Sequence record: OL956808.1
Reading direction: 5' to 3' (one strand)
Length of the DNA stretch: 64,000 nucleotides
Source: Escherichia phage vB_EcoM-S1P5QW
The translations under genes and the position numbers were made by a program. Below the pieces are notes generated by a model. It did not search any database. It was not told the origin of the DNA and saw only the letters and a program-made list of their open reading frames with translations. Below, piece by piece: positions 1 through 64,000 of the stretch (positions within the stretch are counted from its first letter, which is position 1; every line of letters starts with the position of its first letter).

Positions 1-49
1 GCGGATAACTTGGAAATTCTGAGACTAGTGACTGAAGGTGCTTTTACTG

Positions 50-2032
50 TCATTGTGATATAGGCTCCAAATCGATAGTTAAGTATTGTGGACGTAAGTC
101 ATTTTCAAATACAATCAGTGAACCATCGCGAGTAAAGATAACATCATCGGTTGGGTCAGAATATAATTCAATAGTCTGAACTTCAAATTTTTCAGATGTT
201 AAATTAATTTTAGCGATATTCCAGTAAATTGTGTCAGCTGGATAGTTTATTTCACCGATAACATAGTATTTGTCACGTCCTGTGGAGTTTGCTAATTTGT
301 TAAAATCGTTTCCTGTATACGGCTGAATGTTTTCATTTTCTGTAACATCGCCAGAAGCAAATGGACCAATAATAACTTTACCAATTCCTTTAGAATCTCG
401 GTCTGTTGATACTATACGAACGTCATATAATACATCTTCTTCTAAACCAGTATCAGGATTTACAACCTTTCGTCCAGAATTAAATGAAAACGTATTAGAT
501 TCCATAGAACGATCTTTTATTTGATTATTGTATTTAATACCTGCTTCAGGCGTTTTATAGAAGTTTTGTACTTCACGAACAATTTGAATTGTCGCTGATG
601 AACCAATGATAGAATGATCTGCATCATCTACATATGTCAACATCTTAGACTTGGCAAAAGACGAGTTAAAAATTTCTACATCTTCGGTATAATAACGATC
701 AATTTTATCAATTATTTGACCTTCGAGCCACTGTTCGGATTCTTGTAGCTTATTTAAAGCATATGTGACTTTTAAATTAGTCTTAATGAAAAGATAATTA
801 GGAGAAATAATTGACGGCGTAATAGGTGCTAAATTATAATCTTTGAGATAATTTTTAATATCTTCACGCTGCACAGTAGTTAAATATAATCCTGATTTAG
901 GTTTAGCAGCAATAAATGCATAACCAGGTTTAGTAGAATCAGTGAAAGTCTGAACGGCTTGAATAATAGAACCAAATCTTTCTGAGACAAATGTATCATA
1001 ATCTGTCGCAGTTACACATCGCTGCTGAGTTTCACGCTTAATAGTACCCAATTCGCGAATACGTTCAATATCTTCTGGATCACCACCACCATCAGCACCA
1101 ACAAAATCTGGGTCGTCGTTTGGATTTTCATTAATATTGATGACAGTTATATTTGTTAATGTATCTGCATATGAAAATCCGACTGCGCCATTCGCATCTG
1201 CACCGTTAGTACTGATGTACTCAATAACAATAGTAGAGTTCTGGGTAGGTTTAAGACCTCCGATATAATTAGCGGTCAAAGCTCCTTCAGAAGCATTAAC
1301 AGAAATTTCACCTTCACCAAAATAGAATTCAGTGTTTCCGTCAATAGTTTCACGCATATAGTAAATCGTTGATGTTGAACCAGCATGAACCATTGACTTT
1401 CTCGTCCAGTTAATCCATTCCGCTCCATCAACATATAATTTAACCTGGTTTCTATCAATATTTTTATCATAAATGATAATAGGTGTTAATTTATCATAAA
1501 TGATTTCAGTTCTTACTATACGTCCCTGGGCCAATTTTAAACGTGGAAAATATTGGTTATTTTTATCACGAATAGCAATAACGTCTTCGGTAGAAACGAA
1601 GTTATATGGATTAACAGAAGTATCTTTTGCATATGCTAAAAAGCGAGTTCCGCGAGGAATAGTAATGTAATTCCTATTCAATGCGTCGGTGCATGTTAAC
1701 ATAATTTCGGTCTGCGCAGCGGATTTTGAAGTAGGTAAATATCCGTTATCTTGTGCAGCTTGAACAACTGAACTTCGTAAGTTAGCAGTACGCATAAAGC
1801 TTTCGTACACAGCAGCATTACCAAACTGCTGAATGTACAATGTATTATAAGCCAAAAGGTCACACAGAACGTTTAATCTTGAGCCTTCAAAATCATAATC
1901 CAAAAATTCATTTTGGCCATTAAGCCATTCAATGAGGTTTTGTTTTATTTCAGCAAACGTACCCCCGACGAATATCTCGGGAATAGCATTTGCTGTTCTT
2001 GTTAATTGATAATTTACAGGGGTATTTGCCAT
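50..2032 (-). CDS. 6: baseplate wedge subunit gp6
   Basis: 660-aa ORF; length and position downstream of 53-5-5.1-5.4 on the same strand match T4 gp6. Confidence 0.85.
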   Translation of the reverse strand: MANTPVNYQLTRTANAIPEIFVGGTFAEIKQNLIEWLNGQNEFLDYDFEGSRLNVLCDLLAYNTLYIQQFGNAAVYESFMRTANLRSSVVQAAQDNGYLPTSKSAAQTEIMLTCTDALNRNYITIPRGTRFLAYAKDTSVNPYNFVSTEDVIAIRDKNNQYFPRLKLAQGRIVRTEIIYDKLTPIIIYDKNIDRNQVKLYVDGAEWINWTRKSMVHAGSTSTIYYMRETIDGNTEFYFGEGEISVNASEGALTANYIGGLKPTQNSTIVIEYISTNGADANGAVGFSYADTLTNITVININENPNDDPDFVGADGGGDPEDIERIRELGTIKRETQQRCVTATDYDTFVSERFGSIIQAVQTFTDSTKPGYAFIAAKPKSGLYLTTVQREDIKNYLKDYNLAPITPSIISPNYLFIKTNLKVTYALNKLQESEQWLEGQIIDKIDRYYTEDVEIFNSSFAKSKMLTYVDDADHSIIGSSATIQIVREVQNFYKTPEAGIKYNNQIKDRSMESNTFSFNSGRKVVNPDTGLEEDVLYDVRIVSTDRDSKGIGKVIIGPFASGDVTENENIQPYTGNDFNKLANSTGRDKYYVIGEINYPADTIYWNIAKINLTSEKFEVQTIELYSDPTDDVIFTRDGSLIVFENDLRPQYLTIDLEPISQ

Positions 2033-2040
2033 TTTAAATC

Positions 2041-2334
2041 CTATTTAATGAATACTTTAGATGATGCCTGAGCCACAGTATCACCGCATGATATTGGATC
2101 AGCCATTTGAACAGCTTTCTTTCCAGTGACATATACCTTAGAAGTTCTAGGTTGTGTCACTCCGCCATGTGTTTCATATGGCTTTTTAATTTCTGTATGT
2201 TCTGTAATTGGATCACCTGCTACGAGAACAGCAATTCCTCCAGTGAATACTTTACTTTGTGTAGCATTCACAACTGTTGGAGGCCATGCTTCATGGCCGG
2301 CAGTAACACACTTATCATAACTTAATCCTGACAT
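2041..2334 (-). CDS. 5.4: PAAR-repeat baseplate spike tip protein
   Basis: 97 aa, Gly/Thr-rich PAAR-like sequence, located between gp5/5.1 and gp6 as in T4. Confidence 0.85.
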
Positions 2335-2892
2335 TTATGGCCTCTCATACACATAGCTTCTCAATTTATTAGCCCAACGACTCCAATTTCCAACTATAGT
2401 TTTTGTGTAATTTTTAACAAGAGTTTTTCTTATTGGAGCTGGAGGATTCGTTGGTTCAGTAGTATCAGAAGATGACCTAGAATTACTGCCAGAACCTCCA
2501 GATTCACCTTGTTCTTGGTAGTCATATATTAATGTTACTTCGTAAGTGAATGTCTTCTGGAGGTTTTGAGGAGCTTTCCATAAATATAACTGAGTATTAG
2601 AATCAGTTGGAAGGTCTTCCCATGAAGCAGCGGTTTTAAATTCATTATCTAAACGATATTTCAACGCATCATTTCCAAATCCAAATACAGATTCATACGT
2701 TCCATATAAACGATTTTCTTCTACTAAAACCCCAGGAGTTTCTTCGTAACTAGTTATATTTATAGATACTAACGTTTCACCTGTTTCTAATTGAGCGGTA
2801 AAGGTGACGTCGATAGAAGAACCTTCCATGGATTCTCCTAAATCAGCGCTCATTGGAAGTATATTAGCCAATGTCAATCCTCGATCCATCAA
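2335..2892 (-). CDS. hypothetical protein in gene 5.1 position
   Basis: 185-aa ORF between gp5 and the PAAR gene; annotated start overlaps gp5 stop so the true start may be an internal ATG. Confidence 0.6.
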
Positions 2893-4591
2893 TTGTGTAT
2901 TGACCAGATGAAATAGAACTCATAGATGCCATTTTTTCTGTCCAATCACCACCAACGTCCCAATCAACTGTCCCAGCAACTTTCCAAGAAAGATTTCCAT
3001 TTACTGTATTAGTCTGATTTCCTTCAACTAAAGTGGTAGCATCTCCTTTAACTGTAATGTCAGCATTACCTTCAACTACAATAGTAACATTACCTTTAAC
3101 TAGGATAGTTCCATTACCTTCAACCGTCTTAGTTTCATCGCCACGTACAAATATTGTATTGCTTCCATCTATTTGGTGGAGACGATTATCCATGTTGTAA
3201 TAAATTTCTGACCCACCGACGTTAGTCTTTTTATCGCCAGCTACCAAAAAATTACCATCAGCATTTGTTATATCATACAAATTATCAACAGTTTTTCTTG
3301 TTTTTCTTCCTGACGGTGATACTTCCTCATATGTTCCAGTCGGATGAACTAATCTGTATCGTTCTTGTCCCGGGGTATCGTCAAATTCCTGAATATGACC
3401 GCTTTCAGTTTCCATTGTGTGAACATACGGGTATTCACCTTTATATGAAGAAACAGGTTCTTTAAATAAAATTCTCGAATCATTCGGAATAGGAGGGTCA
3501 GCTGGATCAGAAGACTTTGCTACAGCAGCAGCCATTGCTGACAAAGACCTAGCCGGTGTTTTCACTTCAATACCGTATGATTCCAAATTACCGGTAAGAA
3601 TAATCATGGTAACACGGGATGCACGGCCTTTTGTTTGTTGATACCACAATGAATCACGACCGGCTTTATATGCTTTTTCCCAATCTCCAGCTAACATAGC
3701 AGTTAACATTGTGTTAAATTTAGCTACACCGCCAACACCCATCTGAAATGCCATATTTTCTAACGCCATTTGACGAGAACGATTAACTGCTTGCCAAACT
3801 GGGCCAACTTTAGAATGTGATTTAATGTCACGTTGCATATCAGCCAAATCACGTTCAAATAAAGCTACCGCTTCTTCCATTGTAATAGAACCTGGATTTC
3901 CGGTAATTTCACGACCAACTTGTTTTGATAAAACTTTATTAATTTGAGTCATATCACGAACTGGCTGCTTCATGATAAGATGACCAATACCAATTGTCGG
4001 ATATCCTTCAGTATCCCAATAAACCTTTAGTCTTAATCCTTCATCACGGCGAAGCATTTCAGCCATTGACATATTTGGATTATCATCAGTTGGAATTTCT
4101 GATAGCGGTCTATCATCGGGATTTATCGCAGTATCTAGATTGCTATCTTGGATAATATTAGAAGACGAATCATATCCTACTTCTCCGCCTTGGTTTAATA
4201 CGTTAGTATCATTTCCTAGACGTCTAGGATACTGTCCAGTCGGGTCAGAAAATCCTTCAAGTCTATTCGGTTTTTCGCGAACTATTCCACCATACGTACC
4301 AAGGACAATTCCGTTAGTTTTCCATTTGTCTAAAAAATGACCATAAACTCTAGTTCCTTCTACTGGACCAGTAACGGAGCCTCCAATTCCAGACATTGCT
4401 GCAGAAGTTATAGGTTGAATAACTGACATCCATGGTAATTTATCAGTTGGAATACCCATTACGTCGCCTTGCGCTCTTTGAGGTGGATGCAGACCAACTA
4501 CACGAACACGAACACGACCTAATTTTAATGGGTCCATTCTATCTTCAACAACACCAACAAACCAATTAAGGTTATTACTTATCATTTCCAT
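2864..4591 (-). CDS. 5: baseplate central spike protein with tail lysozyme domain gp5
   Basis: 575 aa; internal T4-lysozyme-like domain (LRLKVYWDTEGYPTIGIGHL) and C-terminal VxGxxxxxx beta-helix repeats. Confidence 0.95.
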   Translation of the reverse strand: MEMISNNLNWFVGVVEDRMDPLKLGRVRVRVVGLHPPQRAQGDVMGIPTDKLPWMSVIQPITSAAMSGIGGSVTGPVEGTRVYGHFLDKWKTNGIVLGTYGGIVREKPNRLEGFSDPTGQYPRRLGNDTNVLNQGGEVGYDSSSNIIQDSNLDTAINPDDRPLSEIPTDDNPNMSMAEMLRRDEGLRLKVYWDTEGYPTIGIGHLIMKQPVRDMTQINKVLSKQVGREITGNPGSITMEEAVALFERDLADMQRDIKSHSKVGPVWQAVNRSRQMALENMAFQMGVGGVAKFNTMLTAMLAGDWEKAYKAGRDSLWYQQTKGRASRVTMIILTGNLESYGIEVKTPARSLSAMAAAVAKSSDPADPPIPNDSRILFKEPVSSYKGEYPYVHTMETESGHIQEFDDTPGQERYRLVHPTGTYEEVSPSGRKTRKTVDNLYDITNADGNFLVAGDKKTNVGGSEIYYNMDNRLHQIDGSNTIFVRGDETKTVEGNGTILVKGNVTIVVEGNADITVKGDATTLVEGNQTNTVNGNLSWKVAGTVDWDVGGDWTEKMASMSSISSGQYTIDGSRIDIG

Positions 4592-5165
4592 AAGATTTCT
4601 CCATTATACGTATAAGGTCGTTCATAAATGAATTGATGTCTGATTTTGCTATTATTTTTATTTGACGAAGTTTTTCATTTTCAAGAACAGCAGCTTCATA
4701 CGTATCGACCGCGGCAAGTGCTCCTTCATATTGAGGATATTTTCTAGCTTTATCACCTTTGTCATACCAAACATATGGATTATCATCATATGATACTAAA
4801 TTATAAAATTTTTCACCATTTTCATTCACATGATATACTATTTGGTCTCCACCTACGTTTTTGTATTTTTGTATAGATGCTTGATAAGCAGCTTCTTGCG
4901 AAGTAATCCATCCATAATACGGATCATAATTATCATTACACATCAATAAAACCCAATACAACTGCGGATTTCCATATATAGCATTTGCTAATTCTTCCGG
5001 GCGTGGTGAACCTTTAATATAATAAGTACGTAAGCGGTATCCCGCAAGAGCACGTTTGAAATAGTCTTTATAGTTTCTAAAAATATCTGTCATAGGAATA
5101 GTCGGCGCGTTTTTATTCACCGTTTTGGCCGCATATTCAATCGGATCAAAAAATGTAAAGAGCAT
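4575..5165 (-). CDS. 53: baseplate wedge subunit gp53
   Basis: 196 aa, immediately upstream of gp5 on same strand; divergent from gene 4. Confidence 0.8.
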   Translation of the reverse strand: MLFTFFDPIEYAAKTVNKNAPTIPMTDIFRNYKDYFKRALAGYRLRTYYIKGSPRPEELANAIYGNPQLYWVLLMCNDNYDPYYGWITSQEAAYQASIQKYKNVGGDQIVYHVNENGEKFYNLVSYDDNPYVWYDKGDKARKYPQYEGALAAVDTYEAAVLENEKLRQIKIIAKSDINSFMNDLIRIMEKSYGNDK

Positions 5166-5178
5166 GGGCCCTCCTGTT

Positions 5179-5202
5179 TATAAATATATTATCTATTTAT
5201 AA
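5179..5202. promoter_or_regulatory. divergent late promoters (TATAAATA on + at 5179-5186 for gene 4; on - at 5195-5202 for genes 53/5)
   Basis: exact T4 late-promoter -10 octamer TATAAATA read on both strands in the 47-bp divergent intergenic region. Confidence 0.6.
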
Positions 5203-5212
5203 GGAGAATCCA

Positions 5213-5665
5213 ATGGCATATTCTGGAAAATGGGTTCCTAAAAATATATCAAAATATAGAGGTGACCCTAAAAAAATTACGTATAGATCAAATTGGGAAA
5301 AATTCTTTTTTGAATGGTTAGATAAAAATCCAGAAATTATTGCATGGGGTAGTGAAACAGCAGTAATTCCTTATTTTTGTAATGCAGAAGGGAAAAAACG
5401 TAGATACTTCATGGATATTTGGATGAAAGATTCTTCTGGACAAGAATTTTTTATTGAAATAAAACCTAAAAAAGAAACACAACCACCAGTTAAACCGGCA
5501 CATCTAACAACTGCAGCGAAGAAAAGATTTATGAATGAAATTTATACATATTCCGTTAATACTGACAAATGGAAAGCAGCGCAAGCTTTAGCTGAAAAGC
5601 GTGGAATAAAATTTAGAATTCTAACAGAAGATGGATTAAGAGCTCTTGGCTTTAAGGGGGCATAA
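5213..5665 (+). CDS. 4: head completion protein gp4
   Basis: 150 aa; synteny 53|4-2-3-1 and recalled T4 gp4 length. Confidence 0.85.
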
Positions 5666-6489
5666 TGGCTATTTTTCAAATAATTAATGAAAGCACTCCC
5701 CAAGTTCCAAAGGTTAAGCAATCATTAAACGAAAAGAAATGGATTCAGATAGGTCTTGAATACAGAAAGGCCAAAGCAAAAGGAATGACAGGAAAGCAAT
5801 TTGCTGAAGAAAGAGGAATCAAATACTCTACGTTTACTTCGGCAATGTCAAAATATGCTTCAGGAATTAAAACAGCTGAAAAGATTCAAAAGCTTGAATC
5901 AAAACCAATGAATAAACTCAATAAGCAAGAAAGACAACTGCTTATGATAAATTCATTCAGGCAAACATTGCGTGATAAAATTCGTAATGAAGGTGCAGCA
6001 ATTAATAATAAAACCAGAAAGTGGTTTGCTGAAACTATTAAGCAAGTAAAAGGACATAAAGTTGTTCGCCCGCAGCCGGGACGAATATATGCTTTTGCTT
6101 ATGATGCTAAACACAAGGAAACTCTTCCTTACTGGGATAAATTTCCTTTGATAATTTACCTTGGTTTAGGTAAGCATAATTTAATGTACGGATTAAACTT
6201 GCACTATATTCCACCTAAAGCTCGTCAGCAATTTCTAGAAGAGCTTTTAAAGCAATATTCAAATACACCTACTATTACTAATAAAACGAAATTAAAAATT
6301 GATTGGAGTCAAGTGAAAGGATTTAGGGGTGCAGACCAAATGATTAAGGCATATATACCTGGTAATATTATGGGTAGCCTTGTTGAAATCGCCCCGAAAG
6401 ACTGGGCGAACGTTGTATTAATGCCACTTCAGCAGTTCGTTTCAAAAGGAAAACGTTTCTCTGCAAACAAAGTCTGGTCAAATATCTAA
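5665..6489 (+). CDS. 2: DNA end protector protein gp2
   Basis: 274 aa, start overlaps gp4 stop (ATGA-type coupling); T4 gene order. Confidence 0.85.
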
Positions 6490-6595
6490 TTCTATTATCT
6501 TCCATTCTTTTCTATTGTTTGTTCTAATTGGAATTGAATGGAAGGGACTTAGACCCATTATACCACCAACATTTATGAAGCATTATGAGGAATAT

Positions 6596-7126
6596 ATGTC
6601 GCAAGCACTACAACAAATTTTTAACCAAGCAAATACAACTAACTTTGTAGTATCAATACCGCATAGTAATACTACATCTGCTTTTACTTTAAATGCTCAG
6701 TCAGTTCCTATTCCGGGAATTAGGATACCTGTTACTGATACCGTGACTGGGCCGTTTGGACTAGGCCGAGCACAACGTCCAGGTGTTACATTTGAGTACG
6801 ACCCACTCATCGTGAGATTTATAGTTGATGAAGAGCTTAAATCATGGATAGGAATGTATGAATGGATGCTAGGAACTAGTAACTATCTTACAGGCGAAAA
6901 TACTGCCCAAAAAACAGGTCCTGAATACATTACGCTTTACATTTTAGATAATAGTAAAACTGAAATCGTGATGTCAATAAACTTTTATAAGCCTTGGGTT
7001 TCTGACCTGTCTGAAGTAGAATTTAGCTACACAGAAGATTCAGACCCAGCCTTAGTATGCACAGCAACGATTCCTTATACGTATTTTCAAGTAGAAAAAG
7101 ATGGCAAAATTATAGCAGAAGTTTAA
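6596..7126 (+). CDS. 3: tail completion / sheath stabilizer gp3
   Basis: ATG at 6596 preceded by GAGG gives 176 aa, the T4 gp3 length; the longer ORF from 6515 has no RBS. Confidence 0.8.
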   Translation: MSQALQQIFNQANTTNFVVSIPHSNTTSAFTLNAQSVPIPGIRIPVTDTVTGPFGLGRAQRPGVTFEYDPLIVRFIVDEELKSWIGMYEWMLGTSNYLTGENTAQKTGPEYITLYILDNSKTEIVMSINFYKPWVSDLSEVEFSYTEDSDPALVCTATIPYTYFQVEKDGKIIAEV

Positions 7127-7149
7127 TGCTTCAGTTTCATGTGTTATAA
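7127..7149 (+). promoter_or_regulatory. candidate MotA-dependent middle promoter upstream of gene 1
   Basis: TGCTTCA (MotA-box-like) followed ~10 nt later by extended -10 TGTTATAAT. Confidence 0.4.
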
Positions 7150-7175
7150 TCTTAACTAAATTTGAGGAGAAACAT

Positions 7176-7888
7176 ATGAAACTAATCTTTTTAAGTGGTG
7201 TAAAGCGTAGCGGAAAAGATACTACTGCAGATTTTATCATGAATAATTATTCTGCAGTTAAATATCAACTTGCTGGTCCTATTAAGGATGCATTGGCTTA
7301 TGCATGGGGTGTATTTGCAGCAAACACTGACTATCCTTGCTTAACTCGTAAAGAGTTTGAAGGAATTGACTATGATCGTGAGACTAATTTAAATCTGACT
7401 AAATTAGAAGTAATTACGATTATGGAACAAGCATTTTGCTATCTTAATAGTAAAAGCCCAATTAAAGGTGTGTTTGTTTTTGATGACGCAGTTAATTTCG
7501 TAGCATTTAATAAGATTGCTGACGTTATAAATAATATTGAAGATCAATGGTCAGTCCGTCGTCTGATGCAAGCCCTAGGTACGGATTTGATTGTTAATAA
7601 CTTCGACCGCATGTATTGGGTAAAATTATTTGCTTTAGATTATCTTGATAAATTTAACTCAGGTTATGATTATTATATCGTTCCTGATACTCGTCAAGAT
7701 CATGAAATGGATGCGGCTAGGGCGATGGGTGCTACAGTAATTCATGTAGTTCGTCCTGGTCAAAAATCCAATGATACTCATATTACAGAAGCTGGATTGC
7801 CAATTCGTGATGGCGATTTAGTAATTACAAACGATGGTTCTCTTGAAGAACTTTTTTCTAAAATTAAAAATACACTAAAGGTACTATA

Positions 7889-7889
<1 letters not shown>
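7176..7889 (+). CDS. 1: deoxynucleoside monophosphate kinase gp1
   Basis: 237 aa, P-loop GVKRSGKDT at N-terminus, RBS GAGGAGA; T4 gene order. Confidence 0.9.
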
Positions 7890-8586
<697 letters not shown>

Positions 8587-8598
8587 TTTCACAAAGTT

Positions 8599-8630
8599 GT
8601 TTACACAGGGTTTTAGTAGTGATACTATTA
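8599..8630 (+). promoter_or_regulatory. T4-type early promoter (GTTTAC -35, extended -10)
   Basis: TTTCACAAAGTTGTTTACA...GTGATACTAT read in sequence upstream of the internal-protein gene. Confidence 0.55.
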
Positions 8631-8662
8631 CCCTATCAAAACAAAACCAAATGGAAATCAAA

Positions 8663-8896
8663 ATGAAAACTTTCAAAGAGTTTATCGCTGAATCTTCTGA
8701 TGTAAAAGTTGAGTTTATTTACACCGGCAAGAAAGATAAAATGGGTGAAATGCCTCATGGAGTTCTTCGTGATGCATTAGATAATTTCGGTCAACTCGCC
8801 GCAGAAGATTACGGTGATAAAATTGTTGTTACTGGTCCTGCTGCAGTTATTGAAAAATGGGCAGCAGAAAATAAATCAATTTTTCGTAAAAAATAA
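8663..8896 (+). CDS. internal (capsid-packaged) protein with capsid targeting sequence
   Basis: N-terminus MKTFKEFIAE matches T4 internal-protein CTS (MKTYQEFIAE); gene flanked by near-identical promoter/stem-loop repeats. Confidence 0.7.
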   Translation: MKTFKEFIAESSDVKVEFIYTGKKDKMGEMPHGVLRDALDNFGQLAAEDYGDKIVVTGPAAVIEKWAAENKSIFRKK

Positions 8897-8927
8897 GTTT
8901 ACTTTTAGATAGGGTAGTGATACTATT
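8897..8927 (+). promoter_or_regulatory. T4-type early promoter with stem-loop
   Basis: GTTTAC...AGGGTAGTGATACTATTACCCT (inverted repeat around -10). Confidence 0.5.
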
Positions 8928-8954
8928 ACCCTATCAACTACCGAGGAGAATAAA

Positions 8955-9140
8955 ATGAAACGTTGTGAATTAATTCGAAATGTTGCTATTGCAATTTCTG
9001 CTTCTGCTTTTAGTTTTTCAATGTTTGTTGGATTTATATGCGGATTATTGACTACAGCAGAAAATGTTTTTTCACTTGTAGCAGCATTTTTAATTGGTTT
9101 AATTGCTATCGTTATGGATAAAATTTCTAAAGGTGAATAG
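8955..9140 (+). CDS. small hydrophobic membrane protein
   Basis: 61 aa, two hydrophobic segments, RBS GAGGAGA. Confidence 0.5.
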   Translation: MKRCELIRNVAIAISASAFSFSMFVGFICGLLTTAENVFSLVAAFLIGLIAIVMDKISKGE

Positions 9141-9141
9141 A

Positions 9142-9525
9142 ATGTATAAAGTGTACGCGGATTATCAGGCTAATCCATCTGAAAAGCCAGGTTGTCAAAT
9201 TGGATGGGCTCATGATACTTTGCTTGAAGCAGTAGATGCTGCTCAAAAATTAGGATATAAATATGTAGAGATTGTTCAACTACCATCAGGAAAAGTTATT
9301 ACTCTTGAAGAGTTCAATAATATTAAACCAAACTTTTTACTTTTTGCAGGTGATAATTATTATCCTCGTGGTGGATATGCTGATTTAATCGCGAAAGCCG
9401 CTACCGAAGATGAACTTCGTGATATTATTAAAGAAAATGAAAATAAACCGATGTATGGTTCTAATCGTTTTGACTGGTGGCAAATTGTAAATGCCCATAC
9501 TCATACTATTGTTGATGAAGGCTGA
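9142..9525 (+). CDS. hypothetical protein
   Basis: 127 aa from ATG 9142 (RBS AAAGGTGAA). Confidence 0.55.
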   Translation: MYKVYADYQANPSEKPGCQIGWAHDTLLEAVDAAQKLGYKYVEIVQLPSGKVITLEEFNNIKPNFLLFAGDNYYPRGGYADLIAKAATEDELRDIIKENENKPMYGSNRFDWWQIVNAHTHTIVDEG

Positions 9526-9527
9526 TA

Positions 9528-9815
9528 ATGATTCTTTATGCGAAAGTATCATCCATTGAAAATGGATATAAATATGATCAAGACGCGACTAAAGCCTTGA
9601 TTGATGATTATGGCATTTTAACATGTTTTGAAGTTGAAAAGGTTTACATTGACCGTTCATCTTCTCAGGTTAAATTAGTGAAGGAAGACCGTAAATTTAA
9701 TACAGTAAATTTTGATTTCTTTATTGAAACAGAAAAAGGTCCTCTTGAATATGATATTTTCAAGAATCCTTTGGGTCTTGAATGCATCGTAAATATGTAT
9801 TATCATAAATGGTAA
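9528..9815 (+). CDS. hypothetical protein
   Basis: 95-aa ORF tightly packed after previous gene. Confidence 0.5.
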   Translation: MILYAKVSSIENGYKYDQDATKALIDDYGILTCFEVEKVYIDRSSSQVKLVKEDRKFNTVNFDFFIETEKGPLEYDIFKNPLGLECIVNMYYHKW

Positions 9816-9912
9816 ATATGCTTTAAGAATTATTTGTTATTATTAACTCATACCGCACTGATTAATACCCTCTATCATCAAGGGTTCTTGCTTAAGAGCC
9901 TTTGTTAATAAT

Positions 9913-9985
9913 TGGGAATTAGCCAAGTTGGTAAGGCACTGGATTTTGATTCCAGGATGCAAAGGTTCGAGTCCTTTATTCCCAG
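9913..9985 (+). tRNA. tRNA-Gln (anticodon UUG)
   Basis: cloverleaf folded by eye: acceptor TGGGAAT/ATTCCCA, anticodon loop TTTTGAT, T-arm GGTTCGAGTCC; no encoded CCA. Confidence 0.8.
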
Positions 9986-9986
9986 C

Positions 9987-10073
9987 GCGAGAATGGTCAA
10001 ATTGGTAAAGGCACAGCACTTAAAATGCTGCGGAATGATTTCCTTGTGGGTTCGAGTCCCACTTCTCGCACCA
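9987..10073 (+). tRNA. tRNA-Leu (anticodon UAA)
   Basis: acceptor GCGAGAA/TTCTCGC, anticodon loop CTTAAAA, long variable arm, encoded CCA. Confidence 0.8.
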
Positions 10074-10078
10074 AATTT

Positions 10079-10152
<74 letters not shown>

Positions 10153-10156
10153 ATTT

Positions 10157-10807
10157 ATGTCTCGTCGTGAGACGCTCAGTTCTTTATTAGGGACTGATAT
10201 GCATTTTTATCTTTATAAAATAACAAATAAAATTAATAATAAAATTTATATTGGTGTGCATTCTACCGAAAATTTAGATGATGGATATATGGGTTCTGGT
10301 AAATTATTAAAAAGAGCCCAAGATAAATATGGTATAGAAAATTTTTCTAAAGAAATATTAGAGTATTTTGATGATAAAGAATCTATGCTTGAAGCCGAGA
10401 AAAATATTGTCACAGAAGAGTTTTTAAATAGACCAGATGTGTATAATTTAAAACTTGGAGGTGAAGGTGGATGGGATCATATAAATAATTATCCTATGAC
10501 AGATCAGCAACGCGAATTAATTTCATTGGGTGTTAAAAAGGCACATTCTAACGGAAAATTAAAAGGATGGTCTTCAAATGGATTAATGAAAAATGGCTTT
10601 GCTGGTAAAACTCATTCTCAAGAAGCTAAACGTAAAATAGCAAAAGCAAACGAAGCAAAAGTTTCTGCGAATGAAAGAAAAAGAAGAATAGAAATTTCTA
10701 AATTATATGATTTTTCTAAGCGGGGTGAATTATCTAAATATGCTAAGCATATTGGCGTAAGTCATACTCAAGCAAAAAGAATTCTAAATCAAATTAACAA
10801 TATATAA
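10157..10807 (+). mobile_element. segB: GIY-YIG homing endonuclease (SegB-like) inserted in tRNA cluster
   Basis: 216-aa ORF with GIY-YIG motifs (FYLYKI...KIYIGVHS) and repeated NUMOD3-like motifs; lies between tRNA-Gly and tRNA-Ser. Confidence 0.8.
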
Positions 10808-10813
10808 ATATTT

Positions 10814-10903
10814 GGAGGCGTGGCAGAGTGGTTTAATGCACCGGTCTTGAAAACCGGCAGTCGCTCCGGCGACTCATAGGTTCAAATCCTATCGCCTCCG
10901 CCA
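10814..10903 (+). tRNA. tRNA-Ser (anticodon UGA)
   Basis: acceptor GGAGGCG/CGCCTCC, anticodon loop CTTGAAA, long variable arm, CCA. Confidence 0.8.
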
Positions 10904-10908
10904 GTTTT

Positions 10909-10985
10909 GCTGATTTAGCTCAGTAGGTAGAGCAACTCACTTGTAATGAGAAGGTCGGCGGTTCGATTCCGTCAATCAGCACCAA
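10909..10985 (+). tRNA. tRNA-Thr (anticodon UGU)
   Basis: acceptor GCTGATT/AATCAGC, anticodon loop CTTGTAA, CCA. Confidence 0.8.
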
Positions 10986-10986
10986 G

Positions 10987-11061
10987 GCCCTGTAGCTGGA
11001 AGGTTCAAGCAAGCGACTCATAATCGCCAGATGGTGGTTCAATTCCACCCAGGGCCACCAA
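10987..11061 (+). tRNA. tRNA with CAU anticodon (Ile by analogy with T4 tRNA-Ile, or Met)
   Basis: acceptor GGCCCTG/CAGGGCC, anticodon loop CTCATAA; D-arm atypical. Confidence 0.65.
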
Positions 11062-11070
11062 ATTAATTTG

Positions 11071-11157
11071 GGGAGTTATCCCGTAGAGGTAGCGGTGTGG
11101 ACTGTAAATCCATTGTCATTGCGACTCGGGTGGTTCGACTCCATCACTCCCCACCAA
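11071..11157 (+). tRNA. tRNA-Tyr (anticodon GUA), type II
   Basis: acceptor GGGGAGT/ACTCCCC, anticodon loop CTGTAAA, long variable arm resembling bacterial tRNA-Tyr. Confidence 0.65.
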
Positions 11158-11160
11158 TTT

Positions 11161-11235
11161 GGATGTGTAGCTCAATGGCAGAGCGATCGCCTGTTAAGCG
11201 ATTGGTTATAGGTTCGAATCCTATCACTTCCGCCA
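11161..11235 (+). tRNA. tRNA-Asn (anticodon GUU)
   Basis: D-arm GCTCAATGGCAGAGC, anticodon stem ATCGC/GCGAT with loop CTGTTAA, T-arm ATAGGTTCGAATCCTAT, CCA; one acceptor mismatch. Confidence 0.65.
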
Positions 11236-11349
11236 AATTTGTGACAACTGTCACATTAATATCTACTTGACGCGATTATCGGGGTTGAACTGATCACTCT
11301 TCTCTTAATTTCGTGTGAAGACATCTTGATTGTTGGAGTAGGTATTAAT

Positions 11350-11425
11350 GTGGCCGTAGTTCAGTTGGTAGAACTCGAGATTGTGATTCTCGTAGTCATG
11401 GGTTCGACTCCCATCGGTCACCCCA
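11350..11425 (+). tRNA. tRNA-His (anticodon GUG)
   Basis: anticodon loop TTGTGAT, discriminator C73 then CCA, T-arm ATGGGTTCGACTCCCAT. Confidence 0.7.
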
Positions 11426-11429
11426 ATTA

Positions 11430-11505
11430 CGGGGCATAGCTCAGAAGGAAGAGCAAGGACCTTCTAAGTCCTGGGTCGTAGGTTCGATCCCTACTGCCTC
11501 GACCA
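11430..11505 (+). tRNA. tRNA-Arg (anticodon UCU)
   Basis: anticodon loop CTTCTAA, T-arm GTAGGTTCGATCCCTAC, CCA encoded. Confidence 0.8.
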
Positions 11506-11820
11506 AACAAGAAGCCGGGTCGCTACCGGTAAGTCGTCGGACTGATGTTCCCTGGGTAAGGACTGGCATTAACAAATCTTTACGATCGGTTAATGCCCCC
11601 TTACATCACAGCAGAAACGGCGCACCGAATTATCGATTCGAGGAAATATCTTTGCCGTAAGCCGAGTAGCGTTTTTGACGGAACGTTCGGATATGGTCGA
11701 GATATGGCCTTTTAAAATATTAAGTAGCGTCAACTGCTTAATAACCGGGTTCGAATCCCGGCGTTTCGTACAAACACTTGCCTTAGCAGGTGGAACCCCG
11801 ACAAGGTTGCCGCAAGGCTT
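11506..11820 (+). ncRNA. candidate small stable RNA region (T4 species 1/2, RNA C/D-like)
   Basis: ~300 nt without convincing ORF, relatively GC-rich, contains tRNA-like T-arm CCGGGTTCGAATCCCGG, ends at a hairpin terminator. Confidence 0.35.
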
Positions 11821-11848
11821 AGCCCCGACCGAAAGGTTGGGGCTTTTT
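11821..11848 (+). terminator. intrinsic terminator hairpin plus T-run
   Basis: GCCCCGACCGAAAGGTTGGGGC followed by TTTTT. Confidence 0.7.
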
Positions 11849-11850
11849 AG

Positions 11851-11858
11851 TATAAATA
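11851..11858 (+). promoter_or_regulatory. late promoter TATAAATA
   Basis: exact octamer 37 nt upstream of the 11895 ORF. Confidence 0.5.
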
Positions 11859-11894
11859 AGTATATTAAAACCACGAATTAAAACAGGAAATAAG

Positions 11895-12368
11895 ATGAAA
11901 TCATATGCTCAATTTTTAAATGAAGCGGTGTTAAATGAAGCATCTAGCACCGAAATTCAAGCCGTTGCAAAAGCTGCCATTGCCGCGGGTAAATATTCCT
12001 ATAAAGATGCTTCTGATGAGTCACGATTCCAATTTGCTCGCGATATGAAAGCGGAAGGATTTACAGGGAATGCAGTTAGTATGGCCTGGAAAAGTCTAGT
12101 TGCTACTGGAGCTGCTTTTGCAAAGGCTTCGGGTAAACCTGCTCCTAAAGCAGATCCTAAAGTCACACAAGAGAAAAATATTGTTAAAGGAATTATCTCC
12201 AAATATGAAGCTATCCTTAAAGAGCTTTTAGTAATCAAAACTGAAGGCCAAAAACTGGCTCGTGCTTATAGTTTCAAAGATAACCCACATGCTCACTCTC
12301 TTGAGTATGTTGAAGACATCCAAAAAATTATTAAAGACCGCATTTGGTCTGCTAAACAAATCAAATAA
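11895..12368 (+). CDS. internal-protein-like protein (degenerate capsid targeting sequence)
   Basis: 157 aa, N-terminus MKSYAQFLNEA resembles CTS; Ala/Lys-rich. Confidence 0.55.
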   Translation: MKSYAQFLNEAVLNEASSTEIQAVAKAAIAAGKYSYKDASDESRFQFARDMKAEGFTGNAVSMAWKSLVATGAAFAKASGKPAPKADPKVTQEKNIVKGIISKYEAILKELLVIKTEGQKLARAYSFKDNPHAHSLEYVEDIQKIIKDRIWSAKQIK

Positions 12369-12375
12369 CATTCTT

Positions 12376-12403
12376 AGCCCCGACAGAAAGGTTGGGGCTT
12401 TTT
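12376..12403 (+). terminator. intrinsic terminator hairpin plus T-run
   Basis: AGCCCCGACAGAAAGGTTGGGGCT then TTTTT; near-duplicate of the 11821 hairpin. Confidence 0.7.
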
Positions 12404-12499
12404 GGCATCTAGGCTTTTCCGGGCCTCTCTAGGCATCATTTAGTTTATATCCTTTATAATATATTATCCTATCCTTTGATTTCCCCTCCCTGCCCTAGA

Positions 12500-12597
12500 A
12501 TTCCCTAAAACTTTTTAAAAATTTTTTCACAAAACTGTTTACATCCCTGTTCTTCCATGGTACTATATAACTATCAACTACTGATACAGAAAACAAC
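12500..12597 (+). repeat. promoter/stem-loop cassette (PeSL-like) copy
   Basis: ATTCCCTAAAA...TTTCACAAAACTGTTTACA...CTGTTCTTCCATGGTACTATA: ~85% identical to 54297-54386. Confidence 0.6.
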
Positions 12598-12873
12598 TTG
12601 GAGAACGAAATGGATAATTACGGCGAACTGTTCAACTTCTTTATGAAATGTGTTTCAGAAGATTTCGGTCGTACAGTGAATGATATTAAAGTTATCGGTC
12701 CTGATCATCCGATGTTTGAAACTTATGCGGTAATGGGCAATGAAGACGGTCAGTGGTATACTGTAAAGGTTGTGATTAACATGTTCACTGCTGAAAGTTA
12801 TGTTAAACTGTCTTCTAAAGTTTACCATGATAACGACGAAATCGCAGAAGAATATTTCAATAATATGAAATAA
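12598..12873 (+). CDS. hypothetical protein
   Basis: 91-aa ORF downstream of early promoter cassette. Confidence 0.5.
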   Translation: MENEMDNYGELFNFFMKCVSEDFGRTVNDIKVIGPDHPMFETYAVMGNEDGQWYTVKVVINMFTAESYVKLSSKVYHDNDEIAEEYFNNMK

Positions 12874-12903
12874 GTTTACATAGGCTCATGATTGAGATAT
12901 TAT
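12874..12903 (+). promoter_or_regulatory. early promoter with stem-loop
   Basis: GTTTACA then inverted repeat TAGGCTCAT...ATGAGCCTA spanning the -10. Confidence 0.5.
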
Positions 12904-12929
12904 GAGCCTATAACTTTGAGGAGAACATA

Positions 12930-13328
12930 ATGAATATTAAAGATAAAGAAATGCGAGAGTTATATAATTCATTAACACCCGAACAACAAAAATCTGTTAA
13001 AGAATTAGAGAAAGCTCTTAGTTTAAGCTTGACAAAAACTGATTGGGTCGCCGTGTATGAAGAAAAAATGAGATCGGAAAATGAAGCTGTCGAGAGAAAT
13101 GAATGGATTGTAGACACCAAGATTGGTGATGATGGATGTTCTGTTGAGGTGTCAGCTGTAGTTAAAGGTACTCATGGCGAAGAATCATGGGGTTGGCATA
13201 ATGAGGCAAACAAATATATTGTTCTCTCAACGTCAAAAACTTATGGTCAAAAGGTTCCTGTATCCAAAGCTATTATTAAGCAAGCTCAATGGGAAGCCAA
13301 TGAAATCTGCCTCGCAAAAATGAAATAA
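12930..13328 (+). CDS. hypothetical protein
   Basis: 132 aa, RBS GAGGAGAA. Confidence 0.55.
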   Translation: MNIKDKEMRELYNSLTPEQQKSVKELEKALSLSLTKTDWVAVYEEKMRSENEAVERNEWIVDTKIGDDGCSVEVSAVVKGTHGEESWGWHNEANKYIVLSTSKTYGQKVPVSKAIIKQAQWEANEICLAKMK

Positions 13329-13331
13329 CAT

Positions 13332-13361
13332 GTTTACAAACTCTCGGGAGTAGAGTATAAT
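13332..13361 (+). promoter_or_regulatory. early promoter with stem-loop
   Basis: GTTTACA...GGGAGTAGAGTATAATACTCCC (TATAAT inside hairpin loop). Confidence 0.5.
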
Positions 13362-13405
13362 ACTCCCACGGATTATAAAACCCTTAATTAACTAAAGGAA
13401 ATGCT

Positions 13406-13999
13406 ATGAACATGCTGAAGAAAATTGTTGAGTTTATTCGCACTAAACTTGGTTCTGCTATGGCTAAAAATCTATCTGTTGAAGAGCAGTATACTGCCGC
13501 AGCAGCAAAACTACTTGATAAAATTAAAGATCTAAAAACTGCTTCTGTTAAATCTATTAATGAAGAAAAGCGTATTCGTGAACTTATTGTCGAAAAGAAT
13601 CGACAGGCCGAATCAAAAGAGCGTGAAATTCGCAAGCTTCTTTCGGAAGGTCAAGATGTAACAATGCATGCTAAACTTGGTTTACTATATCGTCGAACAG
13701 CTGAGCAGTTGACTACTAAAGCTGATGGTTATGCTGAAATGCGAATTGAAATCGCCAAGAAAGTAGTTGAGTTAGATGATGCTCGCCAAGAACTTGCAGT
13801 TAAATTGGAATATATCCGTGAAACTCGCGCCGCGAATGCCCTCGGAATTAGTACTGCTGATGATGTAGTTGAAATTGCAGCACTGACTAAGGTTGATATT
13901 GAAGATACTCTTGCTCGAGTTGAAACCTTTAATGGCAATATTTCTGGGGTTGAAACTACCTCTGCCGATGTTCAGGAATACATTAATTCTCTGAAATAA
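13406..13999 (+). CDS. coiled-coil protein
   Basis: 197 aa, heptad-rich throughout; a PspA/IM30 resemblance was considered but is not convincing. Confidence 0.5.
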
Positions 14000-14005
14000 T
14001 GATAA

Positions 14006-14024
14006 GGGGCTTCGGCCCCTATTA
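14006..14024 (+). terminator. GGGGCTTCGGCCCC hairpin
   Basis: perfect 5-bp GC stem with UUCG tetraloop after stop codon. Confidence 0.55.
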
Positions 14025-14040
14025 CTTGGAGTAAGTAGGA

Positions 14041-14646
14041 ATGAAAATGCAAAGTGATTTCAATTCAATGTTTGAAGAGTTCCAAAGACAGGTTGATGTT
14101 CCAGACCAATTATTAAATGCTCTTAAACGTATGGCAGAAGGACGTAATTATTATTGGGGTTCTTCATATGAAACTGATGAAAGTCTTTCTGGATTTTATA
14201 AAGGTAAAAAGTCTTTAATACGTCCTGGAATACTTATTAACAGTATTGAATCAATTCATTCATTAACATGTGATTTTGATGTTGAATTTACTGATTTCAT
14301 TTCTCCTGAATGGACAGTATGTTATTTAAACGACGATTATGATTATCTTGGCGTTTACAGTTTAAGTGACGCATGGTTTAAACGTAATTTACAAAAGTCA
14401 AATTTGTTCTATATTGATACTACGGTAAAATTTCAGGGAAAGAAATATTTCTTTACTCTTATAGTTGACTCTGAAACAAAATATGAAAATAAGCGTATTC
14501 TTAATAAAAAGAATATCTTAACTATCGTTGATGATCTTTTTGATAAATTCGTGGAAAATCCTAATTTTGAAAGCGATTTATTATTAGAAAAATTTGTTAA
14601 GGAATGTAGAGAATATGTCAAAGCCATCACTATACCTTCCAAGTAA
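14041..14646 (+). CDS. hypothetical protein (first of tandem family with C-terminal FVxECR motif)
   Basis: 201 aa; C-terminus EKFVKECREY. Confidence 0.5.
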   Translation: MKMQSDFNSMFEEFQRQVDVPDQLLNALKRMAEGRNYYWGSSYETDESLSGFYKGKKSLIRPGILINSIESIHSLTCDFDVEFTDFISPEWTVCYLNDDYDYLGVYSLSDAWFKRNLQKSNLFYIDTTVKFQGKKYFFTLIVDSETKYENKRILNKKNILTIVDDLFDKFVENPNFESDLLLEKFVKECREYVKAITIPSK

Positions 14647-15007
14647 ACCCTTAAAGTATGAACTAAAGCGTCAGCTAATTCCTACTGATGTATTAATAGG
14701 TCCTGTGACAGCTATATCATTTGTAATTCTATTGGTTGTTGGAATGGTTATAGACTTTATGACTGATATTGAATCTGGCGTAATATTTTTGTTAGTATTA
14801 ATTCTTCCATTAGTAGTTCCATTTTTATTGGTACCTGTAAATTGGGTAGGATATTGGTATCAAGGAAGACATTATCGTAAACGTGTACGTGAATGGAAAG
14901 CTCAGTGTAAAAAGATTAAAAAGGAACACCAGCTTAAATTAGATATGCATGAATTTAACGAAATTATGAAATTTGTTAAGGAATCACGATGCAAAAGCCA
15001 AAACTAA
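14615..15007 (+). CDS. small membrane protein (tandem family)
   Basis: 130 aa from ATG 14615; hydrophobic N-terminal half, C-terminus KFVKESRCK. Confidence 0.5.
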   Translation: MSKPSLYLPSKPLKYELKRQLIPTDVLIGPVTAISFVILLVVGMVIDFMTDIESGVIFLLVLILPLVVPFLLVPVNWVGYWYQGRHYRKRVREWKAQCKKIKKEHQLKLDMHEFNEIMKFVKESRCKSQN

Positions 15008-15363
15008 ATAAAGTCAAATATTCTTTTTCTGAGTCATTTTTAATTTTTGCTGTGGCGTTGGCTGCAGCTCTTGCTGGTAGTCTTATTGGATTAATGATTG
15101 ACTGTATTATTTTAAACATCCGCAGTAATGTCAGCGGTATAGTAGATATAATAGAAGTTTGGAGTGAACTTCATTATACTATAGCGATTTCATTATTTTC
15201 ATTCTTTGGTATTATTTTATATTTTCATTATGATAATTTTAAAATAAATTGGCAAAGAAAAAAGGATTACAAAATACAATTAAAAGAATATAATAACTAC
15301 ATGTCTTATATTGAAAATGAATCAATGAAAGAATTCGTGAATGATTGTAGGAAAATCAAATGA
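14989..15363 (+). CDS. small membrane protein (tandem family)
   Basis: 124 aa; hydrophobic segments, C-terminus EFVNDCRKIK. Confidence 0.5.
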   Translation: MQKPKLNKVKYSFSESFLIFAVALAAALAGSLIGLMIDCIILNIRSNVSGIVDIIEVWSELHYTIAISLFSFFGIILYFHYDNFKINWQRKKDYKIQLKEYNNYMSYIENESMKEFVNDCRKIK

Positions 15364-15848
15364 TTTTAAAAACTCGCTGGTATGATTTAGATGATGGGGA
15401 TGATGGCATTTCAGTTGATAGAGTTGACTGGAATGGCTGTTCCGAAGATATGAAAAATTTGCTGATTAGGGAGTTTAGAATGGGATATCAACCAGTTAAG
15501 CCATCTACTGCAACAGATGATAAATTCGTGTGTATTCATAATGGTCGCGCTAAATTAACGAACACTGATTGGTTCACAGATAAGATTATGATTCTGTGGT
15601 ATATTATTAGTTTTCCTGTGACATCATTTGTATTTTGCTTCTTTGGAGAAAGTCCAGTAGACAGAACGGGAGATTGGATTATTTTAACCATACTTGTTAA
15701 TATTTTTACAGCAGCAATATTATCTGGGATATGGTACACGTTCATTGAAATGCCATGGCGTTTACGTAGGCAGCAAAAGATTTTTGATGAAAAGAAATAT
15801 ACTCAAAATTTAAATAATTTTATCACCGAATGCAGGAAATTAAAATGA
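15360..15848 (+). CDS. small membrane protein (tandem family)
   Basis: 162 aa; hydrophobic segments, C-terminus NFITECRKLK. Confidence 0.5.
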   Translation: MILKTRWYDLDDGDDGISVDRVDWNGCSEDMKNLLIREFRMGYQPVKPSTATDDKFVCIHNGRAKLTNTDWFTDKIMILWYIISFPVTSFVFCFFGESPVDRTGDWIILTILVNIFTAAILSGIWYTFIEMPWRLRRQQKIFDEKKYTQNLNNFITECRKLK

Positions 15849-16285
15849 AAACATTATCAGCTGGTATTATCTTTATGACAGAAGATAAAGATTTATTCAT
15901 GGGACGGGTTACTGGTTCTCGTAAGCCTGGAATGATGGCACATCGCTGGGATATTCCAAAAGGCCGTGTAGAAAATTCTGATTTGAGCGCACTAGATGCA
16001 GCACGAAGAGAATGCTTAGAAGAGACCGGTTTTAGCAATTATAATCCAGACCTTCTAGAAGACCTAGGTGTATTTAAATATTCTAGTAATAAAGACTTAC
16101 AGCTGTTTTATTATACGATTCCAGTAGAGCATGAGATGTTTAGAAATTGCCATTGCGAGTCTTATTTTGAAAATAAAGATGGTGTTATGATTCCAGAGAT
16201 GGATGCTTTTGCTCTTATTCCTCGTACTCAGTGGCAATATGTGATGGGTCCTTCACTTTACCGAATAATGAACAGCCTCTTTTAA
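15845..16285 (+). CDS. nudE: Nudix hydrolase NudE
   Basis: Nudix box around DAARRECLEETGF; directly upstream of lysozyme e as in T4; start at ATG 15845 after AGGAAA. Confidence 0.8.
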   Translation: MKTLSAGIIFMTEDKDLFMGRVTGSRKPGMMAHRWDIPKGRVENSDLSALDAARRECLEETGFSNYNPDLLEDLGVFKYSSNKDLQLFYYTIPVEHEMFRNCHCESYFENKDGVMIPEMDAFALIPRTQWQYVMGPSLYRIMNSLF

Positions 16286-16816
<531 letters not shown>

Positions 16817-16910
16817 AGTTATTTACTTTCTCCTAGAATTGTGATAGTATATTCACAGTTACTTGAAGAGATAAATTATTAATTAAAATATTTACATTTA
16901 AAGGATACAC

Positions 16911-17384
16911 ATGAAAACATATCAAGAATTTATTACTGAAGCAGCTATTAATTCTCAAATTATTGCTGAATCTTTTACTGATCTTTTGAAATTTAAAAAA
17001 GGACAGAAAATCACTGCTGTACTGGATGATGGTACAGAAGTTGAGATGGATGTACAGGGATATAATTATGCAGTAGATGGAAAACTGTATAATAAATCTC
17101 ATGCTAAATTTGATTCATTTGACGACTTTGTTAATACAGTTGAAGATGAAAAAACTCGTCGATCCATTGCAACAGGTGATGCTAAGGTTCTTATGGCACA
17201 TGGTCATGAACGTATTCGCGCTAAACAGAATAAAATGGGTGAAGATAATTTTGCATTAGTTGGTTATCAATCTGGTAAACAAACTTATGGCTATCAACGT
17301 ACTGCTACCATGTATAACAAAAATGGTAAAATTGCCTTTGTGAATAGTAAAGGTTCTATTCAGTACGTTAAATCGTTCAAATAA
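16911..17384 (+). CDS. internal protein with capsid targeting sequence
   Basis: N-terminus MKTYQEFITEA matches T4 internal-protein CTS; 157 aa. Confidence 0.7.
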   Translation: MKTYQEFITEAAINSQIIAESFTDLLKFKKGQKITAVLDDGTEVEMDVQGYNYAVDGKLYNKSHAKFDSFDDFVNTVEDEKTRRSIATGDAKVLMAHGHERIRAKQNKMGEDNFALVGYQSGKQTYGYQRTATMYNKNGKIAFVNSKGSIQYVKSFK

Positions 17385-17537
17385 GCAAATAAGAAATATG
17401 GGAACAACCTGGACCTCATGATTCTGTGAGGGATTCCCGCCAACCTGTAATAAGGTCGAGCCCAAGTGCGGTAATGGGTAAATACAGAAATGGACAATTC
17501 ATGCGCCACGGAATGGCCCAAACCTAGAGAGAATAAA

Positions 17538-18077
17538 ATGAGAACATTTTTAACTGGTCCTTATCTATCCCTGATGAATGCTTTTACACACCATTCTGAT
17601 GCTAGAGTAGAAGAAATTTGTAAAAACGAATATATCCCGCCATTTGAAGAATTACTTAAACAGTATTGCACACTTCGACTAGATGGTGGACGTCAATCCG
17701 GTAAATCAATTGCTGTGACTAACTTTGCTGCTAATTGGTTGTATGATGGCGGAACAGTTATCGTTCTTTCTAATACTTCAGCTTACGCTAAAATTTCTGC
17801 AAATAACATTAAAAAGGAATTTTCGCGTTATTCTAATGATGATATACGTTTTCGTTTATTTACTGATTCTGTGCGCAGTTTTATTGGTAATAAAGGAAGC
17901 AAGTTCAGAGGTTTATCGCTTTCGCGAATTTTGTATATAATTGATGAGCCTGTCAAATCTCCTGATATGGATAAGATTTATAGTGTCCATATTGAGACTG
18001 TACACTACTGCTGTAATAGTAAATGTTGTATTGGTGGTATTACTCGTCCACAGTTTTTCGTAATCGGAATGCAATGA
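17538..18077 (+). CDS. small P-loop NTPase-like protein
   Basis: 179 aa from ATG 17538 (RBS GAGAGAA); Walker-A-like GGRQSGKS and Walker-B-like ILYIIDE. Confidence 0.5.
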   Translation: MRTFLTGPYLSLMNAFTHHSDARVEEICKNEYIPPFEELLKQYCTLRLDGGRQSGKSIAVTNFAANWLYDGGTVIVLSNTSAYAKISANNIKKEFSRYSNDDIRFRLFTDSVRSFIGNKGSKFRGLSLSRILYIIDEPVKSPDMDKIYSVHIETVHYCCNSKCCIGGITRPQFFVIGMQ

Positions 18078-18403
18078 TGACAGACACTCAGCTTTTCGAA
18101 TATCTTTATTTTTCGCCAAAAACTATTAAAAATAAATTGGTGAATCATTTTGAAATTTTGGCAAATAACAACGTCTTGAGCGAATTTTATCCTAAGCAAT
18201 ACAAATTACAAAAAGGCGTATTCAAAGGATGCAGAGTTTTGTGTACTGCTCCTAATGCACGGCTAATGAATAAAATTCCATATTTTACCATGGAATTTAT
18301 TGATGGTCCTTTTAAAGGACTAATCACCCAAAGTTTAATGGCATATGATTCTGAGCCATTTTTAATTAAAGAACAATCTTGGATAAATTTATTTTCTAAT
18401 TGA
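18074..18403 (+). CDS. hypothetical protein
   Basis: 109 aa; start ATG overlaps upstream stop (ATGATGA). Confidence 0.5.
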   Translation: MMTDTQLFEYLYFSPKTIKNKLVNHFEILANNNVLSEFYPKQYKLQKGVFKGCRVLCTAPNARLMNKIPYFTMEFIDGPFKGLITQSLMAYDSEPFLIKEQSWINLFSN

Positions 18404-18409
18404 GGTTAT

Positions 18410-18772
18410 ATGAAAGCATATCAAATTCTTGAAGGCACACATAAAGGTACTATTTATTTTGAAGATGGTATTCAAGCACGAATTATTGTCTCTAAAACCT
18501 TTAAAGAGGACTCTTTTGTAGACCCAGAAATTTTCTACGGTTTGCATGCCCGTGAAATTGAAATTGAGCCACAGCCTACAGTTAAAATTGAAGGTGGTCA
18601 ACACCTGAACGTTAACGTTCTGCGTCGTGAAACTCTGGAAGATGCAGTTAAGCATCCGGAAAAATATCCGCAGCTGACCATCCGTGTATCCGGTTATGCA
18701 GTTCGCTTTAACTCTCTGACTCCGGAACAGCAGCGCGACGTTATCGCTCGTACCTTTACTGAGAGTCTGTAA
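18410..18772 (+). CDS. autonomous glycyl radical cofactor (GrcA/YfiD-like; T4 Y06I homolog)
   Basis: C-terminal ~60 aa ([39 protein letters not shown]...) carry the glycyl-radical RVSGY motif and look essentially identical to E. coli GrcA. Confidence 0.85.
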
Positions 18773-18993
18773 TGGCAAAGATAATTATTGAAGGTTCTAA
18801 AGATGTGCTAAATGCTTTCGCAGAATGGTTTAGTAATTCAGGCGAACAGCAATTTAATGAAGCCTGGAATATGGGTGATATTGATGGAATTTATCCTACG
18901 ACAGAAATTTCTGTTCAAGGATATGGCATTCATGAACCTATTCGTTTAGTTGAATATGATTTATGCACTGGTGAGGAAGTCAAATATGATTGA
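18772..18993 (+). CDS. hypothetical protein
   Basis: 73-aa ORF, ATGA overlap with upstream gene. Confidence 0.5.
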   Translation: MAKIIIEGSKDVLNAFAEWFSNSGEQQFNEAWNMGDIDGIYPTTEISVQGYGIHEPIRLVEYDLCTGEEVKYD

Positions 18994-19252
18994 AGATATT
19001 AAAGGTTATAAGCCACATACCGACGAAAAAATCGGTAAAGTAAATGCTATTAAAGACGCTGAAGTTCGTTTAGGACTTATCTTTGATGCTTTATACGATG
19101 AATTTTGGGAAGCATTTGATAGCTGTGAAGATGATGAACTCGCGAAGAATTACGCCGAAAGCCTCGATCAGTTAACTATTGCTAAAACGAAACTCAAAGA
19201 AGCCAGTATGTGGGCTTGTCGTGCAGTGTTCCAACCAGAGGAAAAATATTAA
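18986..19252 (+). CDS. hypothetical protein in vs.4 position (possible Acb2-like anti-CBASS sponge)
   Basis: 88 aa; assignment by synteny only (second gene from regB, next to the GrcA-like vs.6 position). Confidence 0.4.
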
Positions 19253-19530
19253 TGGCTCAATTAAGCGCAGGGTTTGGTTATGAGTATTATACTGCCCCTC
19301 GTCGTGTATCTGCCGCTCCTAAGAAAATTCAAAGTCTTGATGACTTCCAGGAAGTAGTCCGTAAAGCTTTCCAGGACTATGCACGTTATCTTAAAGAAGA
19401 TTCACAGGACTGTCTTGAAGAAGATGAAATTGCTTACTATGAGCAACGTCTTGAACAGCTTAAAAACCTACATGAGGTCCGTGCAGAAGTTTCAAAGTCT
19501 ATGAATAAATTGATTAGATTTAAAGAATAA
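19252..19530 (+). CDS. hypothetical protein
   Basis: 92 aa from ATG 19252. Confidence 0.5.
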
Positions 19531-19532
19531 CT

Positions 19533-19562
19533 GTTTACTTTTCCTCTTGACTGTGGTATAAT
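19533..19562 (+). promoter_or_regulatory. early promoter (GTTTAC ... TGGTATAAT)
   Basis: CTGTTTACTTTTCCTCTTGACTGTGGTATAAT upstream of regB. Confidence 0.6.
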
Positions 19563-19589
19563 TTTTCTATCAGTTAAGAGGAGAATAAC

Positions 19590-20051
19590 ATGACTATCAA
19601 TACAGAAGTTTTTATCCGTCGAAATAAGCTTCGTCGTCACTTTGAGTCGGAGTTTCGTCAAATTAACAATGAGATTCGTGAGGCATCAAAAGCAGCAGGG
19701 GTCTCATCGTTTCATCTAAAATATTCTCAGCATCTTCTTGATCGTGCAATTCAACGGGAGATTGATGAGACATATGTTTTTGAATTATTCCATAAAATAA
19801 AAGACCATGTTTTAGAAGTTAATGAATTCCTGAGTATGCCTCCGCGTCCTGACATTGACGAGGATTTTATTGATGGGGTTGAATATCGTCCTGGACGTTT
19901 AGAAATCACAGATGGAAATCTTTGGCTTGGATTTACGGTTTGTAAGCCTAATGAGAAGTTCAAAAACCCGTCACTTCAATGCAGGATGGCAATTATCAAC
20001 AATCGTCGTTTACCAGGAAAGGCTTCTAAAGCAGTAATTAAAACTCAATGA
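19590..20051 (+). CDS. regB: site-specific RNA endonuclease RegB
   Basis: 153 aa, N-terminus MTINTEVFIRRNKLRRHF as recalled for T4 RegB; RBS GAGGAGA. Confidence 0.85.
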   Translation: MTINTEVFIRRNKLRRHFESEFRQINNEIREASKAAGVSSFHLKYSQHLLDRAIQREIDETYVFELFHKIKDHVLEVNEFLSMPPRPDIDEDFIDGVEYRPGRLEITDGNLWLGFTVCKPNEKFKNPSLQCRMAIINNRRLPGKASKAVIKTQ

Positions 20052-20058
20052 GGTAAGC

Positions 20059-20604
20059 ATGAGAAAAGCACTACTCGCTGGTCTATTGGCCATTTCAATG
20101 ATGGCACATAGCTCCGAGCATACTTTCAGTAATGTCCAACTCGATAACATGCGTTACGCGTATCAATTCGGGGAACAATTTTCTAAGGATGGAAAATATA
20201 AAACACACAAAAATATCCACAAGAGCGGATTAGGTCATATAATGGCTGCCATTTTATGGCAAGAAAGCTCTGGCGGAGTTAATTTAAAATCTAAACCAAA
20301 GCATCACGCCTACGGAATGTTCCAAAATTATTTGCCTACTATGCGAGCAAGAGTTAAGGAACTTGGTTATAATATGACCGATGCTGAAATAAAAAGAATG
20401 TTGAATAAACGGTCCAATTCAGCTTCCTGGGCGTACATTGAACTTTCTTATTGGTTAAATATACATAAGGGCGATATAAGAAAAGCAATATCCTCTTATA
20501 ATTCGGGATGGAATGTTAAAGCAGGTTCTAAATATGCTTCTGAAGTCCTAGAAAAGGCTAATTACCTTAAAAATAATAAACTTTTGGAAATAGTAAATGA
20601 CTAA
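20059..20604 (+). CDS. secreted lytic-transglycosylase-like protein
   Basis: 181 aa with N-terminal signal peptide; SLT-like motif ILWQESSGG...YGMFQ. Confidence 0.55.
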   Translation: MRKALLAGLLAISMMAHSSEHTFSNVQLDNMRYAYQFGEQFSKDGKYKTHKNIHKSGLGHIMAAILWQESSGGVNLKSKPKHHAYGMFQNYLPTMRARVKELGYNMTDAEIKRMLNKRSNSASWAYIELSYWLNIHKGDIRKAISSYNSGWNVKAGSKYASEVLEKANYLKNNKLLEIVND

Positions 20605-20938
20605 AATTTTGGTTTTATGTATAGGATTAATTTCATTTTCTGCGTTAGCAGATACATCATATACTGAAATTAGAGAGTATGTAAACCGTACTGCAGCGGA
20701 TTATTGCGGGAAAAATAAAGCATGCCAAGCTGAATTTGCGCAGAAATTAATATATGCATATAAAGACGGAGAAAGAGATAAATCAAGCAGATACAAAAAC
20801 GATACATTGTTAAAACGATATGCTAAAAAGTGGAATACCTTAGAATGTTCAGTTGCGGAGGAAAAAGATAAAGCCGCTTGTCATTCAATGGTTGACCGTT
20901 TGGTAGATTCTTATAATCGAGGATTGAGTACTAGATGA
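20597..20938 (+). CDS. secreted hypothetical protein
   Basis: 113 aa with signal-peptide-like N-terminus MTKILVLCIGLISFSALA and several Cys. Confidence 0.5.
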   Translation: MTKILVLCIGLISFSALADTSYTEIREYVNRTAADYCGKNKACQAEFAQKLIYAYKDGERDKSSRYKNDTLLKRYAKKWNTLECSVAEEKDKAACHSMVDRLVDSYNRGLSTR

Positions 20939-21414
20939 TTGTAAAATATATCAAGGGCGATATTGTCGCCCTCTTTCTTGAAGGTAATATTATTGCGCAT
21001 GGGTGTAACTGTTTTCATACAATGGGCAGTGGTGTAGCTGGTCAATTAGCAAGAGCCTATCCCAAAATTTTAGAAATAGATAAAACCACTACTGAGTACG
21101 GTTCTCGTGATAAATTAGGCGATATGTCTATTGTTTTTAAACATAAACCTAATGGTTTTGGCATATGTTATAACTTGTATACGCAATACGAACCAGGTCC
21201 TAATCTTGATTATGGTGCTTTAGTAAACTGCATGATAGAATTAAATCTACAGGCAGAAACCCTTTTGTTTAAACCAGTAATTTACATTCCACGCATAGGT
21301 TGTGGTATTGCTGGCGGCGATTGGGATAAGGTTTCTAAATTAATCGACATGTTTACTCCTGATATTGATTTAATAGTGGTGGATTATGAAAGTACATTAC
21401 CCACATCCGTTTGA
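20935..21414 (+). CDS. macrodomain protein (ADP-ribose binding/hydrolase-like)
   Basis: 159 aa; motifs HGCNC...MGSGVAGQLA and IGCGIAGG resemble macro-domain N-x(6)-GGGV and G-x-G signatures. Confidence 0.6.
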   Translation: MIVKYIKGDIVALFLEGNIIAHGCNCFHTMGSGVAGQLARAYPKILEIDKTTTEYGSRDKLGDMSIVFKHKPNGFGICYNLYTQYEPGPNLDYGALVNCMIELNLQAETLLFKPVIYIPRIGCGIAGGDWDKVSKLIDMFTPDIDLIVVDYESTLPTSV

Positions 21415-21598
21415 TCCTAAAAACAAAGTGGAAATTATTCGTCAATGGGAACGCATTTGCCGTACTAAATGTCCAATTAATAGTCCACATGATGTAGATA
21501 AAGACTACATTGGAACATTCGTTGAATATACCTTTATTGATAAGAAAGGTCGTAAACAACATGTAGAAGAATATTGCTTAAAGGTTACATGGTTATGA
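21386..21598 (+). CDS. hypothetical protein
   Basis: 70-aa ORF overlapping the macrodomain gene end. Confidence 0.4.
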   Translation: MKVHYPHPFDPKNKVEIIRQWERICRTKCPINSPHDVDKDYIGTFVEYTFIDKKGRKQHVEEYCLKVTWL

Positions 21599-21801
21599 GC
21601 CAAACTAGTATTCTTAAAAATGCCCACTGTGAAAAGTGTAAGTGGCCTGTTGTTTTTGCTTTATGTAATGATGAAATGGCTTGTGATTTCGATTATTGGT
21701 GCTATTGTTCTAATAAAGGATGCATCAATCATAAAGGTGAAGGATTTTATTCGGGATTTTATCCTTATCCTGATTTCGTTAAAGAAGGTAAACCAAAATG
21801 A
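21574..21801 (+). CDS. Cys-rich small protein (putative zinc-binding)
   Basis: 75 aa with CEKCKW...CNDEMACDFDYWCYCSNKGC. Confidence 0.45.
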   Translation: MLKGYMVMSQTSILKNAHCEKCKWPVVFALCNDEMACDFDYWCYCSNKGCINHKGEGFYSGFYPYPDFVKEGKPK

Positions 21802-21974
21802 ATGATGATTTAAAATATCAATTATTACGTGAACTTGATGTTTTGATTGAACTTTCTGCGCAAAAAGGATTTATAATTGGATCAGGTCAAAAAGACCCCA
21901 ACGGTCATTCAATCGTAGCGGTTATGAATCAGAAACGAGTCATTTTAAAACTTTTGGGGATTGACATACTGTGA
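21798..21974 (+). CDS. hypothetical small protein
   Basis: 58-aa ORF below the track cutoff; ATGA overlap upstream and GTGA overlap downstream. Confidence 0.4.
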   Translation: MNDDLKYQLLRELDVLIELSAQKGFIIGSGQKDPNGHSIVAVMNQKRVILKLLGIDIL

Positions 21975-22156
21975 GTCTAAGCAAAGAACAAAAAGATAAA
22001 TTGTTTGAGCTTATCCATGAACTTCTAGATGAGCATATAGAAGCAAACACCTTTTATGATGAATACGGCCCGCTATCTCCAGAACAGCAGGAAGAATTTG
22101 CTGATCGGTTTGATAAGAAAGAAAATGAATTAATAGCTTATGTGAATACGCTTTAA
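21971..22156 (+). CDS. small helical protein (paralog family)
   Basis: 61 aa, GTG start; resembles the ~60-aa family at 23975-24888. Confidence 0.45.
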   Translation: MSLSKEQKDKLFELIHELLDEHIEANTFYDEYGPLSPEQQEEFADRFDKKENELIAYVNTL

Positions 22157-22165
22157 GAAGGTGAT

Positions 22166-22747
22166 ATGGCGAGTTTAATTTTTACTTATGCAGCAATGAA
22201 TGCTGGAAAATCTGCTTCTCTTTTGACTGCTGCACATAATTATAAAGAACGTGGAATGAGTGTATTAGTTCTTAAGCCTGCTATTGATACTCGCGATTCT
22301 GTCTGTGAAGTTGTTTCTCGCATTGGAATTAAACAGGAAGCGAATATTATTACAGATGATATGGATATTTTCGAGTTCTATAAATGGGCTGAAGCACAAA
22401 AAGATATTCATTGCGTATTTGTAGATGAAGCTCAGTTTTTAAAAACTGAACAGGTGCATCAATTAAGTCGAATTGTTGATACATATAATGTTCCTGTTAT
22501 GGCTTATGGATTAAGGACTGATTTCGCTGGAAAATTGTTTGAAGGTTCTAAAGAACTTTTAGCGATTGCAGATAAACTTATTGAACTAAAGGCAGTTTGT
22601 CATTGTGGTAAAAAAGCGATTATGACAGCTCGATTAATGGAAGATGGAACACCAGTTAAAGAAGGTAATCAAATCTGTATTGGTGATGAAATTTATGTTT
22701 CTTTGTGCAGAAAACATTGGAATGAATTAACTAAAAAGCTCGGTTAG
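22166..22747 (+). CDS. tk: thymidine kinase
   Basis: 193 aa; P-loop NAGKSASL and C-terminal Cys cluster typical of type II thymidine kinases; RBS AAGGTGA. Confidence 0.9.
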   Translation: MASLIFTYAAMNAGKSASLLTAAHNYKERGMSVLVLKPAIDTRDSVCEVVSRIGIKQEANIITDDMDIFEFYKWAEAQKDIHCVFVDEAQFLKTEQVHQLSRIVDTYNVPVMAYGLRTDFAGKLFEGSKELLAIADKLIELKAVCHCGKKAIMTARLMEDGTPVKEGNQICIGDEIYVSLCRKHWNELTKKLG

Positions 22748-22756
22748 TGCAAAAGT

Positions 22757-22764
22757 TATAAATA
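22757..22764 (+). promoter_or_regulatory. late promoter TATAAATA
   Basis: exact octamer upstream of the 22790 ORF. Confidence 0.45.
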
Positions 22765-22789
22765 GGTTTATCTAACTAAAGGGGTATAT

Positions 22790-23002
22790 ATGCTACAATT
22801 AACTGAAAAGCAACTTCGCAATCTTACTGTTCTTCAATTAGATGAAATTCGTAGGGAAGTTGGAAATATCATTTCAGCTTTGCGTCGAGAAGTATCACTC
22901 AACCAATCTCCGGCAGACTATACTAGATTGCGAAATTTTGAAAAATACCTTGATAAAGTTAAGGCCGTGCATCGGCATAAAGTAAATACAGGACAAAAAT
23001 GA
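22790..23002 (+). CDS. hypothetical protein (rI-adjacent)
   Basis: 70 aa, RBS AAAGGGG. Confidence 0.5.
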
Positions 23003-23014
23003 TAGGAGGCCTTT

Positions 23015-23308
23015 ATGGCCTTAAAAGCAACGGCACTTTTTGCCATGCTAGGATTGTCATTTGTTTTATCTCCATCGATTGAAGCGAATGTCGATCCTCA
23101 TTTTGATAAATTTATGGAATCTGGTATTAGGCACGTTTATACACTTTTTGAAAATAAAAGCGTAGAATCGTCTGAACAATTCTATAGTTTTATGAGAACG
23201 ACCTATAAAAATGACCCGTGCTCTTCTGATTTTGAATGTATAGAACGAGGCGCGGAGATGGCACAATCATACGCTAGAATTATGAACATTAAATTGGAGA
23301 CTGAATGA
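23015..23308 (+). CDS. rI: lysis inhibition regulator RI (periplasmic antiholin)
   Basis: 97 aa with signal-anchor N-terminus MALKATALFAMLGLSFVLSPSIEA; matches recalled T4 RI; RBS GGAGG. Confidence 0.85.
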   Translation: MALKATALFAMLGLSFVLSPSIEANVDPHFDKFMESGIRHVYTLFENKSVESSEQFYSFMRTTYKNDPCSSDFECIERGAEMAQSYARIMNIKLETE

Positions 23309-23691
23309 AATTCAGCGACTTTTCACAAAGTGGAAAACCTTCAAAGGCAGATGAATACTTAGGTTTATTAATGGCTGCACAAGCTTATTTTCATTCTGCA
23401 CATTTTGAAACTAAAAGTTATGCTAGACACAAAGCATACGATTTTATTTTCTCCGAGTTGCCAGATTTGATTGATAAATTTGGTGAGCAATATTTGGGGT
23501 ATTCTGGTAGAAAATACACGCCTTCAATTCCAGATGCCAGTAAACTTCCTACCGACACAATTAAAATGATTGATCGCATACTAGACCAATCTAACAGCAT
23601 TTATAAAGAAATGCCTCCAGCCATTCAAAGCACGATAGATGATATTACTGGAATGTTTTACCAGAGTAAGTATCTTCTTTCCCTCGAATAA
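23305..23691 (+). CDS. hypothetical protein (rI.1 position)
   Basis: 128 aa, ATGA overlap with rI. Confidence 0.55.
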
Positions 23692-23695
23692 CATT

Positions 23696-23719
23696 AGTCT
23701 CCTTCGGGAGACTTTTTTC
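23696..23719 (+). terminator. intrinsic terminator hairpin plus T-run
   Basis: AGTCTCCTTCGGGAGACT followed by TTTTTT. Confidence 0.7.
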
Positions 23720-23728
23720 ATTTTACCG

Positions 23729-23759
23729 GTTTACTTTCCGTTTGAGCTGTGATACTATA
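23729..23759 (+). promoter_or_regulatory. early promoter cassette
   Basis: GGTTTAC...GTGATACTATACAACTATC, same -10 module as other cassettes. Confidence 0.55.
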
Positions 23760-23786
23760 CAACTATCGGATAAAGAGGAGAACATC

Positions 23787-23975
23787 ATGAAAATTGAAGC
23801 ACTCAATCAAGAAGGAAATATCTACGTCATCATTAATGGTGATTTTTTCGTCGACATGGATGAAGTTACTAGTGAAGAACTTGTAGAATTTCTTAAGAAA
23901 CGTTATAATATGTGTGATGAAGTTGCAACTCACATGGCATGTGCAATATTCTCTCTTTCATATGTGGTGGAATAA
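23787..23975 (+). CDS. small protein
   Basis: 62 aa from ATG 23787 after RBS AAAGAGGAGAA. Confidence 0.5.
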
Positions 23976-24178
23976 TGATTAGTATCGAACAAGCGGATAA
24001 AATTAAGGAATTGGTAGCTTTAATTCGTAAAGCAGATGAGGAACTTAGTGACTTTGCTTGGTTTTCGTCAGGCATTGCAAATAAAGGTATTGATGAACTT
24101 GAAGCTAAAGTTGATAATGCTTTAGAAGCGTTAGATATGTTTCTTGATGAAATTATCGATCATAATACGAGAGTTTAA
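23975..24178 (+). CDS. small helical protein (paralog family)
   Basis: 67 aa; start overlaps upstream stop. Confidence 0.5.
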   Translation: MISIEQADKIKELVALIRKADEELSDFAWFSSGIANKGIDELEAKVDNALEALDMFLDEIIDHNTRV

Positions 24179-24180
24179 GT

Positions 24181-24375
24181 ATGCTAACACGCGAACAGTT
24201 TGAAAAAATCATTAAATTAGCACGTGATATTGAAATAGATTCATACCAATTAGCAGTTGAGCATTGTGAAGGATATTCATACGACGGTATAGAAGCAGCT
24301 AAAAAGGATTTGGATAAATCTAAAGCTAAGTTAGTTCAATATCTTGAAATGATTAGGTGGAATAATGAAAACTGA
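24181..24375 (+). CDS. small helical protein (paralog family)
   Basis: 64 aa. Confidence 0.5.
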   Translation: MLTREQFEKIIKLARDIEIDSYQLAVEHCEGYSYDGIEAAKKDLDKSKAKLVQYLEMIRWNNEN

Positions 24376-24538
24376 AAAGCAGATGTTTTTAATGAAACTA
24401 ATTGAAGAATATGCTAATGCAGTTTCTGACTATGAATGTTCTTCTCGGGAAAGAGGTACAGCTTTCGCCAAAGAAGAAATGAAAATCATGGTTGATGCTC
24501 ACACAAAGCTTCAGAATTTTATTGAAAACGTCATTTAA
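24365..24538 (+). CDS. small helical protein (paralog family)
   Basis: 57-aa ORF missed by the 60-aa cutoff; MKTEKQMFLMKLIEEYANAV resembles neighbours. Confidence 0.4.
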   Translation: MKTEKQMFLMKLIEEYANAVSDYECSSRERGTAFAKEEMKIMVDAHTKLQNFIENVI

Positions 24539-24540
24539 TG

Positions 24541-24570
24541 GTTTACAAGTTGGCAAGGTTATGGTATAGT
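24541..24570 (+). promoter_or_regulatory. early promoter (GTTTAC ... TGGTATAGT)
   Basis: read in sequence directly after upstream stop. Confidence 0.5.
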
Positions 24571-24702
24571 AATCTTGTCAACTTCCAAGGAGAAGAGAAT
24601 GAAAGTTTTGTTTGTTGTGTATGTGATGATTCAATATAATTACCCAATGTTTACTTATAATTTGGTAAACAACATTATTGATATGATTCAGAGGAGTATG
24701 TA

Positions 24703-24888
24703 ATGACAAGTGAGCAGGCTTTTAAATTAAGAGAATTAATTGAGACGTATAGTAAAGCTGTTCATACATCAACAATTATTGATGAATCAGCTTTCTCCGG
24801 ACATGCTAACAAGATTAAATACAAAACTCTTATGGAAGAAGCTAAAGTAAATCTTGATTCTTATATTGAAACTTTAATTGGTAAATAA
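24703..24888 (+). CDS. small helical protein (paralog family)
   Basis: 61 aa, RBS AGAGGAG. Confidence 0.5.
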   Translation: MTSEQAFKLRELIETYSKAVHTSTIIDESAFSGHANKIKYKTLMEEAKVNLDSYIETLIGK

Positions 24889-24889
24889 T

Positions 24890-25432
24890 ATGAAAGCTGT
24901 AATTGAAACAACTGATTTGTTCGGTGACCTAGTTATCGAAAAACGCGGTAATGTATACGTTCTGACGCAGGAAGACGATAGTATTACTATTCTTCCTATG
25001 GAACTGGCTGCGATTTTATCTTATGCTCCCTCAGGAGTTACCGGTGTAACTAATATTACAGGTGACCTCCAAGTTCGTTTTTATCGTGGCCTTTACGGCG
25101 GTAATATTGAAACTGAATTTATGTGTCTTTCTATCAACAATTGGGCAACATTCGTTGCCAAGGTGAAAGAATTCTTAGAATCTGAAACAGCCGAAACACC
25201 CGAAAAGGCTAAACTTCAATGGGCTAAAGATCGCGGTGCTAACATTATTAATCCAGTAGCTGCAAACTATACTACGACTTTGGATGTCAAGACTTCTTAT
25301 GAAGATGGCGATGTCGTACTTGTTCGCCAAAATGATGATTCTCGAGCACATATTGTCACATTTACCAAAGACGAAGCTATTGCGCTAAAGACTTATCTTG
25401 ATTCTGTCATTCCAACTATGATTTCAAAGTGA
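24890..25432 (+). CDS. hypothetical protein (paralog A)
   Basis: 180 aa from ATG 24890; shares N- and C-terminal motifs with the 25439 ORF. Confidence 0.55.
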   Translation: MKAVIETTDLFGDLVIEKRGNVYVLTQEDDSITILPMELAAILSYAPSGVTGVTNITGDLQVRFYRGLYGGNIETEFMCLSINNWATFVAKVKEFLESETAETPEKAKLQWAKDRGANIINPVAANYTTTLDVKTSYEDGDVVLVRQNDDSRAHIVTFTKDEAIALKTYLDSVIPTMISK

Positions 25433-25438
25433 GGAAAT

Positions 25439-25960
25439 ATGTTTATTTCAAGTGGAAGTGGTTTAATTCGTGTTGAATTTAAAAATGACATCTTTCTTAT
25501 TCAAGGAGATGATATTATTAAAATGAGTTATGACGAAATCAAGAAAATTTGTCATGCTCTTGAAAGTCATGGAAAAGTGAACGCTGTTATTGATATTGGC
25601 GATTTATGGGTGACGCTTTATGAAGTATCCGAAGGATTTAACATTGAAGATGAAAATAACATTTTAGCTATTGATAAAAGAACTGATTTGCTTGATATAT
25701 TAAAAGCCTATGAGCAGTCAAATGGCGGAAGAAAAGCTGCATTGATTTATCAAAAACCGCATTCATGTGGAACTGCTTCAATCATTTCAAATATTGAAGG
25801 CGAAGTTGATACTTATATGTGTGTTTTAAAAGCTGGTGGTGACCGTCATCCGGATTTTATTTCTATTCGTCAAAGCAATGGAGAAATTTCATTATCAAAA
25901 TCAGAAGCTGAAGCTATGATTAAGTATTTAACAACCGTTACGCCTTCAATGAAAGGATAA
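25439..25960 (+). CDS. hypothetical protein (paralog B)
   Basis: 173 aa; C-terminus EAMIKYLTTVTPSM parallels EAIALKTYLDSVIPTM of upstream gene. Confidence 0.55.
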   Translation: MFISSGSGLIRVEFKNDIFLIQGDDIIKMSYDEIKKICHALESHGKVNAVIDIGDLWVTLYEVSEGFNIEDENNILAIDKRTDLLDILKAYEQSNGGRKAALIYQKPHSCGTASIISNIEGEVDTYMCVLKAGGDRHPDFISIRQSNGEISLSKSEAEAMIKYLTTVTPSMKG

Positions 25961-25962
25961 TT

Positions 25963-26424
25963 ATGATTATTAATGAAAACTCTTGGCATTATAAATTATT
26001 CAAATTGTTTAACGACGAATGGCAACGACCTAAGACACTATGCGCATATTTTTGGTCTATTGCCATTCCTACATTTTTCGTTTCTATTTTTGGATGTGCT
26101 ATACTCGTAGGGCTAACAATTATTTGTGCAGAAAGCCTACAACGTTGGCTTATTTTCGGTAGTTTATGGACTCTTCTTCCATCGGCATTTATACTTGCAC
26201 TTTTGGTTGTTTTACTTATTATCGGTTCATTTGTTATTCCTGCACATTTGCGTGAAAAATATAAAGATTATAAATGGAAAAAGGATTATGCTTTACGCGT
26301 AGAAAATATTGATAGGGCGTATAAAGGTTTACCTCCTATTCAACCCAAGAAATCGATTATCGTTGAATTTTTAAAAGCTCGTAAAGCTAAAGTATGTCCT
26401 GTTATTGAATATAAGGCTGAATGA
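25963..26424 (+). CDS. membrane protein
   Basis: 153 aa with two long hydrophobic segments. Confidence 0.55.
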   Translation: MIINENSWHYKLFKLFNDEWQRPKTLCAYFWSIAIPTFFVSIFGCAILVGLTIICAESLQRWLIFGSLWTLLPSAFILALLVVLLIIGSFVIPAHLREKYKDYKWKKDYALRVENIDRAYKGLPPIQPKKSIIVEFLKARKAKVCPVIEYKAE

Positions 26425-27434
26425 TGAAAACAGTAATGAAAAGCTATTTTGGTAGTCATCTTTATGGAACTTCTACCCCAGAATCTGATGTAGATTTTAA
26501 AGAAATCTTTGTTCCTCCTGCTCGCGATATTCTTATCGGAAATGTCAAAGAGCACATGAGTAAAAACACTAACAACACATCATCTAAAAACACTAAAGAT
26601 GATATTGACCATGAACTATACAGTCTTAAATATTTCTTTAAATTAGCAGCAGATGGTGAAACTGTAGCATTGGATATGCTTCACACTCCACCTGAATTAG
26701 TGGTTAAATCTGATTTGCCTGATGTGTGGAAGTTTATTCAAGACAACCGTTCTCGTTTTTATACGACTAACATGAAATCATATTTAGGATATGTTCGCAA
26801 GCAAGCTTCTAAATACGGTGTCAAGGGTTCTCGTTTGGCTGCATTACGTGATGTATTGAAAGTAGTTAATCAAATCCCTGAGCAATGGGTTGATTACCAA
26901 GAAGACGGTTCCATTAAGCATCGTCGAACTAAAGTTGAAGATATTAAGCATCGTCTTCCAGAGAACGAATTCTGTGAATGGGTATTCCATAATCATGAGA
27001 AAACAGGTCCACAAACGTTCTACACTGTGTTGGGTCGTAAATATCAAACAACGCTTTCTCTCATTGAGCTTAAGCAGTCTTTGAATAAACTTGATGCTGA
27101 ATACGGCGAACGTGCTCGTAAGGCTGAAGCGAATGAGGGCATTGACTGGAAAGCTCTGAGTCATGCTTGCCGTGGTGGACTCCAACTATTGGAAATTTAC
27201 AAAACTGGTGACTTAGTCTATCCACTTCAAGATGCTCCATTTATTCTTGACGTGAAGTTGGGTAAGCATCCATTTAAAACGGTTCAAGAGTTTTTAGAAG
27301 ATGTGGTCGATCAAGTAGAAGCAGCATCTACTGAAGCTTCTAAGAACGGTATGCAGCAAAAAGTAGACATGAGTTTCTGGGATGACTTCCTTGAGAAGGT
27401 GTATCTCGAAAACCATCGAAGTTATTATAAATGA
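26421..27434 (+). CDS. predicted nucleotidyltransferase (Pol-beta superfamily minimal NTase motif)
   Basis: 337 aa; N-terminal YFGSHLYGTSTPESDVDF matches the hG[GS]-x(9-13)-DhD NTase signature. Confidence 0.55.
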   Translation: MMKTVMKSYFGSHLYGTSTPESDVDFKEIFVPPARDILIGNVKEHMSKNTNNTSSKNTKDDIDHELYSLKYFFKLAADGETVALDMLHTPPELVVKSDLPDVWKFIQDNRSRFYTTNMKSYLGYVRKQASKYGVKGSRLAALRDVLKVVNQIPEQWVDYQEDGSIKHRRTKVEDIKHRLPENEFCEWVFHNHEKTGPQTFYTVLGRKYQTTLSLIELKQSLNKLDAEYGERARKAEANEGIDWKALSHACRGGLQLLEIYKTGDLVYPLQDAPFILDVKLGKHPFKTVQEFLEDVVDQVEAASTEASKNGMQQKVDMSFWDDFLEKVYLENHRSYYK

Positions 27435-27437
27435 TAG

Positions 27438-27461
27438 GGAGCCTTCGGGCTCCCTTTTTTA
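27438..27461 (+). terminator. intrinsic terminator hairpin plus T-run
   Basis: GGGAGCCTTCGGGCTCCC followed by TTTTTT. Confidence 0.7.
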
Positions 27462-27464
27462 TTT

Positions 27465-27548
27465 CAAAAATTTTTCACAAAGTTGTTTACAAGCATAAAG
27501 CTTTATGGTACTATACAACTATCAACTGATACGGATTTGGAGAATAAA
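27465..27548 (+). repeat. promoter/stem-loop cassette (PeSL-like) copy
   Basis: TTTTTCACAAAGTTGTTTACA...TATGGTACTATACAACTATCAACTG shared with cassettes at 12500, 28920, 54297. Confidence 0.6.
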
Positions 27549-28517
27549 ATGAAAACTGTAACTATCAATAAGGGTATCTACTTCGGTAAAGAAATCTCTG
27601 GAACTTTTGAGCTCTTAGGCGAATGGTTCCCAGATAATGCTCCGGTGGATGCACAAGGAGATGGTAAAGTTTTTGTTGAAATTGACGGTAAGCGTCGCGG
27701 TGTTTGGGTTTACAAATCAGACATTTCATATGATGGTGTAAAAGTTGAAGAAGTTAAAGAATCATATGAAGATATGAAAACCCGCATTAATAAAAGATTT
27801 AATGTTATGGGAATGATGACGAATGGTATTATTAACGGAAACATTCGTTCATTAATTATCTCTGGTGCGGCGGGTATTGGTAAAACGTATTCTTTAGATA
27901 AAGCTTTAAATAAAGCAAATGATATTGGATACATTGAATATAAAAGCATTAACGGTAAAATCTCCGGTATCGGTCTTTATGAACAACTTTGGAATAATCG
28001 TGAAGAGAATTCTGTCCTTTTGATTGATGATGTGGATGTTTTCTCTGATATGGACATTCTTAATCTTCTAAAAGCTGCTCTGGACACTGGAGAGACCCGT
28101 AAAGTCTGCTGGAGCACTGCATCTTCTTACTTAGAAGAAAAAGGCATTGAGCGTGAGTTTGAATTTAAAGGAACGATTGTTTTTATCACAAACGTTGACA
28201 TTGACCGCGAATTAGACCGTGGTACTAAACTTGCTCCACATTTACAAGCATTAGTGTCCCGCTCAGTTTATTTGGATTTGGGTGTTCACACTAATGAAGA
28301 AATTATGGTCAGGGTTGAAGATGTTATTCTTTCAACTGACATGATGCAAAAGCGCGGTCTTTCTGATGAAGAAACTTATAAAGCATTATCATGGATGAAA
28401 GTCAATGTTAATCGTTTACGCAATGTTTCACTGCGTACTGCTCTTTATCTTGCTGACTTTATTATGACCGACAAAAACGGTTGGGAAGAAATTGCTGAGG
28501 TTACTCTTCTGAAATAA
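27549..28517 (+). CDS. AAA+ ATPase
   Basis: 322 aa from ATG 27549; Walker A GAAGIGKT, Walker B VLLIDDVD. Confidence 0.6.
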   Translation: MKTVTINKGIYFGKEISGTFELLGEWFPDNAPVDAQGDGKVFVEIDGKRRGVWVYKSDISYDGVKVEEVKESYEDMKTRINKRFNVMGMMTNGIINGNIRSLIISGAAGIGKTYSLDKALNKANDIGYIEYKSINGKISGIGLYEQLWNNREENSVLLIDDVDVFSDMDILNLLKAALDTGETRKVCWSTASSYLEEKGIEREFEFKGTIVFITNVDIDRELDRGTKLAPHLQALVSRSVYLDLGVHTNEEIMVRVEDVILSTDMMQKRGLSDEETYKALSWMKVNVNRLRNVSLRTALYLADFIMTDKNGWEEIAEVTLLK

Positions 28518-28606
28518 TTCATAAGAGGACTTCTATGACAAAAAGGCAGTTCAGAAATAGATTATATGGACTGCCATTAAAAAGATGACTAGAATTAAAC
28601 TGGTGA

Positions 28607-28921
28607 ATGGAGGTAGTGATGTTATACTCAAAGGCTCGTGAAATTTATGAAACTAAAATTAAAGACGCGGTTCATCAGTTCGCAACGACAATGCGTTGGA
28701 CAAATGATTGGGAGTATTCAAAAAATCATAAGAAGCCCTTGGTGACAAGAAAGGCTCATATGTTAGTGTTAATAGACCGTGAGCAGATTAAAGCCCGAGA
28801 AGCCCTCCAGAATCATAAAAAGGCTGCTTTTGAATGGTTTATGGATAACACTGCTCCTGAGACTAAGAAAGCAGTGAGCGCTTGGTTCAGTGGAAAAAAT
28901 TGTGAAAGAAGTTTCTTTTAG
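28607..28921 (+). CDS. hypothetical protein
   Basis: 104-aa ORF, RBS GGAGG. Confidence 0.45.
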   Translation: MEVVMLYSKAREIYETKIKDAVHQFATTMRWTNDWEYSKNHKKPLVTRKAHMLVLIDREQIKAREALQNHKKAAFEWFMDNTAPETKKAVSAWFSGKNCERSFF

Positions 28922-28981
28922 TTGTTTACAAGACCGTTCCTCTGTGGTACTATACAACTATCAACTACGGAGGAACACAAA
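28920..28981 (+). repeat. promoter/stem-loop cassette (PeSL-like) copy
   Basis: GTTTACA...GGTACTATACAACTATCAACTACGGAGGAACACAAAATG; last 41 nt identical to 54350-54390. Confidence 0.6.
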
Positions 28982-29509
28982 ATGAACGCTAAAGATATTT
29001 TCAACCTGGTAAATTACAACGATGGTAAATTTAAATCTGAAGCACAAAGCAAGTTCTTTAATGACATCTCAATCGGAGGTGAAATCACGGTTGATGGAGG
29101 ACAAATTTACAAATCCCGTTGGAATTGGATCGTTATTATCGATGAGATTGGTATTGTAGAAATTTACAAGAATACGAATAAAAATCGTACATTACACTGG
29201 TCTCGTGATACTAATGAACAGTACAAAAAGGATAAAGCATCTAAATTATCTCGTGTAACTCAAGAAGATATTGAGTTCATCAAGAAAGATATTTTGATGT
29301 ATGATAACTTAATTGCTGAAGAGCAAGCTGTTATTGATAAATTTGACGAGATTAAAGCTTCTCGTGAAATTCCTGATTTTATGAAAGAATCAGTAAATGA
29401 ACGATACACTCTCATTTCAGAGCGTATTGAAACTTACAAAAAGCAAAGAGCTGAACGCCAGAATACTCTTCGGAAGTTTGAAGAACGGTTAAAGACGGTA
29501 CTCGCATAA
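28982..29509 (+). CDS. hypothetical protein
   Basis: 175 aa from ATG 28982 directly downstream of promoter cassette; C-terminal coiled coil. Confidence 0.55.
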   Translation: MNAKDIFNLVNYNDGKFKSEAQSKFFNDISIGGEITVDGGQIYKSRWNWIVIIDEIGIVEIYKNTNKNRTLHWSRDTNEQYKKDKASKLSRVTQEDIEFIKKDILMYDNLIAEEQAVIDKFDEIKASREIPDFMKESVNERYTLISERIETYKKQRAERQNTLRKFEERLKTVLA

Positions 29510-29564
29510 CCGCTTTATACCAAGGATGGTATAATGGTTCTAAGCCCTTTTAATTGAGATTATT

Positions 29565-29966
29565 ATGAAACAGTTGATAATTAAAAGATTGAATTTATTG
29601 ATATGTTGTTTATGTATAGTAATTGCATATGGTTATTACGCAATTAATGATTATATGCATTATAAAGATTATGATGTTACTGTAGTTAATACCTTTACAG
29701 GAACTCAAGGAAAGGGGTCTAGTTTATCGTTTATTGCCGTATATGAACTAAATGACGGTTATAGATTTAGCGAATATATTTCACCGGAGATGTATTCTTC
29801 AATAGAAAAAGGTGATAATATTACTGTAAGTTTACGTCCTTTCGACGTAAAACAGACATTGTTTGATAATATTGTTTGGTTCTTTGGAATGGTATTAGTT
29901 CAATCTGTGTGTGGTGCTTATATAGTCTTTTCCATCATATTCTGCGTATTTAGTAAAATTGAGTGA
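29565..29966 (+). CDS. membrane protein
   Basis: 133 aa, hydrophobic segments at both ends. Confidence 0.5.
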   Translation: MKQLIIKRLNLLICCLCIVIAYGYYAINDYMHYKDYDVTVVNTFTGTQGKGSSLSFIAVYELNDGYRFSEYISPEMYSSIEKGDNITVSLRPFDVKQTLFDNIVWFFGMVLVQSVCGAYIVFSIIFCVFSKIE

Positions 29967-29973
29967 GGAAAAT

Positions 29974-30861
29974 ATGTCAGTAGTAATTAATAATGTCAAT
30001 GCAGTAATTAAATCTTTAGTTAATAAAAAATTGAATGAATGGACTGTACTTCGTCGTGGAGAGCCAGATAAATTTTTTCATAGATTTAACCCAACTTTGG
30101 ATTTGAATGTTATTGACAGAGATGTTCATGCTGAAATTTTAGATAAATTTAAAGTTGATATTGGGTTTGGATTAGATAAACATTTACAACGAACAAACGG
30201 GTCTGGAATGGGTTTATCTAATCGCATCATGAAAGCCCTTAATAAAATTGGAGCGTTGTCTCGTATTAACGCGAGTGAAATTCTTCGCAATTATAATAAA
30301 GGATATGACCTTTATGGTAGACTAATGCCGAAATTGTCATTCGATCAAATGATTGCGGATTTGTGGGAAAATCAACGACGATTATTAGCATTAGGCGCTC
30401 GATTAGCTAAAGGTCTAGATAAACAAATGATTTTTAAGACCAATAATACAGAAGACCTTAAATGCTTTAAATTTAGTATTCGCGGCGATGATTATTATAT
30501 CAGAGCTCGCTCTACAGATTATGTTAATATGGGGCATCATCTCTGTTTAGCTTTTGAAGTTTTAAAAGAAGCTGGAACGTTAGAATATTCATCTGGTGCT
30601 AAATGCCCGATTGGTTCAAATTGCATTTTAATTTATCGCCCGGATGAATCCAGTTTAACTAAATTTCCTACAAAACCTGTACCAGTTCGTAGTAACGAAA
30701 AACATTCTGAACAAATTGATTATTTTAATAAGCAAATTGAAGAGCTAAATATTTCTATTCAACAATATGACGATGAAATTTTCAGACTATCTGGACTGAG
30801 TAGTAAAGCTAAATCTGAACGTGAAAAATTAATTAAAATTGTTGATTTACTTAAATCTTAA
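29974..30861 (+). CDS. tandem-family protein 1 (N-terminal globular domain plus C-terminal coiled coil)
   Basis: 295 aa from ATG 29974 (RBS GAGTGAGGAA); C-terminal heptad-rich tail. Confidence 0.55.
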   Translation: MSVVINNVNAVIKSLVNKKLNEWTVLRRGEPDKFFHRFNPTLDLNVIDRDVHAEILDKFKVDIGFGLDKHLQRTNGSGMGLSNRIMKALNKIGALSRINASEILRNYNKGYDLYGRLMPKLSFDQMIADLWENQRRLLALGARLAKGLDKQMIFKTNNTEDLKCFKFSIRGDDYYIRARSTDYVNMGHHLCLAFEVLKEAGTLEYSSGAKCPIGSNCILIYRPDESSLTKFPTKPVPVRSNEKHSEQIDYFNKQIEELNISIQQYDDEIFRLSGLSSKAKSEREKLIKIVDLLKS

Positions 30862-30869
30862 GGAACACC

Positions 30870-31889
30870 ATGAAAACTCGTTCTCAAATTGAAGATATGG
30901 TTCGTAATGCCAGCTATACTCGTGATGTTATGACATTTTTGTGCCAAAATAATTTAGACCCTGATAAAGTTAATCGTGATATTCACTTTAAATATATGAA
31001 TAGCAGTGAATGGTTACGTCATTTTAGTAAAGCGGGGTATATTACACAAATGACTGCTCGTGAGCAGCTCACCGATTTCTGTAAAACTATTGATTATAAA
31101 AATCCTCTATTTGTTCAAGGTGTTGGTCAGAGTAAGGTCGATTTATCATCTGGATTTTTCAATCCAAATCATTATCGTATTGAATGGAGATTTATTGCTC
31201 TATTCCGTAAACAATTAAAGCAAATTTTGTCGACGGCTAGTCGATTAAAAGGTTCTGATATTAACTTAAAGAACCTGAAATTTGATGGTTATACTCTTCA
31301 GATGGAAGTAAGACCATTAAAAGAAAATAATAGAACTGCACGAATTAGCTTTAAACCTAATACAAAAAATTCTCTTTCAATTTGTGAATGTCTTAAATCA
31401 CAGCTGACAGAAGCATTTAAGTATATGGATGTTGTTGCTGCTGTTCAATCTAAGATTTCGCAGCATTTCGAACGATTTAAATTAGATACGACAACATATG
31501 AACTTGATATGATCGTTTCATTTAAATACGATTTTTTGAGAAAGGACGAAGTCCCGCAAGAGAAAAAGCAGGAAGTGCAAGATAACTTAAATTTATCTAA
31601 TTACTCATCAAACGATCCTAAATTTTGGATGTATAGTTCAGGTAATAAAGATGCATGGAAATTCAATAAAGTGAATTTTCTTCCTATTGAAAATCCGAGT
31701 CTTAAACCTGTTGAAAAATGGCACGCGGATGCGATTGAGAAGTCCCTTAAGGCAGTAGATGATGAACTCGTTAAAGCGACCAATGAAGTGTTAGAAGCTG
31801 AAAAGATGCTAGAAAAAGCACAAGAAAAAGTCAAAAATCTCACGAAGCAACGTTCTAAACTGAACAATGCACTAAATGCACTGAACTAG
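30870..31889 (+). CDS. tandem-family protein 2
   Basis: 339 aa; shares central W/R-rich motif and C-terminal coiled coil with neighbours. Confidence 0.55.
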   Translation: MKTRSQIEDMVRNASYTRDVMTFLCQNNLDPDKVNRDIHFKYMNSSEWLRHFSKAGYITQMTAREQLTDFCKTIDYKNPLFVQGVGQSKVDLSSGFFNPNHYRIEWRFIALFRKQLKQILSTASRLKGSDINLKNLKFDGYTLQMEVRPLKENNRTARISFKPNTKNSLSICECLKSQLTEAFKYMDVVAAVQSKISQHFERFKLDTTTYELDMIVSFKYDFLRKDEVPQEKKQEVQDNLNLSNYSSNDPKFWMYSSGNKDAWKFNKVNFLPIENPSLKPVEKWHADAIEKSLKAVDDELVKATNEVLEAEKMLEKAQEKVKNLTKQRSKLNNALNALN

Positions 31890-31919
31890 TTTACTTTGCC
31901 ACAAGGATGTGGTATAATG
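31889..31919 (+). promoter_or_regulatory. early promoter (GTTTAC ... TGGTATAAT)
   Basis: TAGTTTACTTTGCCACAAGGATGTGGTATAAT at the gene junction. Confidence 0.55.
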
Positions 31920-31946
31920 TTCTTACTTTCTACTGAGGAGATTAAT

Positions 31947-32948
31947 ATGACTCGTAACGAATATATCAAATCATTCAATAGCGTTATTGATGATAAAGCT
32001 ATACCGATGTTTGGTCAAAATATCGTTCTTTCTATTATCAATCAATGGCTCAATAGTGTTGATGCAAGTATTGTTTCTTCTACTAAATTTATTCATGAAA
32101 TTCGTAAAATTTCTAGCCGTGTAGATAAAGATGTTATCAAGAAAACCTTTAAAGAGTCTCGTCTTCTTTCATATTTGGTTAATCGGGATATTCTTGGTAA
32201 TTTTGGGAAAGAAATTAAACGAACTAAAGATGTAGTAGGATATAATTGGTTCGGTGATGTTAATTCTTATCATCTTAATAATAAAGAAGACCCTGAGAAT
32301 ATTTTTACTCGTCGTTGGATTAGTAATTTCAGACTTTTCAAAGGACAGATTCTAAAATCAGCTTCTAAATTATGTTATGGCGATTATCGTCAAATTCATC
32401 CTTTGGCTTCTGATATGATTATCATAAAAGAATATGAGCTTGATAAAAATAAAGTAGCTATTTTTGTGAATTATGGATTTTTTACACCAGAAACTAACCA
32501 AAAGAACATTAATAAATTTTTCTCAATTGCTAGCACTATAACTCGTCAATTAGAGACCGCATTACTTTGTATGGAAACAGTAGAAAATATTCATACATAT
32601 CCTTTTAAGAATATATGCGGTTGGGAAGGATATAAAATTGTAGTTAGTCTTCGTGAAGTGAAATGTACTTATTCACTTACTAGTAAAGAAATTTACCAAC
32701 AAAAATGTGATGAAATTGTGAATACTCCTAAAGAAGAAACTACCCTTGAGGAACTAATGGAATGTCTTGATGATTCGCCTGAACCTGTAGAAATTCGTCC
32801 AGAAGTTATTGCACTAGAAAAAGCTTATAAAGAAGTTCTAGAAATTTCTAATAAAGCGCAGAAAGAATATGAGCAGGCTAAAAGGATTTGGGAAGAATCT
32901 GTTAATCGTCTTGATCGTTTGGAACAAGCTTTACAGTTAATTAAGTAA
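31947..32948 (+). CDS. tandem-family protein 3
   Basis: 333 aa from ATG 31947 (RBS GAGGAGA). Confidence 0.55.
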   Translation: MTRNEYIKSFNSVIDDKAIPMFGQNIVLSIINQWLNSVDASIVSSTKFIHEIRKISSRVDKDVIKKTFKESRLLSYLVNRDILGNFGKEIKRTKDVVGYNWFGDVNSYHLNNKEDPENIFTRRWISNFRLFKGQILKSASKLCYGDYRQIHPLASDMIIIKEYELDKNKVAIFVNYGFFTPETNQKNINKFFSIASTITRQLETALLCMETVENIHTYPFKNICGWEGYKIVVSLREVKCTYSLTSKEIYQQKCDEIVNTPKEETTLEELMECLDDSPEPVEIRPEVIALEKAYKEVLEISNKAQKEYEQAKRIWEESVNRLDRLEQALQLIK

Positions 32949-33000
32949 TTTAAAGCCAAGGATGGCTCGGAGTATAAATCATTAACCAAGTGAGAAGAAC

Positions 33001-33927
33001 ATGAAAACTCGTAAACATTATATTGATTATTTTGACAGTCTTATTACTAAACATCGTAATTATCAGATAGGACACAGAGCAGTAATCAATAATATTCTTC
33101 GTGATTTTTTAGACTATATTGGATGGGAAAACCATATTTGTAAAGATACACAAAATGCGTATTCACATTCTCTTGGTTCTTTGCTCGAGTGGTTCAAACG
33201 TTCCAGATTACTATCTTCTGTGATAGCTGTTAATAATGTTAAAAAATTTATGTATCCAAGCTACATTGAGACTAATGTATCAAATGCTAATGTTGTTACA
33301 TTTAATATTATTAATGACGTGAAAAGAACTTATTTAGAAGAATGGTTTTCTAAAAATAGTAAAGAAAAATTTGCCAGTGAGTTTTCACACGAATTTAATA
33401 ATAATGTGAATATGCTTTTTAAGCATTCTCGTAGACTGTTTTGTCATGGCGATGATCGTACTATTAATGTAAATGTAAAAGATTGGGTTACGGCTAAATT
33501 CATTCCATCATCACAGAATGGACCATTTGAATTGTCAATTATTGTTTGTGCTCCGCATGAAATATATAAAAATCTTCCATATATGAAACCATGTGAAGCT
33601 AATAAACATAATAAAACGATTCGTTCTTTGACTTATAATCTTCGTACGTTATTGTCTAAAATGGACGTAGTTGAATCCTTTGATGATAATACGAATTATG
33701 GTCTTTCACTGTTTGAAACTAAAGTTGTTATTAAGTTAAAGGACCCTAATAAATTTAAACCTACGCCAAAGCCCAATCATGGGAATGATACTATGAAAGA
33801 AGAACGCGAATATCTCAGTGCCCGTTTGGTTGAAGTTGAAAAACAGATTGAAGAGCATACTAAAGTTATTAAGGCTTTAACCGCCAAAGCAAATGGTTTA
33901 CGTGATGCTATTGAGGTACTGAAATGA
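33001..33927 (+). CDS. tandem-family protein 4
   Basis: 308 aa; N-terminus MKTRKHYIDYF parallels MKTRSQIEDMV of protein 2; C-terminal coiled coil. Confidence 0.55.
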   Translation: MKTRKHYIDYFDSLITKHRNYQIGHRAVINNILRDFLDYIGWENHICKDTQNAYSHSLGSLLEWFKRSRLLSSVIAVNNVKKFMYPSYIETNVSNANVVTFNIINDVKRTYLEEWFSKNSKEKFASEFSHEFNNNVNMLFKHSRRLFCHGDDRTINVNVKDWVTAKFIPSSQNGPFELSIIVCAPHEIYKNLPYMKPCEANKHNKTIRSLTYNLRTLLSKMDVVESFDDNTNYGLSLFETKVVIKLKDPNKFKPTPKPNHGNDTMKEEREYLSARLVEVEKQIEEHTKVIKALTAKANGLRDAIEVLK

Positions 33928-34220
33928 AAAAGCGTTTATTAGAAGATATTGCCGAAGCTTCAGATTTTCCTGAATGGACTCCATGCGCTGGGTTTGATAA
34001 AGGACTGCTAGTTACTGACGATTTAGATTTTAAACCTCCAGCATGGGATGCTATTATGGCTATGGTTGAACGACGTGAAAGAGCTTCTAAAAACGTTCCT
34101 AATTGCCCTGAGTGTGGAACTGAACAGGTGCAATTGGTCCATTGGCAGACTAATAATCTTCGTTATAAATGTCGTCATTGTAAACGCCGATTTGACCGAG
34201 AAGAAAATGACAAAGCGTAA
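33924..34220 (+). CDS. zinc-ribbon protein
   Basis: 98 aa with CPECG...CRHCKRRF. Confidence 0.5.
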
Positions 34221-34449
34221 AGAATATATGGAGGCTGCTGAAAAGGCAGTCCGTGAATTAGCAATAGCTTATTATAATGAACATGGTAAATTTCCTGATA
34301 GATACAGCGTGCTTAAATCAGCTTTAACTCGTTCATATAAAAATATGCTATCAGAAGTAAGTGATATTATATACAAACATAAAGAACAAACGGGCCAAAG
34401 TCTTGATTACGACGAGACTTTTAAACAAGTACTAGGAATTAAGGAATAA
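34207..34449 (+). CDS. hypothetical protein
   Basis: 80 aa from ATG 34207. Confidence 0.45.
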
Positions 34450-34450
34450 T

Positions 34451-34714
34451 ATGTTTAAAGTATATGGTTATGATAGCAACATCCATAAATGCGTGTACTG
34501 CGATAATGCAAAACGTCTTTTGACTGTGAAGAAACAGCCGTTTGAATTTATCAACATTATGCCAGAAAAAGGTGTTTTTGATGATGAGAAAATCGCTGAG
34601 CTTCTGACTAAACTAGGTCGTGATACTCAAATCGGCTTGACAATGCCTCAGGTATTTGCTCCTGATGGAAGTCATATTGGTGGATTTGACCAACTGCGAG
34701 AATACTTTAAATGA
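34451..34714 (+). CDS. nrdC: glutaredoxin (phage thioredoxin) NrdC
   Basis: 87 aa with CVYC redox motif near N-terminus; matches recalled T4 NrdC. Confidence 0.85.
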   Translation: MFKVYGYDSNIHKCVYCDNAKRLLTVKKQPFEFINIMPEKGVFDDEKIAELLTKLGRDTQIGLTMPQVFAPDGSHIGGFDQLREYFK

Positions 34715-34926
34715 TGCTCGAAGGAAATGACTATATTCATGATTATCGTGGAAGCGCGGTATATGTAGGTGATGAAGTTGCAGTTTATTATGGGTATGGA
34801 ACTTTGATGACAGCCAAGGTTATTCAAATTAAAAATAATCGTGCTAAACTCGAAGTTTATTATTCTAATGGTGAAAAGTCTATTTCTAAGTGGAAATACG
34901 GCGATTGCATGGTCAAACTGGGGTAA
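34711..34926 (+). CDS. hypothetical protein
   Basis: 71 aa. Confidence 0.45.
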   Translation: MMLEGNDYIHDYRGSAVYVGDEVAVYYGYGTLMTAKVIQIKNNRAKLEVYYSNGEKSISKWKYGDCMVKLG

Positions 34927-34928
34927 AT

Positions 34929-35099
34929 ATGATATACGATATTAGTGCAGCAAGAGCTCCATCAATGGTTACTATTCCTGTTGAAGAATTAGATCGTCTT
35001 CATAAAATTGAAGAACTTCTTTGGGAAATTGAATGTGACCTGCCATCAGGATTAGAATCCTGGATTGATTATGAAGAACTTAATAAGCTTCGGGGTTAA
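34929..35099 (+). CDS. hypothetical small protein
   Basis: 56 aa from ATG 34929. Confidence 0.4.
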   Translation: MIYDISAARAPSMVTIPVEELDRLHKIEELLWEIECDLPSGLESWIDYEELNKLRG

Positions 35100-35221
35100 A
35101 CCTTGGTGGGCGGCTAGATGGGAAACTGTAGAGCCAGAGCCGGAAGAACCGGTTTACACTGATGAAGAAACAATATATAATGAACCAACGATAAATGACT
35201 TAATTGATATGGAGATGGGAC

Positions 35222-35668
35222 ATGATTACAGTAGATAAGTGGTTTAGAATTAATCGTGCTGATACAGGGCTGTGTAATTACTGGCCGGAACTTAGTGCAG
35301 GTACTGTCTTTAAAGTTCGTGAACTTGCAAAAGAATGTGAAGATGATATAGAACCTGATACTGGAATTATTGAAATTGAACTTTCTGATGGAAAGATTAT
35401 TAACATCTATGATAAGCCAATTACGTATTGGTGCTTGTGGAATACTGAATCAGTCGAAAATGGCGAAATTGAAGAAGTTGTAGAGCGAACTAATCAAGTT
35501 GTTCAGAAGCCTAAAGCCGGTTTTCAAGGTGAACGTATTTCATACGCATTAGCTAAATCGGCGTTGAAAAAAGATATTGATGATTACGAAGGAAATTTGA
35601 TGCAAGCTGCGGCAGAATATATTGAATGGCTTGAAACTCAAATTTCTTTTTCTGACCGAGCATTTTAA
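35222..35668 (+). CDS. hypothetical protein (possible pin-position gene)
   Basis: 148 aa from ATG 35222 (RBS GGAGATGGGA); lies between nrdC and gene 49 where T4 carries pin. Confidence 0.45.
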   Translation: MITVDKWFRINRADTGLCNYWPELSAGTVFKVRELAKECEDDIEPDTGIIEIELSDGKIINIYDKPITYWCLWNTESVENGEIEEVVERTNQVVQKPKAGFQGERISYALAKSALKKDIDDYEGNLMQAAAEYIEWLETQISFSDRAF

Positions 35669-35717
35669 TACTTGAAAATAATAAATACCCTTATCTATTT
35701 AAGGTAAGGGTTTTATT

Positions 35718-36191
35718 ATGTTATTGACTGGCAAATTATATAAAGAAGAAAAACAGAAATTTTATGATGCACAAAACGGTAAATGCTTAATTTGCCAACG
35801 AGAACTAAATCCTGATGTTCAAGCTAATCACCTCGACCATGACCATGAATTAAATGGACCAAAAGCAGGAAAGGTACGTGGATTGCTTTGTAATCTCTGC
35901 AATGCCGCAGAAGGTCAAATGAAGCACAAATTTAATCGTTCTGGCTTAAAGGGACAAGGTGTTGATTATCTTGAATGGTTAGAAAATTTACTTACTTATT
36001 TAAAATCCGATTACACCCAAAATAATATTCACCCTAACTTTGTTGGAGATAAAACAAAGGAATTTTCTCGTTTAGGAAAAGAGGAAATGATGGCTGAGAT
36101 GCTTCAAAGAGGATTTGAATATAATGAATCTGACACCAAAACACAGTTAATAGCTTCATTTAAGAAGCAGCTTAGAAAGAGTTTAAAATGA
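35718..36191 (+). CDS. 49: recombination endonuclease VII (Holliday junction resolvase)
   Basis: 157 aa; matches recalled T4 endo VII including zinc-binding CLICQ...HDHE...CNLCN. Confidence 0.92.
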   Translation: MLLTGKLYKEEKQKFYDAQNGKCLICQRELNPDVQANHLDHDHELNGPKAGKVRGLLCNLCNAAEGQMKHKFNRSGLKGQGVDYLEWLENLLTYLKSDYTQNNIHPNFVGDKTKEFSRLGKEEMMAEMLQRGFEYNESDTKTQLIASFKKQLRKSLK

Positions 36192-38005
36192 CAATTGAAA
36201 AAGAAATTGAAGGATTGATTCATAAAACTAATAAAGACCTTTTAAACGAGAATGCTAATAAAGATTCTCGTGTTTTTCCAACTCAACGGGACCTTATGGC
36301 TGGTATTGTGTCTAAACACATTGCCAAAAATATGGTCCCGTCTTTTATTATGAAAGCGCATGAAAGCGGAATTATTCATTTCCATGATATTGATTATTCC
36401 CCTGCTCTTCCATTTACTAATTGTTGTTTAGTAGATTTAAAAGGAATGCTTGAGAACGGATTTAAGCTTGGTAATGCACAGATTGAAACTCCTAAATCAA
36501 TTGGAGTTGCTACTGCAATTATGGCACAAATTACTGCACAGGTTGCTTCCCATCAATACGGCGGAACGACTTTTGCTAATGTAGATAAAGTACTTTCTCC
36601 TTATGTTAAACGCACCTATGCAAAACATATTGAGGATGCAGAAAAATGGCAAATCGCTGATGCGTTGAATTATGCTCAATCTAAAACAGAAAAAGACGTA
36701 TACGATGCATTCCAAGCTTATGAATATGAAGTAAATACTCTCTTTAGTTCAAACGGGCAAACACCTTTTGTAACAATTACATTTGGTACAGGAACTGACT
36801 GGACTGAACGAATGATTCAGAAAGCAATTCTGAAAAATCGTATTAAAGGTCTCGGTCGTGATGGGATAACTCCTATTTTTCCTAAGCTTGTTATGTTCGT
36901 CGAAGAAGGCGTTAATCTTTACAAAGACGATCCGAATTACGACATTAAGCAACTTGCTTTAGAGTGTGCAAGCAAAAGGATGTATCCTGATATTATTTCA
37001 GCTAAGAATAATAAAGCTATCACTGGTTCATCTGTTCCTGTTTCTCCAATGGGTTGCCGTAGTTTCTTGAGCGTATGGAAAGATTCGACTGGTAATGAAA
37101 TTCTTGATGGACGTAATAATCTTGGTGTTGTAACACTGAATCTTCCTCGCATTGCATTAGATTCTTATATTGGAACACAATTTAACGAACAGAAATTTGT
37201 TGAATTATTCAATGAACGAATGGATTTATGTTTTGAAGCTTTGATGTGTAGAATTAGTTCCTTAAAAGGAGTTAAAGCGACTGTTGCTCCTATTCTTTAC
37301 CAAGAAGGTGCATTCGGGGTTCGTCTTAAACCTGATGACGATATAATTGAGTTATTTAAAAACGGCAGAAGTTCAGTGTCTTTAGGATACATAGGTATTC
37401 ATGAATTGAATATTCTTGTTGGTCGTGACATTGGACAAGAAATTTTAACTAAAATGAATGCTCATCTTAAACAGTGGACTGAAAGAACCGGATTTGCTTT
37501 TAGTTTATATTCGACTCCTGCTGAAAACCTTTGTTATCGCTTCTGTAAACTCGATACAGAAAAATATGGAAGCGTAAAAGATGTTACCGATAAAGGTTGG
37601 TACACTAACAGTTTCCATGTTTCAGTAGAAGAAAATATTACTCCGTTTGAAAAGATTTCTCGTGAAGCGCCATATCATTTCATTGCGACAGGTGGTCACA
37701 TTTCTTATGTTGAACTTCCTGATATGAAAAATAACTTAAAAGGTCTTGAGGCCGTGTGGGATTATGCTGCACAGCATTTAGATTATTTTGGTGTTAATAT
37801 GCCGGTAGATAAATGTTTTACATGTGGAAGTACCCATGAAATGACTCCTACTGAAAACGGATTTGTTTGTTCTATTTGTGGAGAAACTGATCCTAAAAAG
37901 ATGAACACAATAAGAAGAACATGTGGTTATTTGGGAAATCCGAACGAACGCGGATTTAATCTCGGTAAAAATAAAGAAATCATGCATAGGGTTAAACACC
38001 AATGA
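36188..38005 (+). CDS. nrdD: anaerobic ribonucleoside-triphosphate reductase NrdD (uninterrupted)
   Basis: 605 aa; C-terminal glycyl radical region and CxxC pairs (CFTCGSTHEMTPTENGFVCSICG); no intron. Confidence 0.9.
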   Translation: MTIEKEIEGLIHKTNKDLLNENANKDSRVFPTQRDLMAGIVSKHIAKNMVPSFIMKAHESGIIHFHDIDYSPALPFTNCCLVDLKGMLENGFKLGNAQIETPKSIGVATAIMAQITAQVASHQYGGTTFANVDKVLSPYVKRTYAKHIEDAEKWQIADALNYAQSKTEKDVYDAFQAYEYEVNTLFSSNGQTPFVTITFGTGTDWTERMIQKAILKNRIKGLGRDGITPIFPKLVMFVEEGVNLYKDDPNYDIKQLALECASKRMYPDIISAKNNKAITGSSVPVSPMGCRSFLSVWKDSTGNEILDGRNNLGVVTLNLPRIALDSYIGTQFNEQKFVELFNERMDLCFEALMCRISSLKGVKATVAPILYQEGAFGVRLKPDDDIIELFKNGRSSVSLGYIGIHELNILVGRDIGQEILTKMNAHLKQWTERTGFAFSLYSTPAENLCYRFCKLDTEKYGSVKDVTDKGWYTNSFHVSVEENITPFEKISREAPYHFIATGGHISYVELPDMKNNLKGLEAVWDYAAQHLDYFGVNMPVDKCFTCGSTHEMTPTENGFVCSICGETDPKKMNTIRRTCGYLGNPNERGFNLGKNKEIMHRVKHQ

Positions 38006-38472
38006 ATTACGATAGATTTTATCCCTGTGATTTTGTGAATGGCCCTGGATGCAGGGTCGTTCTTTTCGTTACAGGTTGTTTGCATAAATGCGAAGGGTGT
38101 TATAATAAATCAACATGGAATGCTAGAAATGGTGCTCCATTCACTGGTGAAACACTAGAACAATTAATTGAATGTTTGAATAATGATTATATAGAAGGAT
38201 TAACTATAACCGGAGGAGACCCTCTTTATCCTGATAACAGAGACGTGATTCACTCTGTGGTTCAAACTATTAAAAATCTTTATCCCAATAAAAGCATTTG
38301 GTTGTGGACAGGATATAAGTTTGAAGATATTAAACAACTAGAAATGCTTAAATATGTTGATGTTATTATTGATGGGAAGTATGAGAAAAATCTTCCGACC
38401 AAAAAGCTGTGGCGAGGATCAGATAATCAGCGGCTTTGGTCAAATACCGATGGGGTGTGGAAACATGATTAA
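38002..38472 (+). CDS. nrdG: anaerobic RNR activating protein NrdG (radical SAM)
   Basis: 156 aa; Cys cluster CLHKCEGC. Confidence 0.85.
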   Translation: MNYDRFYPCDFVNGPGCRVVLFVTGCLHKCEGCYNKSTWNARNGAPFTGETLEQLIECLNNDYIEGLTITGGDPLYPDNRDVIHSVVQTIKNLYPNKSIWLWTGYKFEDIKQLEMLKYVDVIIDGKYEKNLPTKKLWRGSDNQRLWSNTDGVWKHD

Positions 38473-38587
38473 ATTGAATTATATTATGGATACTATAAAT
38501 GATATGATTTTTCATTTTGGTCCAGAATTTTATTCCCAATATAGTTTAGTGCTTATCAATGCTTGGTTAATTAATTAAGGGTAAAAT

Positions 38588-38800
38588 ATGTATAAATTTC
38601 GTAAAGGTTTAGCTGATTTTCTTACAACTGTAACATTCTTTCTGTTTATGGCAGTTGGAGCTATTTTCCTTATTCCTTTTATTGTTATATTTTTCGTAAT
38701 TAGTTTGATTTCTCCAGAAAAGGGCTTATCTTCTAGTGAGTTCAATGAGCGTCTGGATAAAATTACTAATAAGCTGAATGCTGCTCTTAGTAAGGAATAG
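38588..38800 (+). CDS. small membrane protein
   Basis: 70 aa, central hydrophobic stretch. Confidence 0.45.
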   Translation: MYKFRKGLADFLTTVTFFLFMAVGAIFLIPFIVIFFVISLISPEKGLSSSEFNERLDKITNKLNAALSKE

Positions 38801-38802
38801 TT

Positions 38803-39111
38803 GTGAAACAAAATAAGATTGAAGTCTATGGAATTCCAGATGAAGTAGGTCGTTGTCCTGGATGTCAATCAGTTACAAAACTCCTAAAGGAGCTCAATGC
38901 TCCTTTTACTTTCTATAAAGTTCTTACAAATAATGGTAAGATTGAGTATGATCGTCCACTGATTGTATCTCTTGCTAAACGCGCTGGATTCACATCTCTT
39001 AACATTCGTTATCCGGTCATTTTCATTAATGATTCTAGACAAAAGAACATTAAACACTTCAAAGAAACTCTCATTTCACTTGGATATGATAGAGATATCA
39101 TAGAAGACTAA
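38803..39111 (+). CDS. nrdH: glutaredoxin-like protein NrdH
   Basis: 102 aa with CPGC motif. Confidence 0.8.
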   Translation: MKQNKIEVYGIPDEVGRCPGCQSVTKLLKELNAPFTFYKVLTNNGKIEYDRPLIVSLAKRAGFTSLNIRYPVIFINDSRQKNIKHFKETLISLGYDRDIIED

Positions 39112-39113
39112 GA

Positions 39114-39134
39114 CGGGCCCTCTGGGCCTTTCTT
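39114..39134 (+). terminator. hairpin terminator
   Basis: GGGCCCTCTGGGCC followed by T-rich run. Confidence 0.5.
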
Positions 39135-39208
39135 TCTCACATTCTGTATATTACCATTCTAAGCTATCGTTCCCTTCTTATCATTCCCTAAAATAATTTT
39201 CACAAAGT

Positions 39209-39240
39209 TGTTTACAACAAGTTCAAACCGTGGTATTATT
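39209..39240 (+). promoter_or_regulatory. early promoter cassette
   Basis: TTTTCACAAAGTTGTTTACA...GTGGTATTATT. Confidence 0.55.
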
Positions 39241-39269
39241 AACATATGAATTACCTTTGAGGAATTGAT

Positions 39270-39446
39270 ATGGTTGATAAAGAGATTAAAATTGACCAGT
39301 ACTATCGTGTTAACGGACATATCGTTATTGTTACAGCAGTCGATGATTTAGATGTTCATTATACTGTGATTAAATGGAACAAACGTATGATTTGTGATCG
39401 TGCTGTATTTAGTTCAGTTGCTAAGGAAATTAAACTCCATGGGTAA
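39270..39446 (+). CDS. hypothetical small protein
   Basis: 58-aa ORF below the track cutoff, directly downstream of promoter, RBS GAGGAA. Confidence 0.4.
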   Translation: MVDKEIKIDQYYRVNGHIVIVTAVDDLDVHYTVIKWNKRMICDRAVFSSVAKEIKLHG

Positions 39447-39732
39447 AACGTATCGTCGTAAAGACTTAAAAGTGCGTGATTATGACTATTTCGGAAAGCG
39501 TAAAGCTCCTGATGGGGTAAGTCATAAAGATATGGTTGAAAACATTTTTCGCTCAGATAAATGGCGTAGAATGAAAGGTATTGATTCAGAAGTTAAAGAT
39601 GAGTTAAATCGTCAATTACGTGGTGAAGTAAGAAAGTTGAAAAAATCAGTTTACATTGACGATGATTTTGATTATAATACTTCTCAACGAGTTGCTAAAC
39701 GTAAATCAAACGAGTGTTATCGTTACAGCTGA
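39439..39732 (+). CDS. highly basic small protein
   Basis: 97 aa, Lys/Arg-rich. Confidence 0.45.
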   Translation: MGKTYRRKDLKVRDYDYFGKRKAPDGVSHKDMVENIFRSDKWRRMKGIDSEVKDELNRQLRGEVRKLKKSVYIDDDFDYNTSQRVAKRKSNECYRYS

Positions 39733-39739
39733 GGAAAAT

Positions 39740-39871
39740 ATGAATATCAAACGAATGCTTTTTAAGCAAGGGCTATATACTTTAAATGTTACTCCAAAAG
39801 GTGATACAACTAAGTGGTCAGTAAATGACTGGATTAAATTTATTGATGAAAACGGTAACTGGAAAATTTAA
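39740..39871 (+). CDS. hypothetical small protein
   Basis: 43 aa after RBS GAGGAAAA. Confidence 0.35.
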   Translation: MNIKRMLFKQGLYTLNVTPKGDTTKWSVNDWIKFIDENGNWKI

Positions 39872-40072
39872 ATGAATCCTGAATCTAAATTATCACAACG
39901 AATTGCCGAATCTCGTCGTCAGTTCTTTGAAAATATGATAGCCCAAGGTATTGATGATGAAGTTTTTCTAAACTGGTTTTGGAATCACAAATATTCGAGT
40001 TGCTCAGGAGCAATATTAATATCAGCCGCAATGATGTACGAAGGCTGGAAGGGTGCCAAAAAGTTTAGCTAA
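39872..40072 (+). CDS. hypothetical protein
   Basis: 66 aa, followed by GGGCTTCGGCCC hairpin. Confidence 0.45.
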   Translation: MNPESKLSQRIAESRRQFFENMIAQGIDDEVFLNWFWNHKYSSCSGAILISAAMMYEGWKGAKKFS

Positions 40073-40089
40073 GGGCTTCGGCCCTTTTT
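40072..40089 (+). terminator. GGGCTTCGGCCC hairpin plus T-run
   Basis: AGGGCTTCGGCCCT then TTTTT. Confidence 0.65.
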
Positions 40090-40124
40090 GGATAATAAAA
40101 TTTTAACGTAATTGAGGATAATGT

Positions 40125-40451
40125 ATGACTATTCAAATTAAAAACGTCATTAATTCTTACGCATATGATAAAGTAGTTTCTTTGCTAGAAAAAGGCGATA
40201 TTGTAACTCCTCAAATTTTGGATAAATGGGAAAAAGAGCTTCATCAAATGATGAAACAGAATGATCAGAAGATTGGACGCAATACTGTCCGTGAATTGTT
40301 GGTTCAATATATCTTGTCAGAATTTGATGTTAAAGCTTTTGGTGTAGAATCTAAAGCTTATCAAAAGCATGAAATTTCCGATAAAACTATTCGTCGCATG
40401 AAAAATCAACGCAAGAAAAAATTTGCAGACCTGAAAATTACTAAGGTATAA
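40125..40451 (+). CDS. hypothetical protein
   Basis: 108 aa, RBS GAGGA. Confidence 0.5.
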   Translation: MTIQIKNVINSYAYDKVVSLLEKGDIVTPQILDKWEKELHQMMKQNDQKIGRNTVRELLVQYILSEFDVKAFGVESKAYQKHEISDKTIRRMKNQRKKKFADLKITKV

Positions 40452-40453
40452 TT

Positions 40454-40669
40454 ATGAACGAAGCTCTTATTAACGATTTGCGTCTTGCCGGATATGAAGT
40501 AAATACAAATGGCATTGGTTTAACTCAAATTGAAGGAAACGGATTCATCCTTGAGTATGAATTTAGCCAATGGTGGTTATATGCCAATTACGGCGAATTG
40601 ATTGAATATGTTGATCAATTTGATTCATTAGATGCAGCTCTTGAAGCGGCTAAGTTGATGAATGTATGA
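40454..40669 (+). CDS. hypothetical protein
   Basis: 71 aa. Confidence 0.45.
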   Translation: MNEALINDLRLAGYEVNTNGIGLTQIEGNGFILEYEFSQWWLYANYGELIEYVDQFDSLDAALEAAKLMNV

Positions 40670-40935
40670 AATTTATTAATATTTCTATTACTATTGAAAA
40701 TTATGGCATTTTCTATGTTGACCAATACATGAAAATTTCATTTTTCCCAAATAAGACTGGTGTTGGATATTGGGAAAGCCATGTTTCTGAATTAAATGAA
40801 AGTGAATATGCTAGCACACATGAAAAGTTTTTAGACTTTTTATATCATGCTGATTTAACTAGTCATTATATAGATATTCATGAATTTAAAAAGATGATGG
40901 AGAAAGTATTCCAAGCATACTGCTTACTTAGATAA
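40666..40935 (+). CDS. hypothetical protein
   Basis: 89 aa. Confidence 0.45.
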   Translation: MKFINISITIENYGIFYVDQYMKISFFPNKTGVGYWESHVSELNESEYASTHEKFLDFLYHADLTSHYIDIHEFKKMMEKVFQAYCLLR

Positions 40936-41013
40936 CTGATATCCTCTATGCTTTAAGATAGATCTTCAAATATTATGATATAATAGATCTATGAATTGAG
41001 CTAAGAGGTGAAA

Positions 41014-41571
41014 ATGTCAGAAACTAAGCCTAAATATAATTACGTAAACAATAAAGAGCTTTTACAAGCTATTATTGATTGGAAAACAGAATTAGCAAAT
41101 AATAAAGACCCAAATAAAGTAGTTCGTCAGAATGATACTATCGGATTGGCCATTATGCTTATCGCAGAAGGCTTATCTAAACGTTTCAACTTTTCAGGAT
41201 ACACCCAATCCTGGAAACAAGAAATGATTGCAGATGGTATAGAAGCTTCTATTAAGGGGCTTCATAATTTTGATGAAACGAAATATAAAAACCCACATGC
41301 ATATATAACTCAAGCTTGTTTTAATGCATTCGTCCAACGTATTAAAAAAGAACGTAAGGAAGTTGCAAAGAAATACAGTTACTTCGTTCACAATGTCTAT
41401 GACAGTCGTGACGACGATATGGTTGCGTTAGTAGATGAAACTTTTATTCAAGACATCTACGATAAAATGACGCATTACGAAGAATCAACCTATAGAACAC
41501 CGGGGGCTGAAAAGAAAAGTGTTGTAGACGATTCTCCTAGTTTGGATTTTTTATATGAGGCTAACGATTAA
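41014..41571 (+). CDS. 55: late-transcription sigma factor gp55
   Basis: 185 aa from [20 protein letters not shown], as recalled for T4 gp55. Confidence 0.92.
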
Positions 41572-41773
41572 CCTCTCCGGATTCTTGGAAGAAATACCTG
41601 AAGTTGAAGCTATTCCCTATTTGCTTAAAATGTATCTCAGGGAAGTTTTAGCTCTTGACATTGATATTGATCCAGAAAATCCGTATGATACCGCTTTTAA
41701 ATCTAATGGTGTAGAATTAAATTACAGGTATCATTTAACAGATGATGATTTTTATTTTATATTAGAGAAATAA
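41555..41773 (+). CDS. hypothetical protein
   Basis: 72 aa overlapping gp55 end. Confidence 0.4.
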
Positions 41774-41774
41774 T

Positions 41775-42092
41775 ATGACTGATAAACCCGAAATTAATGA
41801 TGAAGTGGAAAAGCTTATTTCTTCTATTGAAGAAAAGAACCGTCTTGAAGCAGAAAGAAAAGCAAATAAGTTATTGTCTAAAAACAAACGTGAACTGAAT
41901 CGTCTTTATAAGCACGCTCAGATCGCAGCTGAAAATAATAATTTTGCTCAATACGAATATGCTATCAAGAAAAGTCGGGATATTCTAAAACAGCCATATA
42001 ACGATGAACTCATCAGTATTCTTTGGAAGACTACTAGATCGCAAATTGAGGATATGATTGATGCTTACACACGTAAAATTCAAGCGTCTTAA
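41775..42092 (+). CDS. hypothetical coiled-coil protein
   Basis: 105 aa. Confidence 0.45.
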   Translation: MTDKPEINDEVEKLISSIEEKNRLEAERKANKLLSKNKRELNRLYKHAQIAAENNNFAQYEYAIKKSRDILKQPYNDELISILWKTTRSQIEDMIDAYTRKIQAS

Positions 42093-42264
42093 AATTAATG
42101 CAGGATTTACTGAATCTTTGAATGGTCATCTTTGTGTGAAAATTTCTGAAAAAGAATACCATGATAGTTCAATTAAAGAAGTTAATCCTCCTATTGTAAG
42201 AGCAGACCCTAATATGAAAGTGTGGGTTGATTCTTATCAAGTCAAAAAATGGTGGCAGTTATGA
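42058..42264 (+). CDS. hypothetical protein
   Basis: 68 aa. Confidence 0.4.
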   Translation: MMLTHVKFKRLKINAGFTESLNGHLCVKISEKEYHDSSIKEVNPPIVRADPNMKVWVDSYQVKKWWQL

Positions 42265-42267
42265 AAG

Positions 42268-42441
42268 ATGAACACCCAGACTTCTGAAATAGATTATAAT
42301 AAAATTCGTTCCTCTAAAGAGGAAATGATGAGACTCTTTAAAGAGTCTCATGATAAAGCTAAAGCAGAAGGAACTATAAAATATAAGCGCATAAAATTTA
42401 AAAGTTCTAACGAGCCTCTGTATGGCGTATTATGTGGATAG
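42268..42441 (+). CDS. hypothetical small protein
   Basis: 57-aa ORF below the cutoff; stop overlaps the AGGAGCTTCGGCTCCT hairpin. Confidence 0.35.
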   Translation: MNTQTSEIDYNKIRSSKEEMMRLFKESHDKAKAEGTIKYKRIKFKSSNEPLYGVLCG

Positions 42442-42507
42442 GAGCTTCGGCTCCTATATTGCTTTATAAATTTTTGGTAAAATAAACCAAAACAAAGAGG
42501 ATATTAA

Positions 42508-43710
42508 ATGAAAGTATGTATTTTTATGGCTCGAGGTCTTGAAGGTTGTGGTGTAACAAAATTCTCACTCGAGCAACGTGATTGGTTTATTAAAAATAGT
42601 CATGAAGTGACTTTGGTTTATGCTAAAGATAAATCATTTACTCGTAATTGCGCGCATGATTATAAATCATTTTCAATTCCGGTTTTATTGGCAAAAGAAT
42701 ATGATAAAACACTTAAGCTGGTAAATGATTGTGATATTCTAATTATCAATTCAGTTCCTGCTACTTCGGTTGAAGAAGACACGATTAATAACTATAAAAA
42801 AATTATTGATAACATTAAACCTTCTGTTCGTGTTGTAGTTTATCAACATGACCATTCTTCTCTTTCTTTGCGTCGAAATTTGGGATTAGAAGAAACTGTT
42901 CGTCGAGCTGATGTTATTTTTAGCCATTCTGATAATGGTGATTTTAATAAAGTTCTGATGAAAGAGTGGTATCCAGAAACTGTTTCTCTGTTTGATGATA
43001 TTGAAGAAGCACCGACCGTATATAACTTTCAGCCTCCTATGGATATTGCGAAGGTTCGATCAACCTACTGGAAAGATGTTTCTGAAATTAACATGAATAT
43101 CAACCGTTGGATTGGTCGTACGACTACATGGAAAGGTTTTTATCAGATGTTTGATTTTCACGAAAAACATCTTAAACCTGCAGGACTAAGTACTATTATG
43201 GAAGGTCTGGAACGTTCTCCAGCGTTCATTCCTATTAAAGAAAAAGGAATTCCATACGAGTATTATCGTCTTCATCAAGTAGACCAAATTAAAATTGCTC
43301 CTAATTTGCCAACGCAAATTCTTGACCGTTATGTAAATAGCGAAATGCTTGAACGTATGAGTAAATCCGGATTTGGTTATCAGTTGAGTAAGTTGGATAA
43401 AAAATATCTACAGCGCTCTTTAGAATATACTCATCTCGAGCTTGGTGCATGTGGAACAATTCCGGTATTTTGGAAATCTACTGGCGAAAATTTAAAATTC
43501 CGTGTTGATAATACTCCTTTGACCTCGCATGATAGCGGTATCATTTGGTTTGATGAAAATGATATGGAATCAACATTTGAACGTATTAAAGAACTGTCAT
43601 CTGACCGAGCTCTTTATGACCGTGAGCGAGAAAAAGCATATGAATTTTTGTATCAGCATCAAGATTCAAGCTTCTGCTTTAAAGAACAGTTTGACATTAT
43701 TACAAAATAA
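42508..43710 (+). CDS. a-gt: DNA alpha-glucosyltransferase
   Basis: 400 aa; close to recalled T4 alpha-gt (CIFMARGLEGCGVTKFSLEQRDWFIKN...). Confidence 0.9.
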   Translation: MKVCIFMARGLEGCGVTKFSLEQRDWFIKNSHEVTLVYAKDKSFTRNCAHDYKSFSIPVLLAKEYDKTLKLVNDCDILIINSVPATSVEEDTINNYKKIIDNIKPSVRVVVYQHDHSSLSLRRNLGLEETVRRADVIFSHSDNGDFNKVLMKEWYPETVSLFDDIEEAPTVYNFQPPMDIAKVRSTYWKDVSEINMNINRWIGRTTTWKGFYQMFDFHEKHLKPAGLSTIMEGLERSPAFIPIKEKGIPYEYYRLHQVDQIKIAPNLPTQILDRYVNSEMLERMSKSGFGYQLSKLDKKYLQRSLEYTHLELGACGTIPVFWKSTGENLKFRVDNTPLTSHDSGIIWFDENDMESTFERIKELSSDRALYDREREKAYEFLYQHQDSSFCFKEQFDIITK

Positions 43711-43730
43711 AGGGCTTCGGCCCTTTAGCT
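43711..43730 (+). terminator. GGGCTTCGGCCC hairpin
   Basis: AGGGCTTCGGCCCT immediately after alpha-gt stop. Confidence 0.55.
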
Positions 43731-43749
43731 TTATACGGAGTTTGATATA

Positions 43750-43890
43750 ATGATATTTCTTGGATATGTGATACTTTTTCTTGCATTTTATCTATTCACT
43801 AGAGCATGCTGGATTGGGTTCTTTAGCACTCCAGATGGATTTATTTCAATAATTTTATTTTGCATTTCAATGACGGTTCTTGATATATGA
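43750..43890 (+). CDS. small hydrophobic peptide
   Basis: 46-aa ORF almost entirely hydrophobic; stop overlaps gene 47 start. Confidence 0.35.
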   Translation: MIFLGYVILFLAFYLFTRACWIGFFSTPDGFISIILFCISMTVLDI

Positions 43891-44906
43891 AAATTTTAAA
43901 TTTAGGTGATTGGCATTTAGGCGTTAAAGCCGATGATGAGTGGGTTCAATCCATTCAGTTAGATGGAATTAAACAAGCAATAGAATATTCTAAGAAAAAT
44001 GGAATTACTACCTGGATTCAATATGGCGATATTTTTGATGTGCGAAAAGCAATCACGCATAAAACTATGGAGTTCGCTCGTGAAATAGTTCAAATGCTTG
44101 ATGATGCTGGTATTACCCTACATACTGTTGTAGGAAACCATGATATGCACTTTAAAAATACTTTAACTCCAAATGCCTCTACTGAGCTTTTGGCTAAATA
44201 TCCTAATGTTAAAGTATATGATAAGCCTACTACAGTAGATTTTGACGGATGTTTAATTGATTTAATTCCTTGGATGTGTGAAGAAAATACTGGTGAAATT
44301 CTCGAGCACATAAAAACTTCTTCTGCTTCTTTTTGTGTTGGTCACTGGGAACTGAATGGATTTTATTTTTATAAAGGAATGAAATCTCACGGTCTTGAAC
44401 CTGATTTCCTTAAGACTTATAAAGAAGTGTGGTCTGGTCACTTCCATACTATTTCTGAGGCTGCAAACGTCAAATATATTGGGACACCATGGACACTAAC
44501 TGCAGGTGACGAGAATGACCCTCGTGGGTTCTGGATGTTTGATACAGAAACAGAACGAATGGAATTTATTCCAAACAACACTACCTGGCATCGTAGAATT
44601 CATTATCCATTTAAAGGAAAAATTGACTATAAAGATTTTACAAATCTATCAGTACGTGTTATAGTAACTGAGGTAGACAAAAATCTGACGAAGTTCGAAT
44701 CTGAACTAGAAAAAGTTGTGCATTCATTACGAGTTGTGTCAAAGATTGATAACTCTGTCGAGTCAGATGACAGTGAAGAAGTTGAAGTTCAATCTCTTCA
44801 GACGTTAATGGAAGAATACATTAATGCAATTCCAGACATCACTGATTCTGATCGTGAAGCACTTATTCAATATGCAAATCAGTTATATGTAGAGGCAACA
44901 CAATGA
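43887..44906 (+). CDS. 47: recombination nuclease subunit gp47 (Mre11-like)
   Basis: 339 aa; phosphoesterase motifs DWHLG, GNHD, GHWE. Confidence 0.9.
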   Translation: MKILNLGDWHLGVKADDEWVQSIQLDGIKQAIEYSKKNGITTWIQYGDIFDVRKAITHKTMEFAREIVQMLDDAGITLHTVVGNHDMHFKNTLTPNASTELLAKYPNVKVYDKPTTVDFDGCLIDLIPWMCEENTGEILEHIKTSSASFCVGHWELNGFYFYKGMKSHGLEPDFLKTYKEVWSGHFHTISEAANVKYIGTPWTLTAGDENDPRGFWMFDTETERMEFIPNNTTWHRRIHYPFKGKIDYKDFTNLSVRVIVTEVDKNLTKFESELEKVVHSLRVVSKIDNSVESDDSEEVEVQSLQTLMEEYINAIPDITDSDREALIQYANQLYVEATQ

Positions 44907-45166
44907 TTTTTGATGAATTTAAAGATGTCATGATGAGTCAGCATTTTGAATGCGAAGTAAAAGATGATATTGGGCATAAAGAAATTATTGAATATTGGTT
45001 TGAACCGCTAGAAGTTGAAGATAATTGTATTAAAAAGGTTACAGTCTGCACTGACTGGGCTGTATCTTTTAACTTCAACATTTTAGATAATGACACACCT
45101 AAATCATTACGAGATATGGCTGTATCTTGTATTAAGGATGCATACTGTGAAGTTTTCGACATTTGA
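44903..45166 (+). CDS. hypothetical protein (possible 5' part of a frameshifted gene)
   Basis: 87-aa ORF; overlaps the next ORF by 77 nt in another frame. Confidence 0.4.
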   Translation: MIFDEFKDVMMSQHFECEVKDDIGHKEIIEYWFEPLEVEDNCIKKVTVCTDWAVSFNFNILDNDTPKSLRDMAVSCIKDAYCEVFDI

Positions 45167-45353
45167 CATTAATGATGAATTCATAGCAAATATTGATTAT
45201 ACCGAAGAAGATTCTAGATATGTTGGAATAATTTATATTACATCAAAAACAGCACAAGGTGTTGTTTGCATGGCTGAATTTGATGAATACTTTTTAGATT
45301 ATGATGATATGATAGAATGGTCTAAAAGATACATTAAAAGGAATCTTTTGTGA
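45090..45353 (+). CDS. hypothetical protein (possible 3' part of a frameshifted gene)
   Basis: 87-aa ORF ending 1 nt after gene 46 start; no convincing RBS. Confidence 0.35.
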   Translation: MTHLNHYEIWLYLVLRMHTVKFSTFDINDEFIANIDYTEEDSRYVGIIYITSKTAQGVVCMAEFDEYFLDYDDMIEWSKRYIKRNLL

Positions 45354-47032
45354 AGAATTTTAAACTAAACCGAGTTAGGTATCAAAATATAATGTCAGTA
45401 GGTGGAAATCCTATTGACATTCAATTAGATAAGGTTCAAAAAACTCTTATTACTGGCCGAAATGGCGGTGGTAAGTCTACTATGTTAGAAGCCATCACAT
45501 TTGGGCTTTTTGGCAAGCCATTTCGTGATGTAAAGAAAGGTCAATTAATAAACAGCACAAATAAGAAAGAACTTTTAGTTGAACTGTGGATGGAATATGA
45601 TGAGAAAAAGTACTATATCAAAAGAGGACAAAAACCGAACGTTTTCGAAATCACCGTTAACGGTACACGTCTTAATGAATCTGCCAGCAGTAAAGATTTC
45701 CAAGCAGAATTTGAACAGCTTATCGGAATGTCATATGCCAGTTTCAAGCAGATTGTTGTTCTTGGTACAGCAGGGTATACCCCTTTCATGGGTTTGTCGA
45801 CCCCTGCGCGAAGAAAGCTTGTGGAAGACCTGCTTGAGGTAGGAACATTAGCTGAAATGGATAAGCTTAATAAAGCACTAATACGTGAATTAAATTCACA
45901 AAACCAAGTGCTTGATGTTAAAAAAGATAGTATTATCCAACAAATTAAAATATATAATGATAACGTTGAACGCCAGAAAAAATTAACGGGTGACAACCTT
46001 ACTCGTCTTCAAAATATGTATGATGATTTGGCAAAAGAAGCTAGAACGCTAAAATCGGAAATAGAAGAAGCTAACGAAAGATTAGTTAATATTGTTTTGG
46101 ATGAAGACCCGACTGATGCATTTAATAAAATCGGTCAAGAAGCATTTTTAATTAAATCAAAAATTGATTCGTATAATAAAGTCATTAATATGTATCACGA
46201 AGGTGGATTATGTCCAACCTGTTTGTCACAATTAAGTTCCGGTGATAAAGTTGTTTCTAAAATTAAAGATAAAGTTTCTGAATGCACGCATTCATTTGAA
46301 CAGCTTTCAACACATCGTGATAATTTAAAAGTTCTTGTTGATGAATACCGAGATAATATTAAAACCCAGCAGACGTTGGCAAATGATATTCGCAATAAAA
46401 AGCAATCTCTAATCACGACGGTAGATAAAGCTAAAAAAGTTAAAGCAGCTATAGAAAAAGCATCATCCGAGTTTATTGACCATGCTGATGAAATAGCACT
46501 GCTTCAAGAAGAACTTGATAAAATTGTTAAGACAAAAACTAATTTAGTAATGGAAAAATACCACAGAGGAATTTTGACTGACATGCTCAAAGATTCTGGT
46601 ATTAAAGGTGCTATTATTAAAAAGTACATTCCATTATTTAATAAGCAGATTAACCATTATCTTAAAATAATGGAAGCGGATTATGTGTTTACATTAGATG
46701 AAGAATTTAATGAGACAATTAAATCCCGTGGTCGTGAAGATTTTAGTTATGCTTCATTTAGTCAAGGTGAAAAAGCACGAATTGATATTGCTCTTTTATT
46801 TACTTGGCGTGATATTGCTGAAAAAGTTTCAGGTGTTAAAATAAACACACTAATTCTTGATGAAGTTTTTGATTCAGCGACCGACGTTGAAGGTGTAAAA
46901 GCTATTTCAACTATTTTAGATAGTTTAAAAAATACTAATGTTTTTGTTATTTCACATAGAGACCATGACCCGCAAGCATACGGTCAGCATCTTCAAATGA
47001 AGAAAGTTGGTCGATTTACTGTAATGGTTTAA
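45350..47032 (+). CDS. 46: recombination nuclease ATPase subunit gp46 (Rad50-like)
   Basis: 560 aa; Walker A GRNGGGKST, central coiled coil with CPTC zinc hook, signature SQGE, Walker B LILDE. Confidence 0.92.
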   Translation: MKNFKLNRVRYQNIMSVGGNPIDIQLDKVQKTLITGRNGGGKSTMLEAITFGLFGKPFRDVKKGQLINSTNKKELLVELWMEYDEKKYYIKRGQKPNVFEITVNGTRLNESASSKDFQAEFEQLIGMSYASFKQIVVLGTAGYTPFMGLSTPARRKLVEDLLEVGTLAEMDKLNKALIRELNSQNQVLDVKKDSIIQQIKIYNDNVERQKKLTGDNLTRLQNMYDDLAKEARTLKSEIEEANERLVNIVLDEDPTDAFNKIGQEAFLIKSKIDSYNKVINMYHEGGLCPTCLSQLSSGDKVVSKIKDKVSECTHSFEQLSTHRDNLKVLVDEYRDNIKTQQTLANDIRNKKQSLITTVDKAKKVKAAIEKASSEFIDHADEIALLQEELDKIVKTKTNLVMEKYHRGILTDMLKDSGIKGAIIKKYIPLFNKQINHYLKIMEADYVFTLDEEFNETIKSRGREDFSYASFSQGEKARIDIALLFTWRDIAEKVSGVKINTLILDEVFDSATDVEGVKAISTILDSLKNTNVFVISHRDHDPQAYGQHLQMKKVGRFTVMV

Positions 47033-47050
47033 TTTATAAGAGATTATGCT
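47027..47050 (+). promoter_or_regulatory. candidate MotA-dependent middle promoter
   Basis: TGCTTTA box followed 11 nt later by TATAAT inside an inverted repeat. Confidence 0.45.
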
Positions 47051-47087
47051 TTAATTTATTAGAGTATAATCTCTATGGAGGAAAAAC

Positions 47088-47276
47088 ATGGAATATTCAA
47101 CTGGACAGCATCTATTAACTATTCCTGAAATAAAACGATATATTCTGAGAAATAATTTTTCTAATGAAGAGCATATAGTTACTGAATATATGCTTAGGAA
47201 TGCATTTAAAGCAGAATATACAAAAATAATGTCCAATAGAAATGAAGCTTGGACTGTTACTGATTATTATGACTAA
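47088..47276 (+). CDS. hypothetical protein
   Basis: 62 aa, RBS GGAGGAAAAA. Confidence 0.5.
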   Translation: MEYSTGQHLLTIPEIKRYILRNNFSNEEHIVTEYMLRNAFKAEYTKIMSNRNEAWTVTDYYD

Positions 47277-47285
47277 AGGTGTATT

Positions 47286-47675
47286 ATGACTAAAATTACT
47301 GTGAATTATACTGTTGATGTAAAAGATATTCAGCCAAAACACGTGCGTTCTGAATCAAATCCACAAAACCAAAATAAAATCCGTCGAGCATGGGTTTTGT
47401 CTCTTTCTGATAACGCAATGGAAGTTATTCAGAACAAAATTAAATCTGCACCTGCTCGTCATGCGTATTATGAAGCTATCGATCGTGAAGTAAGTAATAA
47501 ATGGATTGAACTAATGCGCAAACATACTACAGAATCTCTAAACGCCGGTGCTAAATTTATTATGACTTCATGTGGTGAACGCCTTGAAGATGATTATTGC
47601 GGTAATGCAGATGAACGTCTGATTGTTGCTGCACAAATTGTTGCGGAAACAATTGTGGCCGAGTTTAATAAATGA
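47286..47675 (+). CDS. rpbA: RNA polymerase binding protein RpbA
   Basis: 129 aa in the rpbA position between 46 and 45; length matches recalled T4 RpbA. Confidence 0.6.
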
Positions 47676-48559
47676 ATTTAGTATATCTTATTAGCTTTCC
47701 AGAGCGGGAAGCTAAAAATATTTTTCCGTGTTATTATATAGGTTCAAAAATTAACGCAATTTTCGATGGAACAAATATAATTGATTCAGCTGGAAAGATT
47801 TATACTGGAAGCGTGTCATCGAGTTATAGCGATGAATATTTTGAACTTATTAAAACCACTAAATATACCGTCAAAATTTTAGCTGAAACTATATTAGATC
47901 CAAGAAAATTGGAGAGATTTTTTCAATTAAAAGTTAAAGCAAAGAGTAATATAAAATATTTTAATAAAGCATACGCAGATGAAAATACTTTAATTGGTGC
48001 TAAAGGATATGGAACATATAAAAATGTTTTAACTGGAAAAATTGTAAAGCTTTCGCAATCTGAAATTACGCCTGAGTATGTCGGTATTCGTAAAGGTTAC
48101 AAACATAGTTCTGAAGTAAAATACAAAATATCTAATTCAATGAAGAATCACTGGACCGATGAGAAAAAGCTTAAACTCTCAAATAAGATGAAATTGAAAT
48201 ATCTTGATTGTAGTTATGCTAAAAAGTTTAGTGATATAATGAATTCAGAAAGTGTAAGATCAAAAATTTCTAAATCTCAAAAAGAATTATGGAATAATGC
48301 TGAAAGAAGACAGAGAGCTTCAATTCAAGCAACTGTTAGAAATAATTTACCGGAATTCAAATCAAAATTTAGAAAATCTAAAGCTAGAGGAACTTGGATT
48401 GAACATGAAGATGAATTAAAATCTTTATGGCATGCTTACGGAAAACCAAGTTATAATAAATTTCGTAAAATTGCAGTAGCTAATGGGTTTAACGACGAAT
48501 CTTATCAGGGTGCTGTACGGTCCTGGTCTAACTATTATGTAAATAGGAAATTGAAATGA
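47672..48559 (+). mobile_element. freestanding GIY-YIG homing endonuclease (Seg-like) between rpbA and gene 45
   Basis: 295 aa; GIY-YIG motifs (LVYLISF...CYYIGSK) and repeated NUMOD3-like C-terminal motifs; ATGA overlaps on both sides. Confidence 0.7.
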
Positions 48560-49242
48560 AATTATCTAAAGACACACTGAATATTTTGAAAAATTTCGCT
48601 ACTATTAACTCTGGCATTATGCTTAAATCAGGTCAATTTATTATGACTCGCGCAGTTAATGGTACAACTTATGCAGAAGCAAATATTTCTGACACTATTG
48701 ATTTTGATGTAGCGATTTACGATTTGAACGGTTTTCTCGGTATTCTGTCTCTAGTTAATGATGATGCAGAAATTTCCCAGTCAGAAGATGGAAATATTAA
48801 AATTGCTGATGCCCGCTCAACAATTTTTTGGCCAGCAGCCGATCCGAGTACAGTAGTTGCTCCTAATAAACCAATTCCATTCCCGGTAGCATCTGTTGTT
48901 ACTGAAATTAAAGCTGAAGACCTTCAACAACTGTTGCGTGTATCTCGTGGTCTGCAAATTGATACAATTGCTATCACGGTAAAAGAAGGTAAAATCGTAA
49001 TTAATGGTTTTAATAAAGTAGAAGATTCTGCTCTTACCCGTGTTAAATATTCTTTGACTCTTGGTGATTATGATGGTGAAAATACATTTAATTTCATTAT
49101 CAATATGGCAAATATGAAAATGCAACCAGGAAATTATAAACTTCTGCTCTGGGCAAAAGGTAAACAAGGCGCTGCTAAATTTGAAGGTGAACACGCGAAT
49201 TATGTAGTAGCTCTTGAAGCTGATTCTACCCACGATTTTTAA
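48556..49242 (+). CDS. 45: sliding clamp gp45
   Basis: 228 aa, N-terminus MKLSKDTLNILKNFATINSGIMLKSGQF as recalled for T4 gp45. Confidence 0.92.
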   Translation: MKLSKDTLNILKNFATINSGIMLKSGQFIMTRAVNGTTYAEANISDTIDFDVAIYDLNGFLGILSLVNDDAEISQSEDGNIKIADARSTIFWPAADPSTVVAPNKPIPFPVASVVTEIKAEDLQQLLRVSRGLQIDTIAITVKEGKIVINGFNKVEDSALTRVKYSLTLGDYDGENTFNFIINMANMKMQPGNYKLLLWAKGKQGAAKFEGEHANYVVALEADSTHDF

Positions 49243-49245
49243 TAG

Positions 49246-49259
49246 AGGGCTTCGGCCCT
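49246..49259 (+). terminator. GGGCTTCGGCCC hairpin
   Basis: AGGGCTTCGGCCCT between 45 and 44. Confidence 0.5.
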
Positions 49260-49293
49260 TTATAATTTACACTAAAACTTGAATGAGGAAATT

Positions 49294-50253
49294 ATGATTA
49301 CCGTAAATGAAAAAGAACACATTCTTGAACAGAAATATCGTCCATCTACTATCGATGAATGTATTCTTCCCGCCTTTGATAAAGAAACCTTTAAATCTAT
49401 TACAAGTAAAGGTAAGATTCCACATATTATTCTTCATTCTCCTTCTCCAGGAACAGGTAAAACAACTGTAGCAAAAGCATTGTGTCATGATGTAAATGCT
49501 GATATGATGTTTGTGAATGGATCAGACTGTAAAATTGATTTCGTTCGTGGTCCTTTGACTAATTTTGCCAGCGCCGCTTCATTTGATGGTCGTCAAAAAG
49601 TAATAGTTATTGATGAATTTGACCGCTCAGGATTAGCAGAGTCTCAGCGACATCTTCGTTCCTTTATGGAAGCTTATAGTTCAAACTGTAGTATTATTAT
49701 TACTGCTAACAATATTGATGGTATTATTAAACCGCTTCAGTCACGCTGCCGAGTTATTACGTTCGGTCAACCGACCGATGAAGATAAAATTGAAATGATG
49801 AAGCAGATGATTCGTCGATTGACTGAAATCTGCAAGCATGAAGGAATTGCTATAGCTGATATGAAAGTTGTAGCAGCTTTGGTTAAAAAGAATTTTCCTG
49901 ATTTTCGTAAAACTATTGGCGAGCTCGATAGTTATTCATCTAAAGGTGTTTTGGATGCTGGTATTTTATCACTGGTTACTAACGATCGTGGTGCTATTGA
50001 TGATGTTCTTGAGTCTCTCAAAAATAAAGATGTTAAACAACTCAGAGCTTTAGCACCAAAATATGCGGCTGATTATTCGTGGTTCGTTGGTAAACTTGCC
50101 GAAGAAATCTATACACGCGTAACTCCACAAAGTATTATTCGTATGTATGAAATTGTTGGTGAAAATAACCAGTATCACGGAATTGCGGCTAATACGGAAT
50201 TACATTTAGCATATCTTTTCATTCAATTGGCATGCGAAATGCAGTGGAAGTGA
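49294..50253 (+). CDS. 44: clamp loader large subunit gp44 (AAA+)
   Basis: 319 aa from ATG 49294 (RBS GAGGAA); Walker A GTGKTT, DEFD box. Confidence 0.92.
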
Positions 50254-50254
50254 T

Positions 50255-50818
50255 ATGAGCTTATTTGAAGATGATATTCAATTAAACGAGCATCAAGTTG
50301 CTTGGTATTCAAAAGATTGGACAGCTGTCCAATCCGCTGCTGATTCTTTTAAAGAAAAAGCTGAAAATGAATTTTTTGAAATAATTGGAGCTATTAATAA
50401 TAAAACTAAATGCTCTATTGCTCAAAAAGATTATTCAAAATTCATGGTCGAAAATGCATTATCACAATTTCCAGAGTGCATGCCAGCTGTATATGCTATG
50501 AATTTAATTGGATCAGGTTTAAGTGATGAAGCCCATTTTAATTATCTGATGGCTGCAGTTCCTCGTGGTAAAAGATATGGTAAATGGGCAAAACTGGTCG
50601 AAGATTCCACCGAAGTATTGATTATTAAGTTACTTGCTAAGCGGTATCAAGTTAATACAAATGATGCAATTAACTATAAATCAATTCTTACTAAAAATGG
50701 AAAACTACCTTTAGTATTAAAAGAACTTAAAGGATTAGTCACGGATGATTTTTTAAAAGAAGTGACTAAGAACGTAAAAGAACAGAAACAACTCAAAAAA
50801 CTAGCATTGGAATGGTAA
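50255..50818 (+). CDS. 62: clamp loader small subunit gp62
   Basis: 187 aa immediately after gene 44. Confidence 0.88.
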
Positions 50819-50819
50819 A

Positions 50820-51188
50820 ATGATTGAAATTACTCTTAAAAAACCTGAAGATTTTCTGAAAGTAAAAGAAACTTTGACTCGTATGGGAATTGCTAATAAT
50901 AAAGATAAAGTTCTGTATCAGTCCTGTCATATTCTTCAGAAAAAAGGACTATACTATATCGTTCATTTTAAAGAAATGCTTCGTATGGATGGCCGGCAAG
51001 TTGAAATGACAGAAGAAGATGAAGTTCGTCGTGATTCGATTGCATGGCTGTTAGAAGATTGGGGACTGATTGAAATCGTTCCTGGACAAAGAACTTTTAT
51101 GAAAGATTTAACTAATAACTTCCGAGTTATTTCTTTTAAACAAAAACATGAATGGAAACTCGTTCCTAAATATACGATTGGTAATTAA
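50820..51188 (+). CDS. regA: translational repressor RegA
   Basis: 122 aa, MIEITLKKPEDFLKVKETLTRMGIA as recalled for T4 RegA. Confidence 0.92.
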   Translation: MIEITLKKPEDFLKVKETLTRMGIANNKDKVLYQSCHILQKKGLYYIVHFKEMLRMDGRQVEMTEEDEVRRDSIAWLLEDWGLIEIVPGQRTFMKDLTNNFRVISFKQKHEWKLVPKYTIGN

Positions 51189-51198
51189 GGTAAATTAT

Positions 51199-51435
51199 AT
51201 GACACAATCAGAGATTCAGTTTACCGAAGCTTTTCTAATATTCGAAAATCTAAAACAAACATATGGTCTGTCTTCTACTCAACTGGTTTTTGACCTCCCG
51301 GAAGATAAACAAATAGAATTCCAAAAAGAATTCCAACGATTAGTTTACCCACGCCAACGCGCATTTCATGCGATTATCAAAACCACAAATAAAGATGGCA
51401 AGTCCGTTATATCGCGTCGTACAATAGAAATTTAA
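51199..51435 (+). CDS. hypothetical protein
   Basis: 78 aa from ATG 51199 (RBS AAGG). Confidence 0.5.
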   Translation: MTQSEIQFTEAFLIFENLKQTYGLSSTQLVFDLPEDKQIEFQKEFQRLVYPRQRAFHAIIKTTNKDGKSVISRRTIEI

Positions 51436-51440
51436 AGCAA

Positions 51441-51456
51441 AGGGGCTTCGGCCCCT
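51441..51456 (+). terminator. GGGGCTTCGGCCCC hairpin
   Basis: perfect GC stem with UUCG loop upstream of gene 43. Confidence 0.5.
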
Positions 51457-51515
51457 TATTTGGAGTATAATATATCAAGAGCCTAATAACTCGGGCTATA
51501 AACTAAGGAATATCT

Positions 51516-54212
51516 ATGAAAGAATTTTATATCTCTATCGAAACAGTCGGAAATAATATTGTTGAACGTTATATTGATGAAAACGGAAAGGAACGTACTC
51601 GTGAAGTAGAATATCTTCCGACTATGTTTAGGCATTGTAAGGAAGAGTCAAAATACAAAGACATCTATGGTAAAAACTGCGCTCCTCAAAAATTTCCATC
51701 AATGAAAGATGCTCGAGATTGGATGAAGCGAATGGAAGACATCGGTCTCGAAGCTCTCGGTATGAACGATTTTAAACTCGCTTATATCAGTGATACGTAT
51801 GGTTCAGAAATTGTTTATGACCGAAAATTTGTTCGTGTAGCTAACTGTGACATTGAGGTTACTGGTGATAAATTTCCTGACCCAATGAAAGCTGAATATG
51901 AAATTGATGCTATCACTCATTACGATTCAATTGATGATCGTTTTTATGTTTTCGACCTTTTGAATTCAATGTACGGTTCAGTATCAAAATGGGATGCAAA
52001 GTTAGCTGCTAAGCTTGACTGTGAAGGTGGTGATGAAGTTCCTCAAGAAATTCTTGACCGAGTAATTTATATGCCATTCGATAATGAGCGTGATATGCTC
52101 ATGGAATATATCAATCTCTGGGAACAGAAACGACCTGCTATTTTTACTGGTTGGAATATTGAGGGATTTGACGTTCCGTATATCATGAATCGCGTTAAAA
52201 TGGTTCTCGGTGAACGTAGTATGAAACGCTTCTCTCCAATCGGTCGAGTAAAATCTAAACTAATTCAAAATATGTACGGCAGCAAAGAAATTTATTCTAT
52301 TGATGGCGTATCTATTCTTGATTATTTAGATTTGTATAAGAAATTCGCATTTACTAATTTGCCGTCATTCTCTTTGGAATCAGTTGCTCAGCATGAAACC
52401 AAAAAGGGTAAATTACCATACGACGGTCCTATTAATAAACTTCGTGAGACTAATCATCAACGATACATTAGTTATAACATCATTGACGTAGAATCAGTTC
52501 AAGCAATTGATAAAATTCGCGGGTTTATCGATCTAGTTTTAAGTATGTCTTATTACGCTAAAATGCCTTTTTCCGGTGTAATGAGTCCTATTAAAACTTG
52601 GGATGCTATTATTTTTAACTCATTGAAAAGTGAACATAAGGTTATTCCTCAACAAGGTTCGCACGTTAAACAAAGTTTTCCGGGTGCATTTGTATTTGAA
52701 CCTAAACCGATTGCTCGTCGATACATTATGAGTTTTGACTTGACGTCTCTGTATCCTAGCATTATTCGTCAGGTTAACATTAGTCCTGAGACTATTCGTG
52801 GGCAGTTTAAAGTTCATCCAATTCATGAATATATCGCAGGAACAGCTCCTAAACCGAGTGATGAATATTCTTGTTCTCCGAATGGATGGATGTACGATAA
52901 GCATCAAGAAGGTATCATTCCAAAGGAAATCGCTAAAGTATTTTTCCAGCGTAAAGATTGGAAAAAGAAAATGTTCGCTGAAGAAATGAATGCCGAAGCT
53001 ATTAAAAAGATTATTATGAAAGGCGCAGGGTCTTGTTCAACTAAACCTGAAGTTGAACGATATGTTAAGTTCAGTGATGATTTCTTAAATGAACTATCGA
53101 ATTATACTGAATCTGTTCTCAATAGTTTGATTGAAGAATGTGAAAAAGCAGCTACACTTGCTAATACAAATCAGCTGAACCGTAAAATTCTTATTAACAG
53201 CCTTTACGGTGCTCTTGGTAATATTCATTTCCGTTACTATGATTTGCGAAATGCTACTGCTATCACAATTTTTGGTCAAGTTGGTATTCAGTGGATTGCT
53301 CGTAAAATTAATGAGTATCTGAATAAAGTATGTGGAACTAATGGCGAAGATTTCATCGCAGCAGGTGATACTGATTCGGTATATGTTTGTGTAGATAAAG
53401 TTATTGAAAAAGTAGGTCTTGACCGATTCAAAGAGCAGAACGATTTGGTTGAATTTATGAATCAGTTCGGTAAGAAAAAGATGGAACCTATGATTGATGT
53501 TGCATATCGTGAGTTATGTGATTATATGAATAACCGCGAGCATCTGATGCATATGGACCGTGAAGCTATTTCTTGCCCTCCGCTTGGTTCAAAGGGTGTT
53601 GGTGGATTTTGGAAAGCGAAAAAGCGTTATGCTCTGAACGTTTATGATATGGAAGATAAGCGTTTTGCTGAACCACATCTAAAAATCATGGGTATGGAAA
53701 CTCAGCAGAGTTCAACGCCTAAAGCGGTCCAAGAAGCTCTCGAAGAAAGTATTCGTCGTATTCTTCAGGAAGGTGAAGAGTCTGTCCAAGAATATTACAA
53801 GAACTTCGAGAAAGAATATCGTCAACTTGACTATAAAGTTATTGCTGAAGTAAAAACTGCGAACGATATAGCGAAATATGATGATAAAGGTTGGCCAGGA
53901 TTTAAATGCCCGTTCCATATTCGTGGGGTGCTAACTTATCGTCGAGCTGTTAATGGTCTGGGTGTAGCTCCAATTTTGGATGGAAATAAAGTAATGGTTC
54001 TTCCATTACGTGAAGGAAATCCATTTGGTGACAAGTGTATTGCTTGGCCGTCGGGCACAGAACTTCCAAAAGAAATTCGTTCTGACGTACTGTCTTGGAT
54101 TGACTACTCAACTTTGTTCCAAAAATCGTTTGTTAAACCGCTTGCAGGCATGTGTGAATCGGCTGGTATGGACTATGAAGAAAAAGCTTCGTTAGACTTC
54201 CTGTTTGGCTGA
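51516..54212 (+). CDS. 43: DNA polymerase gp43 (family B)
   Basis: 898 aa; exonuclease and polymerase motifs (YGDTDS, KILINSLYG), N-terminus as recalled for T4 gp43. Confidence 0.97.
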   Translation: MKEFYISIETVGNNIVERYIDENGKERTREVEYLPTMFRHCKEESKYKDIYGKNCAPQKFPSMKDARDWMKRMEDIGLEALGMNDFKLAYISDTYGSEIVYDRKFVRVANCDIEVTGDKFPDPMKAEYEIDAITHYDSIDDRFYVFDLLNSMYGSVSKWDAKLAAKLDCEGGDEVPQEILDRVIYMPFDNERDMLMEYINLWEQKRPAIFTGWNIEGFDVPYIMNRVKMVLGERSMKRFSPIGRVKSKLIQNMYGSKEIYSIDGVSILDYLDLYKKFAFTNLPSFSLESVAQHETKKGKLPYDGPINKLRETNHQRYISYNIIDVESVQAIDKIRGFIDLVLSMSYYAKMPFSGVMSPIKTWDAIIFNSLKSEHKVIPQQGSHVKQSFPGAFVFEPKPIARRYIMSFDLTSLYPSIIRQVNISPETIRGQFKVHPIHEYIAGTAPKPSDEYSCSPNGWMYDKHQEGIIPKEIAKVFFQRKDWKKKMFAEEMNAEAIKKIIMKGAGSCSTKPEVERYVKFSDDFLNELSNYTESVLNSLIEECEKAATLANTNQLNRKILINSLYGALGNIHFRYYDLRNATAITIFGQVGIQWIARKINEYLNKVCGTNGEDFIAAGDTDSVYVCVDKVIEKVGLDRFKEQNDLVEFMNQFGKKKMEPMIDVAYRELCDYMNNREHLMHMDREAISCPPLGSKGVGGFWKAKKRYALNVYDMEDKRFAEPHLKIMGMETQQSSTPKAVQEALEESIRRILQEGEESVQEYYKNFEKEYRQLDYKVIAEVKTANDIAKYDDKGWPGFKCPFHIRGVLTYRRAVNGLGVAPILDGNKVMVLPLREGNPFGDKCIAWPSGTELPKEIRSDVLSWIDYSTLFQKSFVKPLAGMCESAGMDYEEKASLDFLFG

Positions 54213-54224
54213 TAGAATAAATCT

Positions 54225-54247
54225 AGGGACCTCCGGGTCCCTTTTTC
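54225..54247 (+). terminator. intrinsic terminator hairpin plus T-run
   Basis: AGGGACCTCCGGGTCCCT followed by TTTTT. Confidence 0.7.
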
Positions 54248-54296
54248 ATACAAGTAATATAAATCTATACTTATGAAAAACAGATGATTCTGGACC

Positions 54297-54386
54297 TTTA
54301 GAATTCCCTAAAAAAATTTCACAAAACTGTTTACAAGACTGTTCTTCCATGGTACTATACAACTATCAACTACGGAGGAACACAAA
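54297..54386 (+). repeat. promoter/stem-loop cassette (PeSL-like) copy
   Basis: AGAATTCCCTAAAAAAATTTCACAAAACTGTTTACAAGACTGTTCTTCCATGGTACTATACAACTATCAACTACGGAGGAACAC; near-duplicate of 12500-12590 and 28920-28981. Confidence 0.65.
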
Positions 54387-54638
54387 ATGAAAAATATTCA
54401 AACTAATTTTATTCAAAATTTAAAAGTTGTTAACGCAGAAAAAGCTAATAAACTCTTTAAAGTTAAAGAATTTGAAAATGAAGGTAACACTTACGGTATT
54501 ATAGAACAAAATGGAATGGTTACTGGATTAGAAATTTATAATGGTAAAGGAAAATTTCAGTCACAGCCAATTTCTGTTATGGGTGTAAGAAAAGGAATTA
54601 AAACTGAAGATGCTTTAAAGTTATTTGTTAAGTTTTAA
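54387..54638 (+). CDS. hypothetical protein
   Basis: 83 aa downstream of promoter cassette. Confidence 0.55.
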   Translation: MKNIQTNFIQNLKVVNAEKANKLFKVKEFENEGNTYGIIEQNGMVTGLEIYNGKGKFQSQPISVMGVRKGIKTEDALKLFVKF

Positions 54639-54650
54639 GAGGAAATTATT

Positions 54651-55031
54651 ATGAAAATCGCTATTTTGGTTATTGCATTAGGTCTTACTGGTTGTGTGGC
54701 TCAAGGACCGGTAGTAAATCAGTCTGATGTAGGAAAAATTGTAAACTGTTCAAGCAAGTTTTATAATCCTAATGTCAAGTGTTATAAAGAAGCTCCAAAG
54801 CAAACAGTAGAACAAATGCAGGCGAATTTTGACGAAGCTATTCGTCCAGATGAATCTGCTCAAGCATATCGTAATTCGGATGTAATTACACGCGAAGAAA
54901 AAATTGAAAACTACTGCGCCGAGCTTTGGGCTAATTGGGCTAATAATTACCAATGGCGTACCGGTAAAAATGCTCCGATGGAGTATGTAGTGAATTCTTA
55001 TAATTCATGCGTAAAAAATTTGACTAAGTGA
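54651..55031 (+). CDS. predicted lipoprotein
   Basis: 126 aa; signal peptide with lipobox LTGC; RBS GAGGAAA. Confidence 0.6.
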   Translation: MKIAILVIALGLTGCVAQGPVVNQSDVGKIVNCSSKFYNPNVKCYKEAPKQTVEQMQANFDEAIRPDESAQAYRNSDVITREEKIENYCAELWANWANNYQWRTGKNAPMEYVVNSYNSCVKNLTK

Positions 55032-55038
55032 GGAAAAC

Positions 55039-55290
55039 ATGGAAACTTTAGTAGCAGGTTCAATTTTTATGGTTTTAGTTTCAGGCGTGTTGGCTATTAT
55101 TATATACATGCTTCCATGGTTTATCGCCTTGATGCGTGGGTCAAAATCGACAGTAGGAATCTTTTTCACGTCTTTACTGTTTAACTGGTCAATTATTGGT
55201 TGGTTTATTACATTTATTTGGTCAATTGCGGGTGAAACTAAAAAGTCTGCACAGCCAAATCAGGTAATTATCATCAGAGAGAAGGAATGA
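55039..55290 (+). CDS. imm: superinfection immunity membrane protein Imm
   Basis: 83 aa, two transmembrane segments, located between 43 and 42 as in T4. Confidence 0.8.
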   Translation: METLVAGSIFMVLVSGVLAIIIYMLPWFIALMRGSKSTVGIFFTSLLFNWSIIGWFITFIWSIAGETKKSAQPNQVIIIREKE

Positions 55291-55436
55291 AAAGCAAAAT
55301 TATAGCAGTGTTGCTTTTAATCTTGATGATTATAATAAGTATATACTATAGTGTAACGGTTCCTCTTATGATTCCAACTATTATTTTAGGTTGGAGCTTA
55401 TTACTGTTACAAGTTAAATATGAATGTATCAATTGA
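55287..55436 (+). CDS. small hydrophobic peptide
   Basis: 49-aa ORF below the cutoff, ATGA overlap with imm. Confidence 0.4.
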   Translation: MKSKIIAVLLLILMIIISIYYSVTVPLMIPTIILGWSLLLLQVKYECIN

Positions 55437-55443
55437 GGTTTAA

Positions 55444-56184
55444 ATGATTAGTGACTCTATGACAGTTGAAGAAATCCGTCTTCATTTGGGGCTTGCATTA
55501 AAGGAAAAAGATTTCGTAGTTGATAAAACTGGTGTTAAAACTGTTGAAATTATTGGCGCATCATTTGTAGCAGATGAACCCTTTATTTTTGGCGCTCTTA
55601 ATGATGAATACATTCAGCGTGAACTTGAATGGTACAAGTCTCAAAGTCTGTTTGTTAAAGATATTCCAGGTGAAACACCAAAGATTTGGCAGCAGGTAGC
55701 ATCTTCTAAAGGCGAAATTAACTCGAATTATGGTTGGGCTATTTGGTCAGAAGATAACTATGCCCAGTATGATATGTGTTTAGCTGAACTTGGTCAAAAT
55801 CCTGATTCTCGACGTGGTATCATGATTTATACTCGTCCATCTATGCAGTTTGACTATAATAAAGATGGTATGTCAGATTTCATGTGCACGAATACAGTAC
55901 AGTACCTGATTCGTGACAAGAAAGTCAATGCAGTAGTAAGCATGCGCTCAAATGACGTGGTCTTCGGATTCCGTAATGATTATGCATGGCAAAAATACGT
56001 ATTAGATAAATTAGTATCTGATTTGAATGCAGGCGATTCAACTCGTCAGTATAAAGCAGGTTCTATTATATGGAATGTTGGAAGTCTTCATGTATATTCT
56101 CGTCATTTTTACTTGGTTGATCATTGGTGGAATACTGGCGAAACTCATATTGTGAAAAAAGACTATAAAGGTGAGTGGAAATGA
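55444..56184 (+). CDS. 42: dCMP hydroxymethylase gp42
   Basis: 246 aa; thymidylate-synthase-like fold, matches recalled T4 gp42 closely. Confidence 0.92.
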   Translation: MISDSMTVEEIRLHLGLALKEKDFVVDKTGVKTVEIIGASFVADEPFIFGALNDEYIQRELEWYKSQSLFVKDIPGETPKIWQQVASSKGEINSNYGWAIWSEDNYAQYDMCLAELGQNPDSRRGIMIYTRPSMQFDYNKDGMSDFMCTNTVQYLIRDKKVNAVVSMRSNDVVFGFRNDYAWQKYVLDKLVSDLNAGDSTRQYKAGSIIWNVGSLHVYSRHFYLVDHWWNTGETHIVKKDYKGEWK

Positions 56185-57023
56185 TTCAATTCGTAATTCC
56201 AAGTTATCAACGTGTCGGGGCAGTTTCTGCCCTTGATATGTTTCCGACTGATTATGAACCGCATATTGTAGTGCGTGAACACGAAGAAAAAGCTTATTAT
56301 GATGCTTATGGGTCTAGAGCTAAAATTATAACTATTCCTGATGATGTAAACGGAATTGCCGGTACTCGTAAAGCAATTACTGATATGTATGCAGGTCAAC
56401 GAATTTGGATGATTGACGATGATACTACTATTCGTATGAGTTCAATGCGAAAAAGAGATGACCGTCGTTGTGTGGATAAAGTCAATCAATTGACTCATGA
56501 ACAGTTCTATGAATTGATTCAATATGTTGAGGATGCCATGGATTGTGGGTATTATCATGGCCATGCTCGTCTACCTATTTTTAAAATTACTTCATCTTGG
56601 GGCAATTATCGTGAAAATTCATATGGATTCACGAATACATGGTATGACCTCGGAAAACTTACTACAGAACAAATTGGGTATGGAAAAATTGATTTATGCG
56701 AAGATATGTATGCATTTCTCAATTTAATTAGTCAAGGTTATCCGCATTTGGCCTTGTTCAAATATCTGGTTGTATCTGGAAAAGCACAAGCTCCTGGCGG
56801 GTGTAGTTCAATTCGTAGTAATTCTAAACATAATAGAGCGCTTGAGCAAATCAATAGAGAGTTTCCAGAGCAAGCTCGTTGGAAAACTTCTAATATTGAA
56901 AAACGAAAATCGTTGGGTGAAGAAGACGAGCCATTAAAGGTTCTTCGCATGTGTGTTTCACGTAAAGAAAAATCAGAAGCATTTCATAAGTTTAATGCTA
57001 TTCATCCAATAGCAGTTGATTAA
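56175..57023 (+). CDS. DNA glycosyltransferase in the beta-gt locus (GT-A fold with DxD; likely T2/T6-type beta-glucosyl-HMC-alpha-glucosyltransferase)
   Basis: 282 aa with WMIDDDTT DxD motif; unlike the 351-aa T4 beta-gt but in the same position. Confidence 0.6.
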   Translation: MEMIQFVIPSYQRVGAVSALDMFPTDYEPHIVVREHEEKAYYDAYGSRAKIITIPDDVNGIAGTRKAITDMYAGQRIWMIDDDTTIRMSSMRKRDDRRCVDKVNQLTHEQFYELIQYVEDAMDCGYYHGHARLPIFKITSSWGNYRENSYGFTNTWYDLGKLTTEQIGYGKIDLCEDMYAFLNLISQGYPHLALFKYLVVSGKAQAPGGCSSIRSNSKHNRALEQINREFPEQARWKTSNIEKRKSLGEEDEPLKVLRMCVSRKEKSEAFHKFNAIHPIAVD

Positions 57024-57100
57024 TGCCTAAATTTATTGTGTTATAATTACTCTATCTTTAACCAGTGAGGAAAATATAATGATGCCTATGGAAAAAATGA

Positions 57101-58282
57101 ATGTCTATTGCAGATTTAAAATCCCGTTTGATTAAAGCTTCCACTTCTAAAATGACTGCTGAACTGACTACATCTAAATTCTTTAATGAAAAGGATGTAA
57201 TCCGTACAAAAATCCCAATGCTTAATATTGCTATTTCTGGTGCGATTGATGGCGGCATGCAGTCTGGTTTAACTATTTTCGCAGGGCCTTCTAAACACTT
57301 TAAATCAAATATGTCTTTGACTATGGTTGCGGCATATTTGAACAAATATCCTGACGCGGTTTGTCTATTCTATGATAGCGAATTTGGTATTACTCCAGCT
57401 TATTTACGATCCATGGGAGTTGACCCGGAACGAGTAATTCATACGCCAATTCAGTCAGTTGAACAGCTGAAAATTGATATGGTGAACCAGCTTGAAGCTA
57501 TTGAGCGTGGTGAAAAGGTTATTGTATTCATCGACTCAATCGGTAATATGGCTTCTAAGAAAGAAACGGAAGATGCCTTGAATGAAAAATCTGTGGCAGA
57601 TATGACTCGTGCTAAATCACTGAAGTCATTATTCCGTATTGTTACTCCTTATTTTAGCATTAAAAATATTCCATGTGTTGCGGTTAACCATACAATTGAA
57701 ACAATTGAAATGTTTAGTAAAACCGTGATGACAGGTGGTACAGGCGTAATGTATTCGGCTGATACTGTATTCATTATCGGTAAACGCCAGATTAAAGATG
57801 GTTCTGATCTTCAGGGGTATCAATTTGTTCTAAATGTAGAAAAATCTCGTACCGTTAAAGAAAAAAGTAAATTCTTTATTGATGTTAAATTTGACGGTGG
57901 TATCGATCCTTATTCTGGATTGTTAGATATGGCTCTAGAATTAGGATTTGTTGTAAAACCTAAGAATGGTTGGTATGCTCGTGAATTTCTTGACGAAGAA
58001 ACTGGCGAGATGATTCGCGAAGAAAAATCTTGGCGTGCAAAAGATACCAACTGCACTACATTCTGGGGTCCTTTATTTAAGCATCAACCATTCCGAGATG
58101 CTATTAAACGTGCTTATCAGTTAGGTGCTATTGATAGTAATGAAATTGTTGAAGCTGAAGTTGATGAATTGATTAACTCAAAGGTTGAAAAATTTAAATC
58201 TCCAGAAAGTAAAAGTAAATCAGCAGCTGATTTAGAAACTGACCTCGAGCAGTTAAGTGATATGGAAGAATTTAATGAATAA
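57101..58282 (+). CDS. uvsX: RecA-like recombinase UvsX
   Basis: 393 aa; Walker A GPSKHFKS and near-identity to recalled T4 UvsX over most of its length. Confidence 0.95.
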   Translation: MSIADLKSRLIKASTSKMTAELTTSKFFNEKDVIRTKIPMLNIAISGAIDGGMQSGLTIFAGPSKHFKSNMSLTMVAAYLNKYPDAVCLFYDSEFGITPAYLRSMGVDPERVIHTPIQSVEQLKIDMVNQLEAIERGEKVIVFIDSIGNMASKKETEDALNEKSVADMTRAKSLKSLFRIVTPYFSIKNIPCVAVNHTIETIEMFSKTVMTGGTGVMYSADTVFIIGKRQIKDGSDLQGYQFVLNVEKSRTVKEKSKFFIDVKFDGGIDPYSGLLDMALELGFVVKPKNGWYAREFLDEETGEMIREEKSWRAKDTNCTTFWGPLFKHQPFRDAIKRAYQLGAIDSNEIVEAEVDELINSKVEKFKSPESKSKSAADLETDLEQLSDMEEFNE

Positions 58283-58616
58283 AGATGATTTAGACTTAGA
58301 TCTAGAAATTATCGATGAATCCCCCTCTTCGGAGGGGGAAGAAAGAAAAGAACGTCTTTTTAACGAGTCTCTTAAGATAATTAAATCTGCCATGGAAAAT
58401 GTTATCCAGGAGATTGTCATTAAACTAGAAGATGGTTCTACACATATAGTGTATGTAACTAAACTGGATTGGGTTGATGGAAAGGTTGTAATGGACTTTG
58501 CTGTTCTTGACCAAGAAAGAAAAGCTGAGTTAGCTCCTCATGTAGAAAAATGTATTACAATGCAACTACAAGATGCATTTAATAAAAGGTCAAAGAAAAA
58601 GTTTAAATTCTTTTAA
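58257..58616 (+). CDS. 40: head vertex assembly chaperone gp40
   Basis: 119-aa ORF between uvsX and 41; alternative start ATG 58275 (113 aa) has RBS GGAAGAA. Confidence 0.65.
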   Translation: MIWKNLMNKDDLDLDLEIIDESPSSEGEERKERLFNESLKIIKSAMENVIQEIVIKLEDGSTHIVYVTKLDWVDGKVVMDFAVLDQERKAELAPHVEKCITMQLQDAFNKRSKKKFKFF

Positions 58617-58625
58617 GGAGTAAGT

Positions 58626-60053
58626 GTGGTAGAAATTATTCTTTCTCATCTTATATTTGATCAAGCTTATTTTTCAAAAGTTTGGCCATATATGGATTCA
58701 GAATATTTTGAAAGTGGTCCAGCTAAAAATACATTCAAATTAATTAAATCTCATGTCAATGAGTATCATAGCGTTCCATCTATTAATGCGTTAAATGTTG
58801 CATTAGAAAATAGTTCATTTACTGAAACAGAATATTCTGGTGTAAAAACACTTATTTCAAAACTGGCTGATTCTCCAGAAGACCACAGCTGGTTAGTAAA
58901 AGAAACAGAAAAATATGTTCAGCAAAGGGCGATGTTTAATGCTACGTCTAAAATAATCGAAATTCAAACTAATGCTGAGCTTCCTCCGGAAAAACGAAAT
59001 AAGAAAATGCCGGATGTTGGTGCTATTCCTGACATCATGCGGCAAGCATTATCTATTTCATTTGATAGTTACGTTGGTCATGATTGGATGGATGACTATG
59101 AAGCACGTTGGCTATCTTATATGAATAAAGCTCGTAAAGTTCCATTTAAACTCAGAATTCTAAACAAAATTACTAAAGGCGGAGCTGAGACTGGAACACT
59201 GAACGTTTTAATGGCTGGCGTTAACGTTGGTAAATCATTAGGTCTGTGTTCATTAGCAGCAGATTATTTACAGCTCGGACATAATGTTCTTTACATTTCC
59301 ATGGAAATGGCAGAAGAAGTCTGTGCTAAGCGTATTGACGCTAACATGCTTGATGTTTCTCTTGATGACATTGATGATGGGCATATTTCTTACGCTGAGT
59401 ATAAAGGAAAAATGGAAAAATGGCGTGAGAAATCTACTCTCGGTCGTTTAATCGTTAAACAGTATCCTACTGGTGGAGCAGACGCTAACACATTCAGGTC
59501 TCTCTTGAATGAATTGAAGCTCAAGAAGAATTTTGTTCCAACAATCATTATTGTCGACTATCTAGGTATTTGTAAATCTTGCCGCATCAGAGTTTATTCA
59601 GAAAATAGTTACACAACTGTTAAAGCTATTGCAGAGGAATTGCGTGCTCTGGCTGTTGAAACCGAAACTGTTCTTTGGACTGCAGCACAGGTTGGTAAAC
59701 AAGCTTGGGACTCTTCCGATGTTAACATGAGCGATATTGCAGAATCTGCTGGTCTTCCAGCAACAGCTGATTTTATGCTTGCGGTCATTGAAACCGAGGA
59801 GCTAGCAGCTGCTGAACAACAACTCATTAAGCAAATCAAATCACGATATGGCGATAAGAACAAATGGAATAAGTTTTTGATGGGTGTTCAAAAAGGAAAT
59901 CAGAAATGGGTAGAAATTGAACAAGATTCTACTCCAACCGAAGTGAGTGAAGTAGCAGGTTCACAACAGATTCAGGCTGAACAGAATCGCTATCAAAGAA
60001 ACGAATCAGCTCGAGCTCAGTTAGATGCTTTGGCAAATGAATTAAAATTTTAG
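58626..60053 (+). CDS. 41: replicative DNA helicase gp41 (DnaB-like)
   Basis: 475 aa, GTG start; Walker A GVNVGKS; N-terminus MVEIILSHLIFDQAYF as recalled for T4 gp41. Confidence 0.95.
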   Translation: MVEIILSHLIFDQAYFSKVWPYMDSEYFESGPAKNTFKLIKSHVNEYHSVPSINALNVALENSSFTETEYSGVKTLISKLADSPEDHSWLVKETEKYVQQRAMFNATSKIIEIQTNAELPPEKRNKKMPDVGAIPDIMRQALSISFDSYVGHDWMDDYEARWLSYMNKARKVPFKLRILNKITKGGAETGTLNVLMAGVNVGKSLGLCSLAADYLQLGHNVLYISMEMAEEVCAKRIDANMLDVSLDDIDDGHISYAEYKGKMEKWREKSTLGRLIVKQYPTGGADANTFRSLLNELKLKKNFVPTIIIVDYLGICKSCRIRVYSENSYTTVKAIAEELRALAVETETVLWTAAQVGKQAWDSSDVNMSDIAESAGLPATADFMLAVIETEELAAAEQQLIKQIKSRYGDKNKWNKFLMGVQKGNQKWVEIEQDSTPTEVSEVAGSQQIQAEQNRYQRNESARAQLDALANELKF

Positions 60054-60082
60054 TTTACAGGCTGACAAGACTATGGTATAGT
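60054..60082 (+). promoter_or_regulatory. early promoter with stem-loop
   Basis: GTTTACAGGCTGACAAGACTATGGTATAGTAGTCTTGT (inverted repeat around -10). Confidence 0.55.
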
Positions 60083-60111
60083 AGTCTTGTTGGTTAAATG
60101 AGGAGATTGTT

Positions 60112-60294
60112 ATGGAATTGGTAAAGGTAGTTTTTATGGGGTGGTTTAAGAATGAAAGCATGTTTACTAAAGAAACCACAATGATGAAAGATGACGTTCA
60201 ATGGGCTACTACTCAATATGCTGAAGTTAATAAAGCATTAGTTAAAGCTTTCATTGATGACAAGAAAGTATGTGAAGTAGATTGCCGAGGATAA
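60112..60294 (+). CDS. dmd: Dmd (discriminator of mRNA degradation; antitoxin of RnlA/LsoA)
   Basis: 60 aa; sequence recalled as T4 Dmd (gene 61.5); adjacent to gene 41; RBS GAGGAGA. Confidence 0.75.
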   Translation: MELVKVVFMGWFKNESMFTKETTMMKDDVQWATTQYAEVNKALVKAFIDDKKVCEVDCRG

Positions 60295-60295
60295 T

Positions 60296-60553
60296 ATGCA
60301 TATTGTTTTATTTAAACCTACTCCGTATAACGTCAGGAAAAATACTCAATTCAAAGCACTTATTGCAGATACGTGGGAATTGGTGCTAGATATTCCAGCA
60401 GAAGAAAGTCCTCCATTTGGTCGAGTGGAATTTATTAAGTTTGTTGTACGTCCTACGAAGAGGCAGATTCGTCAGTGTAAAAGGCATTTTCGTAAGATCG
60501 TTAAGCTAGAGAAACAGTTTGTAACATGTGATTATGCAGAAGTTTTAAAATAG
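60296..60553 (+). CDS. hypothetical protein
   Basis: 85 aa, basic. Confidence 0.5.
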   Translation: MHIVLFKPTPYNVRKNTQFKALIADTWELVLDIPAEESPPFGRVEFIKFVVRPTKRQIRQCKRHFRKIVKLEKQFVTCDYAEVLK

Positions 60554-60555
60554 CT

Positions 60556-60585
60556 GTTTACTTTTGTTGGAAATTGAGATACTAT
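60556..60585 (+). promoter_or_regulatory. early promoter
   Basis: GTTTAC...GAGATACTATAT upstream of sp. Confidence 0.5.
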
Positions 60586-60613
60586 ATAAACATAAACTAC
60601 TGAGGAGATTATC

Positions 60614-60907
60614 ATGAAAAAATTTATTTTTGCTACAATTTTTACTTTGGCTTCTTGTGCTGCTCAGCCTGCTATGGCAGGTTATGATAAAGATTTGTGT
60701 GAATGGTCTATGACTGCAGATCAGACTGAAGTTGAAACTCAAATTGAAGCGGATATTATGAATATCGTTGAGCGTGATCGTCCTGAAATGAAAGCTGAAG
60801 TACAAAAACAGCTTAAGTCTGGTGGTGTAATGCAGTATAATTATGTTCTGTATTGCGATAAAAACTTTAATAACAAAAATATCATCGCTGAAGTGGTAGG
60901 TGAATAA
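60614..60907 (+). CDS. sp: periplasmic protein Spackle (superinfection exclusion; lysozyme inhibitor)
   Basis: 97 aa with signal peptide MKKFIFATIFTLASCAAQPAMA; length and locus match T4 sp (61.3). Confidence 0.7.
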   Translation: MKKFIFATIFTLASCAAQPAMAGYDKDLCEWSMTADQTEVETQIEADIMNIVERDRPEMKAEVQKQLKSGGVMQYNYVLYCDKNFNNKNIIAEVVGE

Positions 60908-61533
60908 TGCTTTATCAAATGCACAAGTGCAAAGATACATACAAATATAAAGGTGCCCAGTGTTATATCATTAATCGTGAAAACGCGGGTCCAGGTCATT
61001 CGCATCAATCACGGTTTGTATTCGTTAAAAACAATGAAATTATAGCAGTTGCTAATTACATGCTTGTGACTAATGATGTTAATCCGGTGCCTTTTACATA
61101 TTATAATCTAATGGATTTGGCGTACGATTATAATTGGTTTAATCATGACACTTTGGCTCATATCGAAGGCGTAGGATTTGACATCTCTTATTCTAGTTAT
61201 TCGTTGTGTCCTATGAGCCGAGCTCATAAAGAGCCTGAATATTTTTCATTTCGTCGGCGTGTAGACTTTAAACGCAGTACAGAGTATGTCGGTGGAATCT
61301 TTGTTAAAGATAATCGAATTACTCGCATTATTTATCCTTTGGGCTGTGGTCAAAAAGATATTGATGTTGATTTAGACTTTACTGAAAACATCATTAATCA
61401 TATTGCTTCTGTATATTTTGATATTGATCACAAAATTGTAATATGTGGATATGAATTGCCATCTGAAAAACAGTCTAAAGTAAATGTTTCTATTGATGAC
61501 CAAATTTTTAATGCTTTTATGAATAGAGGTTAA
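60907..61533 (+). CDS. hypothetical protein
   Basis: 208 aa, Cys/His-containing. Confidence 0.5.
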   Translation: MLYQMHKCKDTYKYKGAQCYIINRENAGPGHSHQSRFVFVKNNEIIAVANYMLVTNDVNPVPFTYYNLMDLAYDYNWFNHDTLAHIEGVGFDISYSSYSLCPMSRAHKEPEYFSFRRRVDFKRSTEYVGGIFVKDNRITRIIYPLGCGQKDIDVDLDFTENIINHIASVYFDIDHKIVICGYELPSEKQSKVNVSIDDQIFNAFMNRG

Positions 61534-61534
61534 T

Positions 61535-61699
61535 ATGAAAACATATAAAGAATTTATTAAAGAAGATATGGTCGCTGGAGATTCAGGCGGTAATCCTGAA
61601 AATATCTCTACTGGAACAACGTCAGGCGCTGTAGTAAATAAAGGCCCTGAACAGATTCCTAAAAAGAAAAAAGAGGAATCTAAAGAAAAAGAAGAGTAA
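61535..61699 (+). CDS. small protein with capsid-targeting-like N-terminus
   Basis: 54-aa ORF below the cutoff; N-terminus MKTYKEFIKE resembles internal-protein CTS; Lys/Glu-rich tail. Confidence 0.45.
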   Translation: MKTYKEFIKEDMVAGDSGGNPENISTGTTSGAVVNKGPEQIPKKKKEESKEKEE

Positions 61700-61701
61700 A
61701 A

Positions 61702-62730
61702 ATGTCATCAATACCTTGGATTGATAATGAGTTTGCATACCGTGCATTAGCTCATTTACCTAAATTCACACAAGTAAATAATAGTTCAACTTTTAAATTA
61801 CGGTTTAGATGTCCTGTTTGTGGAGATTCAAAAACCGACCAGAATAAAGCTCGTGGATGGTATTATGGTGATAATAATGAAGGAAATATTCATTGTTATA
61901 ACTGTAATTATCATGCACCAATCGGAATATATTTAAAGGAGTTTGAACCTGATTTATATCGTGAGTATATCTTTGAAATAAGAAAAGAAAAAGGTAAAAG
62001 TCGTCCAATAGAAAAACCTAAAGAACTTCCTAAGCAACCTGAGAAGAAAATAATTAAATCTCTTCCGTCATGTGTTAGATTAGATAAACTGGCGGAAGAC
62101 CATCCAATTATAAAATATGTAAAAGCTCGTTGTATTCCAAAGGATAAATGGAAATATCTTTGGTTTACAACCGAATGGCCTAAATTAGTTAATAGCATAG
62201 CACCGGGAACATACAAAAAGGAAATTTCTGAGCCTCGTCTTGTTATTCCAATTTATAATGCTAATGGAAAAGCTGAGTCTTTTCAAGGACGTGCATTAAA
62301 GAAAGATGCTCCTCAAAAATATATCACCATTAAAGCTTATCCTGAGGCAACAAAAATTTACGGTGTTGAACGAGTTAAAGATGGTGATGTATATGTTCTA
62401 GAAGGACCTATAGATTCACTTTTTATTGAAAATGGTATAGCTATTACGGGTGGTCAATTAGACCTAGAAGTTGTTCCATTTAAAGATAGACGAGTGTGGG
62501 TTTTAGATAATGAACCTCGTCACCCTGACACTATCAAACGAATGACTAAATTAGTTGATGCAGGAGAAAGGGTTATGTTTTGGGATAAATCTCCCTGGAA
62601 ATCAAAAGATGTCAATGATATGATTAGAAAGGAAGGTGCAACCCCTGAACAAATTATGGAATATATGAAAAATAATATTGCCCAGGGGTTGATGGCTAAA
62701 ATGCGGCTATCTAAATATGCTAAGATTTAA
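61702..62730 (+). CDS. 61: DNA primase gp61
   Basis: 342 aa; zinc-binding CPVCGDS...CYNCNYH and TOPRIM-like region; as recalled for T4 gp61. Confidence 0.92.
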   Translation: MSSIPWIDNEFAYRALAHLPKFTQVNNSSTFKLRFRCPVCGDSKTDQNKARGWYYGDNNEGNIHCYNCNYHAPIGIYLKEFEPDLYREYIFEIRKEKGKSRPIEKPKELPKQPEKKIIKSLPSCVRLDKLAEDHPIIKYVKARCIPKDKWKYLWFTTEWPKLVNSIAPGTYKKEISEPRLVIPIYNANGKAESFQGRALKKDAPQKYITIKAYPEATKIYGVERVKDGDVYVLEGPIDSLFIENGIAITGGQLDLEVVPFKDRRVWVLDNEPRHPDTIKRMTKLVDAGERVMFWDKSPWKSKDVNDMIRKEGATPEQIMEYMKNNIAQGLMAKMRLSKYAKI

Positions 62731-62927
62731 ATCAACCCAACTAAAGCAAATGCTAAATCTACAAATGTATCAAGAGTAACTACTGGAATATTAATACCAT
62801 GTGCAATTGCAATTGGTGATAAAATAAAGTTCCAGAGTAAAATTCCTACCATAGCAGAAATAGTAAAAGCTATACGTTTTTTATTACCTTTTATGGCATT
62901 AACAAGTGCCATTAATTTTTGTACCAT
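62727..62927 (-). CDS. small membrane protein on opposite strand
   Basis: 66 aa, two hydrophobic segments; strong SD AAGGAGGA 7 nt upstream of ATG on the minus strand; convergent with primase. Confidence 0.65.
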   Translation of the reverse strand: MVQKLMALVNAIKGNKKRIAFTISAMVGILLWNFILSPIAIAHGINIPVVTLDTFVDLAFALVGLI

Positions 62928-62998
62928 ATGTCCTCCTTATTGCTTTATATATTTATTGTATAATTAATCTACTAACCCATGAATTGAAAGGAAAAATA

Positions 62999-63517
62999 AT
63001 GGCTTACTTTAATGAATGTGCTCATTTGATCGAAGGTGTTGATAAAGCAAATCGTGCATATGCTGAGAATATTATGCACAATATTGACCCACTGCAGGTT
63101 ATGCTTGACATGCAGCGGCATTTACAGATTCGTTTGGCTAATGATAAACCAGAAACAAATCGTCATCCTGATTCACTTGAAACTGCAGGAGAAGTTCTTG
63201 CTTGGTTGCGAAACCAAGACGATTATATCGCAGATGAAACTCGCGAGCTATATACTTCTCTTGGTGGTATGAGTAATGGTGAAAAAGAAGCTTCTGCTGT
63301 ATGGAAACCTTGGAAGAAACGTTATTCTGAAATGCAATCCAAGAAAATTCAAGATTTATCTCCTGAAGATCAGCTTGAAATTAAATTTGAACTGATTGAC
63401 CAATTTCACTTTTTCATGAATAAATTTATTGCTCTTGGAATGTCAGCTGAAGAAATCTTTAAACTTTATTACCTGAAAAATGCTGAAAACTTCGCTCGTC
63501 AAGACCGAGGTTATTAA
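62999..63517 (+). CDS. 56: dCTP pyrophosphatase gp56 (MazG-like)
   Basis: 172 aa from ATG 62999 (RBS AAAGGAAAA, -10 TATAAT upstream); T4 gp56 is ~171 aa. Confidence 0.8.
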   Translation: MAYFNECAHLIEGVDKANRAYAENIMHNIDPLQVMLDMQRHLQIRLANDKPETNRHPDSLETAGEVLAWLRNQDDYIADETRELYTSLGGMSNGEKEASAVWKPWKKRYSEMQSKKIQDLSPEDQLEIKFELIDQFHFFMNKFIALGMSAEEIFKLYYLKNAENFARQDRGY

Positions 63518-63717
63518 TGGCTCGTTTAAATAAGCGTCAGCTCAAGAAAGCCCATAAGAAACGTATTGACCAGCTATTTAAAGATTATAACAAGGAGCTC
63601 GTATGTGAGCTCTTAACTAATCAACTTCGTATGGTTGATTGGGTTATAGAAGAAGGTCCTGACGAAATTTTTGTCAGCGAAGAAGCCTTAAAATTAATTA
63701 TAGAGCATTCAAAATGA
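63517..63717 (+). CDS. hypothetical protein
   Basis: 66 aa, basic N-terminus. Confidence 0.45.
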   Translation: MARLNKRQLKKAHKKRIDQLFKDYNKELVCELLTNQLRMVDWVIEEGPDEIFVSEEALKLIIEHSK

Positions 63718-63923
63718 AATTTGATTTCTACGCGTGGCAAAAAGCCGGGAGACCGGCTACTCGAGCATTTGGTTCTGATGGATATAATATTAGAGCCCAT
63801 TGGAAATTTAATGCTCCAGAAGATTATTCTCCGGTAATTATTAACGGCGATGTTGTTATATTAACTAAAATCGGGTATTTTAACGTTCCGCGAGAATTTA
63901 TTATAAATAATCATGTAATTTAA
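63714..63923 (+). CDS. hypothetical protein
   Basis: 69 aa. Confidence 0.45.
   Translation: MKFDFYAWQKAGRPATRAFGSDGYNIRAHWKFNAPEDYSPVIINGDVVILTKIGYFNVPREFIINNHVI
63902..63909 (+). promoter_or_regulatory. late promoter TATAAATA upstream of soc
   Basis: exact octamer 30 nt before soc start. Confidence 0.55.
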
Positions 63924-63939
63924 ATAAAAGGAGAATTAC

Positions 63940-64000
63940 ATGGCTAGTACTCGCGGTTATGTTAATATTAAAACATTTGACCAAGCAGTTGATGGTGGTA
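63940..64000 (+). CDS. soc: small outer capsid protein Soc (5' fragment, runs off window)
   Basis: N-terminus MASTRGYVNIKTFDQAVDGG matches recalled T4 Soc start; RBS AAAGGAG. Confidence 0.75.
   Translation, partial: MASTRGYVNIKTFDQAVDGG

Follow-up and report, generated by a model that had tools for sequence, protein, structure and literature searches.

C(UUCG)G hairpins at gene junctions of a T4-like coliphage and their probable division into two classes by U-tract

A short, G+C-rich hairpin with a UUCG loop, AAGGGC[UUCG]GCCCUU, lies at 40071..40086 on the + strand of a 64,000-nucleotide stretch of Escherichia phage vB_EcoM-S1P5QW DNA (OL956808.1), the whole of which is referred to here as the window. 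The 5' arm of this hairpin overlaps the TAA stop codon (40070-40072) of an ORF resembling 55.3, and nearly identical hairpins recur at other gene ends. A sequence-only reading of the window had proposed that these may be RNA stability or processing elements rather than terminators, as some are not followed by a run of T. The locus therefore raises the question of what these hairpins are, and whether they all do the same thing.

The window derives from a T4-like coliphage (Tequatrovirus). Positions 38000-44000 are ~98% identical to many Tequatrovirus genomes, and the genes follow one another as in T4: 6, 5, 53, e, the tRNA cluster, nrdC, nrdD, 55, a-gt, 47, 46, 45, 44, 62, regA, 43, 42, uvsX, 40, 41 and 61. 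The early and middle genes are those from e onward in this order; their sense strand is the + strand of the window, which corresponds to the minus strand of T4.

Hairpins with a UUCG tetraloop and a C-G closing pair have been found in T4 mRNA and are extraordinarily stable (PMC4371310); that source gives nucleation of folding as the role proposed by the original authors, and states that no protein is known to bind UUCG. The work of Tuerk et al. (1988, PNAS 85:1364), as summarised in a later article, described (X)2-8CUUCGG(Y)2-8 hairpins as widespread among phages, T4 being particularly rich in them, with a mainly intergenic location and varied known functions, and reported that reverse transcriptase stops at them (PMC8948821). 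A study of the RegB nuclease refers to T4 intergenic stem-loops ‘like transcription terminators’, often with a stabilising UUCG tetraloop, within which GGAG motifs resist RegB (PMC1702504). In the literature searched there was no genome-wide map of T4 RNA 3' ends, Term-seq included, and searches on UUCG in intrinsic terminators and on the transcript map of genes 45-43 by Hsu and Karam returned nothing directly usable. It is to this class of T4 mRNA hairpins, C(UUCG)G (Tuerk et al., 1988), that the hairpins of the window belong; the class was described in the same phage group in 1988, and its presence here has no novelty. The CUUCGG hairpin now serves as the standard example of hyperstable tetraloops in RNA. 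The sequence-only reading did not recognise this textbook class.

Number, stability and position of the hairpins

The window contains five exact copies of the 12-mer GGGCTTCGGCCC, always on the + strand (14007-14018, 40073-40084, 43712-43723, 49247-49258 and 51443-51454), where 0.05 copies would be expected by chance; none of 100 shuffles produced five. Its CTTCGG core is present in 29 copies, compared with 12.5 expected. A scan of the window for UUCG loops on stems of at least 6 bp returned nine hairpins, all on the + strand, and a tenth hairpin, at 54225, carries a UCCG loop. The closing pair is C-G in every case (C[UUCG]G in nine, C[UCCG]G in one). The recurrence of UUCG hairpins reported earlier is thus borne out, and the sites listed at that time are all real, with the correction that the loop at 54225 is UCCG rather than UUCG and the addition of a site at 58320 that was absent from the list.

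Folding calculations with 15-nt flanks return the expected hairpin at all ten sites, with minimum free energies (MFE) of -10.8 to -17.7 kcal/mol; nearest-neighbour prediction gives -6.3 to -14.1 kcal/mol for the core hairpins. Z-scores of the MFE against shuffles are modest for single hairpins (-1.3 to -4.3), which is usual when a sequence is short and its G and C are clustered. When the entire window was scanned against Rfam, tRNAs were the sole hits at the gathering score, and the hairpins are covered by none of its families.

All ten hairpins are on the coding strand, and nine of them start 0-12 nt from a stop codon, in keeping with their earlier placement at gene ends. The stop codon is part of the stem at 40071, 42438, 43708 and 49242, and the hairpin begins 1-12 nt past it at 14005, 23696, 27436, 51440 and 54225. 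The remaining hairpin, at 58320, is inside gene 40.

Nine of the ten are present at orthologous junctions in T4 (NC_000866): after e.6 (69306), rI.-1 (58814), nrdC.11 (55433), a-gt.2 (38734) and a-gt (36626), at 55.3 (40838-40823), between 45 and 44 (31914), between regA and 43 (29969-29952, directly after regA) and inside gene 40 (22348). Two stems differ between T4 and the window, solely by a G-C to G-U change, one of them being the 55.3 counterpart of the hairpin at 40071. At the tenth site, after gene 43, T4 keeps the same stem with a UCCA loop.

U-tracts and neighbouring signals

Each site was given a U-tract score and a d'Aubenton-Carafa-type discriminant (d). The hairpins at 27436, 54225 and 23696 are terminator-like (d of +23 to +49.5), those at 40071 and 51440 borderline (~+3), and those at 14005, 43708, 42438, 49242 and 58320 not terminator-like (-12 to -42), on a scale whose zero point is approximate, the discriminant being a reimplementation of that of d'Aubenton-Carafa et al. 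(1990) with modern energy parameters. Five of the ten have a weak U-tract or none, in line with the earlier remark that some lack a T-run. The tails at 14005, 43708, 49242 and 51440 contain 5 U in their first 8 nt; several tails of the T-poor class are thus still U-rich (14005, 43708, 49242), and partial termination could occur there. These calculations were used in place of a generic terminator scan, which misses 40071 and 51440 because the stem absorbs the first Us, and which classes 42438 as terminator-like. Likewise, a generic sigma-70 scan was uninformative in this AT-rich DNA (99 sites, 87 expected) and was replaced by searches for T4-specific motifs.

The strongest terminator-type element is AGGGAGCC[UUCG]GGCUCCCU followed by U5AUUU (27436..27455, + strand), which begins 1 nt past the nrdC.11 stop codon (d = +49.5; MFE -17.7 kcal/mol, z = -3.7). 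The hairpin AGUCUCC[UUCG]GGAGACU with a U5 tail (23696..23713, + strand), 4 nt past the rI.-1 stop, is also of the intrinsic-terminator type (d = +23), as is AGGGACC[UCCG]GGUCCCU with U4 (54225..54242, + strand; d = +25), which has a UNCG-family loop and lies 12 nt past the gene 43 stop. Early-type promoter motifs of the form GTTTAC[AT]-N17-TACTAT are found on the + strand 16-87 nt beyond these three hairpins: GTTTACT-N17-TACTAT at 23729..23758, 16 nt after the first of the two sites just described, and GTTTACA-N17-TACTAT at 27485..27514 and 54329..54358, 30 nt after the nrdC.11 hairpin and 87 nt after the gene 43 hairpin, respectively. The combination of a U-tract with an early-type promoter downstream indicates that all three are probably ordinary intrinsic terminators.

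The hairpin at 40071 itself is a borderline case (d = +3.5). It is followed by UUUGG, which makes a U5 tract if the Us of the stem are included, and the start codon of 55.2 is ~39 nt downstream. The second borderline element, AAGGGGC[UUCG]GCCCCUU followed by AUUUGGAG (51440..51457, + strand; d = +3.1), is 4 nt past an 81-aa ORF inserted after regA, and the translational operator hairpin of gp43 lies 22 nt downstream of it. A MotA box hidden in its loop (GCTTCG compared with GCTTCA) was considered and rejected, as the spacing to TATAAT is 15 nt, against 11-13 nt at clear MotA-type sites.

Two of the hairpins without a U-tract are stable stem-loops between co-transcribed cistrons. AGGGGC[UUCG]GCCCCU (14005..14020, + strand; d = -12) lies 5 nt past the e.6 stop codon and 8 nt upstream of the e.5 Shine-Dalgarno sequence GGAG; AUAGAGGGC[UUCG]GCCCUUUAU (49242..49263, + strand; d = -28, z = -4.3) is at the gene 45 stop codon, within the 45-44-62 unit, with the gene 44 Shine-Dalgarno sequence 22 nt downstream. 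At both sites, and at 40071, the next cistron has its Shine-Dalgarno sequence and ATG 8-28 nt downstream of the hairpin. The T4-specific motif search found no promoter motif between hairpin and next start codon at the 45/44 and e.6/e.5 junctions, and genes 44 and 62 therefore appear to depend on read-through.

Two further elements adjoin middle promoter motifs of the MotA-box type, each identified by motif match alone. The hairpin AUAGGAGC[UUCG]GCUCCUAU (42438..42457, + strand; d = -26) overlaps the TAG stop of a-gt.2, has no clean U-tract and is followed after 3 nt by TGCTTTA-N11-TAAAAT (42460..42483, + strand) upstream of a-gt. The first three bases of UAAAGGGC[UUCG]GCCCUUUA (43708..43727, + strand; d = -14) are the a-gt stop codon; its U-tract is interrupted, and it abuts AGCTTTA-N12-TATAAT (43727..43751, + strand) upstream of 47.1/47. 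In MK373781, a public T4-like record, the orthologs of 40071, 42438 and 43708 are annotated as putative terminators. The last element, UCCCCCUC[UUCG]GAGGGGGA (58320..58339, + strand; d = -42), lies within the reading frame of gene 40 (…ESPSSEGE…), 37 nt past the uvsX stop codon, and its A-rich tail, AAGAAAGAAAAG, indicates that it is not a terminator.

Conservation, covariation and strand asymmetry

At the 45/44 junction a G+C-rich hairpin follows the gene 45 stop codon in every lineage examined, down to 53% gp45 identity. It is built on eight different stems (GAGGGC, GGATGGTC, GGGGU, GGGCC, GGGGC, GGAGCC, GGGAC and GAGGCC), and its loop is UUCG in most variants, with one case each of UACG, UUUG and GAAA. 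A loop-anchored alignment of 13 distinct sequences has 93% of its cells paired and changes on both sides in six of seven pairs, counts that are somewhat inflated by the choice of the best hairpin at each junction for comparison. None of 500 shuffles reached this degree of covariation, and pairing fell to 55-62% when the partner was slid by one column. As G+C-rich tetraloop hairpins occur at a density below ~0.3 per kb in the T4-like genomes examined, chance does not account for their presence at this junction in all the lineages. The pattern is the same at the e.6, rI.-1, nrdC.11, a-gt, a-gt.2 and regA junctions. Counterparts of the hairpin at 43708 in relatives have UUCG, UUUG, UCCG or ACCU loops.

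The presence or absence of a U-tract is also conserved site by site. Taking a U-score of at least 3.5 as a strong U-tract, we found none among the 13 hairpin-bearing lineage variants of the 45/44 junction, where the maximum is 1.83, and none among the nine variants of the e.6 junction, all of which have the hairpin. At the rI.-1 junction the hairpin is present in all 16 variants, ten of which have a strong U-tract (median U-score 4.33).

The hairpin in gene 40 is kept within the frame in relatives, with UUCG or UCAG loops. In the most distant of these (L038) the peptide has shifted to SSPSGEE and a compensated stem, CCUCCCC[UUCG]GGGGAGG, is retained, which suggests that RNA structure constrains the coding sequence of gene 40.

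In order to compare the two strands we used ~1.35 Mb of T4-like phage sequence around gp45, gp43, nrdC.11, e.6 and gp55, with the early sense strand set as +. The sense strand carries 385 distinct G+C-rich tetraloop hairpins; UUCG is the loop in 112 of these, closed by C-G in 110, and GAAA is the second commonest loop (37/385). The antisense strand of the same sequence has three UUCG loops. A count over the complete genome of T4 gives 22 hairpins with a UUCG loop, one of which is the bypass hairpin of gene 60; 19 are on the minus strand and three on the plus strand. The latter come after late genes 18, 23 and 37, themselves on the plus strand, so that all 22 are sense to their flanking genes. 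A DNA palindrome would lack such an asymmetry of the loop; the elements act as RNA, not DNA.

These comparisons dispose of two explanations of the recurrence. Chance or a compositional artefact is ruled out by the excess of the 12-mer over shuffles and by conservation at orthologous junctions in T4 and more distant relatives. Elements working at the level of DNA (cruciforms, for example, or boundaries of recombination or homing, or sites bound by a phage protein), with the RNA hairpin incidental, would fit the positions at module boundaries, the extra ORFs between regA and the hairpin in some lineages, the location of mobB after the a-gt.2 hairpin in T4 and the recurrence of one 12-mer. Such a palindrome is symmetric in DNA, yet UUCG is found 112 times on the sense strand and three times on the other, the orientation of the hairpins switches strand with the genes across T4, the stems vary freely provided that pairing is restored, with only the loop and the C-G pair that closes it held constant, and no proteins are reported to bind UUCG (PMC4371310). 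We regard a DNA-level role as very improbable, and a palindrome or protein-binding site in DNA as excluded in view of the asymmetry between strands and the covarying stems.

Proposed roles and relation to known elements

Taken together, these results make it likely that the ten elements are classical hyperstable C(UUCG)G (UNCG-family) hairpins of T4-type mRNAs and that they fall into two classes. Identity with the T4 elements, specificity for the sense strand, conservation of the loop with covariation of the stem and site-wise conservation of the U-tract are observed; from these sequence features we infer the functional division into classes, the efficiency of termination and a role as exonuclease barrier. 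Each hairpin would form once transcribed, at or just beyond the stop codon of its cistron. Those of class I (23696, 27436 and 54225, with 40071 and 51440 borderline) would mark the ends of early transcription units, working as intrinsic terminators that need no factor. At class II sites (14005, 42438, 43708, 49242 and 58320) RNA polymerase would largely read through, and the hairpin would most likely serve as a barrier to 3'-to-5' exonucleases, possibly also as a weak pause. An endonucleolytic cut in the AU-rich spacer, or at a downstream GGAG, would then leave the upstream cistron with a protected 3' end and give rise to cistron-specific mRNA stability within polycistronic units, for example of 45 relative to 44-62. 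RNase III substrates were considered and rejected, the stems (5-9 bp) being too short.

The class II hairpins are thus probably 3'-exonuclease barriers or processing boundaries. The low U-score of the 45/44 junction in 13 hairpin-bearing variants with compensatory stem changes fits a role in stability or processing, and the suggestion of the sequence-only reading to this effect seems reasonable for the T-less copies and agrees with the comparative data, though it is not new. It does not extend to the set as a whole, about half of which have U-tracts, three with early-type promoters downstream. Just as well, the hairpin at 45/44 might shield a processed 44-62 mRNA at its 5' end, or keep the translation initiation region of gene 44 insulated.

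There are two other readings of the hairpins that lack a U-tract. All ten may be intrinsic terminators of graded strength, the stability of C(UUCG)G making up for poor U-tracts and the T-less copies being leaky attenuators, and not stability elements, which adjust how much is transcribed upstream relative to downstream. The 5 U within the first 8 nt of the tails at 14005, 43708, 49242 and 51440 would be in agreement with this, as would the terminator-like call at 42438 in the simple scan and the labels given to the orthologs of 40071, 42438 and 43708 in MK373781; the hairpins at 42438 and 43708 also closely precede motifs of the middle-promoter type, a position at which shielding against transcription from upstream would be sensible. 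Against it, the U-score at 45/44 does not exceed 1.83 in 13 independent lineage variants that strictly keep the hairpin, the hairpin at 58320 is within a reading frame and is followed by A-rich sequence, and genes 44 and 62 have no promoter motif of their own between hairpin and start codons. This reading is unlikely on balance, and it retains some weight.

It is also doubtful that the U-tract-less hairpins act chiefly on translation or on the downstream RNA. They might nucleate a local fold that leaves the next ribosome-binding site single-stranded, break the coupling between the terminating ribosome and the next cistron or, after upstream cleavage, form a protective stem-loop at the new 5' end, comparable to the leader of gene 32, for which stabilisation of the T4 mRNA by a 5' CUUCGG hairpin has been reported (PMC8948821). 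The Shine-Dalgarno sequences and ATG codons 8-28 nt past 14005, 40071 and 49242, beyond an AU-rich unstructured spacer, are consistent with such a role, as are the stems that overlap stop codons and the nucleation role that the original authors put forward (PMC4371310). The hairpins at 23696, 27436, 54225, 42438 and 43708 precede promoters rather than standing directly before a ribosome-binding site, and the one at 58320 is inside a gene; we consider an effect of this kind unlikely as a general account.

Within our preferred reading of two classes, the U-tract-less hairpins may be more than degenerate terminators and make up a separate class of post-transcriptional punctuation, conserved in position, within the Tevenvirinae, a proposal that we advance tentatively and with rather more doubt than confidence. 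Its main examples are the 45/44 element and the in-frame hairpin of gene 40. If it is correct, this punctuation would set the relative stability or expression of gp45 and gp44/62, and of UvsX and gp40/41. In some lineages, palindromes within early promoters might substitute for hairpins without a U-tract. The 45/44 junction and the internal hairpin of gene 40 offer clean test cases for the idea that such hairpins bar exonucleases or mark the boundaries of processing in polycistronic mRNAs of phages. For annotation, the consequence is that half of these hairpins should not be labelled automatically as terminators, as is done in at least one public record.

The closest known relatives of the window elements are the C(UUCG)G hairpins of T4 itself, of which every defining feature that could be checked is found here: the phage group, the gene junctions, the UUCG loop with its C-G closing pair, the short G+C-rich stems, and the mostly intercistronic position in sense orientation. 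The window differs in single G-C/G-U changes in two stems, in UCCG rather than UCCA after gene 43 and in small indels or ORF insertions beside some hairpins, none of which is essential. Intrinsic terminators of E. coli and its phages are marked by a G+C-rich hairpin that leads straight into a U-tract of ~7-9 nt. With them the elements at 23696, 27436 and 54225 (40071 and 51440 borderline) share a G+C-rich hairpin with a U-tract and a position where one transcription unit ends and a promoter follows; they differ as a set in that five of the ten have no U-tract, an absence conserved at 45/44 and e.6, and that one lies inside a coding region. The same window contains GNRA-loop terminators at 11821-11844 (GAAA) and 12376-12399 (AGAAAG), which resemble the UUCG elements in their location at the end of a gene or RNA cluster, their G+C-rich stem and their U-tract, but belong to another family of stable tetraloops and have a longer stem. 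The REP elements of the E. coli malE-malF operon and the hairpins of the Rhodobacter puf operon are intercistronic stem-loops that stabilise mRNA. They have in common with the window elements a stable stem-loop between cistrons and a proposed block to 3' exonucleases that favours the upstream gene, the latter role being a suggested one here; the window hairpins have no kinship to REP sequences, and their stems are far shorter (5-9 bp), with stability that comes from the tetraloop.

Hairpins that overlap reading frames

The UUCG hairpin at 58320-58339, a C(UUCG)G tetraloop element, lies within the reading frame of gene 40, whose codons CCC, UCU, UCG, GAG and GGG make up the stem. In L038, the most distant relative in the gene 40 comparison, the register of the encoded peptide is altered and the hairpin is retained. 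Because the hairpin persists despite this change, the comparison suggests that selection acts at the RNA level on the gene 40 coding sequence at this position. A further hairpin, GGGGCAG[UUU]CUGCCC (56217-56233), falls within an ORF overlapping the end of gene 42; almost every lineage retains this hairpin, its loop being UUU, UUA or UAA. Its conservation probably reflects coding constraint on the peptide G-A-V-S/T-A-L, and not an RNA element.

At the 55.3 junction (window 40066-40072, T4 40799-40838), the relationship between hairpin and reading frame differs between this phage and T4. The 55.3-like ORF of the window encodes 66 amino acids and its TAA stop codon falls within the 5' arm of the hairpin, while the annotated T4 ORF 55.3 (80 aa) continues for 14 further codons, through the hairpin; the two sequences are distinguished here by a 1-nt indel.

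Inverted repeats at early-promoter-like sites

At several early-promoter-like sites (GTTTAC[AT] … -10), long inverted repeats with stems of 7-16 bp enclose the spacer and the -10 region, as in AAGTTGGCAAGGTTAT[GGTATA]GTAATCTTGTCAACTT. Sites of this kind are found at 8897-8935, 12874-12911, 13332-13367, 24541-24584, 31889-31914 and 60053-60095. The overall enrichment is modest: 12 of the 27 early-promoter-like sites have stems of 7 bp or more, compared with 27% of random windows. The junctions after 55.3, 43 and 41 carry promoter palindromes in other T4-like lineages and a UUCG or UCCG hairpin in this phage or T4; since the same junctions hold both kinds of element, the palindromes may also provide read-through transcripts with a 3' hairpin.

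Gene content around hairpins

The gp43 translational operator hairpin, AGCCU[AAUAACUC]GGGCU (51480-51497), which was the original SELEX target in T4 (PMC3014915), is located 22 nt downstream of the UUCG hairpin at 51440-51457. In T4 the latter hairpin directly follows regA, whereas in the window an 81-aa ORF of unknown function (phrog_3826, 51190-51435) is inserted between the two; in other lineages this position is occupied by different ORFs. Newly acquired genes appear to enter between a gene and the hairpin at its 3' end.

Just past the tRNA/small-RNA cluster, an ORF at 11895-12368 is flanked by two terminator-type hairpins, at 11821-11844 (loop GAAA) and 12376-12399 (loop AGAAAG), which have the near-identical stem AGCCCCGAC(C)…GGTTGGGGCT followed by U5. 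A late-promoter motif, TATAAATA, is present at 11851, downstream of the first of these. The cluster itself comprises 10 tRNA genes at 9913-11502 (Rfam), against eight annotated in T4, where it is interrupted by the homing-endonuclease gene segB. A second homing-endonuclease gene of T4, mobB, separates a-gt.2 from a-gt (T4 37885-38679); it is absent from the window phage (42457-42508), in which a-gt lies directly downstream of the a-gt.2 hairpin and a MotA-type motif.

Follow-up and report, generated by a model that had tools for sequence, protein, structure and literature searches.

The 64,000-nucleotide stretch of DNA analysed here (the window) belongs to Escherichia phage vB_EcoM-S1P5QW (sequence record OL956808.1). 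The program-made list of open reading frames and the sequence of the window place a 295-aa ORF with an ATG start between rpbA and gene 45, the sliding clamp gene, both neighbours being identified through 97-100% identity to annotated T4-type genes. Positions 47672-47675 read ...AATAAATGAATTT, with the TGA of rpbA overlapped by the ATG of the ORF, and positions 48556-48559 read ...TTGAAATGAAA, with the TGA of the ORF overlapped by the ATG of gene 45. The arrangement given in a preliminary description of this locus, an ORF of 295 aa between these genes with ATGA overlaps on both sides, is thus seen in full in the sequence. The ORF is referred to below as the homing endonuclease gene (HEG), and genomes with and without it as HEG+ and HEG-. 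The coordinates of all features are collected in Table 1.

Table 1. Features of the rpbA-gene 45 region, in coordinates of the window
Feature	Position	Strand	Basis
rpbA, upstream host gene; HEG start putatively coupled translationally to rpbA stop	47286..47675	+	ORF; identity to annotated T4-type genes
Left junction; last two rpbA codons recoded, CGT TAA to AAA TGA, creating ATGA overlap with HEG start	47670..47675	+	Allele comparison
Free-standing HEG, SegG-like divergent GIY-YIG, 295 aa (probable)	47672..48559	+	ORF; PHROG 655 E 4e-33; 40% identity to T4 SegG; dN/dS 0.07-0.12; GC 29.1%
N-terminal nuclease domain, aa 1-101; invariant Y5, Y22, G24, Y44, S47, N98; near-invariant K26, E81	47672..47974	+	
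10-bp hairpin then T-rich run in HEG 5' coding region, terminator-like, function uncertain	47691..47715	+	Folding vs shuffles
Linker, three short beta strands, aa 113-138	48008..48085	+	AlphaFold2 secondary structure
Helical NUMOD3-like repeat region, aa 142-245, presumed DNA-contact modules	48095..48406	+	Pfam, family profile, hhalign
C-terminal three-helix module, aa 246-289, presumed target-recognition domain	48407..48538	+	Predicted helices, conservation
Candidate MotA-dependent middle promoter in HEG 3' end, TGCTTAC-N12-TATAAT, about 100 nt upstream of gene 45	48433..48457	+	Pattern and conservation
Gene 45 Shine-Dalgarno AGGAAA, inside last HEG codons (N-R-K)	48545..48550	+	Sequence, lineage comparison
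Right junction; HEG stop/gene 45 start ATGA overlap	48556..48559	+	Sequence; same overlap in AV114, VR26, L023
Gene 45 (sliding clamp), essential host gene downstream of HEG, probable target	48556..49242	+	ORF; identity to annotated T4-type genes
HEG-linked substitutions clustered at gene 45 nt 7-27, putative homing or immunity site	48562..48582	+	HEG+/HEG- allele comparison

The T4 rpbA-45 junction consists of a 55-bp intergenic spacer only, and other HEG- genomes likewise have a spacer of 28-55 bp in place of the gene. In a minority of T-even phages, the 55-bp spacer is replaced by the HEG, whose GC content of 29.1% lies below the 33-37% of its neighbours. The left junction reads AAATGA in all five HEG+ Tequatrovirus loci and CGTTAA in all eight HEG- loci.

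The HEG protein matches PHROG 655, "homing endonuclease" (E 4e-33), and has homologues in 265 cluster representatives at E<=1e-3. Among Tequatrovirus copies, the more diverged pairs yield dN/dS values of 0.07-0.12. All family-invariant residues listed in Table 1, together with near-invariant E81, are kept in the protein (124 family members), and the disrupted catalytic motif that the preliminary description considered as a possible sign of a pseudogene is absent. A pseudogene reading was rejected on dN/dS and homology.

Protein family and domain architecture

The ORF probably encodes an intact free-standing homing endonuclease with predicted activity, one of the GIY-YIG enzymes of the T4 SegG clade; the GIY-YIG identity proposed earlier gains support from PHROG 655, SegG homology and the fold. 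BLASTP against T4 SegG, an active enzyme according to Table 1 of PMC2988022, gave 40% identity over 103 aa (E 1e-16), and tblastn with the HEG protein retrieved annotated segG genes at E 3e-9. Foldseek matches in BFVD include SegG, Gp32.1 and other GIY-YIG HEGs, and the protein displays the GIY-YIG alpha/beta fold, a three-stranded sheet flanked by helices. From N- to C-terminus, the protein consists of a nuclease domain with this fold, a run of degenerate helical NUMOD3 repeats and a three-helix module that is conserved.

The GIY-YIG motifs noted in the preliminary description are present in divergent form, as LVY at residues 3-5 and YIG at 22-24, with Y5, Y22 and G24 located on strands 1 and 2 and invariant in the 124 family members, but the curated models do not recognise them. 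Pfam returned no GIY-YIG family (PF01541, or PF19835, SegE_GIY-YIG) at E<=10 for the HEG protein, the NCBIfam search gave no GIY-YIG match, and neither did a PDB search with the single HEG sequence; PF19835 was touched weakly by just 7 of the 124 relatives. These missing matches were not taken as an argument against membership of the family, because T4 SegG behaves identically.

Two further family hallmarks are a Glu and an Asn: E81, near-invariant, lies on helix 77-87, and N98, invariant, lies in the motif YFN. Judged by order and secondary structure, not superposition, they would be the equivalents of I-TevI E75 and N90, the metal-binding Glu and the conserved Asn of that enzyme, whose catalytic Arg, R27, is on the helix following strand 2. 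No equivalent of R27 is identifiable in the SegG-like clade (124 members), so the catalytic competence of the HEG rests on analogy with SegG. In the sequence alignment, K26 is the sole conserved Arg/Lys between G24 and E81, with Y44 and S47 invariant there instead. When the family profile was compared by hhalign with an I-TevI sequence whose DNA-binding segment agrees with the 1i3j alignment, the NUMOD3 helix alone was aligned and the catalytic domain was not.

Residues Y113, Y116, T121, G122, V125-L127, Y136 and V137 of the linker are invariant in close homologues. The NUMOD3-like repeats of the preliminary description are sub-threshold in the HEG protein itself, where Pfam NUMOD3 (PF07460) covers one stretch, aa 142-158, at 12.9 bits against a gathering cut-off of 20.4 (E 0.11). 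Three repeats of the type S-x-E-x3-K-x-S start at residues 146, 162 and 192. NUMOD3 homology is supported at family level only, through its presence in 88 of 124 family members, a match of the family profile to the I-TevI DNA-binding domain 1i3j (E 2e-4), and the hhalign alignment of aa 169-205 with the I-TevI NUMOD3 helix (probability 63%). The three AlphaFold2 helices of the C-terminal module (246-255, 261-270 and 276-289) form the most conserved part among same-site orthologues, with high conservation both in the protein alignment and in DNA (87% across genera), and this C-terminus is missing from relatives located elsewhere in the genome; the module would have a DNA-binding, target-recognition role.

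Among the closest known systems is T4 SegG (formerly gp32.1), its nuclease domain being 40% identical over about 100 aa and sharing the variant motifs xVY ... YYIGSK ... Y-x-x-S ... E ... YFN as well as the invisibility to Pfam and NCBIfam GIY-YIG models. Like segG, the HEG lies immediately upstream of an essential replication gene as a presumably promoter-less cassette, segG being located between genes 32 and 59 and the HEG between rpbA and 45. The HEG is longer (295 vs 210 aa), and its C-terminal half is unrelated. The segG ORF holds promoters of the downstream gene 32 (PMC2988022), whereas the HEG holds a conserved candidate only. The putative HEG target, the gene 45 start, adjoins the insertion, while SegG targets gene 32 with a cleavage site that the title of a cited reference describes as distant. 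The modular layout also resembles that of I-TevI of the T4 td intron, with a nuclease domain, a NUMOD3 minor-groove helix region and a C-terminal helical DNA-binding module. In contrast to intron-encoded I-TevI, the HEG is free-standing, has no identifiable R27 equivalent and no detected zinc finger, and its NUMOD3 is repeated and degenerate; the spacer from the GIY Tyr to the YIG Tyr is 17 residues, against about 11 in I-TevI, and is longer in SegG too.

Expression signals at the junction

The candidate middle promoter in the HEG 3' end has counterparts at the same position in the Mosigvirus, Gaprivervirus and L023 copies, which read TTGCTTTA-N12-TATATT. A MotA box with 12-bp spacing to the -10 element is kept in all four HEG lineages, the MotA consensus and its spacing of 12±1 bp being those of PMC2988021. 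This conservation is confounded, because the promoter overlaps conserved protein-coding sequence, and loose MotA-like patterns are frequent, with 24 on the + strand of the window. The T4 middle promoter P45, with a mapped start site at 32626 (PMC2988021 Table 1), falls in the spacer displaced by the HEG, so that the insert removes P45. The ribosome-binding signal of gene 45 likewise lies within the insert: AATAGGAAA is invariant in every HEG+ lineage, and in HEG- genomes the gene 45 ATG is preceded at the corresponding distance by (A)AGG(A/T)AA.

A search for late promoters (TATAAATA) found none within or near the HEG, and a sigma-70 scan of the region stayed at chance level, with 11 sites against 12.4 expected. 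The hairpin at 47691-47715 resembled the terminators located within mobE and segF. Its folding scores (z -1.3 in 81 nt, -2.2 in 90 nt) are not clearly better than those of shuffled sequences; VR26 (z -2.8) and L023 (z -0.75) have hairpins in different registers, and AV114 has none. With such z scores and conservation neither in register nor in Mosigvirus, it is mentioned here in passing only.

These signals are compatible with a promoter-less cassette that would be transcribed from upstream promoters such as P45.2 and, because the HEG has no Shine-Dalgarno sequence of its own, translated at a low level through coupling to the rpbA stop codon. The cost to the host phage would be limited, since the HEG 3' end would supply gene 45 with its ribosome-binding site and with a MotA-type middle promoter in place of the lost one; the same embedded elements would also make deletion of the HEG costly.

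Distribution and gene 45 alleles

Comparison of the rpbA-45 junction across T-even genomes, the check suggested in the preliminary description, revealed presence/absence polymorphism among close relatives at this intergenic, free-standing position. The HEG occurs in 24 of about 504 Tequatrovirus records, about 95% of which have the spacer, and T4 lacks it; further carriers are 10 of about 154 Mosigvirus and 3 of 34 Gaprivervirus records. A fourth, metagenomic T4-like lineage (P0004, L023) also carries it, always at rpbA/45. The ORF is not universal among related phages; its presence in all of them was named beforehand as the finding that would speak against a lineage-specific insertion. The earlier view of a lineage-specific insertion holds as regards the restricted occurrence within Tequatrovirus and the absence from T4, but the insertion is not confined to one lineage, orthologues being found at the same junction in four. 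A search of viral contigs for RpbA loci found six, all HEG-minus, which served as controls, and no further HEG+ copies.

The same-site orthologues of Mosigvirus (AV114 group), Gaprivervirus (VR26, TH15) and the metagenomic lineage have 54-60% full-length protein identity to the window HEG. They share its position, a stop codon overlapping the gene 45 ATG, the C-terminal module, the embedded MotA-box/-10 and the Shine-Dalgarno sequence. Start contexts vary, VR26 having a GTG start and AV114 a 5-nt gap, and some Mosigvirus copies (JM17, AV115) are frameshifted, whereas the window HEG is intact. HEG copies one nucleotide apart sit in flanks just 94% identical. Recent movement is suggested by the rarity of the HEG in four lineages at a single site and by near-identical copies in divergent flanks.

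In all three genera, the differences between HEG+ and HEG- alleles are concentrated at gene 45 nt 7-27. In the window, the HEG-linked changes fall at nt 7, 9 and 18 (CTG to TTA, GAT to GAC), the three substitutions of the Tequatrovirus copy being synonymous, whereas the orthologues are linked to a more radical recoding, TCT AAA to AGY CGT (K5R), which includes a switch of Ser codon family with the amino acid kept. Thirteen of 22 differences in Mosigvirus lie at nt 9-26 and 8 of 16 in Gaprivervirus at nt 9-27; the binomial P values for clustering at nt 7-27 in the three genera are 1e-3, 1e-15 and 3e-9. HEG- alleles of different genera are near-identical across this stretch, and no other HEG-linked cluster was seen within about 1 kb either side. 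Because indels make ungapped 100-nt identity bins unreliable more than about 600 nt to the left, near bins alone were used. RPN226 and LH2 are HEG-minus, yet have the Tequatrovirus HEG+-type gene 45 variant, an observation that counts against the preferred explanation.

The clustering suggests that homing takes place at the gene 45 start and confines the probable recognition site to some 20-30 bp. The preliminary suggestion of gene 45 as a plausible homing target is accordingly strengthened, though unproven, by the substitutions at nt 7-27 in three genera. Part of the cluster could reflect hitch-hiking in co-conversion tracts and need not represent immunity changes.

Interpretation and significance

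The explanation judged likely overall is that of an intact, probably active SegG-clade HEG that has replaced the spacer, homes to the gene 45 start and carries an embedded promoter and ribosome-binding site for that gene. When HEG+ and HEG-minus phages infect the same cell, HEG-minus genomes would be cut by the enzyme at or beside the rpbA-45 junction, most likely at a site including the first ~27 nt of gene 45, and repair templated by the HEG+ genome would transfer the HEG along with a short stretch of its flanks. Loss of the spacer and recoding of gene 45 codons 3-9 would protect HEG+ genomes from cleavage. A more far-reaching version, in which the HEG family homes to the gene 45 translation-initiation region and has repeatedly forced recoding of the first nine codons (the Ser switch, K5R) in four T-even lineages, with P45 replaced by the HEG-embedded promoter, is tentative and, as a whole, rather unlikely.

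Other readings start from the same data. Long spurious ORFs arise in AT-rich genomes, and Pfam gives no above-threshold domain for the HEG protein, but the notion of a chance or mis-called frame, or of an unrelated small gene encoding no endonuclease, is effectively refuted by the 265 homologous cluster representatives, the PHROG match (E 4e-33), a confident predicted fold resembling I-TevI and a dN/dS of about 0.1, leaving it a negligible probability. A domesticated, no-longer-mobile remnant, kept for the gene 45 promoter and ribosome-binding site and encoding a protein without cleavage or merely with DNA binding, would fit the missing canonical catalytic Arg, the lack of matches to curated GIY-YIG models and the costly deletion implied by the embedded promoter candidate and Shine-Dalgarno sequence; such a retention argument has been made for T4 HEGs (PMC2988022). 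Strong purifying selection on the whole protein (dN/dS about 0.1), needless for a mere DNA spacer, the intactness of every family-invariant residue common to active SegG, and the signs of recent movement given by prevalence and near-identical copies in divergent flanks make this reading quite improbable.

The flank differences in gene 45 and rpbA might instead be passive scars of co-conversion or recombination with a divergent donor, the real cleavage site lying elsewhere, possibly hundreds of bp off, as it does for SegG and SegF. Cleavage at a great distance from the insertion is possible for T4 Seg enzymes, SegG at the 32/59 junction targeting gene 32 (PMC2988022), and both the shared gene 45 variant of the HEG-minus RPN226 and LH2 and the difference of just 3 nt in the stretch between Tequatrovirus HEG+ and some HEG- alleles agree with such an origin. 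Against it, Mosigvirus HEG+ and HEG- alleles differ at 13 of 18 positions, far above the gene-wide between-genera divergence of about 25%; a serine codon family is switched with the amino acid kept; and the same short stretch is hit in all lineages, with no further HEG-linked cluster within about 1 kb each side. Passive scarring is accordingly considered unlikely, though less so than domestication.

The preferred reading, an intact homing endonuclease, adds an uncharacterised and unnamed Seg-type enzyme whose insertion site, rpbA/45, is new to the catalogue of T-even mobile elements; a literature search for an endonuclease described at rpbA/45 found nothing relevant. The HEG belongs to a well-known class, every feature has precedent among T4 seg and mob genes, and no general principle is changed. 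The public genomes nevertheless constitute a natural experiment, with four diverged enzyme lineages sharing one junction and matched HEG+ and HEG- genomes available for each of them, and the target is directly testable because the probable recognition site is so narrowly delimited. The locus also offers a clean example of a HEG coding sequence that carries a host gene's candidate promoter and ribosome-binding site. For annotation, the SegG-like clade is invisible to Pfam and NCBIfam GIY-YIG models, and most records say "hypothetical protein".

RegA-mediated repression acts at the initiation regions of the rpbA-45 gene cluster. If the more far-reaching version holds true, a selfish element would rewire transcription of the clamp gene and, possibly, its translational control, which could measurably alter when replication and late transcription take place in HEG+ phages.

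Position of the insertion in the replication cluster

The homing endonuclease ORF (HEG) lies in the gene order 46, 45.2, rpbA, ORF, 45, 44, 62, regA, 43, with a GC content of 29.1% against 33-37% for its neighbours. The preliminary description had reported ATGA overlaps on both sides, and coordinates and raw sequence agree with it: within AAATGAATT (47670-47678) the HEG ATG (47672-47674) overlaps the rpbA TGA (47673-47675), and in the ATGA at 48556-48559 the HEG TGA overlaps the gene 45 ATG. T4 has no seg gene at this junction; NC_000866 has a gene-free 55-bp spacer there.

Loci lacking the HEG have spacers of 55 bp in Tequatrovirus, 42 bp in Mosigvirus and 28 bp in Gaprivervirus. The insert starts at the rpbA stop codon and stops shortly before the gene 45 Shine-Dalgarno sequence, which in all lineages lies within the final HEG codons AAT AGG AAA (N-R-K). 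Comparison of five HEG-bearing with eight HEG-lacking Tequatrovirus loci revealed perfect linkage to HEG status in only two sets of positions, the end of rpbA (nt 385-389, CGTTAA to AAATGA) and the start of gene 45 (nt 7, 9 and 18; CTG to TTA and GAT to GAC, both synonymous).

The replication and recombination cluster forms a hot spot where selfish nucleases accumulate, and other HEG-bearing phages have additional endonuclease genes there. In phage N2 (L017 1-530, 2227-2943), an HNH endonuclease gene lies between 46 and 45.2 on the opposite strand, and a 'homing endonuclease' gene is found upstream of gene 46; GRNsp7 (L016 481-1335) has a 285-aa ORF between 46.1 and 46. In three metagenomic T4-like contigs (L026 2501-3469, L027 2501-3469, L028 1353-2321), a split uvsX contains the gene for P0005, a 322-aa relative of HEG whose N-terminal half is 40% identical to it. 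A RecA_N ORF lies upstream and a T4_UVSX_C ORF downstream, the latter with a weak Intein_splicing match in one contig, an arrangement suggestive of a recombinase gene split by an endonuclease.

Features of the HEG locus and its protein (window coordinates unless a residue range or another locus is named)
Feature	Position	Strand	Details
HEG ORF	47672..48559	+	295 aa, ATG start; ORF listing of the window
rpbA, upstream ORF	47286-47675	+	97-100% identity to annotated Tequatrovirus genes
Gene 45 (sliding clamp), downstream ORF	48556-49242	+	97-100% identity to annotated Tequatrovirus genes
GIY-YIG-fold nuclease domain	aa 1 to about 100		
Short beta linker	aa 113-138		
Degenerate NUMOD3-like helical repeats	aa about 142-245		repeats begin at residues 146, 162 and 192
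C-terminal three-helix module	aa 246-289		AlphaFold2 model
TGCTTAC-N12-TATAAT	48433-48457	+	inside HEG, about 100 nt upstream of gene 45
Perfect MotA-box/-10 site, TGCTTTA-N11-TATAAT	47047-47072		just past gene 46 stop, upstream of 45.2
Hairpin stem, window	47691-47715		10 bp
Hairpin stem, VR26 (L006)	about 1528-1563		12 bp
Hairpin stem, fourth lineage (L023)	about 2524-2548		8 bp

Identity and architecture of the protein

Pfam searches of the HEG protein returned no GIY-YIG match even at E <= 10 and one sub-threshold NUMOD3 stretch (E 0.11), NCBIfam returned no match, and a single-sequence PDB search gave nothing meaningful. T4 SegG, which Table 1 of PMC2988022 gives as active, free-standing, of GIY-YIG type and inserted between 32 and 59, is likewise unmatched by Pfam and NCBIfam models, so these failures are characteristic of the clade. 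Over its whole length the protein matches PHROG 655 'homing endonuclease' (E 4e-33), and T4 SegG shares 40% identity with its first roughly 100 residues (tblastn E 3e-9; pairwise E 1e-16). An exhaustive HMM search across 1.84 billion cluster representatives gave 265 relatives with E <= 1e-3, and when 124 of these were aligned, Y5, Y22, G24, Y44, S47 and N98 proved invariant and V4, P19, I23, S25, K26, E81 and F97 nearly so, and the window's protein has every one of these residues. Pfam NUMOD3 is found in 88 of the 124, SegE_GIY-YIG touches seven and the I-TevI DNA-binding domain two, and the alignment contains no conserved equivalent of the I-TevI catalytic Arg, a defining feature of GIY-YIG enzymes.

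The AlphaFold2 model built from the family alignment is confident (mean pLDDT 90.3), and its structural matches include the GIY-YIG structures 9u75 and UvrC 1ycz, while Foldseek against viral models retrieved SegG, Gp32.1 and further endonucleases of GIY-YIG or Seg-like type. The family profile matches the I-TevI DNA-binding domain 1i3j at the NUMOD3 helix (E 2e-4), to which hhalign aligned HEG residues 169-205. The initial reading of GIY-YIG and NUMOD3-like features thus holds for PHROG 655, SegG homology, the fold and NUMOD3 across the family, but not for curated GIY-YIG models or for NUMOD3 at threshold in this protein. By function and descent, HEG belongs to the Seg-type free-standing GIY-YIG homing endonucleases, with T4 SegG as its closest characterised relative and I-TevI as its closest solved structure. 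It differs from SegG in its insertion site, in a longer and unrelated C-terminal half, and in an inferred target directly adjoining the insertion. Distant relatives sharing the nuclease domain alone occur at the segG site adjoining gene 59, beside gene 49 and inside split uvsX, which fits the usual modular pattern with the C-terminal half setting the site.

Distribution, mobility and the probable target in gene 45

The junction is polymorphic across T-even genomes. Among phage records matching the flanks (at least 95% identity for the first two genera), HEG occurs in 24 of about 504 in Tequatrovirus, 10 of about 154 in Mosigvirus and 3 of 34 in Gaprivervirus (two of VR26, plus TH15); in the other Tequatrovirus records the alignment covers 62% of the query, corresponding to the flanks without the insert. 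Full-length homologues (54-61% identity) are found at precisely this junction in Mosigvirus and in Gaprivervirus, and P0004 (58% identity), from a metagenomic T4-like fourth lineage, is likewise flanked by rpbA and 45, with stop and start codons that overlap. The proposal of a lineage-specific insertion therefore stands as far as HEG is confined to a minority of records and absent from T4, but four T-even lineages carry orthologues there.

All five Tequatrovirus copies are intact, and the more diverged pairs show 8-15 synonymous and 0-7 non-synonymous changes (dN/dS 0.07-0.12, similar to the adjoining essential gene 45), which argues against a pseudogene. HEG is intact in Mosigvirus AV114, AV109 and AV118, split by frameshifts into two ORFs in JM17 (L005 1501-2392) and AV115 (L007 1501-2395), and probably split in FL18, where three hypothetical ORFs lie beneath the match; the gene is decaying in part of the Mosigvirus population. 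In VR26 (L006 1501-2388), the GenBank/RefSeq 'putative DNA endonuclease' begins at an internal ATG (locus 1756, 210 aa) and so lacks the nuclease domain; the full 295-aa homologue starts at 1501 with a GTG overlapping the rpbA stop (GTGA). The window's HEG and that of the Tequatrovirus SHBML-50-1 differ by one synonymous change, although their left flanks share only 94% identity; several HEG-lacking phages come closer to the window there (98-99%). Rarity, a single site shared by several lineages, decayed copies and almost identical copies in differing backgrounds together make up the signature expected of a homing element, but do not prove current activity.

Gene 45 had been named a plausible homing target, and HEG-linked differences do cluster at its start in three genera. 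Differences between HEG-bearing and HEG-lacking genes fall in nt 7-18 for 3 of 13 in Tequatrovirus (binomial P 1e-3), in nt 9-26 for 13 of 22 in Mosigvirus (P 1e-15) and in nt 9-27 for 8 of 16 in Gaprivervirus (P 3e-9), these windows being picked post hoc and the pattern replicating in all three. In Mosigvirus, in Gaprivervirus and in the fourth lineage, TCT AAA (Ser-Lys) becomes AGY CGT (Ser-Arg), a serine codon-family switch. Passive co-conversion with an ordinary relative as donor is insufficient alone, because in Mosigvirus 13 of 18 positions in the HEG-linked stretch differ, far above the gene-wide divergence of about 25% between genera; in HEG-lacking gene 45, T4 and one Mosigvirus differ at 2 of the initial 27 nt. 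These comparisons place the gene 45 start, probably with the Shine-Dalgarno sequence and spacer, within the inferred recognition or cleavage site, and the recoding would protect HEG-bearing genomes; a target including gene 45 nt 1 to about 27 is slightly favoured.

RPN226 (L021 1445-1525) and LH2 (L022 1446-1525) lack HEG and keep the rpbA-45 spacer and P45 promoter, with gene 45 beginning as the Tequatrovirus HEG-bearing variant ATGAAATTATCTAAAGACACG; the RPN226 spacer shows small changes (TATAGAAT, one additional T, TTAAATG versus TTACATG in other genomes). The three Tequatrovirus changes are therefore not exclusive to HEG carriers, and these variants may be resistant alleles, recombinants or ancestral background. 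HEG-lacking Tequatroviruses carry two sharply different haplotypes at gene 45 codons 7-11 (window 48576-48588, nt 21-33), T4-type ACT ACT GCT CTG CTT (TTALL) and slur03-type ACA CTG AAT ATT TTG (TLNIL), the latter present in all five HEG-bearing loci examined; this is a second, older polymorphism directly beside the inferred target.

Candidate embedded promoter, expression and significance

The insertion deletes the experimentally identified T4 middle promoter P45, whose start at T4 coordinate 32626 (Table 1, PMC2988021) falls within the rpbA-45 spacer, where T4 has AATTGCTTTA-N12-TAAAAT and phage Lutter carries a promoter annotation. The site inside HEG agrees with the MotA-box consensus and 12±1 bp spacing given in PMC2988021, and the Mosigvirus, Gaprivervirus and fourth-lineage copies have (T/A)TGCTTTA-N12-TATATT at the same position. 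It is a candidate replacement promoter for gene 45, although the same bases code for a conserved segment of the protein and loose MotA-pattern matches are numerous in the window (24 on the + strand).

HEG has no recognisable promoter or Shine-Dalgarno sequence of its own, and in each of the four lineages the HEG start codon overlaps the rpbA stop or adjoins it, which suggests expression as a promoter-less cassette via upstream promoters; translation would be low-level and coupled to rpbA. The perfect MotA-box/-10 site at 47047-47072 is the probable source of transcripts reaching HEG. Its location agrees with the expected position of the mapped T4 middle promoter P45.2. Parallel arrangements for segG/gene 32 and other T4 seg and mob genes are described in a 2010 review (PMC2988022). 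In three of the four lineages, stable hairpins lie in differing registers within roughly the first 70 nt of HEG coding sequence, AV114 having none there; they resemble the internal terminators that mobE and segF are reported to have, a statistically weak likeness.

Several database records call HEG 'homing endonuclease' and most 'hypothetical', and literature searches turned up no description of an endonuclease at rpbA/45. The original observation is confirmed and its interpretation supported overall, namely a SegG-like homing endonuclease gene at rpbA/45, which is probably functional or recently functional. The comparative definition of its likely target and the embedded regulatory signals are tidy, and full precedent exists for them.

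What the first reader, a model, noticed from the sequence alone, without database searches (positions are those of the whole stretch)
54651..55436. Lipoprotein, Imm and a small hydrophobic peptide form a compact envelope-directed cluster
Between polymerase gene 43 and gene 42 lie a predicted lipoprotein (lipobox LTGC), the two-TM Imm protein and an overlapping 49-aa hydrophobic ORF. All are translationally coupled, suggesting a co-expressed exclusion or envelope-modifying module larger than imm alone.
Basis: partly seen in the sequence, partly recalled or inferred. Interest (0 to 1): 0.4.

Follow-up and report, generated by a model that had tools for sequence, protein, structure and literature searches.

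The report
T4-type imm.1, imm and 42.1 genes
This is the known imm.1–imm–42.1 stretch of a T2/T4-like phage: all three genes are real, but comparison with relatives shows that only the lipoprotein gene stays next to the superinfection-immunity gene, so they are not one obligate three-part module.

Summary
At 54651-55436 a Tequatrovirus window (99.3% identical to phage TadeuszReichstein) carries three genes.
- imm.1 encodes a 126-aa lipoprotein (Pfam DUF5481, lipobox LTGC).
- imm encodes the 83-aa Imm protein (PF14373).
- A 49-aa hydrophobic ORF overlaps imm by ATGA; it is annotated "42.1" in RB14 and left unannotated in the T4 record examined.

All three are catalogued families under purifying selection (dN/dS 0.06, 0.04 and 0.25).

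The three-gene module idea is only partly supported.
- The lipoprotein family lies within about 150 nt of imm, same strand, in all seven lineages sampled that carry imm. Gene order is permuted in Dhaka/Gaprivervirus. In Mosigvirus the pair moved to sit between dmd and spackle.
- 42.1 is separable. Mosig-, Winkler- and Kanagawavirus keep it next to arabinosylation-type genes with no imm beside it. Gelderland-, Jiaoda- and Muldoonvirus lack it at this locus.
- Kanagawavirus Q7622 has no imm anywhere, yet keeps both the lipoprotein and 42.1.
- Imm alone excludes T4 (2026 preprint).
- Tight spacing is the genome's norm (61% of junctions 15 nt or less), and the unit runs on into gene 42.

Best reading: three early envelope proteins. 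The lipoprotein is possibly an Imm-independent periplasmic guard. Its function is untested.

The parts
54225..54242 (+). Intrinsic terminator-like hairpin (AGGGACC-TCCG-GGTCCCT followed by TTTTT) just after the gene 43 stop. It marks the upstream boundary of the transcription unit.
   Evidence: The hairpin is conserved in T4 and RB14.
54330..54358 (+). Sigma-70-type, T4-early-like promoter candidate (TTTACA, 17 nt, TACTAT, with an extended TG). It is the likely start of the unit orf83-imm.1-imm-42.1-42-ba-gt.
   Evidence: The sequence is nearly invariant in the window, T4 and RB14. Function is inferred, not shown.
54387..54638 (+). orf83: a soluble 83-aa ORF of unknown function. It is a variable insert, absent from T4 and RB14.
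   Evidence: phrog_18567, E 7e-52. Only about 31 of 517 matching records span it. Seen as an insertion in the alignment. GRAVY -0.39.
54651..55031 (+). imm.1: a 126-aa prolipoprotein. Residues 1-15 are the signal peptide and lipobox LTGC (54651-54695). Residue +2 is Val. The mature protein is 112 aa with four further Cys; the family-wide conserved pair is C89/C120.
   Evidence: Pfam DUF5481, E 5e-72. phrog_1754. PROSITE lipoprotein rule met. Family alignment. AF2 model: residues 1-47 disordered, three helices at 53-125. Detected as early RNA and early protein in T4 (PMC9697503 supplements).
55039..55290 (+). imm: the 83-aa superinfection immunity inner-membrane protein.
   Evidence: PF14373, E 8e-16, 58.2 bits against a cutoff of 27.9. 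98.8-100% identical to T4 and T2 Imm. R33 and W50, shown to be functional in the 2026 preprint, are invariant in the alignment.
55287..55436 (+). 42.1: a 49-aa small membrane protein. It has two helices broken at an invariant P-x-M-I-P-T and a conserved C-terminal Q-x-K-Y-E-C-[FI]-N. Its ATG overlaps the imm stop codon (ATGA).
   Evidence: phrog_3610, E 1e-25. Annotated as 42.1 in RB14. 762 phage records match by tblastn. 32 intact orthologues. dN/dS 0.25-0.36. AF2 pLDDT 86.
55444..56184 (+). Gene 42, dCMP hydroxymethylase. Included as context: the same unit continues here with no terminator in between.
56181..57023 (+). T2/T6-type beta-alpha-glucosyltransferase gene. Included as context: it overlaps gene 42 by ATGA.
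   Evidence: phrog_842, E 4e-89. Sequence.

Best explanation
Shown:
- This is the front of an early transcription unit of a T2/T4-like phage (Tequatrovirus).
- It encodes three separate, already catalogued envelope proteins: the imm.1 lipoprotein, Imm, and the small membrane protein 42.1. A variable 83-aa ORF precedes them.
- The unit continues without a break into gene 42 and the hmC glucosyltransferase gene.

Inferred mechanism, imm.1:
- The protein is exported, lipid-modified at Cys15 and, having no Asp at +2, sorted by Lol to the inner leaflet of the outer membrane.
- From there a flexible tether of about 30 residues presents a small three-helix bundle to the periplasm. The bundle is probably disulfide-braced.
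- It is made in the first minutes of infection, like Imm and Spackle.
- It has stayed next to imm in every imm-bearing lineage sampled, and in Mosigvirus it sits between dmd and imm-spackle.
- I therefore think it most likely guards the infected cell's envelope against further phage attack, in parallel with Imm and Spackle. Imm sits in the inner membrane and binds the tape-measure protein gp29. Spackle is periplasmic and inhibits the gp5 lysozyme.
- Its target is probably conserved rather than a particular receptor. It does not need Imm to act.

Inferred mechanism, 42.1:
- It is a two-helix inner-membrane hairpin.
- It is translated by reinitiation from whichever gene precedes it (imm here).
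- Its role is independent of Imm and is not yet identifiable.
For: Identity and annotation:
- 99.3% DNA identity to phage TadeuszReichstein.
- RB14 annotates imm.1, imm and 42.1.
- Family matches to DUF5481, PF14373, phrog_1754, phrog_1039 and phrog_3610.

Lipoprotein:
- The PROSITE rule is met. The lipobox and the C89/C120 cysteine pair are conserved in 10 lineages at 19-35% identity. None has Asp at +2.
- The AF2 model shows a disordered tether plus a three-helix bundle with pLDDT 71-92.

Expression:
- T4 imm.1 is classed as early RNA and early protein, in the same class as sp (PMC9697503 supplements).

Linkage of the lipoprotein gene to imm:
- Adjacent in Tequatro-, Mosig-, Gelderland-, Jiaoda-, Gapriver-, Dhaka- and Muldoonvirus.
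- All 23 T4-like imm loci in IMG/VR have the lipoprotein gene within 150 nt on the same strand.
- In Mosigvirus the pair lies between dmd and spackle, about 10 kb from 42.1.

Independence from Imm:
- The complete Kanagawavirus Q7622 genome has no Imm homologue (best E 0.21 and 0.16). It keeps the lipoprotein (7.5e-55) and 42.1 (8.8e-29).
- Imm alone excludes T4 and binds gp29.

A conserved target rather than a receptor:
- imm.1 is at least 95% identical in about 500 Tequatrovirus records.

42.1 is a real gene:
- 32 intact orthologues, invariant motifs, dN/dS 0.25.
- An ATGA overlap with the upstream gene in every architecture.

One long transcription unit:
- A terminator and promoter candidate lie upstream only, with no terminator before gene 42.
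Against: - No experiment links imm.1 or 42.1 to exclusion. I found no paper on their function.
- From memory, not checked here: classical genetics attributes T4 self-exclusion to imm plus sp. That leaves little residual activity for a third factor, at least against T4 itself.
- The imm.1-imm adjacency could be inherited synteny in a region just downstream of gene 43. The lipoprotein also stays there in lineages without imm.
- The fold gave no functional analogue (PDB and BFVD).
- Outer-membrane sorting rests on the E. coli +2 rule alone.
- SignalP and LipoP were not available.
Confidence: 0.45

Rival explanations
1. imm.1, imm and 42.1 form one co-expressed, co-functional exclusion or envelope-modifying module. 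The lipoprotein and the small peptide act as partners that Imm needs, or that strongly enhance it.
For: - The three genes are contiguous and tightly spaced here.
- They stay contiguous, in permuted order, in Dhaka- and Gaprivervirus.
- imm and 42.1 overlap by ATGA wherever both are at the locus.
- The lipoprotein gene is adjacent to imm in all imm-bearing T4-like loci sampled.
Against: - Imm alone from a plasmid excludes T4 and binds gp29 directly.
- 42.1 is absent next to imm in Gelderland-, Jiaoda- and Muldoonvirus and in IME08. It lies 10 kb from imm in Mosigvirus.
- Kanagawavirus keeps the lipoprotein and 42.1 with no imm in the genome.
- Coupling is generic and extends to gene 42.
Confidence: 0.12
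2. The synteny is only historical. imm.1 and 42.1 have envelope functions unrelated to superinfection exclusion. Possibilities include altering host lipoprotein or outer-membrane homeostasis, lysis timing or lysis inhibition, masking of cell debris against progeny adsorption or, for 42.1, a membrane role tied to the neighbouring DNA-modification genes.
For: - The lipoprotein sits immediately downstream of gene 43 in lineages with and without imm. This fits inheritance of an ancestral order.
- 42.1 always sits upstream of hmC-modification or sugar-nucleotide genes.
- Outside the T4-like phages, Imm_superinfect proteins have no lipoprotein neighbour in about 54 of 57 loci.
- There is no fold or sequence similarity to any known exclusion lipoprotein.
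Against: - In Mosigvirus the lipoprotein left the gene 43 neighbourhood together with imm and landed beside spackle. This is hard to explain without some linkage.
- In Dhaka- and Gaprivervirus the order changed but adjacency was kept.
- imm.1 is in the same early expression class as sp.
Confidence: 0.35
3. The 49-aa ORF is a chance open frame in the imm-42 intercistronic spacer, not a gene. This is how the T4 and early RB69 annotations treated it.
For: - It is not annotated in the T4 record MZ375356.
- The RB69 note calls the region the 'T4 42-imm intercistronic region'.
- I found no proteomic or ribosome-profiling evidence.
Against: - The ORF is intact, with an ATG start and the same C-terminus, in all 32 loci spanning 41-100% identity.
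- Ten columns are invariant.
- dN/dS is 0.25-0.36, with synonymous sites saturated between genera.
- It has its own PHROG family and a precomputed Pfam family, PF26865.
- The AF2 model is confident.
Confidence: 0.03

Closest known systems
T4 imm.1 / imm / (42.1) locus, as annotated in T4, RB14, RB32 and the BASEL phage TadeuszReichstein
   Same: Same genes in the same order. Protein identity is 97-100%. imm is the characterised Imm protein, which binds the tape-measure protein and blocks genome entry.
   Different: This window carries an extra 83-aa ORF upstream of imm.1 that T4 and RB14 lack. Its lipobox is LTGC, where T4 has LAGC. It has a T2/T6-type beta-alpha-glucosyltransferase downstream instead of T4 beta-gt.
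T4 Spackle (sp), the periplasmic superinfection-exclusion protein that inhibits the gp5 lysozyme
   Same: Both are early, exported, small periplasm-facing proteins of T-even phages. In Mosigvirus, sp is the immediate neighbour of imm, with the imm.1 homologue on imm's other side. Both are in the same early RNA/early protein class in T4.
   Different: There is no sequence similarity; the lipoprotein HMM scores sp at E 0.02. Imm.1 is lipid-anchored and helical. No target for it is known.
Receptor-blocking exclusion lipoproteins: T5 Llp, and Cor of phi80/N15
   Same: Small phage-encoded lipoproteins of Gram-negative hosts that are made early and act on the envelope (from my own knowledge, and PMC9586334 listed).
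   Different: There is no sequence or fold match. Imm.1 is at least 95% identical across Tequatroviruses, which from memory use different receptors. A receptor-specific blocker should co-vary with receptor choice.
Ltp of Streptococcus phage TP-J34, a lipoprotein that blocks DNA injection through the tape-measure protein
   Same: A surface-anchored lipoprotein involved in exclusion at the genome-entry step, which is also the step Imm acts on (PMC3952083 abstract; the tape-measure target is from my own knowledge).
   Different: It belongs to a Gram-positive prophage. There is no detectable homology. The functional parallel is a hypothesis only.

Membership tests
Bacterial lipoprotein (PROSITE PS51257 rule; Lgt/LspA substrates) | Lys or Arg within the first 7 residues, followed by an uncharged h-region | tested here: met
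   K2, followed by IAILVIALG with no D, E, R or K.
Bacterial lipoprotein (PROSITE PS51257 rule; Lgt/LspA substrates) | Lipobox [LIVMFWSTAG](2)-[LIVMFYSTAGCQ]-[AGS]-C, with the Cys at position 15-35 | tested here: met
   G-L-T-G-C with Cys15. L-x-G-C is invariant in 10 homologues of 19-35% identity.
Bacterial lipoprotein (PROSITE PS51257 rule; Lgt/LspA substrates) | Actual lipid modification and signal peptidase II cleavage | not testable with these tools
   This needs globomycin or palmitate labelling. SignalP and LipoP were not available. Proteomics shows only that the protein is made.
Pfam DUF5481 (PF17578), the T4 Imm.1 family | Score above the Pfam gathering threshold over the full model | tested here: met
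   239.2 bits against a cutoff of 27, E 5.4e-72, model positions 1-103 of 103.
Imm_superinfect (PF14373), T4 Imm | Score above the gathering threshold, and near-identity to characterised T4 Imm | tested here: met
   58.2 bits against a cutoff of 27.9. 98.8% identical to T4 Imm and 100% to T2 Imm.
Imm_superinfect (PF14373), T4 Imm | Residues shown to matter for exclusion (R33, W50) | tested here: met
   Both are present, and both are invariant in seven Imm proteins from seven lineages. Their functional role comes from the preprint.
gp42.1 small membrane protein family (phrog_3610; PF26865 in the collection's precomputed table) | Full-length match to the family profile | tested here: met
   phrog_3610, E 9.5e-26, profile positions 1-47 of 47. 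My own HMM gives 2e-26.
gp42.1 small membrane protein family (phrog_3610; PF26865 in the collection's precomputed table) | Match to the Pfam model PF26865 | tested here: inconclusive
   All 22 homologues carry PF26865.1 in the precomputed table. The local Pfam copy does not return that model, so I cannot give its name or a score.
Receptor-blocking exclusion lipoproteins (Llp, Cor) | Sequence or structural similarity to Llp or Cor | tested here: not met
   No Pfam, PADLOC, PDB or BFVD match other than to its own family.
Receptor-blocking exclusion lipoproteins (Llp, Cor) | Co-variation with the phage's receptor specificity | tested here: not met
   All roughly 500 Tequatrovirus copies are at least 95% identical. 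That these phages use several different receptors is my own knowledge, not tested here.
o-spanin (Rz1-like outer-membrane lipoprotein of the lysis cassette) | Late expression, and a gene embedded in or adjacent to an i-spanin gene | tested here: not met
   imm.1 is early at both RNA and protein level. Its neighbours are orf83 and imm. In the related genome Q7622 the spanin pair is annotated elsewhere, at 141182-141825.

The most novel reading that the evidence does not exclude
The Imm.1-family lipoprotein is an unrecognised third envelope-defence factor of T-even-type phages. Anchored in the outer membrane, it would intercept a conserved part of an incoming tail tip (gp5, gp27, gp5.4 or the tape-measure protein) or protect a conserved host envelope structure. 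Imm.1, Spackle and Imm would then form an outer-membrane, periplasm and inner-membrane barrier. The conserved imm.1-imm(-sp) linkage would reflect that shared task. The small 42.1 hairpin could be a further inner-membrane modulator.
Probability: 0.3. Interest if true: 0.6.

Novelty: already known. Interest (0 to 1): 0.3.

Why it matters
T4 superinfection exclusion is a textbook system explained by two proteins, Imm and Spackle. How Imm works is only now being resolved (2026 preprint). A lipoprotein that has stayed next to imm across seven T4-like lineages, is made in the first minutes of infection and has never been studied is a cheap, direct candidate for a missing component, or for another early envelope function. 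The comparison also tidies annotation. The 49-aa 42.1 ORF is a real conserved gene, yet it is missing from the T4 record examined here and from at least one Dhakavirus record, and it is truncated in the RB69 annotation. As a finding in this window, however, it is a re-observation of known, annotated genes. The proposed three-gene module does not hold as stated.

Tried and rejected
- **Fold searches of the Imm.1 model.** PDB by Foldseek gave nothing better than E 3.7. BFVD returned only its own family. A profile search against PDB sequences gave only weak matches through lipoprotein signal peptides (NDM-1, FlgH, BamE; E at least 0.3). No functional analogue came out of these.
- **PADLOC and NCBIfam scans** found nothing meaningful.
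- **Word-indexed protein search with Imm.1 alone** found only near-identical proteins. Divergent homologues had to be found by reading neighbouring ORFs in other genera.
- **The exhaustive profile search** showed the lipoprotein family is small, with 24 representatives. No bacterial relatives are available to borrow a function from.
- **A general Imm-lipoprotein association outside T4-like phages** was tested and rejected. Only about 3 of 57 loci show it.
- **The o-spanin and receptor-blocker (Llp/Cor) readings** were considered and rejected (see membership tests).
- **Literature.** Searches for imm.1, DUF5481 and ribosome profiling of T4 small ORFs found no functional work. The 1989 Lu and Henning paper could not be retrieved.
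- **A 94-residue Imm start**, as used in the preprint, does not exist in this window. No in-frame start codon lies upstream of 55039 after the previous stop.

Full report
**What is there**

The window is a Tequatrovirus, a T2/T4/T6-like phage. The 1.3 kb around the finding is 99.3% identical to Escherichia phage TadeuszReichstein and 93-99% identical to about 500 other T4-like records. All genes below are on the + strand.

| Coordinates | Feature |
|---|---|
| 51516-54212 | gene 43, DNA polymerase |
| 54225-54242 | terminator-like hairpin |
| 54330-54358 | early-type promoter candidate |
| 54387-54638 | 83-aa ORF |
| 54651-55031 | imm.1, 126 aa |
| 55039-55290 | imm, 83 aa |
| 55287-55436 | 49-aa ORF |
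| 55444-56184 | gene 42 |
| 56181-57023 | T2/T6-type beta-alpha-glucosyltransferase |
| 57101-58282 | uvsX |

The hairpin and promoter candidate come, and both are conserved in T4 and RB14.

**Family assignments**

- The 126-aa protein matches Pfam DUF5481 at E 5e-72 and phrog_1754. It is the gene annotated imm.1 in T4 and RB14.
- The 83-aa protein matches PF14373 (Imm_superinfect) above threshold. It is 98.8-100% identical to T4 and T2 Imm.
- The 49-aa ORF matches phrog_3610 at E 1e-25. RB14 annotates it as "42.1" and TadeuszReichstein as a hypothetical protein.
- The T4 record MZ375356 does not annotate this ORF, although it is intact there. The RB69 annotation calls the matching region the "T4 42-imm intercistronic region".
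- The protein collection's precomputed table assigns Pfam PF26865 to all 22 homologues found. My local Pfam copy lacks that model, so I cannot give its name.

**Is the lipoprotein call sound?**

- MKIAILVIALGLTGC meets the PROSITE PS51257 rule: K2, an uncharged h-region, and the lipobox with Cys15.
- I found homologues by reading ORFs next to gene 43 or imm in other genera. They come from Mosig-, Gelderland-, Jiaoda-, Gapriver-, Dhaka-, Muldoon-, Winkler- and Kanagawavirus.
- These homologues are only 19-35% identical, yet all keep L-x-G-C and a Cys pair aligned with C89 and C120.
- None has Asp at +2. By the E. coli Lol rule (established knowledge, not tested here) this predicts outer-membrane sorting.
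- The lipobox pattern is rare by chance. In 80 loci, 44 of 2578 ORFs of 50 aa or more match it, and 27 of those belong to this family.
- AF2 predicts a disordered N-terminal 47 residues and a three-helix bundle at 53-125 with pLDDT 71-92.
- T4 Imm.1 is detected as early RNA and early protein, the same class as spackle (supplements of PMC9697503).
- SignalP and LipoP were not available.

**Is the 49-aa ORF a gene?**

Yes, as far as sequence can show.

- tblastn finds it in 762 phage records.
- In 32 loci from six or more genera it is always intact, 45-49 aa long (48 in L032, which has one extra C-terminal Cys) and ATG-initiated.
- In the genus-level alignments Y20, P26, M28, P30, W36, Q42, C47 and N49 are invariant, and I29 and T31 are invariant or nearly so. 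Among the 32 loci, one copy (L036) has Tyr in place of C47.
- Nei-Gojobori dN/dS is 0.25-0.36, compared with 0.06 for imm.1 and 0.04 for imm in close pairs.
- AF2 gives two helices, 2-24 and 26-44, at pLDDT 86. GRAVY is 1.61.

**Are the three a module?**

I annotated 36 loci with HMMs and found six architectures.

| Class | Lineage | Gene order |
|---|---|---|
| A | Tequatrovirus | 43 \| (orf83) \| lipoprotein \| imm \| 42.1 \| 42 |
| B | Dhaka- and Gaprivervirus | 43 \| imm \| 42.1 \| lipoprotein |
| C | Gelderland- and Jiaodavirus | 43 \| lipoprotein \| imm \| 42 (no 42.1) |
| D | Muldoonvirus | lipoprotein \| imm, overlapping (no 42.1) |
| E | Winkler- and Kanagawavirus and relatives | 43 \| lipoprotein \| arabinose-5-P isomerase \| 42.1 \| nucleotidyltransferase (no imm) |
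| F | Mosigvirus | 43 \| isomerase \| 42.1, and about 10 kb away dmd \| lipoprotein \| imm \| spackle |

- In class B, phage IME08 lacks 42.1.
- The lipoprotein gene is next to imm in every imm-bearing T4-like lineage sampled. This holds through a change of order (B) and a joint relocation to the spackle neighbourhood (F).
- In IMG/VR, all 23 T4-like imm loci have the lipoprotein gene within 150 nt on the same strand.
- The association does not extend beyond T4-like phages. About 3 of 57 other Imm_superinfect loci have a lipobox ORF nearby.
- 42.1 is separable from imm in classes C, D, E and F.
- 42.1 always begins with an ATGA overlap on whichever gene precedes it.
- The complete genome of Kanagawavirus Q7622 has no Imm homologue (hmmsearch --max best E 0.21; tblastn best 0.16). 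It keeps the lipoprotein (7.5e-55) and 42.1 (8.8e-29). Neither protein therefore depends on Imm.

**Other evidence bearing on the module idea**

- A 2026 preprint shows that Imm expressed alone excludes T4 and binds the tape-measure protein gp29. R33 and W50 matter for this, and both are conserved here. The preprint does not mention Imm.1.
- Translational coupling is not distinctive. In a crude gene call, 69 of 113 same-strand junctions in the window overlap or are 15 nt or less apart, and 15 are ATGA-type.
- Gene 42 overlaps the glucosyltransferase gene in the same way.
- No terminator separates 42.1 from gene 42.

**Mechanism**

*Shown:* three conserved genes, two of them for membrane proteins and one for a lipobox-bearing secreted protein, all under purifying selection. 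For imm.1, early expression is also shown.

*Inferred:*
- Imm.1 is an outer-membrane-anchored periplasmic protein with a flexible tether and a helical head.
- Because it has stayed with imm, and in Mosigvirus also sits near sp, I think its most likely role is envelope protection against secondary attack, acting in parallel with Imm and Spackle.
- Because it is at least 95% identical across about 500 Tequatroviruses, its target should be conserved rather than a specific receptor. That these phages use different receptors is my own knowledge.
- Because it persists without imm, it must work independently of Imm.
- 42.1 is a two-helix inner-membrane hairpin of unknown role.

*Weaknesses:*
- No experiment addresses either protein.
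- No fold analogue was found.
- From memory, imm plus sp account for T4 self-exclusion.
- Inherited synteny downstream of gene 43 is a real alternative.

I put 0.45 on the overall best explanation and about 0.3 on the specific third-exclusion-factor reading.

**Comparison with what is known, and novelty**

The locus is the known T4-type imm.1/imm/42.1 region. Every ORF belongs to an existing Pfam or PHROG family and is annotated in close relatives.

It is not:
- an Llp/Cor-type receptor blocker, since there is no similarity and no co-variation with receptor choice;
- an o-spanin, since it is expressed early, sits in the wrong context, and the spanins lie elsewhere;
- demonstrably Ltp-like.

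The finding is therefore already known as sequence. The useful additions are three: the cross-genus lipoprotein-imm(-sp) linkage, the separability of 42.1, and some annotation gaps. I score interest at 0.3.

Noticed in passing
window 54387-54638 (+): An 83-aa soluble ORF (phrog_18567, E 7e-52) sits between the early promoter candidate and imm.1. T4 and RB14 lack it, and only about 31 of 517 matching records carry it. It is a small mobile or variable insert of unknown function.
   Followed up: partly
L001 2334-2483 (T4 MZ375356); L014 2692-2829 (Dhakavirus UGJNEcP4); L004 2450-2593 (RB69): The conserved 42.1 ORF is unannotated in this T4 record and in UGJNEcP4. RB69ORF054c is annotated as 36 aa, but the conserved ORF is 47 aa, starting at an upstream ATG that overlaps the preceding gene by ATGA.
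   Followed up: yes
L117-L120 (Enterobacter phage vB_EclM_Q7622, NC_070778.1, whole genome): This Kanagawavirus has no detectable imm homologue anywhere in its genome. It does carry spackle, the Imm.1-family lipoprotein and 42.1.
   Followed up: yes
L008 2813-3106 and L042 3313-3606 (Mosigvirus spackle): The spackle N-terminus MKKLSLAAILLAVSC matches the PROSITE lipobox pattern. This raises the question of whether some spackle proteins are lipid-anchored rather than soluble in the periplasm.
   Followed up: no
L097 2926-3444; L081 3299-3724; L107 3024-3380 (IMG/VR contigs that are not T4-like): A few unrelated Imm_superinfect-domain proteins either carry a lipoprotein signal themselves (L097) or have a lipobox ORF directly beside them (L081, L107). 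Most of the other 54 loci have neither.
   Followed up: no
window 56181-57023 (+): The gene after gene 42 is a T2/T6-type beta-glucosyl-HMC-alpha-glucosyltransferase (phrog_842, E 4e-89; Pfam TAGT, E 8e-10), not T4 beta-gt. It overlaps gene 42 by ATGA. A terminator-like hairpin lies inside its 5' end at 56217-56233.
   Followed up: partly
L004, L005, L006, L007 (RB69, Winkler- and Kanagawavirus loci): In these genera, 42.1 sits between an arabinose-5-phosphate isomerase gene and a nucleotidyltransferase or phosphoheptose isomerase cluster. These are presumably genes for sugar modification of hmC. 42.1 always overlaps the isomerase gene's stop codon.
   Followed up: partly
window ~60118-60288 and ~60614-60904 (+): dmd and spackle homologues lie about 5 kb downstream of imm in this window. 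In Mosigvirus the lipoprotein-imm pair is inserted exactly between these two genes.
   Followed up: partly

Follow-up and report, generated by a model that had tools for sequence, protein, structure and literature searches.

A gene most probably encoding a T2/T6-type beta-glucosyl-HMC-alpha-glucosyltransferase in the beta-gt slot of a T-even phage with intron-less nrdD and no denV between e and regB

The beta-glucosyltransferase of phage T4 (beta-gt, 351 aa) belongs to the GT-B type and attaches glucose directly to bare 5-hydroxymethylcytosine (hmC). Phages T2 and T6 are without beta-gt, and their second transferase adds a beta-1,6-linked glucose to alpha-glucosyl-hmC, thus giving gentiobiosyl-hmC, whose share of total hmC is about 5% in T2 and 72% in T6; about 25% remains unglucosylated (PMC6024577, PMC13160076). 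Deletion of the corresponding gene, ba-gt, from T6 eliminates gentiobiosyl-hmC and preserves alpha-glucosyl-hmC; it also raises the sensitivity of the phage to the Brig1 glycosylase and alters the stripping of glucose by the deglucosylase BapA (PMC11078745, PMC13160076). According to reviews, ba-gt is found in every T-even-type phage but T4, so that T4 is the exception (PMC2993671). In a HPLC/MS study of 2026, Tequatroviruses having alpha-gt together with a TAGT gene syntenic with T4 beta-gt were found to contain gentiobiosyl-hmC and no beta-glucosyl-hmC (PMC13390438).

The stretch of DNA analysed here (64 kb, hereafter the window) comes from the genome, about 167 kb in size, of a T-even phage (Tequatrovirus), and all statements on the absence of beta-gt and denV refer to this window. 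Its orientation is opposite to that of the conventional T4 map, and the + strand successively carries baseplate genes, gene 1, the tRNA cluster, e, regB, nrdD and alpha-gt, followed by 47, 46, 45, 44, 62, 43, imm, 42, uvsX, 40, 41 and 61. In the final 24 kb, identity to numerous sequenced phages of the coliphage and Shigella phage groups reaches 97-98% over 95-98% of the length.

Gene 42 (55444-56184, + strand) encodes dCMP hydroxymethylase, the source of the hmC precursor; its product is 96% identical to T4 gp42 and carries the Pfam domain Thymidylat_synt. The next open reading frame was assigned a length of 282 aa in the preliminary description of this DNA. The frame itself is certainly there (56175-57023, + strand, at its maximal extent), but 282 aa are obtained only if counting begins at the upstream GTG at 56175, and translation probably begins at the ATG at 56181, the protein then having 280 aa (ba-gt, or ggt; 56181-57023, + strand). 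This ATG is the counterpart of the annotated ba-gt start in T2, T6 and Kha5h, lies 6 nt downstream of the Shine-Dalgarno-like sequence GGTGA and overlaps the stop codon of gene 42 as ATGA. Because of this overlap, translational coupling of ba-gt with gene 42 is suggested. Directly downstream lies uvsX (57101-58282, + strand; 91% identity to T4 UvsX), and the order gene 42 - ba-gt - uvsX is the same as in T2, T6 and Kha5h. In the blastn alignment the last position homologous to T4 lies at 56166, 18 nt short of the gene 42 end, and the next one at 57113, 6 nt into uvsX. The non-T4 cassette delimited in this way (56167-57112, + strand, 946 bp) takes the place of 1941 bp of T4 DNA, which carry beta-gt and the homing endonuclease gene segA; the latter is absent here. 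One more departure from T4 was registered nearby: a 274-bp insertion between gene 43 and imm.1 (54377-54650), containing an 83-aa ORF (54387-54638; PHROG 18567, function unknown). T2 and Kha5h carry this insertion as well.

Over 280 aa the protein is 99% identical to those of both T2 (AP018813) and T6 (AP018814), aligning without gaps in the first case and with one 1-aa gap in the second. Comparison with the T2 and T6 proteins had been named in the preliminary description as the check on its proposal of a T2/T6-type enzyme, and this high identity, together with the match to PHROG 842 "beta-glucosyl-HMC-alpha-glucosyltransferase" (E = 4e-89), bears the proposal out. The described T2 and T6 enzymes (Q06717 and Q06718 in PMC6024577) also consist of 280 aa (279 in one T6 record), have genes that likewise lie between gene 42 and uvsX and overlap gene 42 in the same way, co-occur with alpha-gt and show only point differences from the protein considered here. 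At the DNA level, at least 474 phage records match the gene with nucleotide identity of at least 90%, each over at least 80% of its length, 367 of them reaching at least 95%, and many of the 474 are annotated as beta-glucosyl-HMC-alpha-glucosyltransferase. Solly, a phage of the collection described in PMC13390438, has a gene with 98.1% identity. The T4 enzyme shares with ba-gt the slot after gene 42, the use of UDP-glucose and the beta linkage introduced into hmC DNA (PMC6024577), but there is no sequence similarity between them, and ba-gt is GT-A-like and extends alpha-glucosyl-hmC. The best BLASTP alignment between the ba-gt protein and T4 beta-gt covered 10 residues with E = 0.28, and a tblastn search of the 64-kb window with the T4 enzyme gave no match, in agreement with the initial statement that the gene following 42 is not T4 beta-gt. 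Based on these data we consider the ORF to be the T2/T6-type beta-glucosyl-HMC-alpha-glucosyltransferase making gentiobiosyl-hmC, with a probability of about 0.95.

Classification of the protein as a GT-A-type glycosyltransferase with a DxD motif (WMIDDDTT) was likewise supported. It matches the Pfam family TAGT (PF20691, TET-associated glycosyltransferase) with 39.4 bits against a cut-off of 27.5, residues 5-209 being aligned with profile positions 2-205 of 205. WMIDDDTT occupies residues 76-83 of the 280-aa protein, and its aspartates D79, D80 and D81 (codons 56415-56423, + strand) are invariant among 10 homologues with identity down to 32%. About 95 residues further on, the same alignment contains the segment "CEDMY", in which E174 is conserved at 90% and D175 is invariant. 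The homologue search returned only 11 proteins, hence the family of ba-gt is narrow, and the alignment of 10 sequences used for structure modelling is shallow. Sequence search of PDB gave no solved relative of ba-gt. A model built from the single sequence was unusable (pLDDT 39), while that based on the 10-sequence alignment reached pLDDT 70 and pTM 0.71, block means being 85-95 for residues 1-80 and 70-79 for residues 81-120. As far as the model can tell, the protein resembles solved GT-A transferases with their single Rossmann-like nucleotide-sugar-binding fold, and the DDD triplet follows the predicted beta-strand 74-77, that is, stands where a DxD motif is expected. By analogy with inverting GT-A enzymes, residues 79-81 would hold a divalent metal and the diphosphate of UDP. 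Since the model is poorly determined in its C-terminal half (pLDDT < 50 at residues 126-151 and 204-212), we can only infer that E174-D175 is a plausible catalytic base.

The TAGT family shares with ba-gt the match along the whole profile, though a distant one (39 bits), the GT-A-like fold and the DxD motif. The difference is that no TET/JBP dioxygenase is involved in the pathway considered here, since gp42 provides hmC through the nucleotide pool, and that the acceptor is a sugar already present on DNA. The breadth of this Pfam family, which spans different hypermodification pathways (PMC8256090), and the use of arabinose by related T4-like phages (PMC6024577) give some ground for thinking that the enzyme transfers another sugar or acts on hmC directly, as some TAGT members do, in which case the modification would not be gentiobiosyl-hmC. 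Such specificity is, however, very improbable for a protein that is 99% identical to its T2 and T6 counterparts, the product of which has been established both genetically and chemically (PMC11078745, PMC13160076, PMC13390438), the more so as alpha-gt, which supplies the acceptor, is encoded in the same phage.

The gene of this DNA alpha-glucosyltransferase is found at 42508-43710 (+ strand; Pfam AGT, E = 1e-236; 91% identity to T4 alpha-gt), and both alpha-gt and gp42 are thus encoded within the window. By analogy with the studied phages, the following succession of events may be proposed for the T2/T6-type enzyme. Cytosine would be replaced by hmC with participation of gp42 among other enzymes; alpha-gt would then add alpha-linked glucose to a part of hmC residues, creating the acceptor for ba-gt, and the latter, as an inverting enzyme, would move a second glucose from host UDP-glucose to the 6-OH of the first one. 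If the chemistry known from the literature applies, the product should be beta-1,6-glucosyl-alpha-glucosyl-hmC, i.e. gentiobiosyl-hmC. As the window contains no beta-gt of the T4 type, hmC beyond the reach of alpha-gt should stay bare, as about 25% of it does in T2 and T6. In the DNA one would then expect alpha-glucosyl-hmC, gentiobiosyl-hmC and unmodified hmC side by side, as in T2 and T6. The different pattern of hmC glycosylation implied by the preliminary description can in this way be specified as the classical T2/T6 one, with alpha-glucosyl-hmC, gentiobiosyl-hmC and about 25% of bare hmC, and its relevance to modification-dependent defences, also pointed out there, has its effect documented in the literature (PMC6024577, PMC11078745, PMC13160076).

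How large the gentiobiosylated fraction is cannot be predicted from the sequence, because the T2 and T6 enzymes are nearly identical and yet produce 5% and 72%, respectively. The low yield in T2, where an enzyme 99% identical to ours leads to only about 5% of gentiobiosyl-hmC (PMC6024577), makes one consider that the orthologue found here is inactive or weak, being in decay or poorly expressed, and that the DNA contains little besides alpha-glucosyl-hmC and bare hmC, much as in T2. Two T6 records show lesions in this gene, either as damage arising in laboratory stocks or as sequencing mistakes. In MH550421 (2138-2980) there is a stop at codon 10 (SY*RV), and ggt is annotated as a protein of 261 aa starting from Met20; in AP018814 (4138-4974) a 3-nt deletion converts WMIDDDTT to WMIDDTT. 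Both lesions may be stock-specific or may represent sequencing errors. In the phage studied here, on the contrary, the ORF is intact, all invariant residues of the family are present, a good ribosome-binding site and the overlap with gene 42 are in place, and hundreds of phages have the gene with 95-99% identity, so that loss or weakness of the enzyme appears unlikely and a functional T2/T6-type transferase remains the preferred reading.

Four residues distinguish the protein from T2 ba-gt (R11 instead of H, H106 instead of R, S184 instead of N and P251 instead of S), and four positions distinguish it from T6 ba-gt of AP018814 (Y40 instead of N, D55 instead of G, DDD instead of DD and S184 instead of N). 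S184 replaces N found in both T2 and T6. It is very improbable that an allele mixing T2-like and T6-like residues, with the addition of S184, leads to a degree of gentiobiosylation that is intermediate or otherwise unusual. If it is nevertheless true that ba-gt alleles, and not expression or alpha-gt, decide between 5% in T2 and 72% in T6, natural mosaics of this kind could be used to map the responsible residues.

Two other loci, nrdD and the interval between e and regB, had been reported to differ from T4. As was stated, nrdD (36188-38005, + strand) is uninterrupted: it is a single ORF of 605 aa with Pfam domains NRDD and Gly_radical, in which the counterparts of the T4 exons are contiguous. 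These exons align to 36188-36723 and 36726-38005, leaving no room for the T4 intron of about 1 kb. Rfam detected no group I intron in the window, all its matches being tRNAs, and the ORF of the T4 nrdD intron had no match in the window either. The nrdD gene of T2 is likewise intron-less and has 97% nucleotide identity to that described here. nrdG directly follows nrdD, without mobC of T4. The set of homing genes missing from this DNA includes mobC (located in T4 between nrdD and nrdG), mobB, segA and the nrdD-intron ORF. The protein encoded by nrdG (38002-38472) shows 80% identity to T4 NrdG; of its surroundings, nrdD is 96-98% identical to T4 in DNA and gp49 is 99% identical in protein sequence.

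The interval where denV would be expected is bounded by e (16322-16816, + strand) on the left and by regB (19590-20051, + strand) on the right. The order of genes here is e, Ip4, vs.8, vs.7, vs.6, vs.5, vs.4, vs.3, regB, whereas T4 has e, ipIII, ipII, denV, vs.8. Thus Ip4 alone (16911-17384, + strand) stands between e and vs.8 in place of ipIII-ipII-denV of T4; it is an internal virion protein of 157 aa with the capsid-targeting start MKTYQEFITE (Pfam DUF7412, E = 6e-96; PHROG 3155 "internal virion protein"). The same arrangement e-Ip4-vs.8 occurs over its entire length in 304 records, among them RB18, AR1, RB27 and RB32 (the last with Ip4 annotated), and T2 shares it with 96% DNA identity. 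No denV was detected between e and regB, just as the preliminary description had it, and the search was extended to the rest of the window, where tblastn with T4 DenV gave nothing at E <= 0.01 over all 64 kb. The complete T2 genome had no match to denV even at E <= 1. The presence of denV varies independently of ba-gt; in phage ES12, for instance, ba-gt is accompanied by a denV allele with 78% identity to that of T4.

Under permissive conditions tblastn aligned 49 aa at 36030-36176 with DenV (41% identity, 30.8 bits), but this segment is part of the dimerisation domain of endonuclease VII (gp49) and does not represent a homologue of denV. The gp49 in question is 99% identical to that of T4 and carries the Pfam domains Endonuclease_7 and Endonuc-dimeris, default BLASTP gave no match, and T4 has the same gp49 beside its own denV; homology is rejected on these grounds. 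The aligned part corresponds to residues 56-101 of T4 endonuclease V, and T4 itself would show the same similarity. Probably, this is a chance likeness of helical segments.

Within the same interval, the N-terminal parts of vs.8 (17426-18077) and vs.5 (18772-18946) are in a frame other than that of the T4 genes. RB32 is annotated with the same shorter vs.8 and with a longer vs.5, and the same longer vs.5 is annotated in T2. Although the N-terminus of vs.8 is out of the T4 frame, its interpretation as a pseudogene was rejected in view of the RB32 annotation and of the 96% DNA identity with T2. The N-terminal changes in both genes look like allele differences rather than pseudogenes.

Some variability was also observed at the opposite side of e. 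The tRNA cluster (9913-11502) gave 10 tRNA matches by Rfam versus 8 tRNAs annotated in T4. It contains a GIY-YIG ORF of 216 aa (10157-10807), which is 83% identical to T4 SegB over the first 117 residues only; in its C-terminal half no similarity to that protein could be detected. The ipI locus, lying between 57B and trna.4, is occupied by a different internal virion protein of 78 aa (8660-8896; MKTFKEFIAE..., PHROG 8111), and no homologue of T4 IPI was found in the window. IPI is an inhibitor of GmrSD-type restriction of glucosylated DNA, and the difference at this locus bears on the plating on GmrSD hosts named in the preliminary description.

The phage is an ordinary T2-like one: presence of ba-gt, continuity of nrdD and lack of denV make up the standard T2/T6-type condition of three well-known polymorphic loci of T-even phages. 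There is no functional connection among the three, which reflect the mosaic nature of T-even genomes and also the fact that T4 is exceptionally rich in homing endonucleases and introns. The ba-gt gene has long been known, the situation is a textbook one, and there is nothing new in biology here. Absence of the v gene is the reason for the classically higher UV sensitivity of T2 compared with T4, and the lack of denV in the phage studied here predicts UV sensitivity of the T2 kind instead of the higher resistance of T4. For the rest, the importance of the finding is confined to annotation: by analogy, the DNA should be of the T2/T6 type and not of the fully glucosylated T4 type, and it is predicted to contain no beta-glucosyl-hmC. 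Such a phage is predicted to be sensitive to defences recognising bare hmC, for instance Brig3 (PMC13160076), and, insofar as the second glucose is attached, partly shielded from Brig1, the glycosylase acting on alpha-glucosyl-hmC (PMC11078745).
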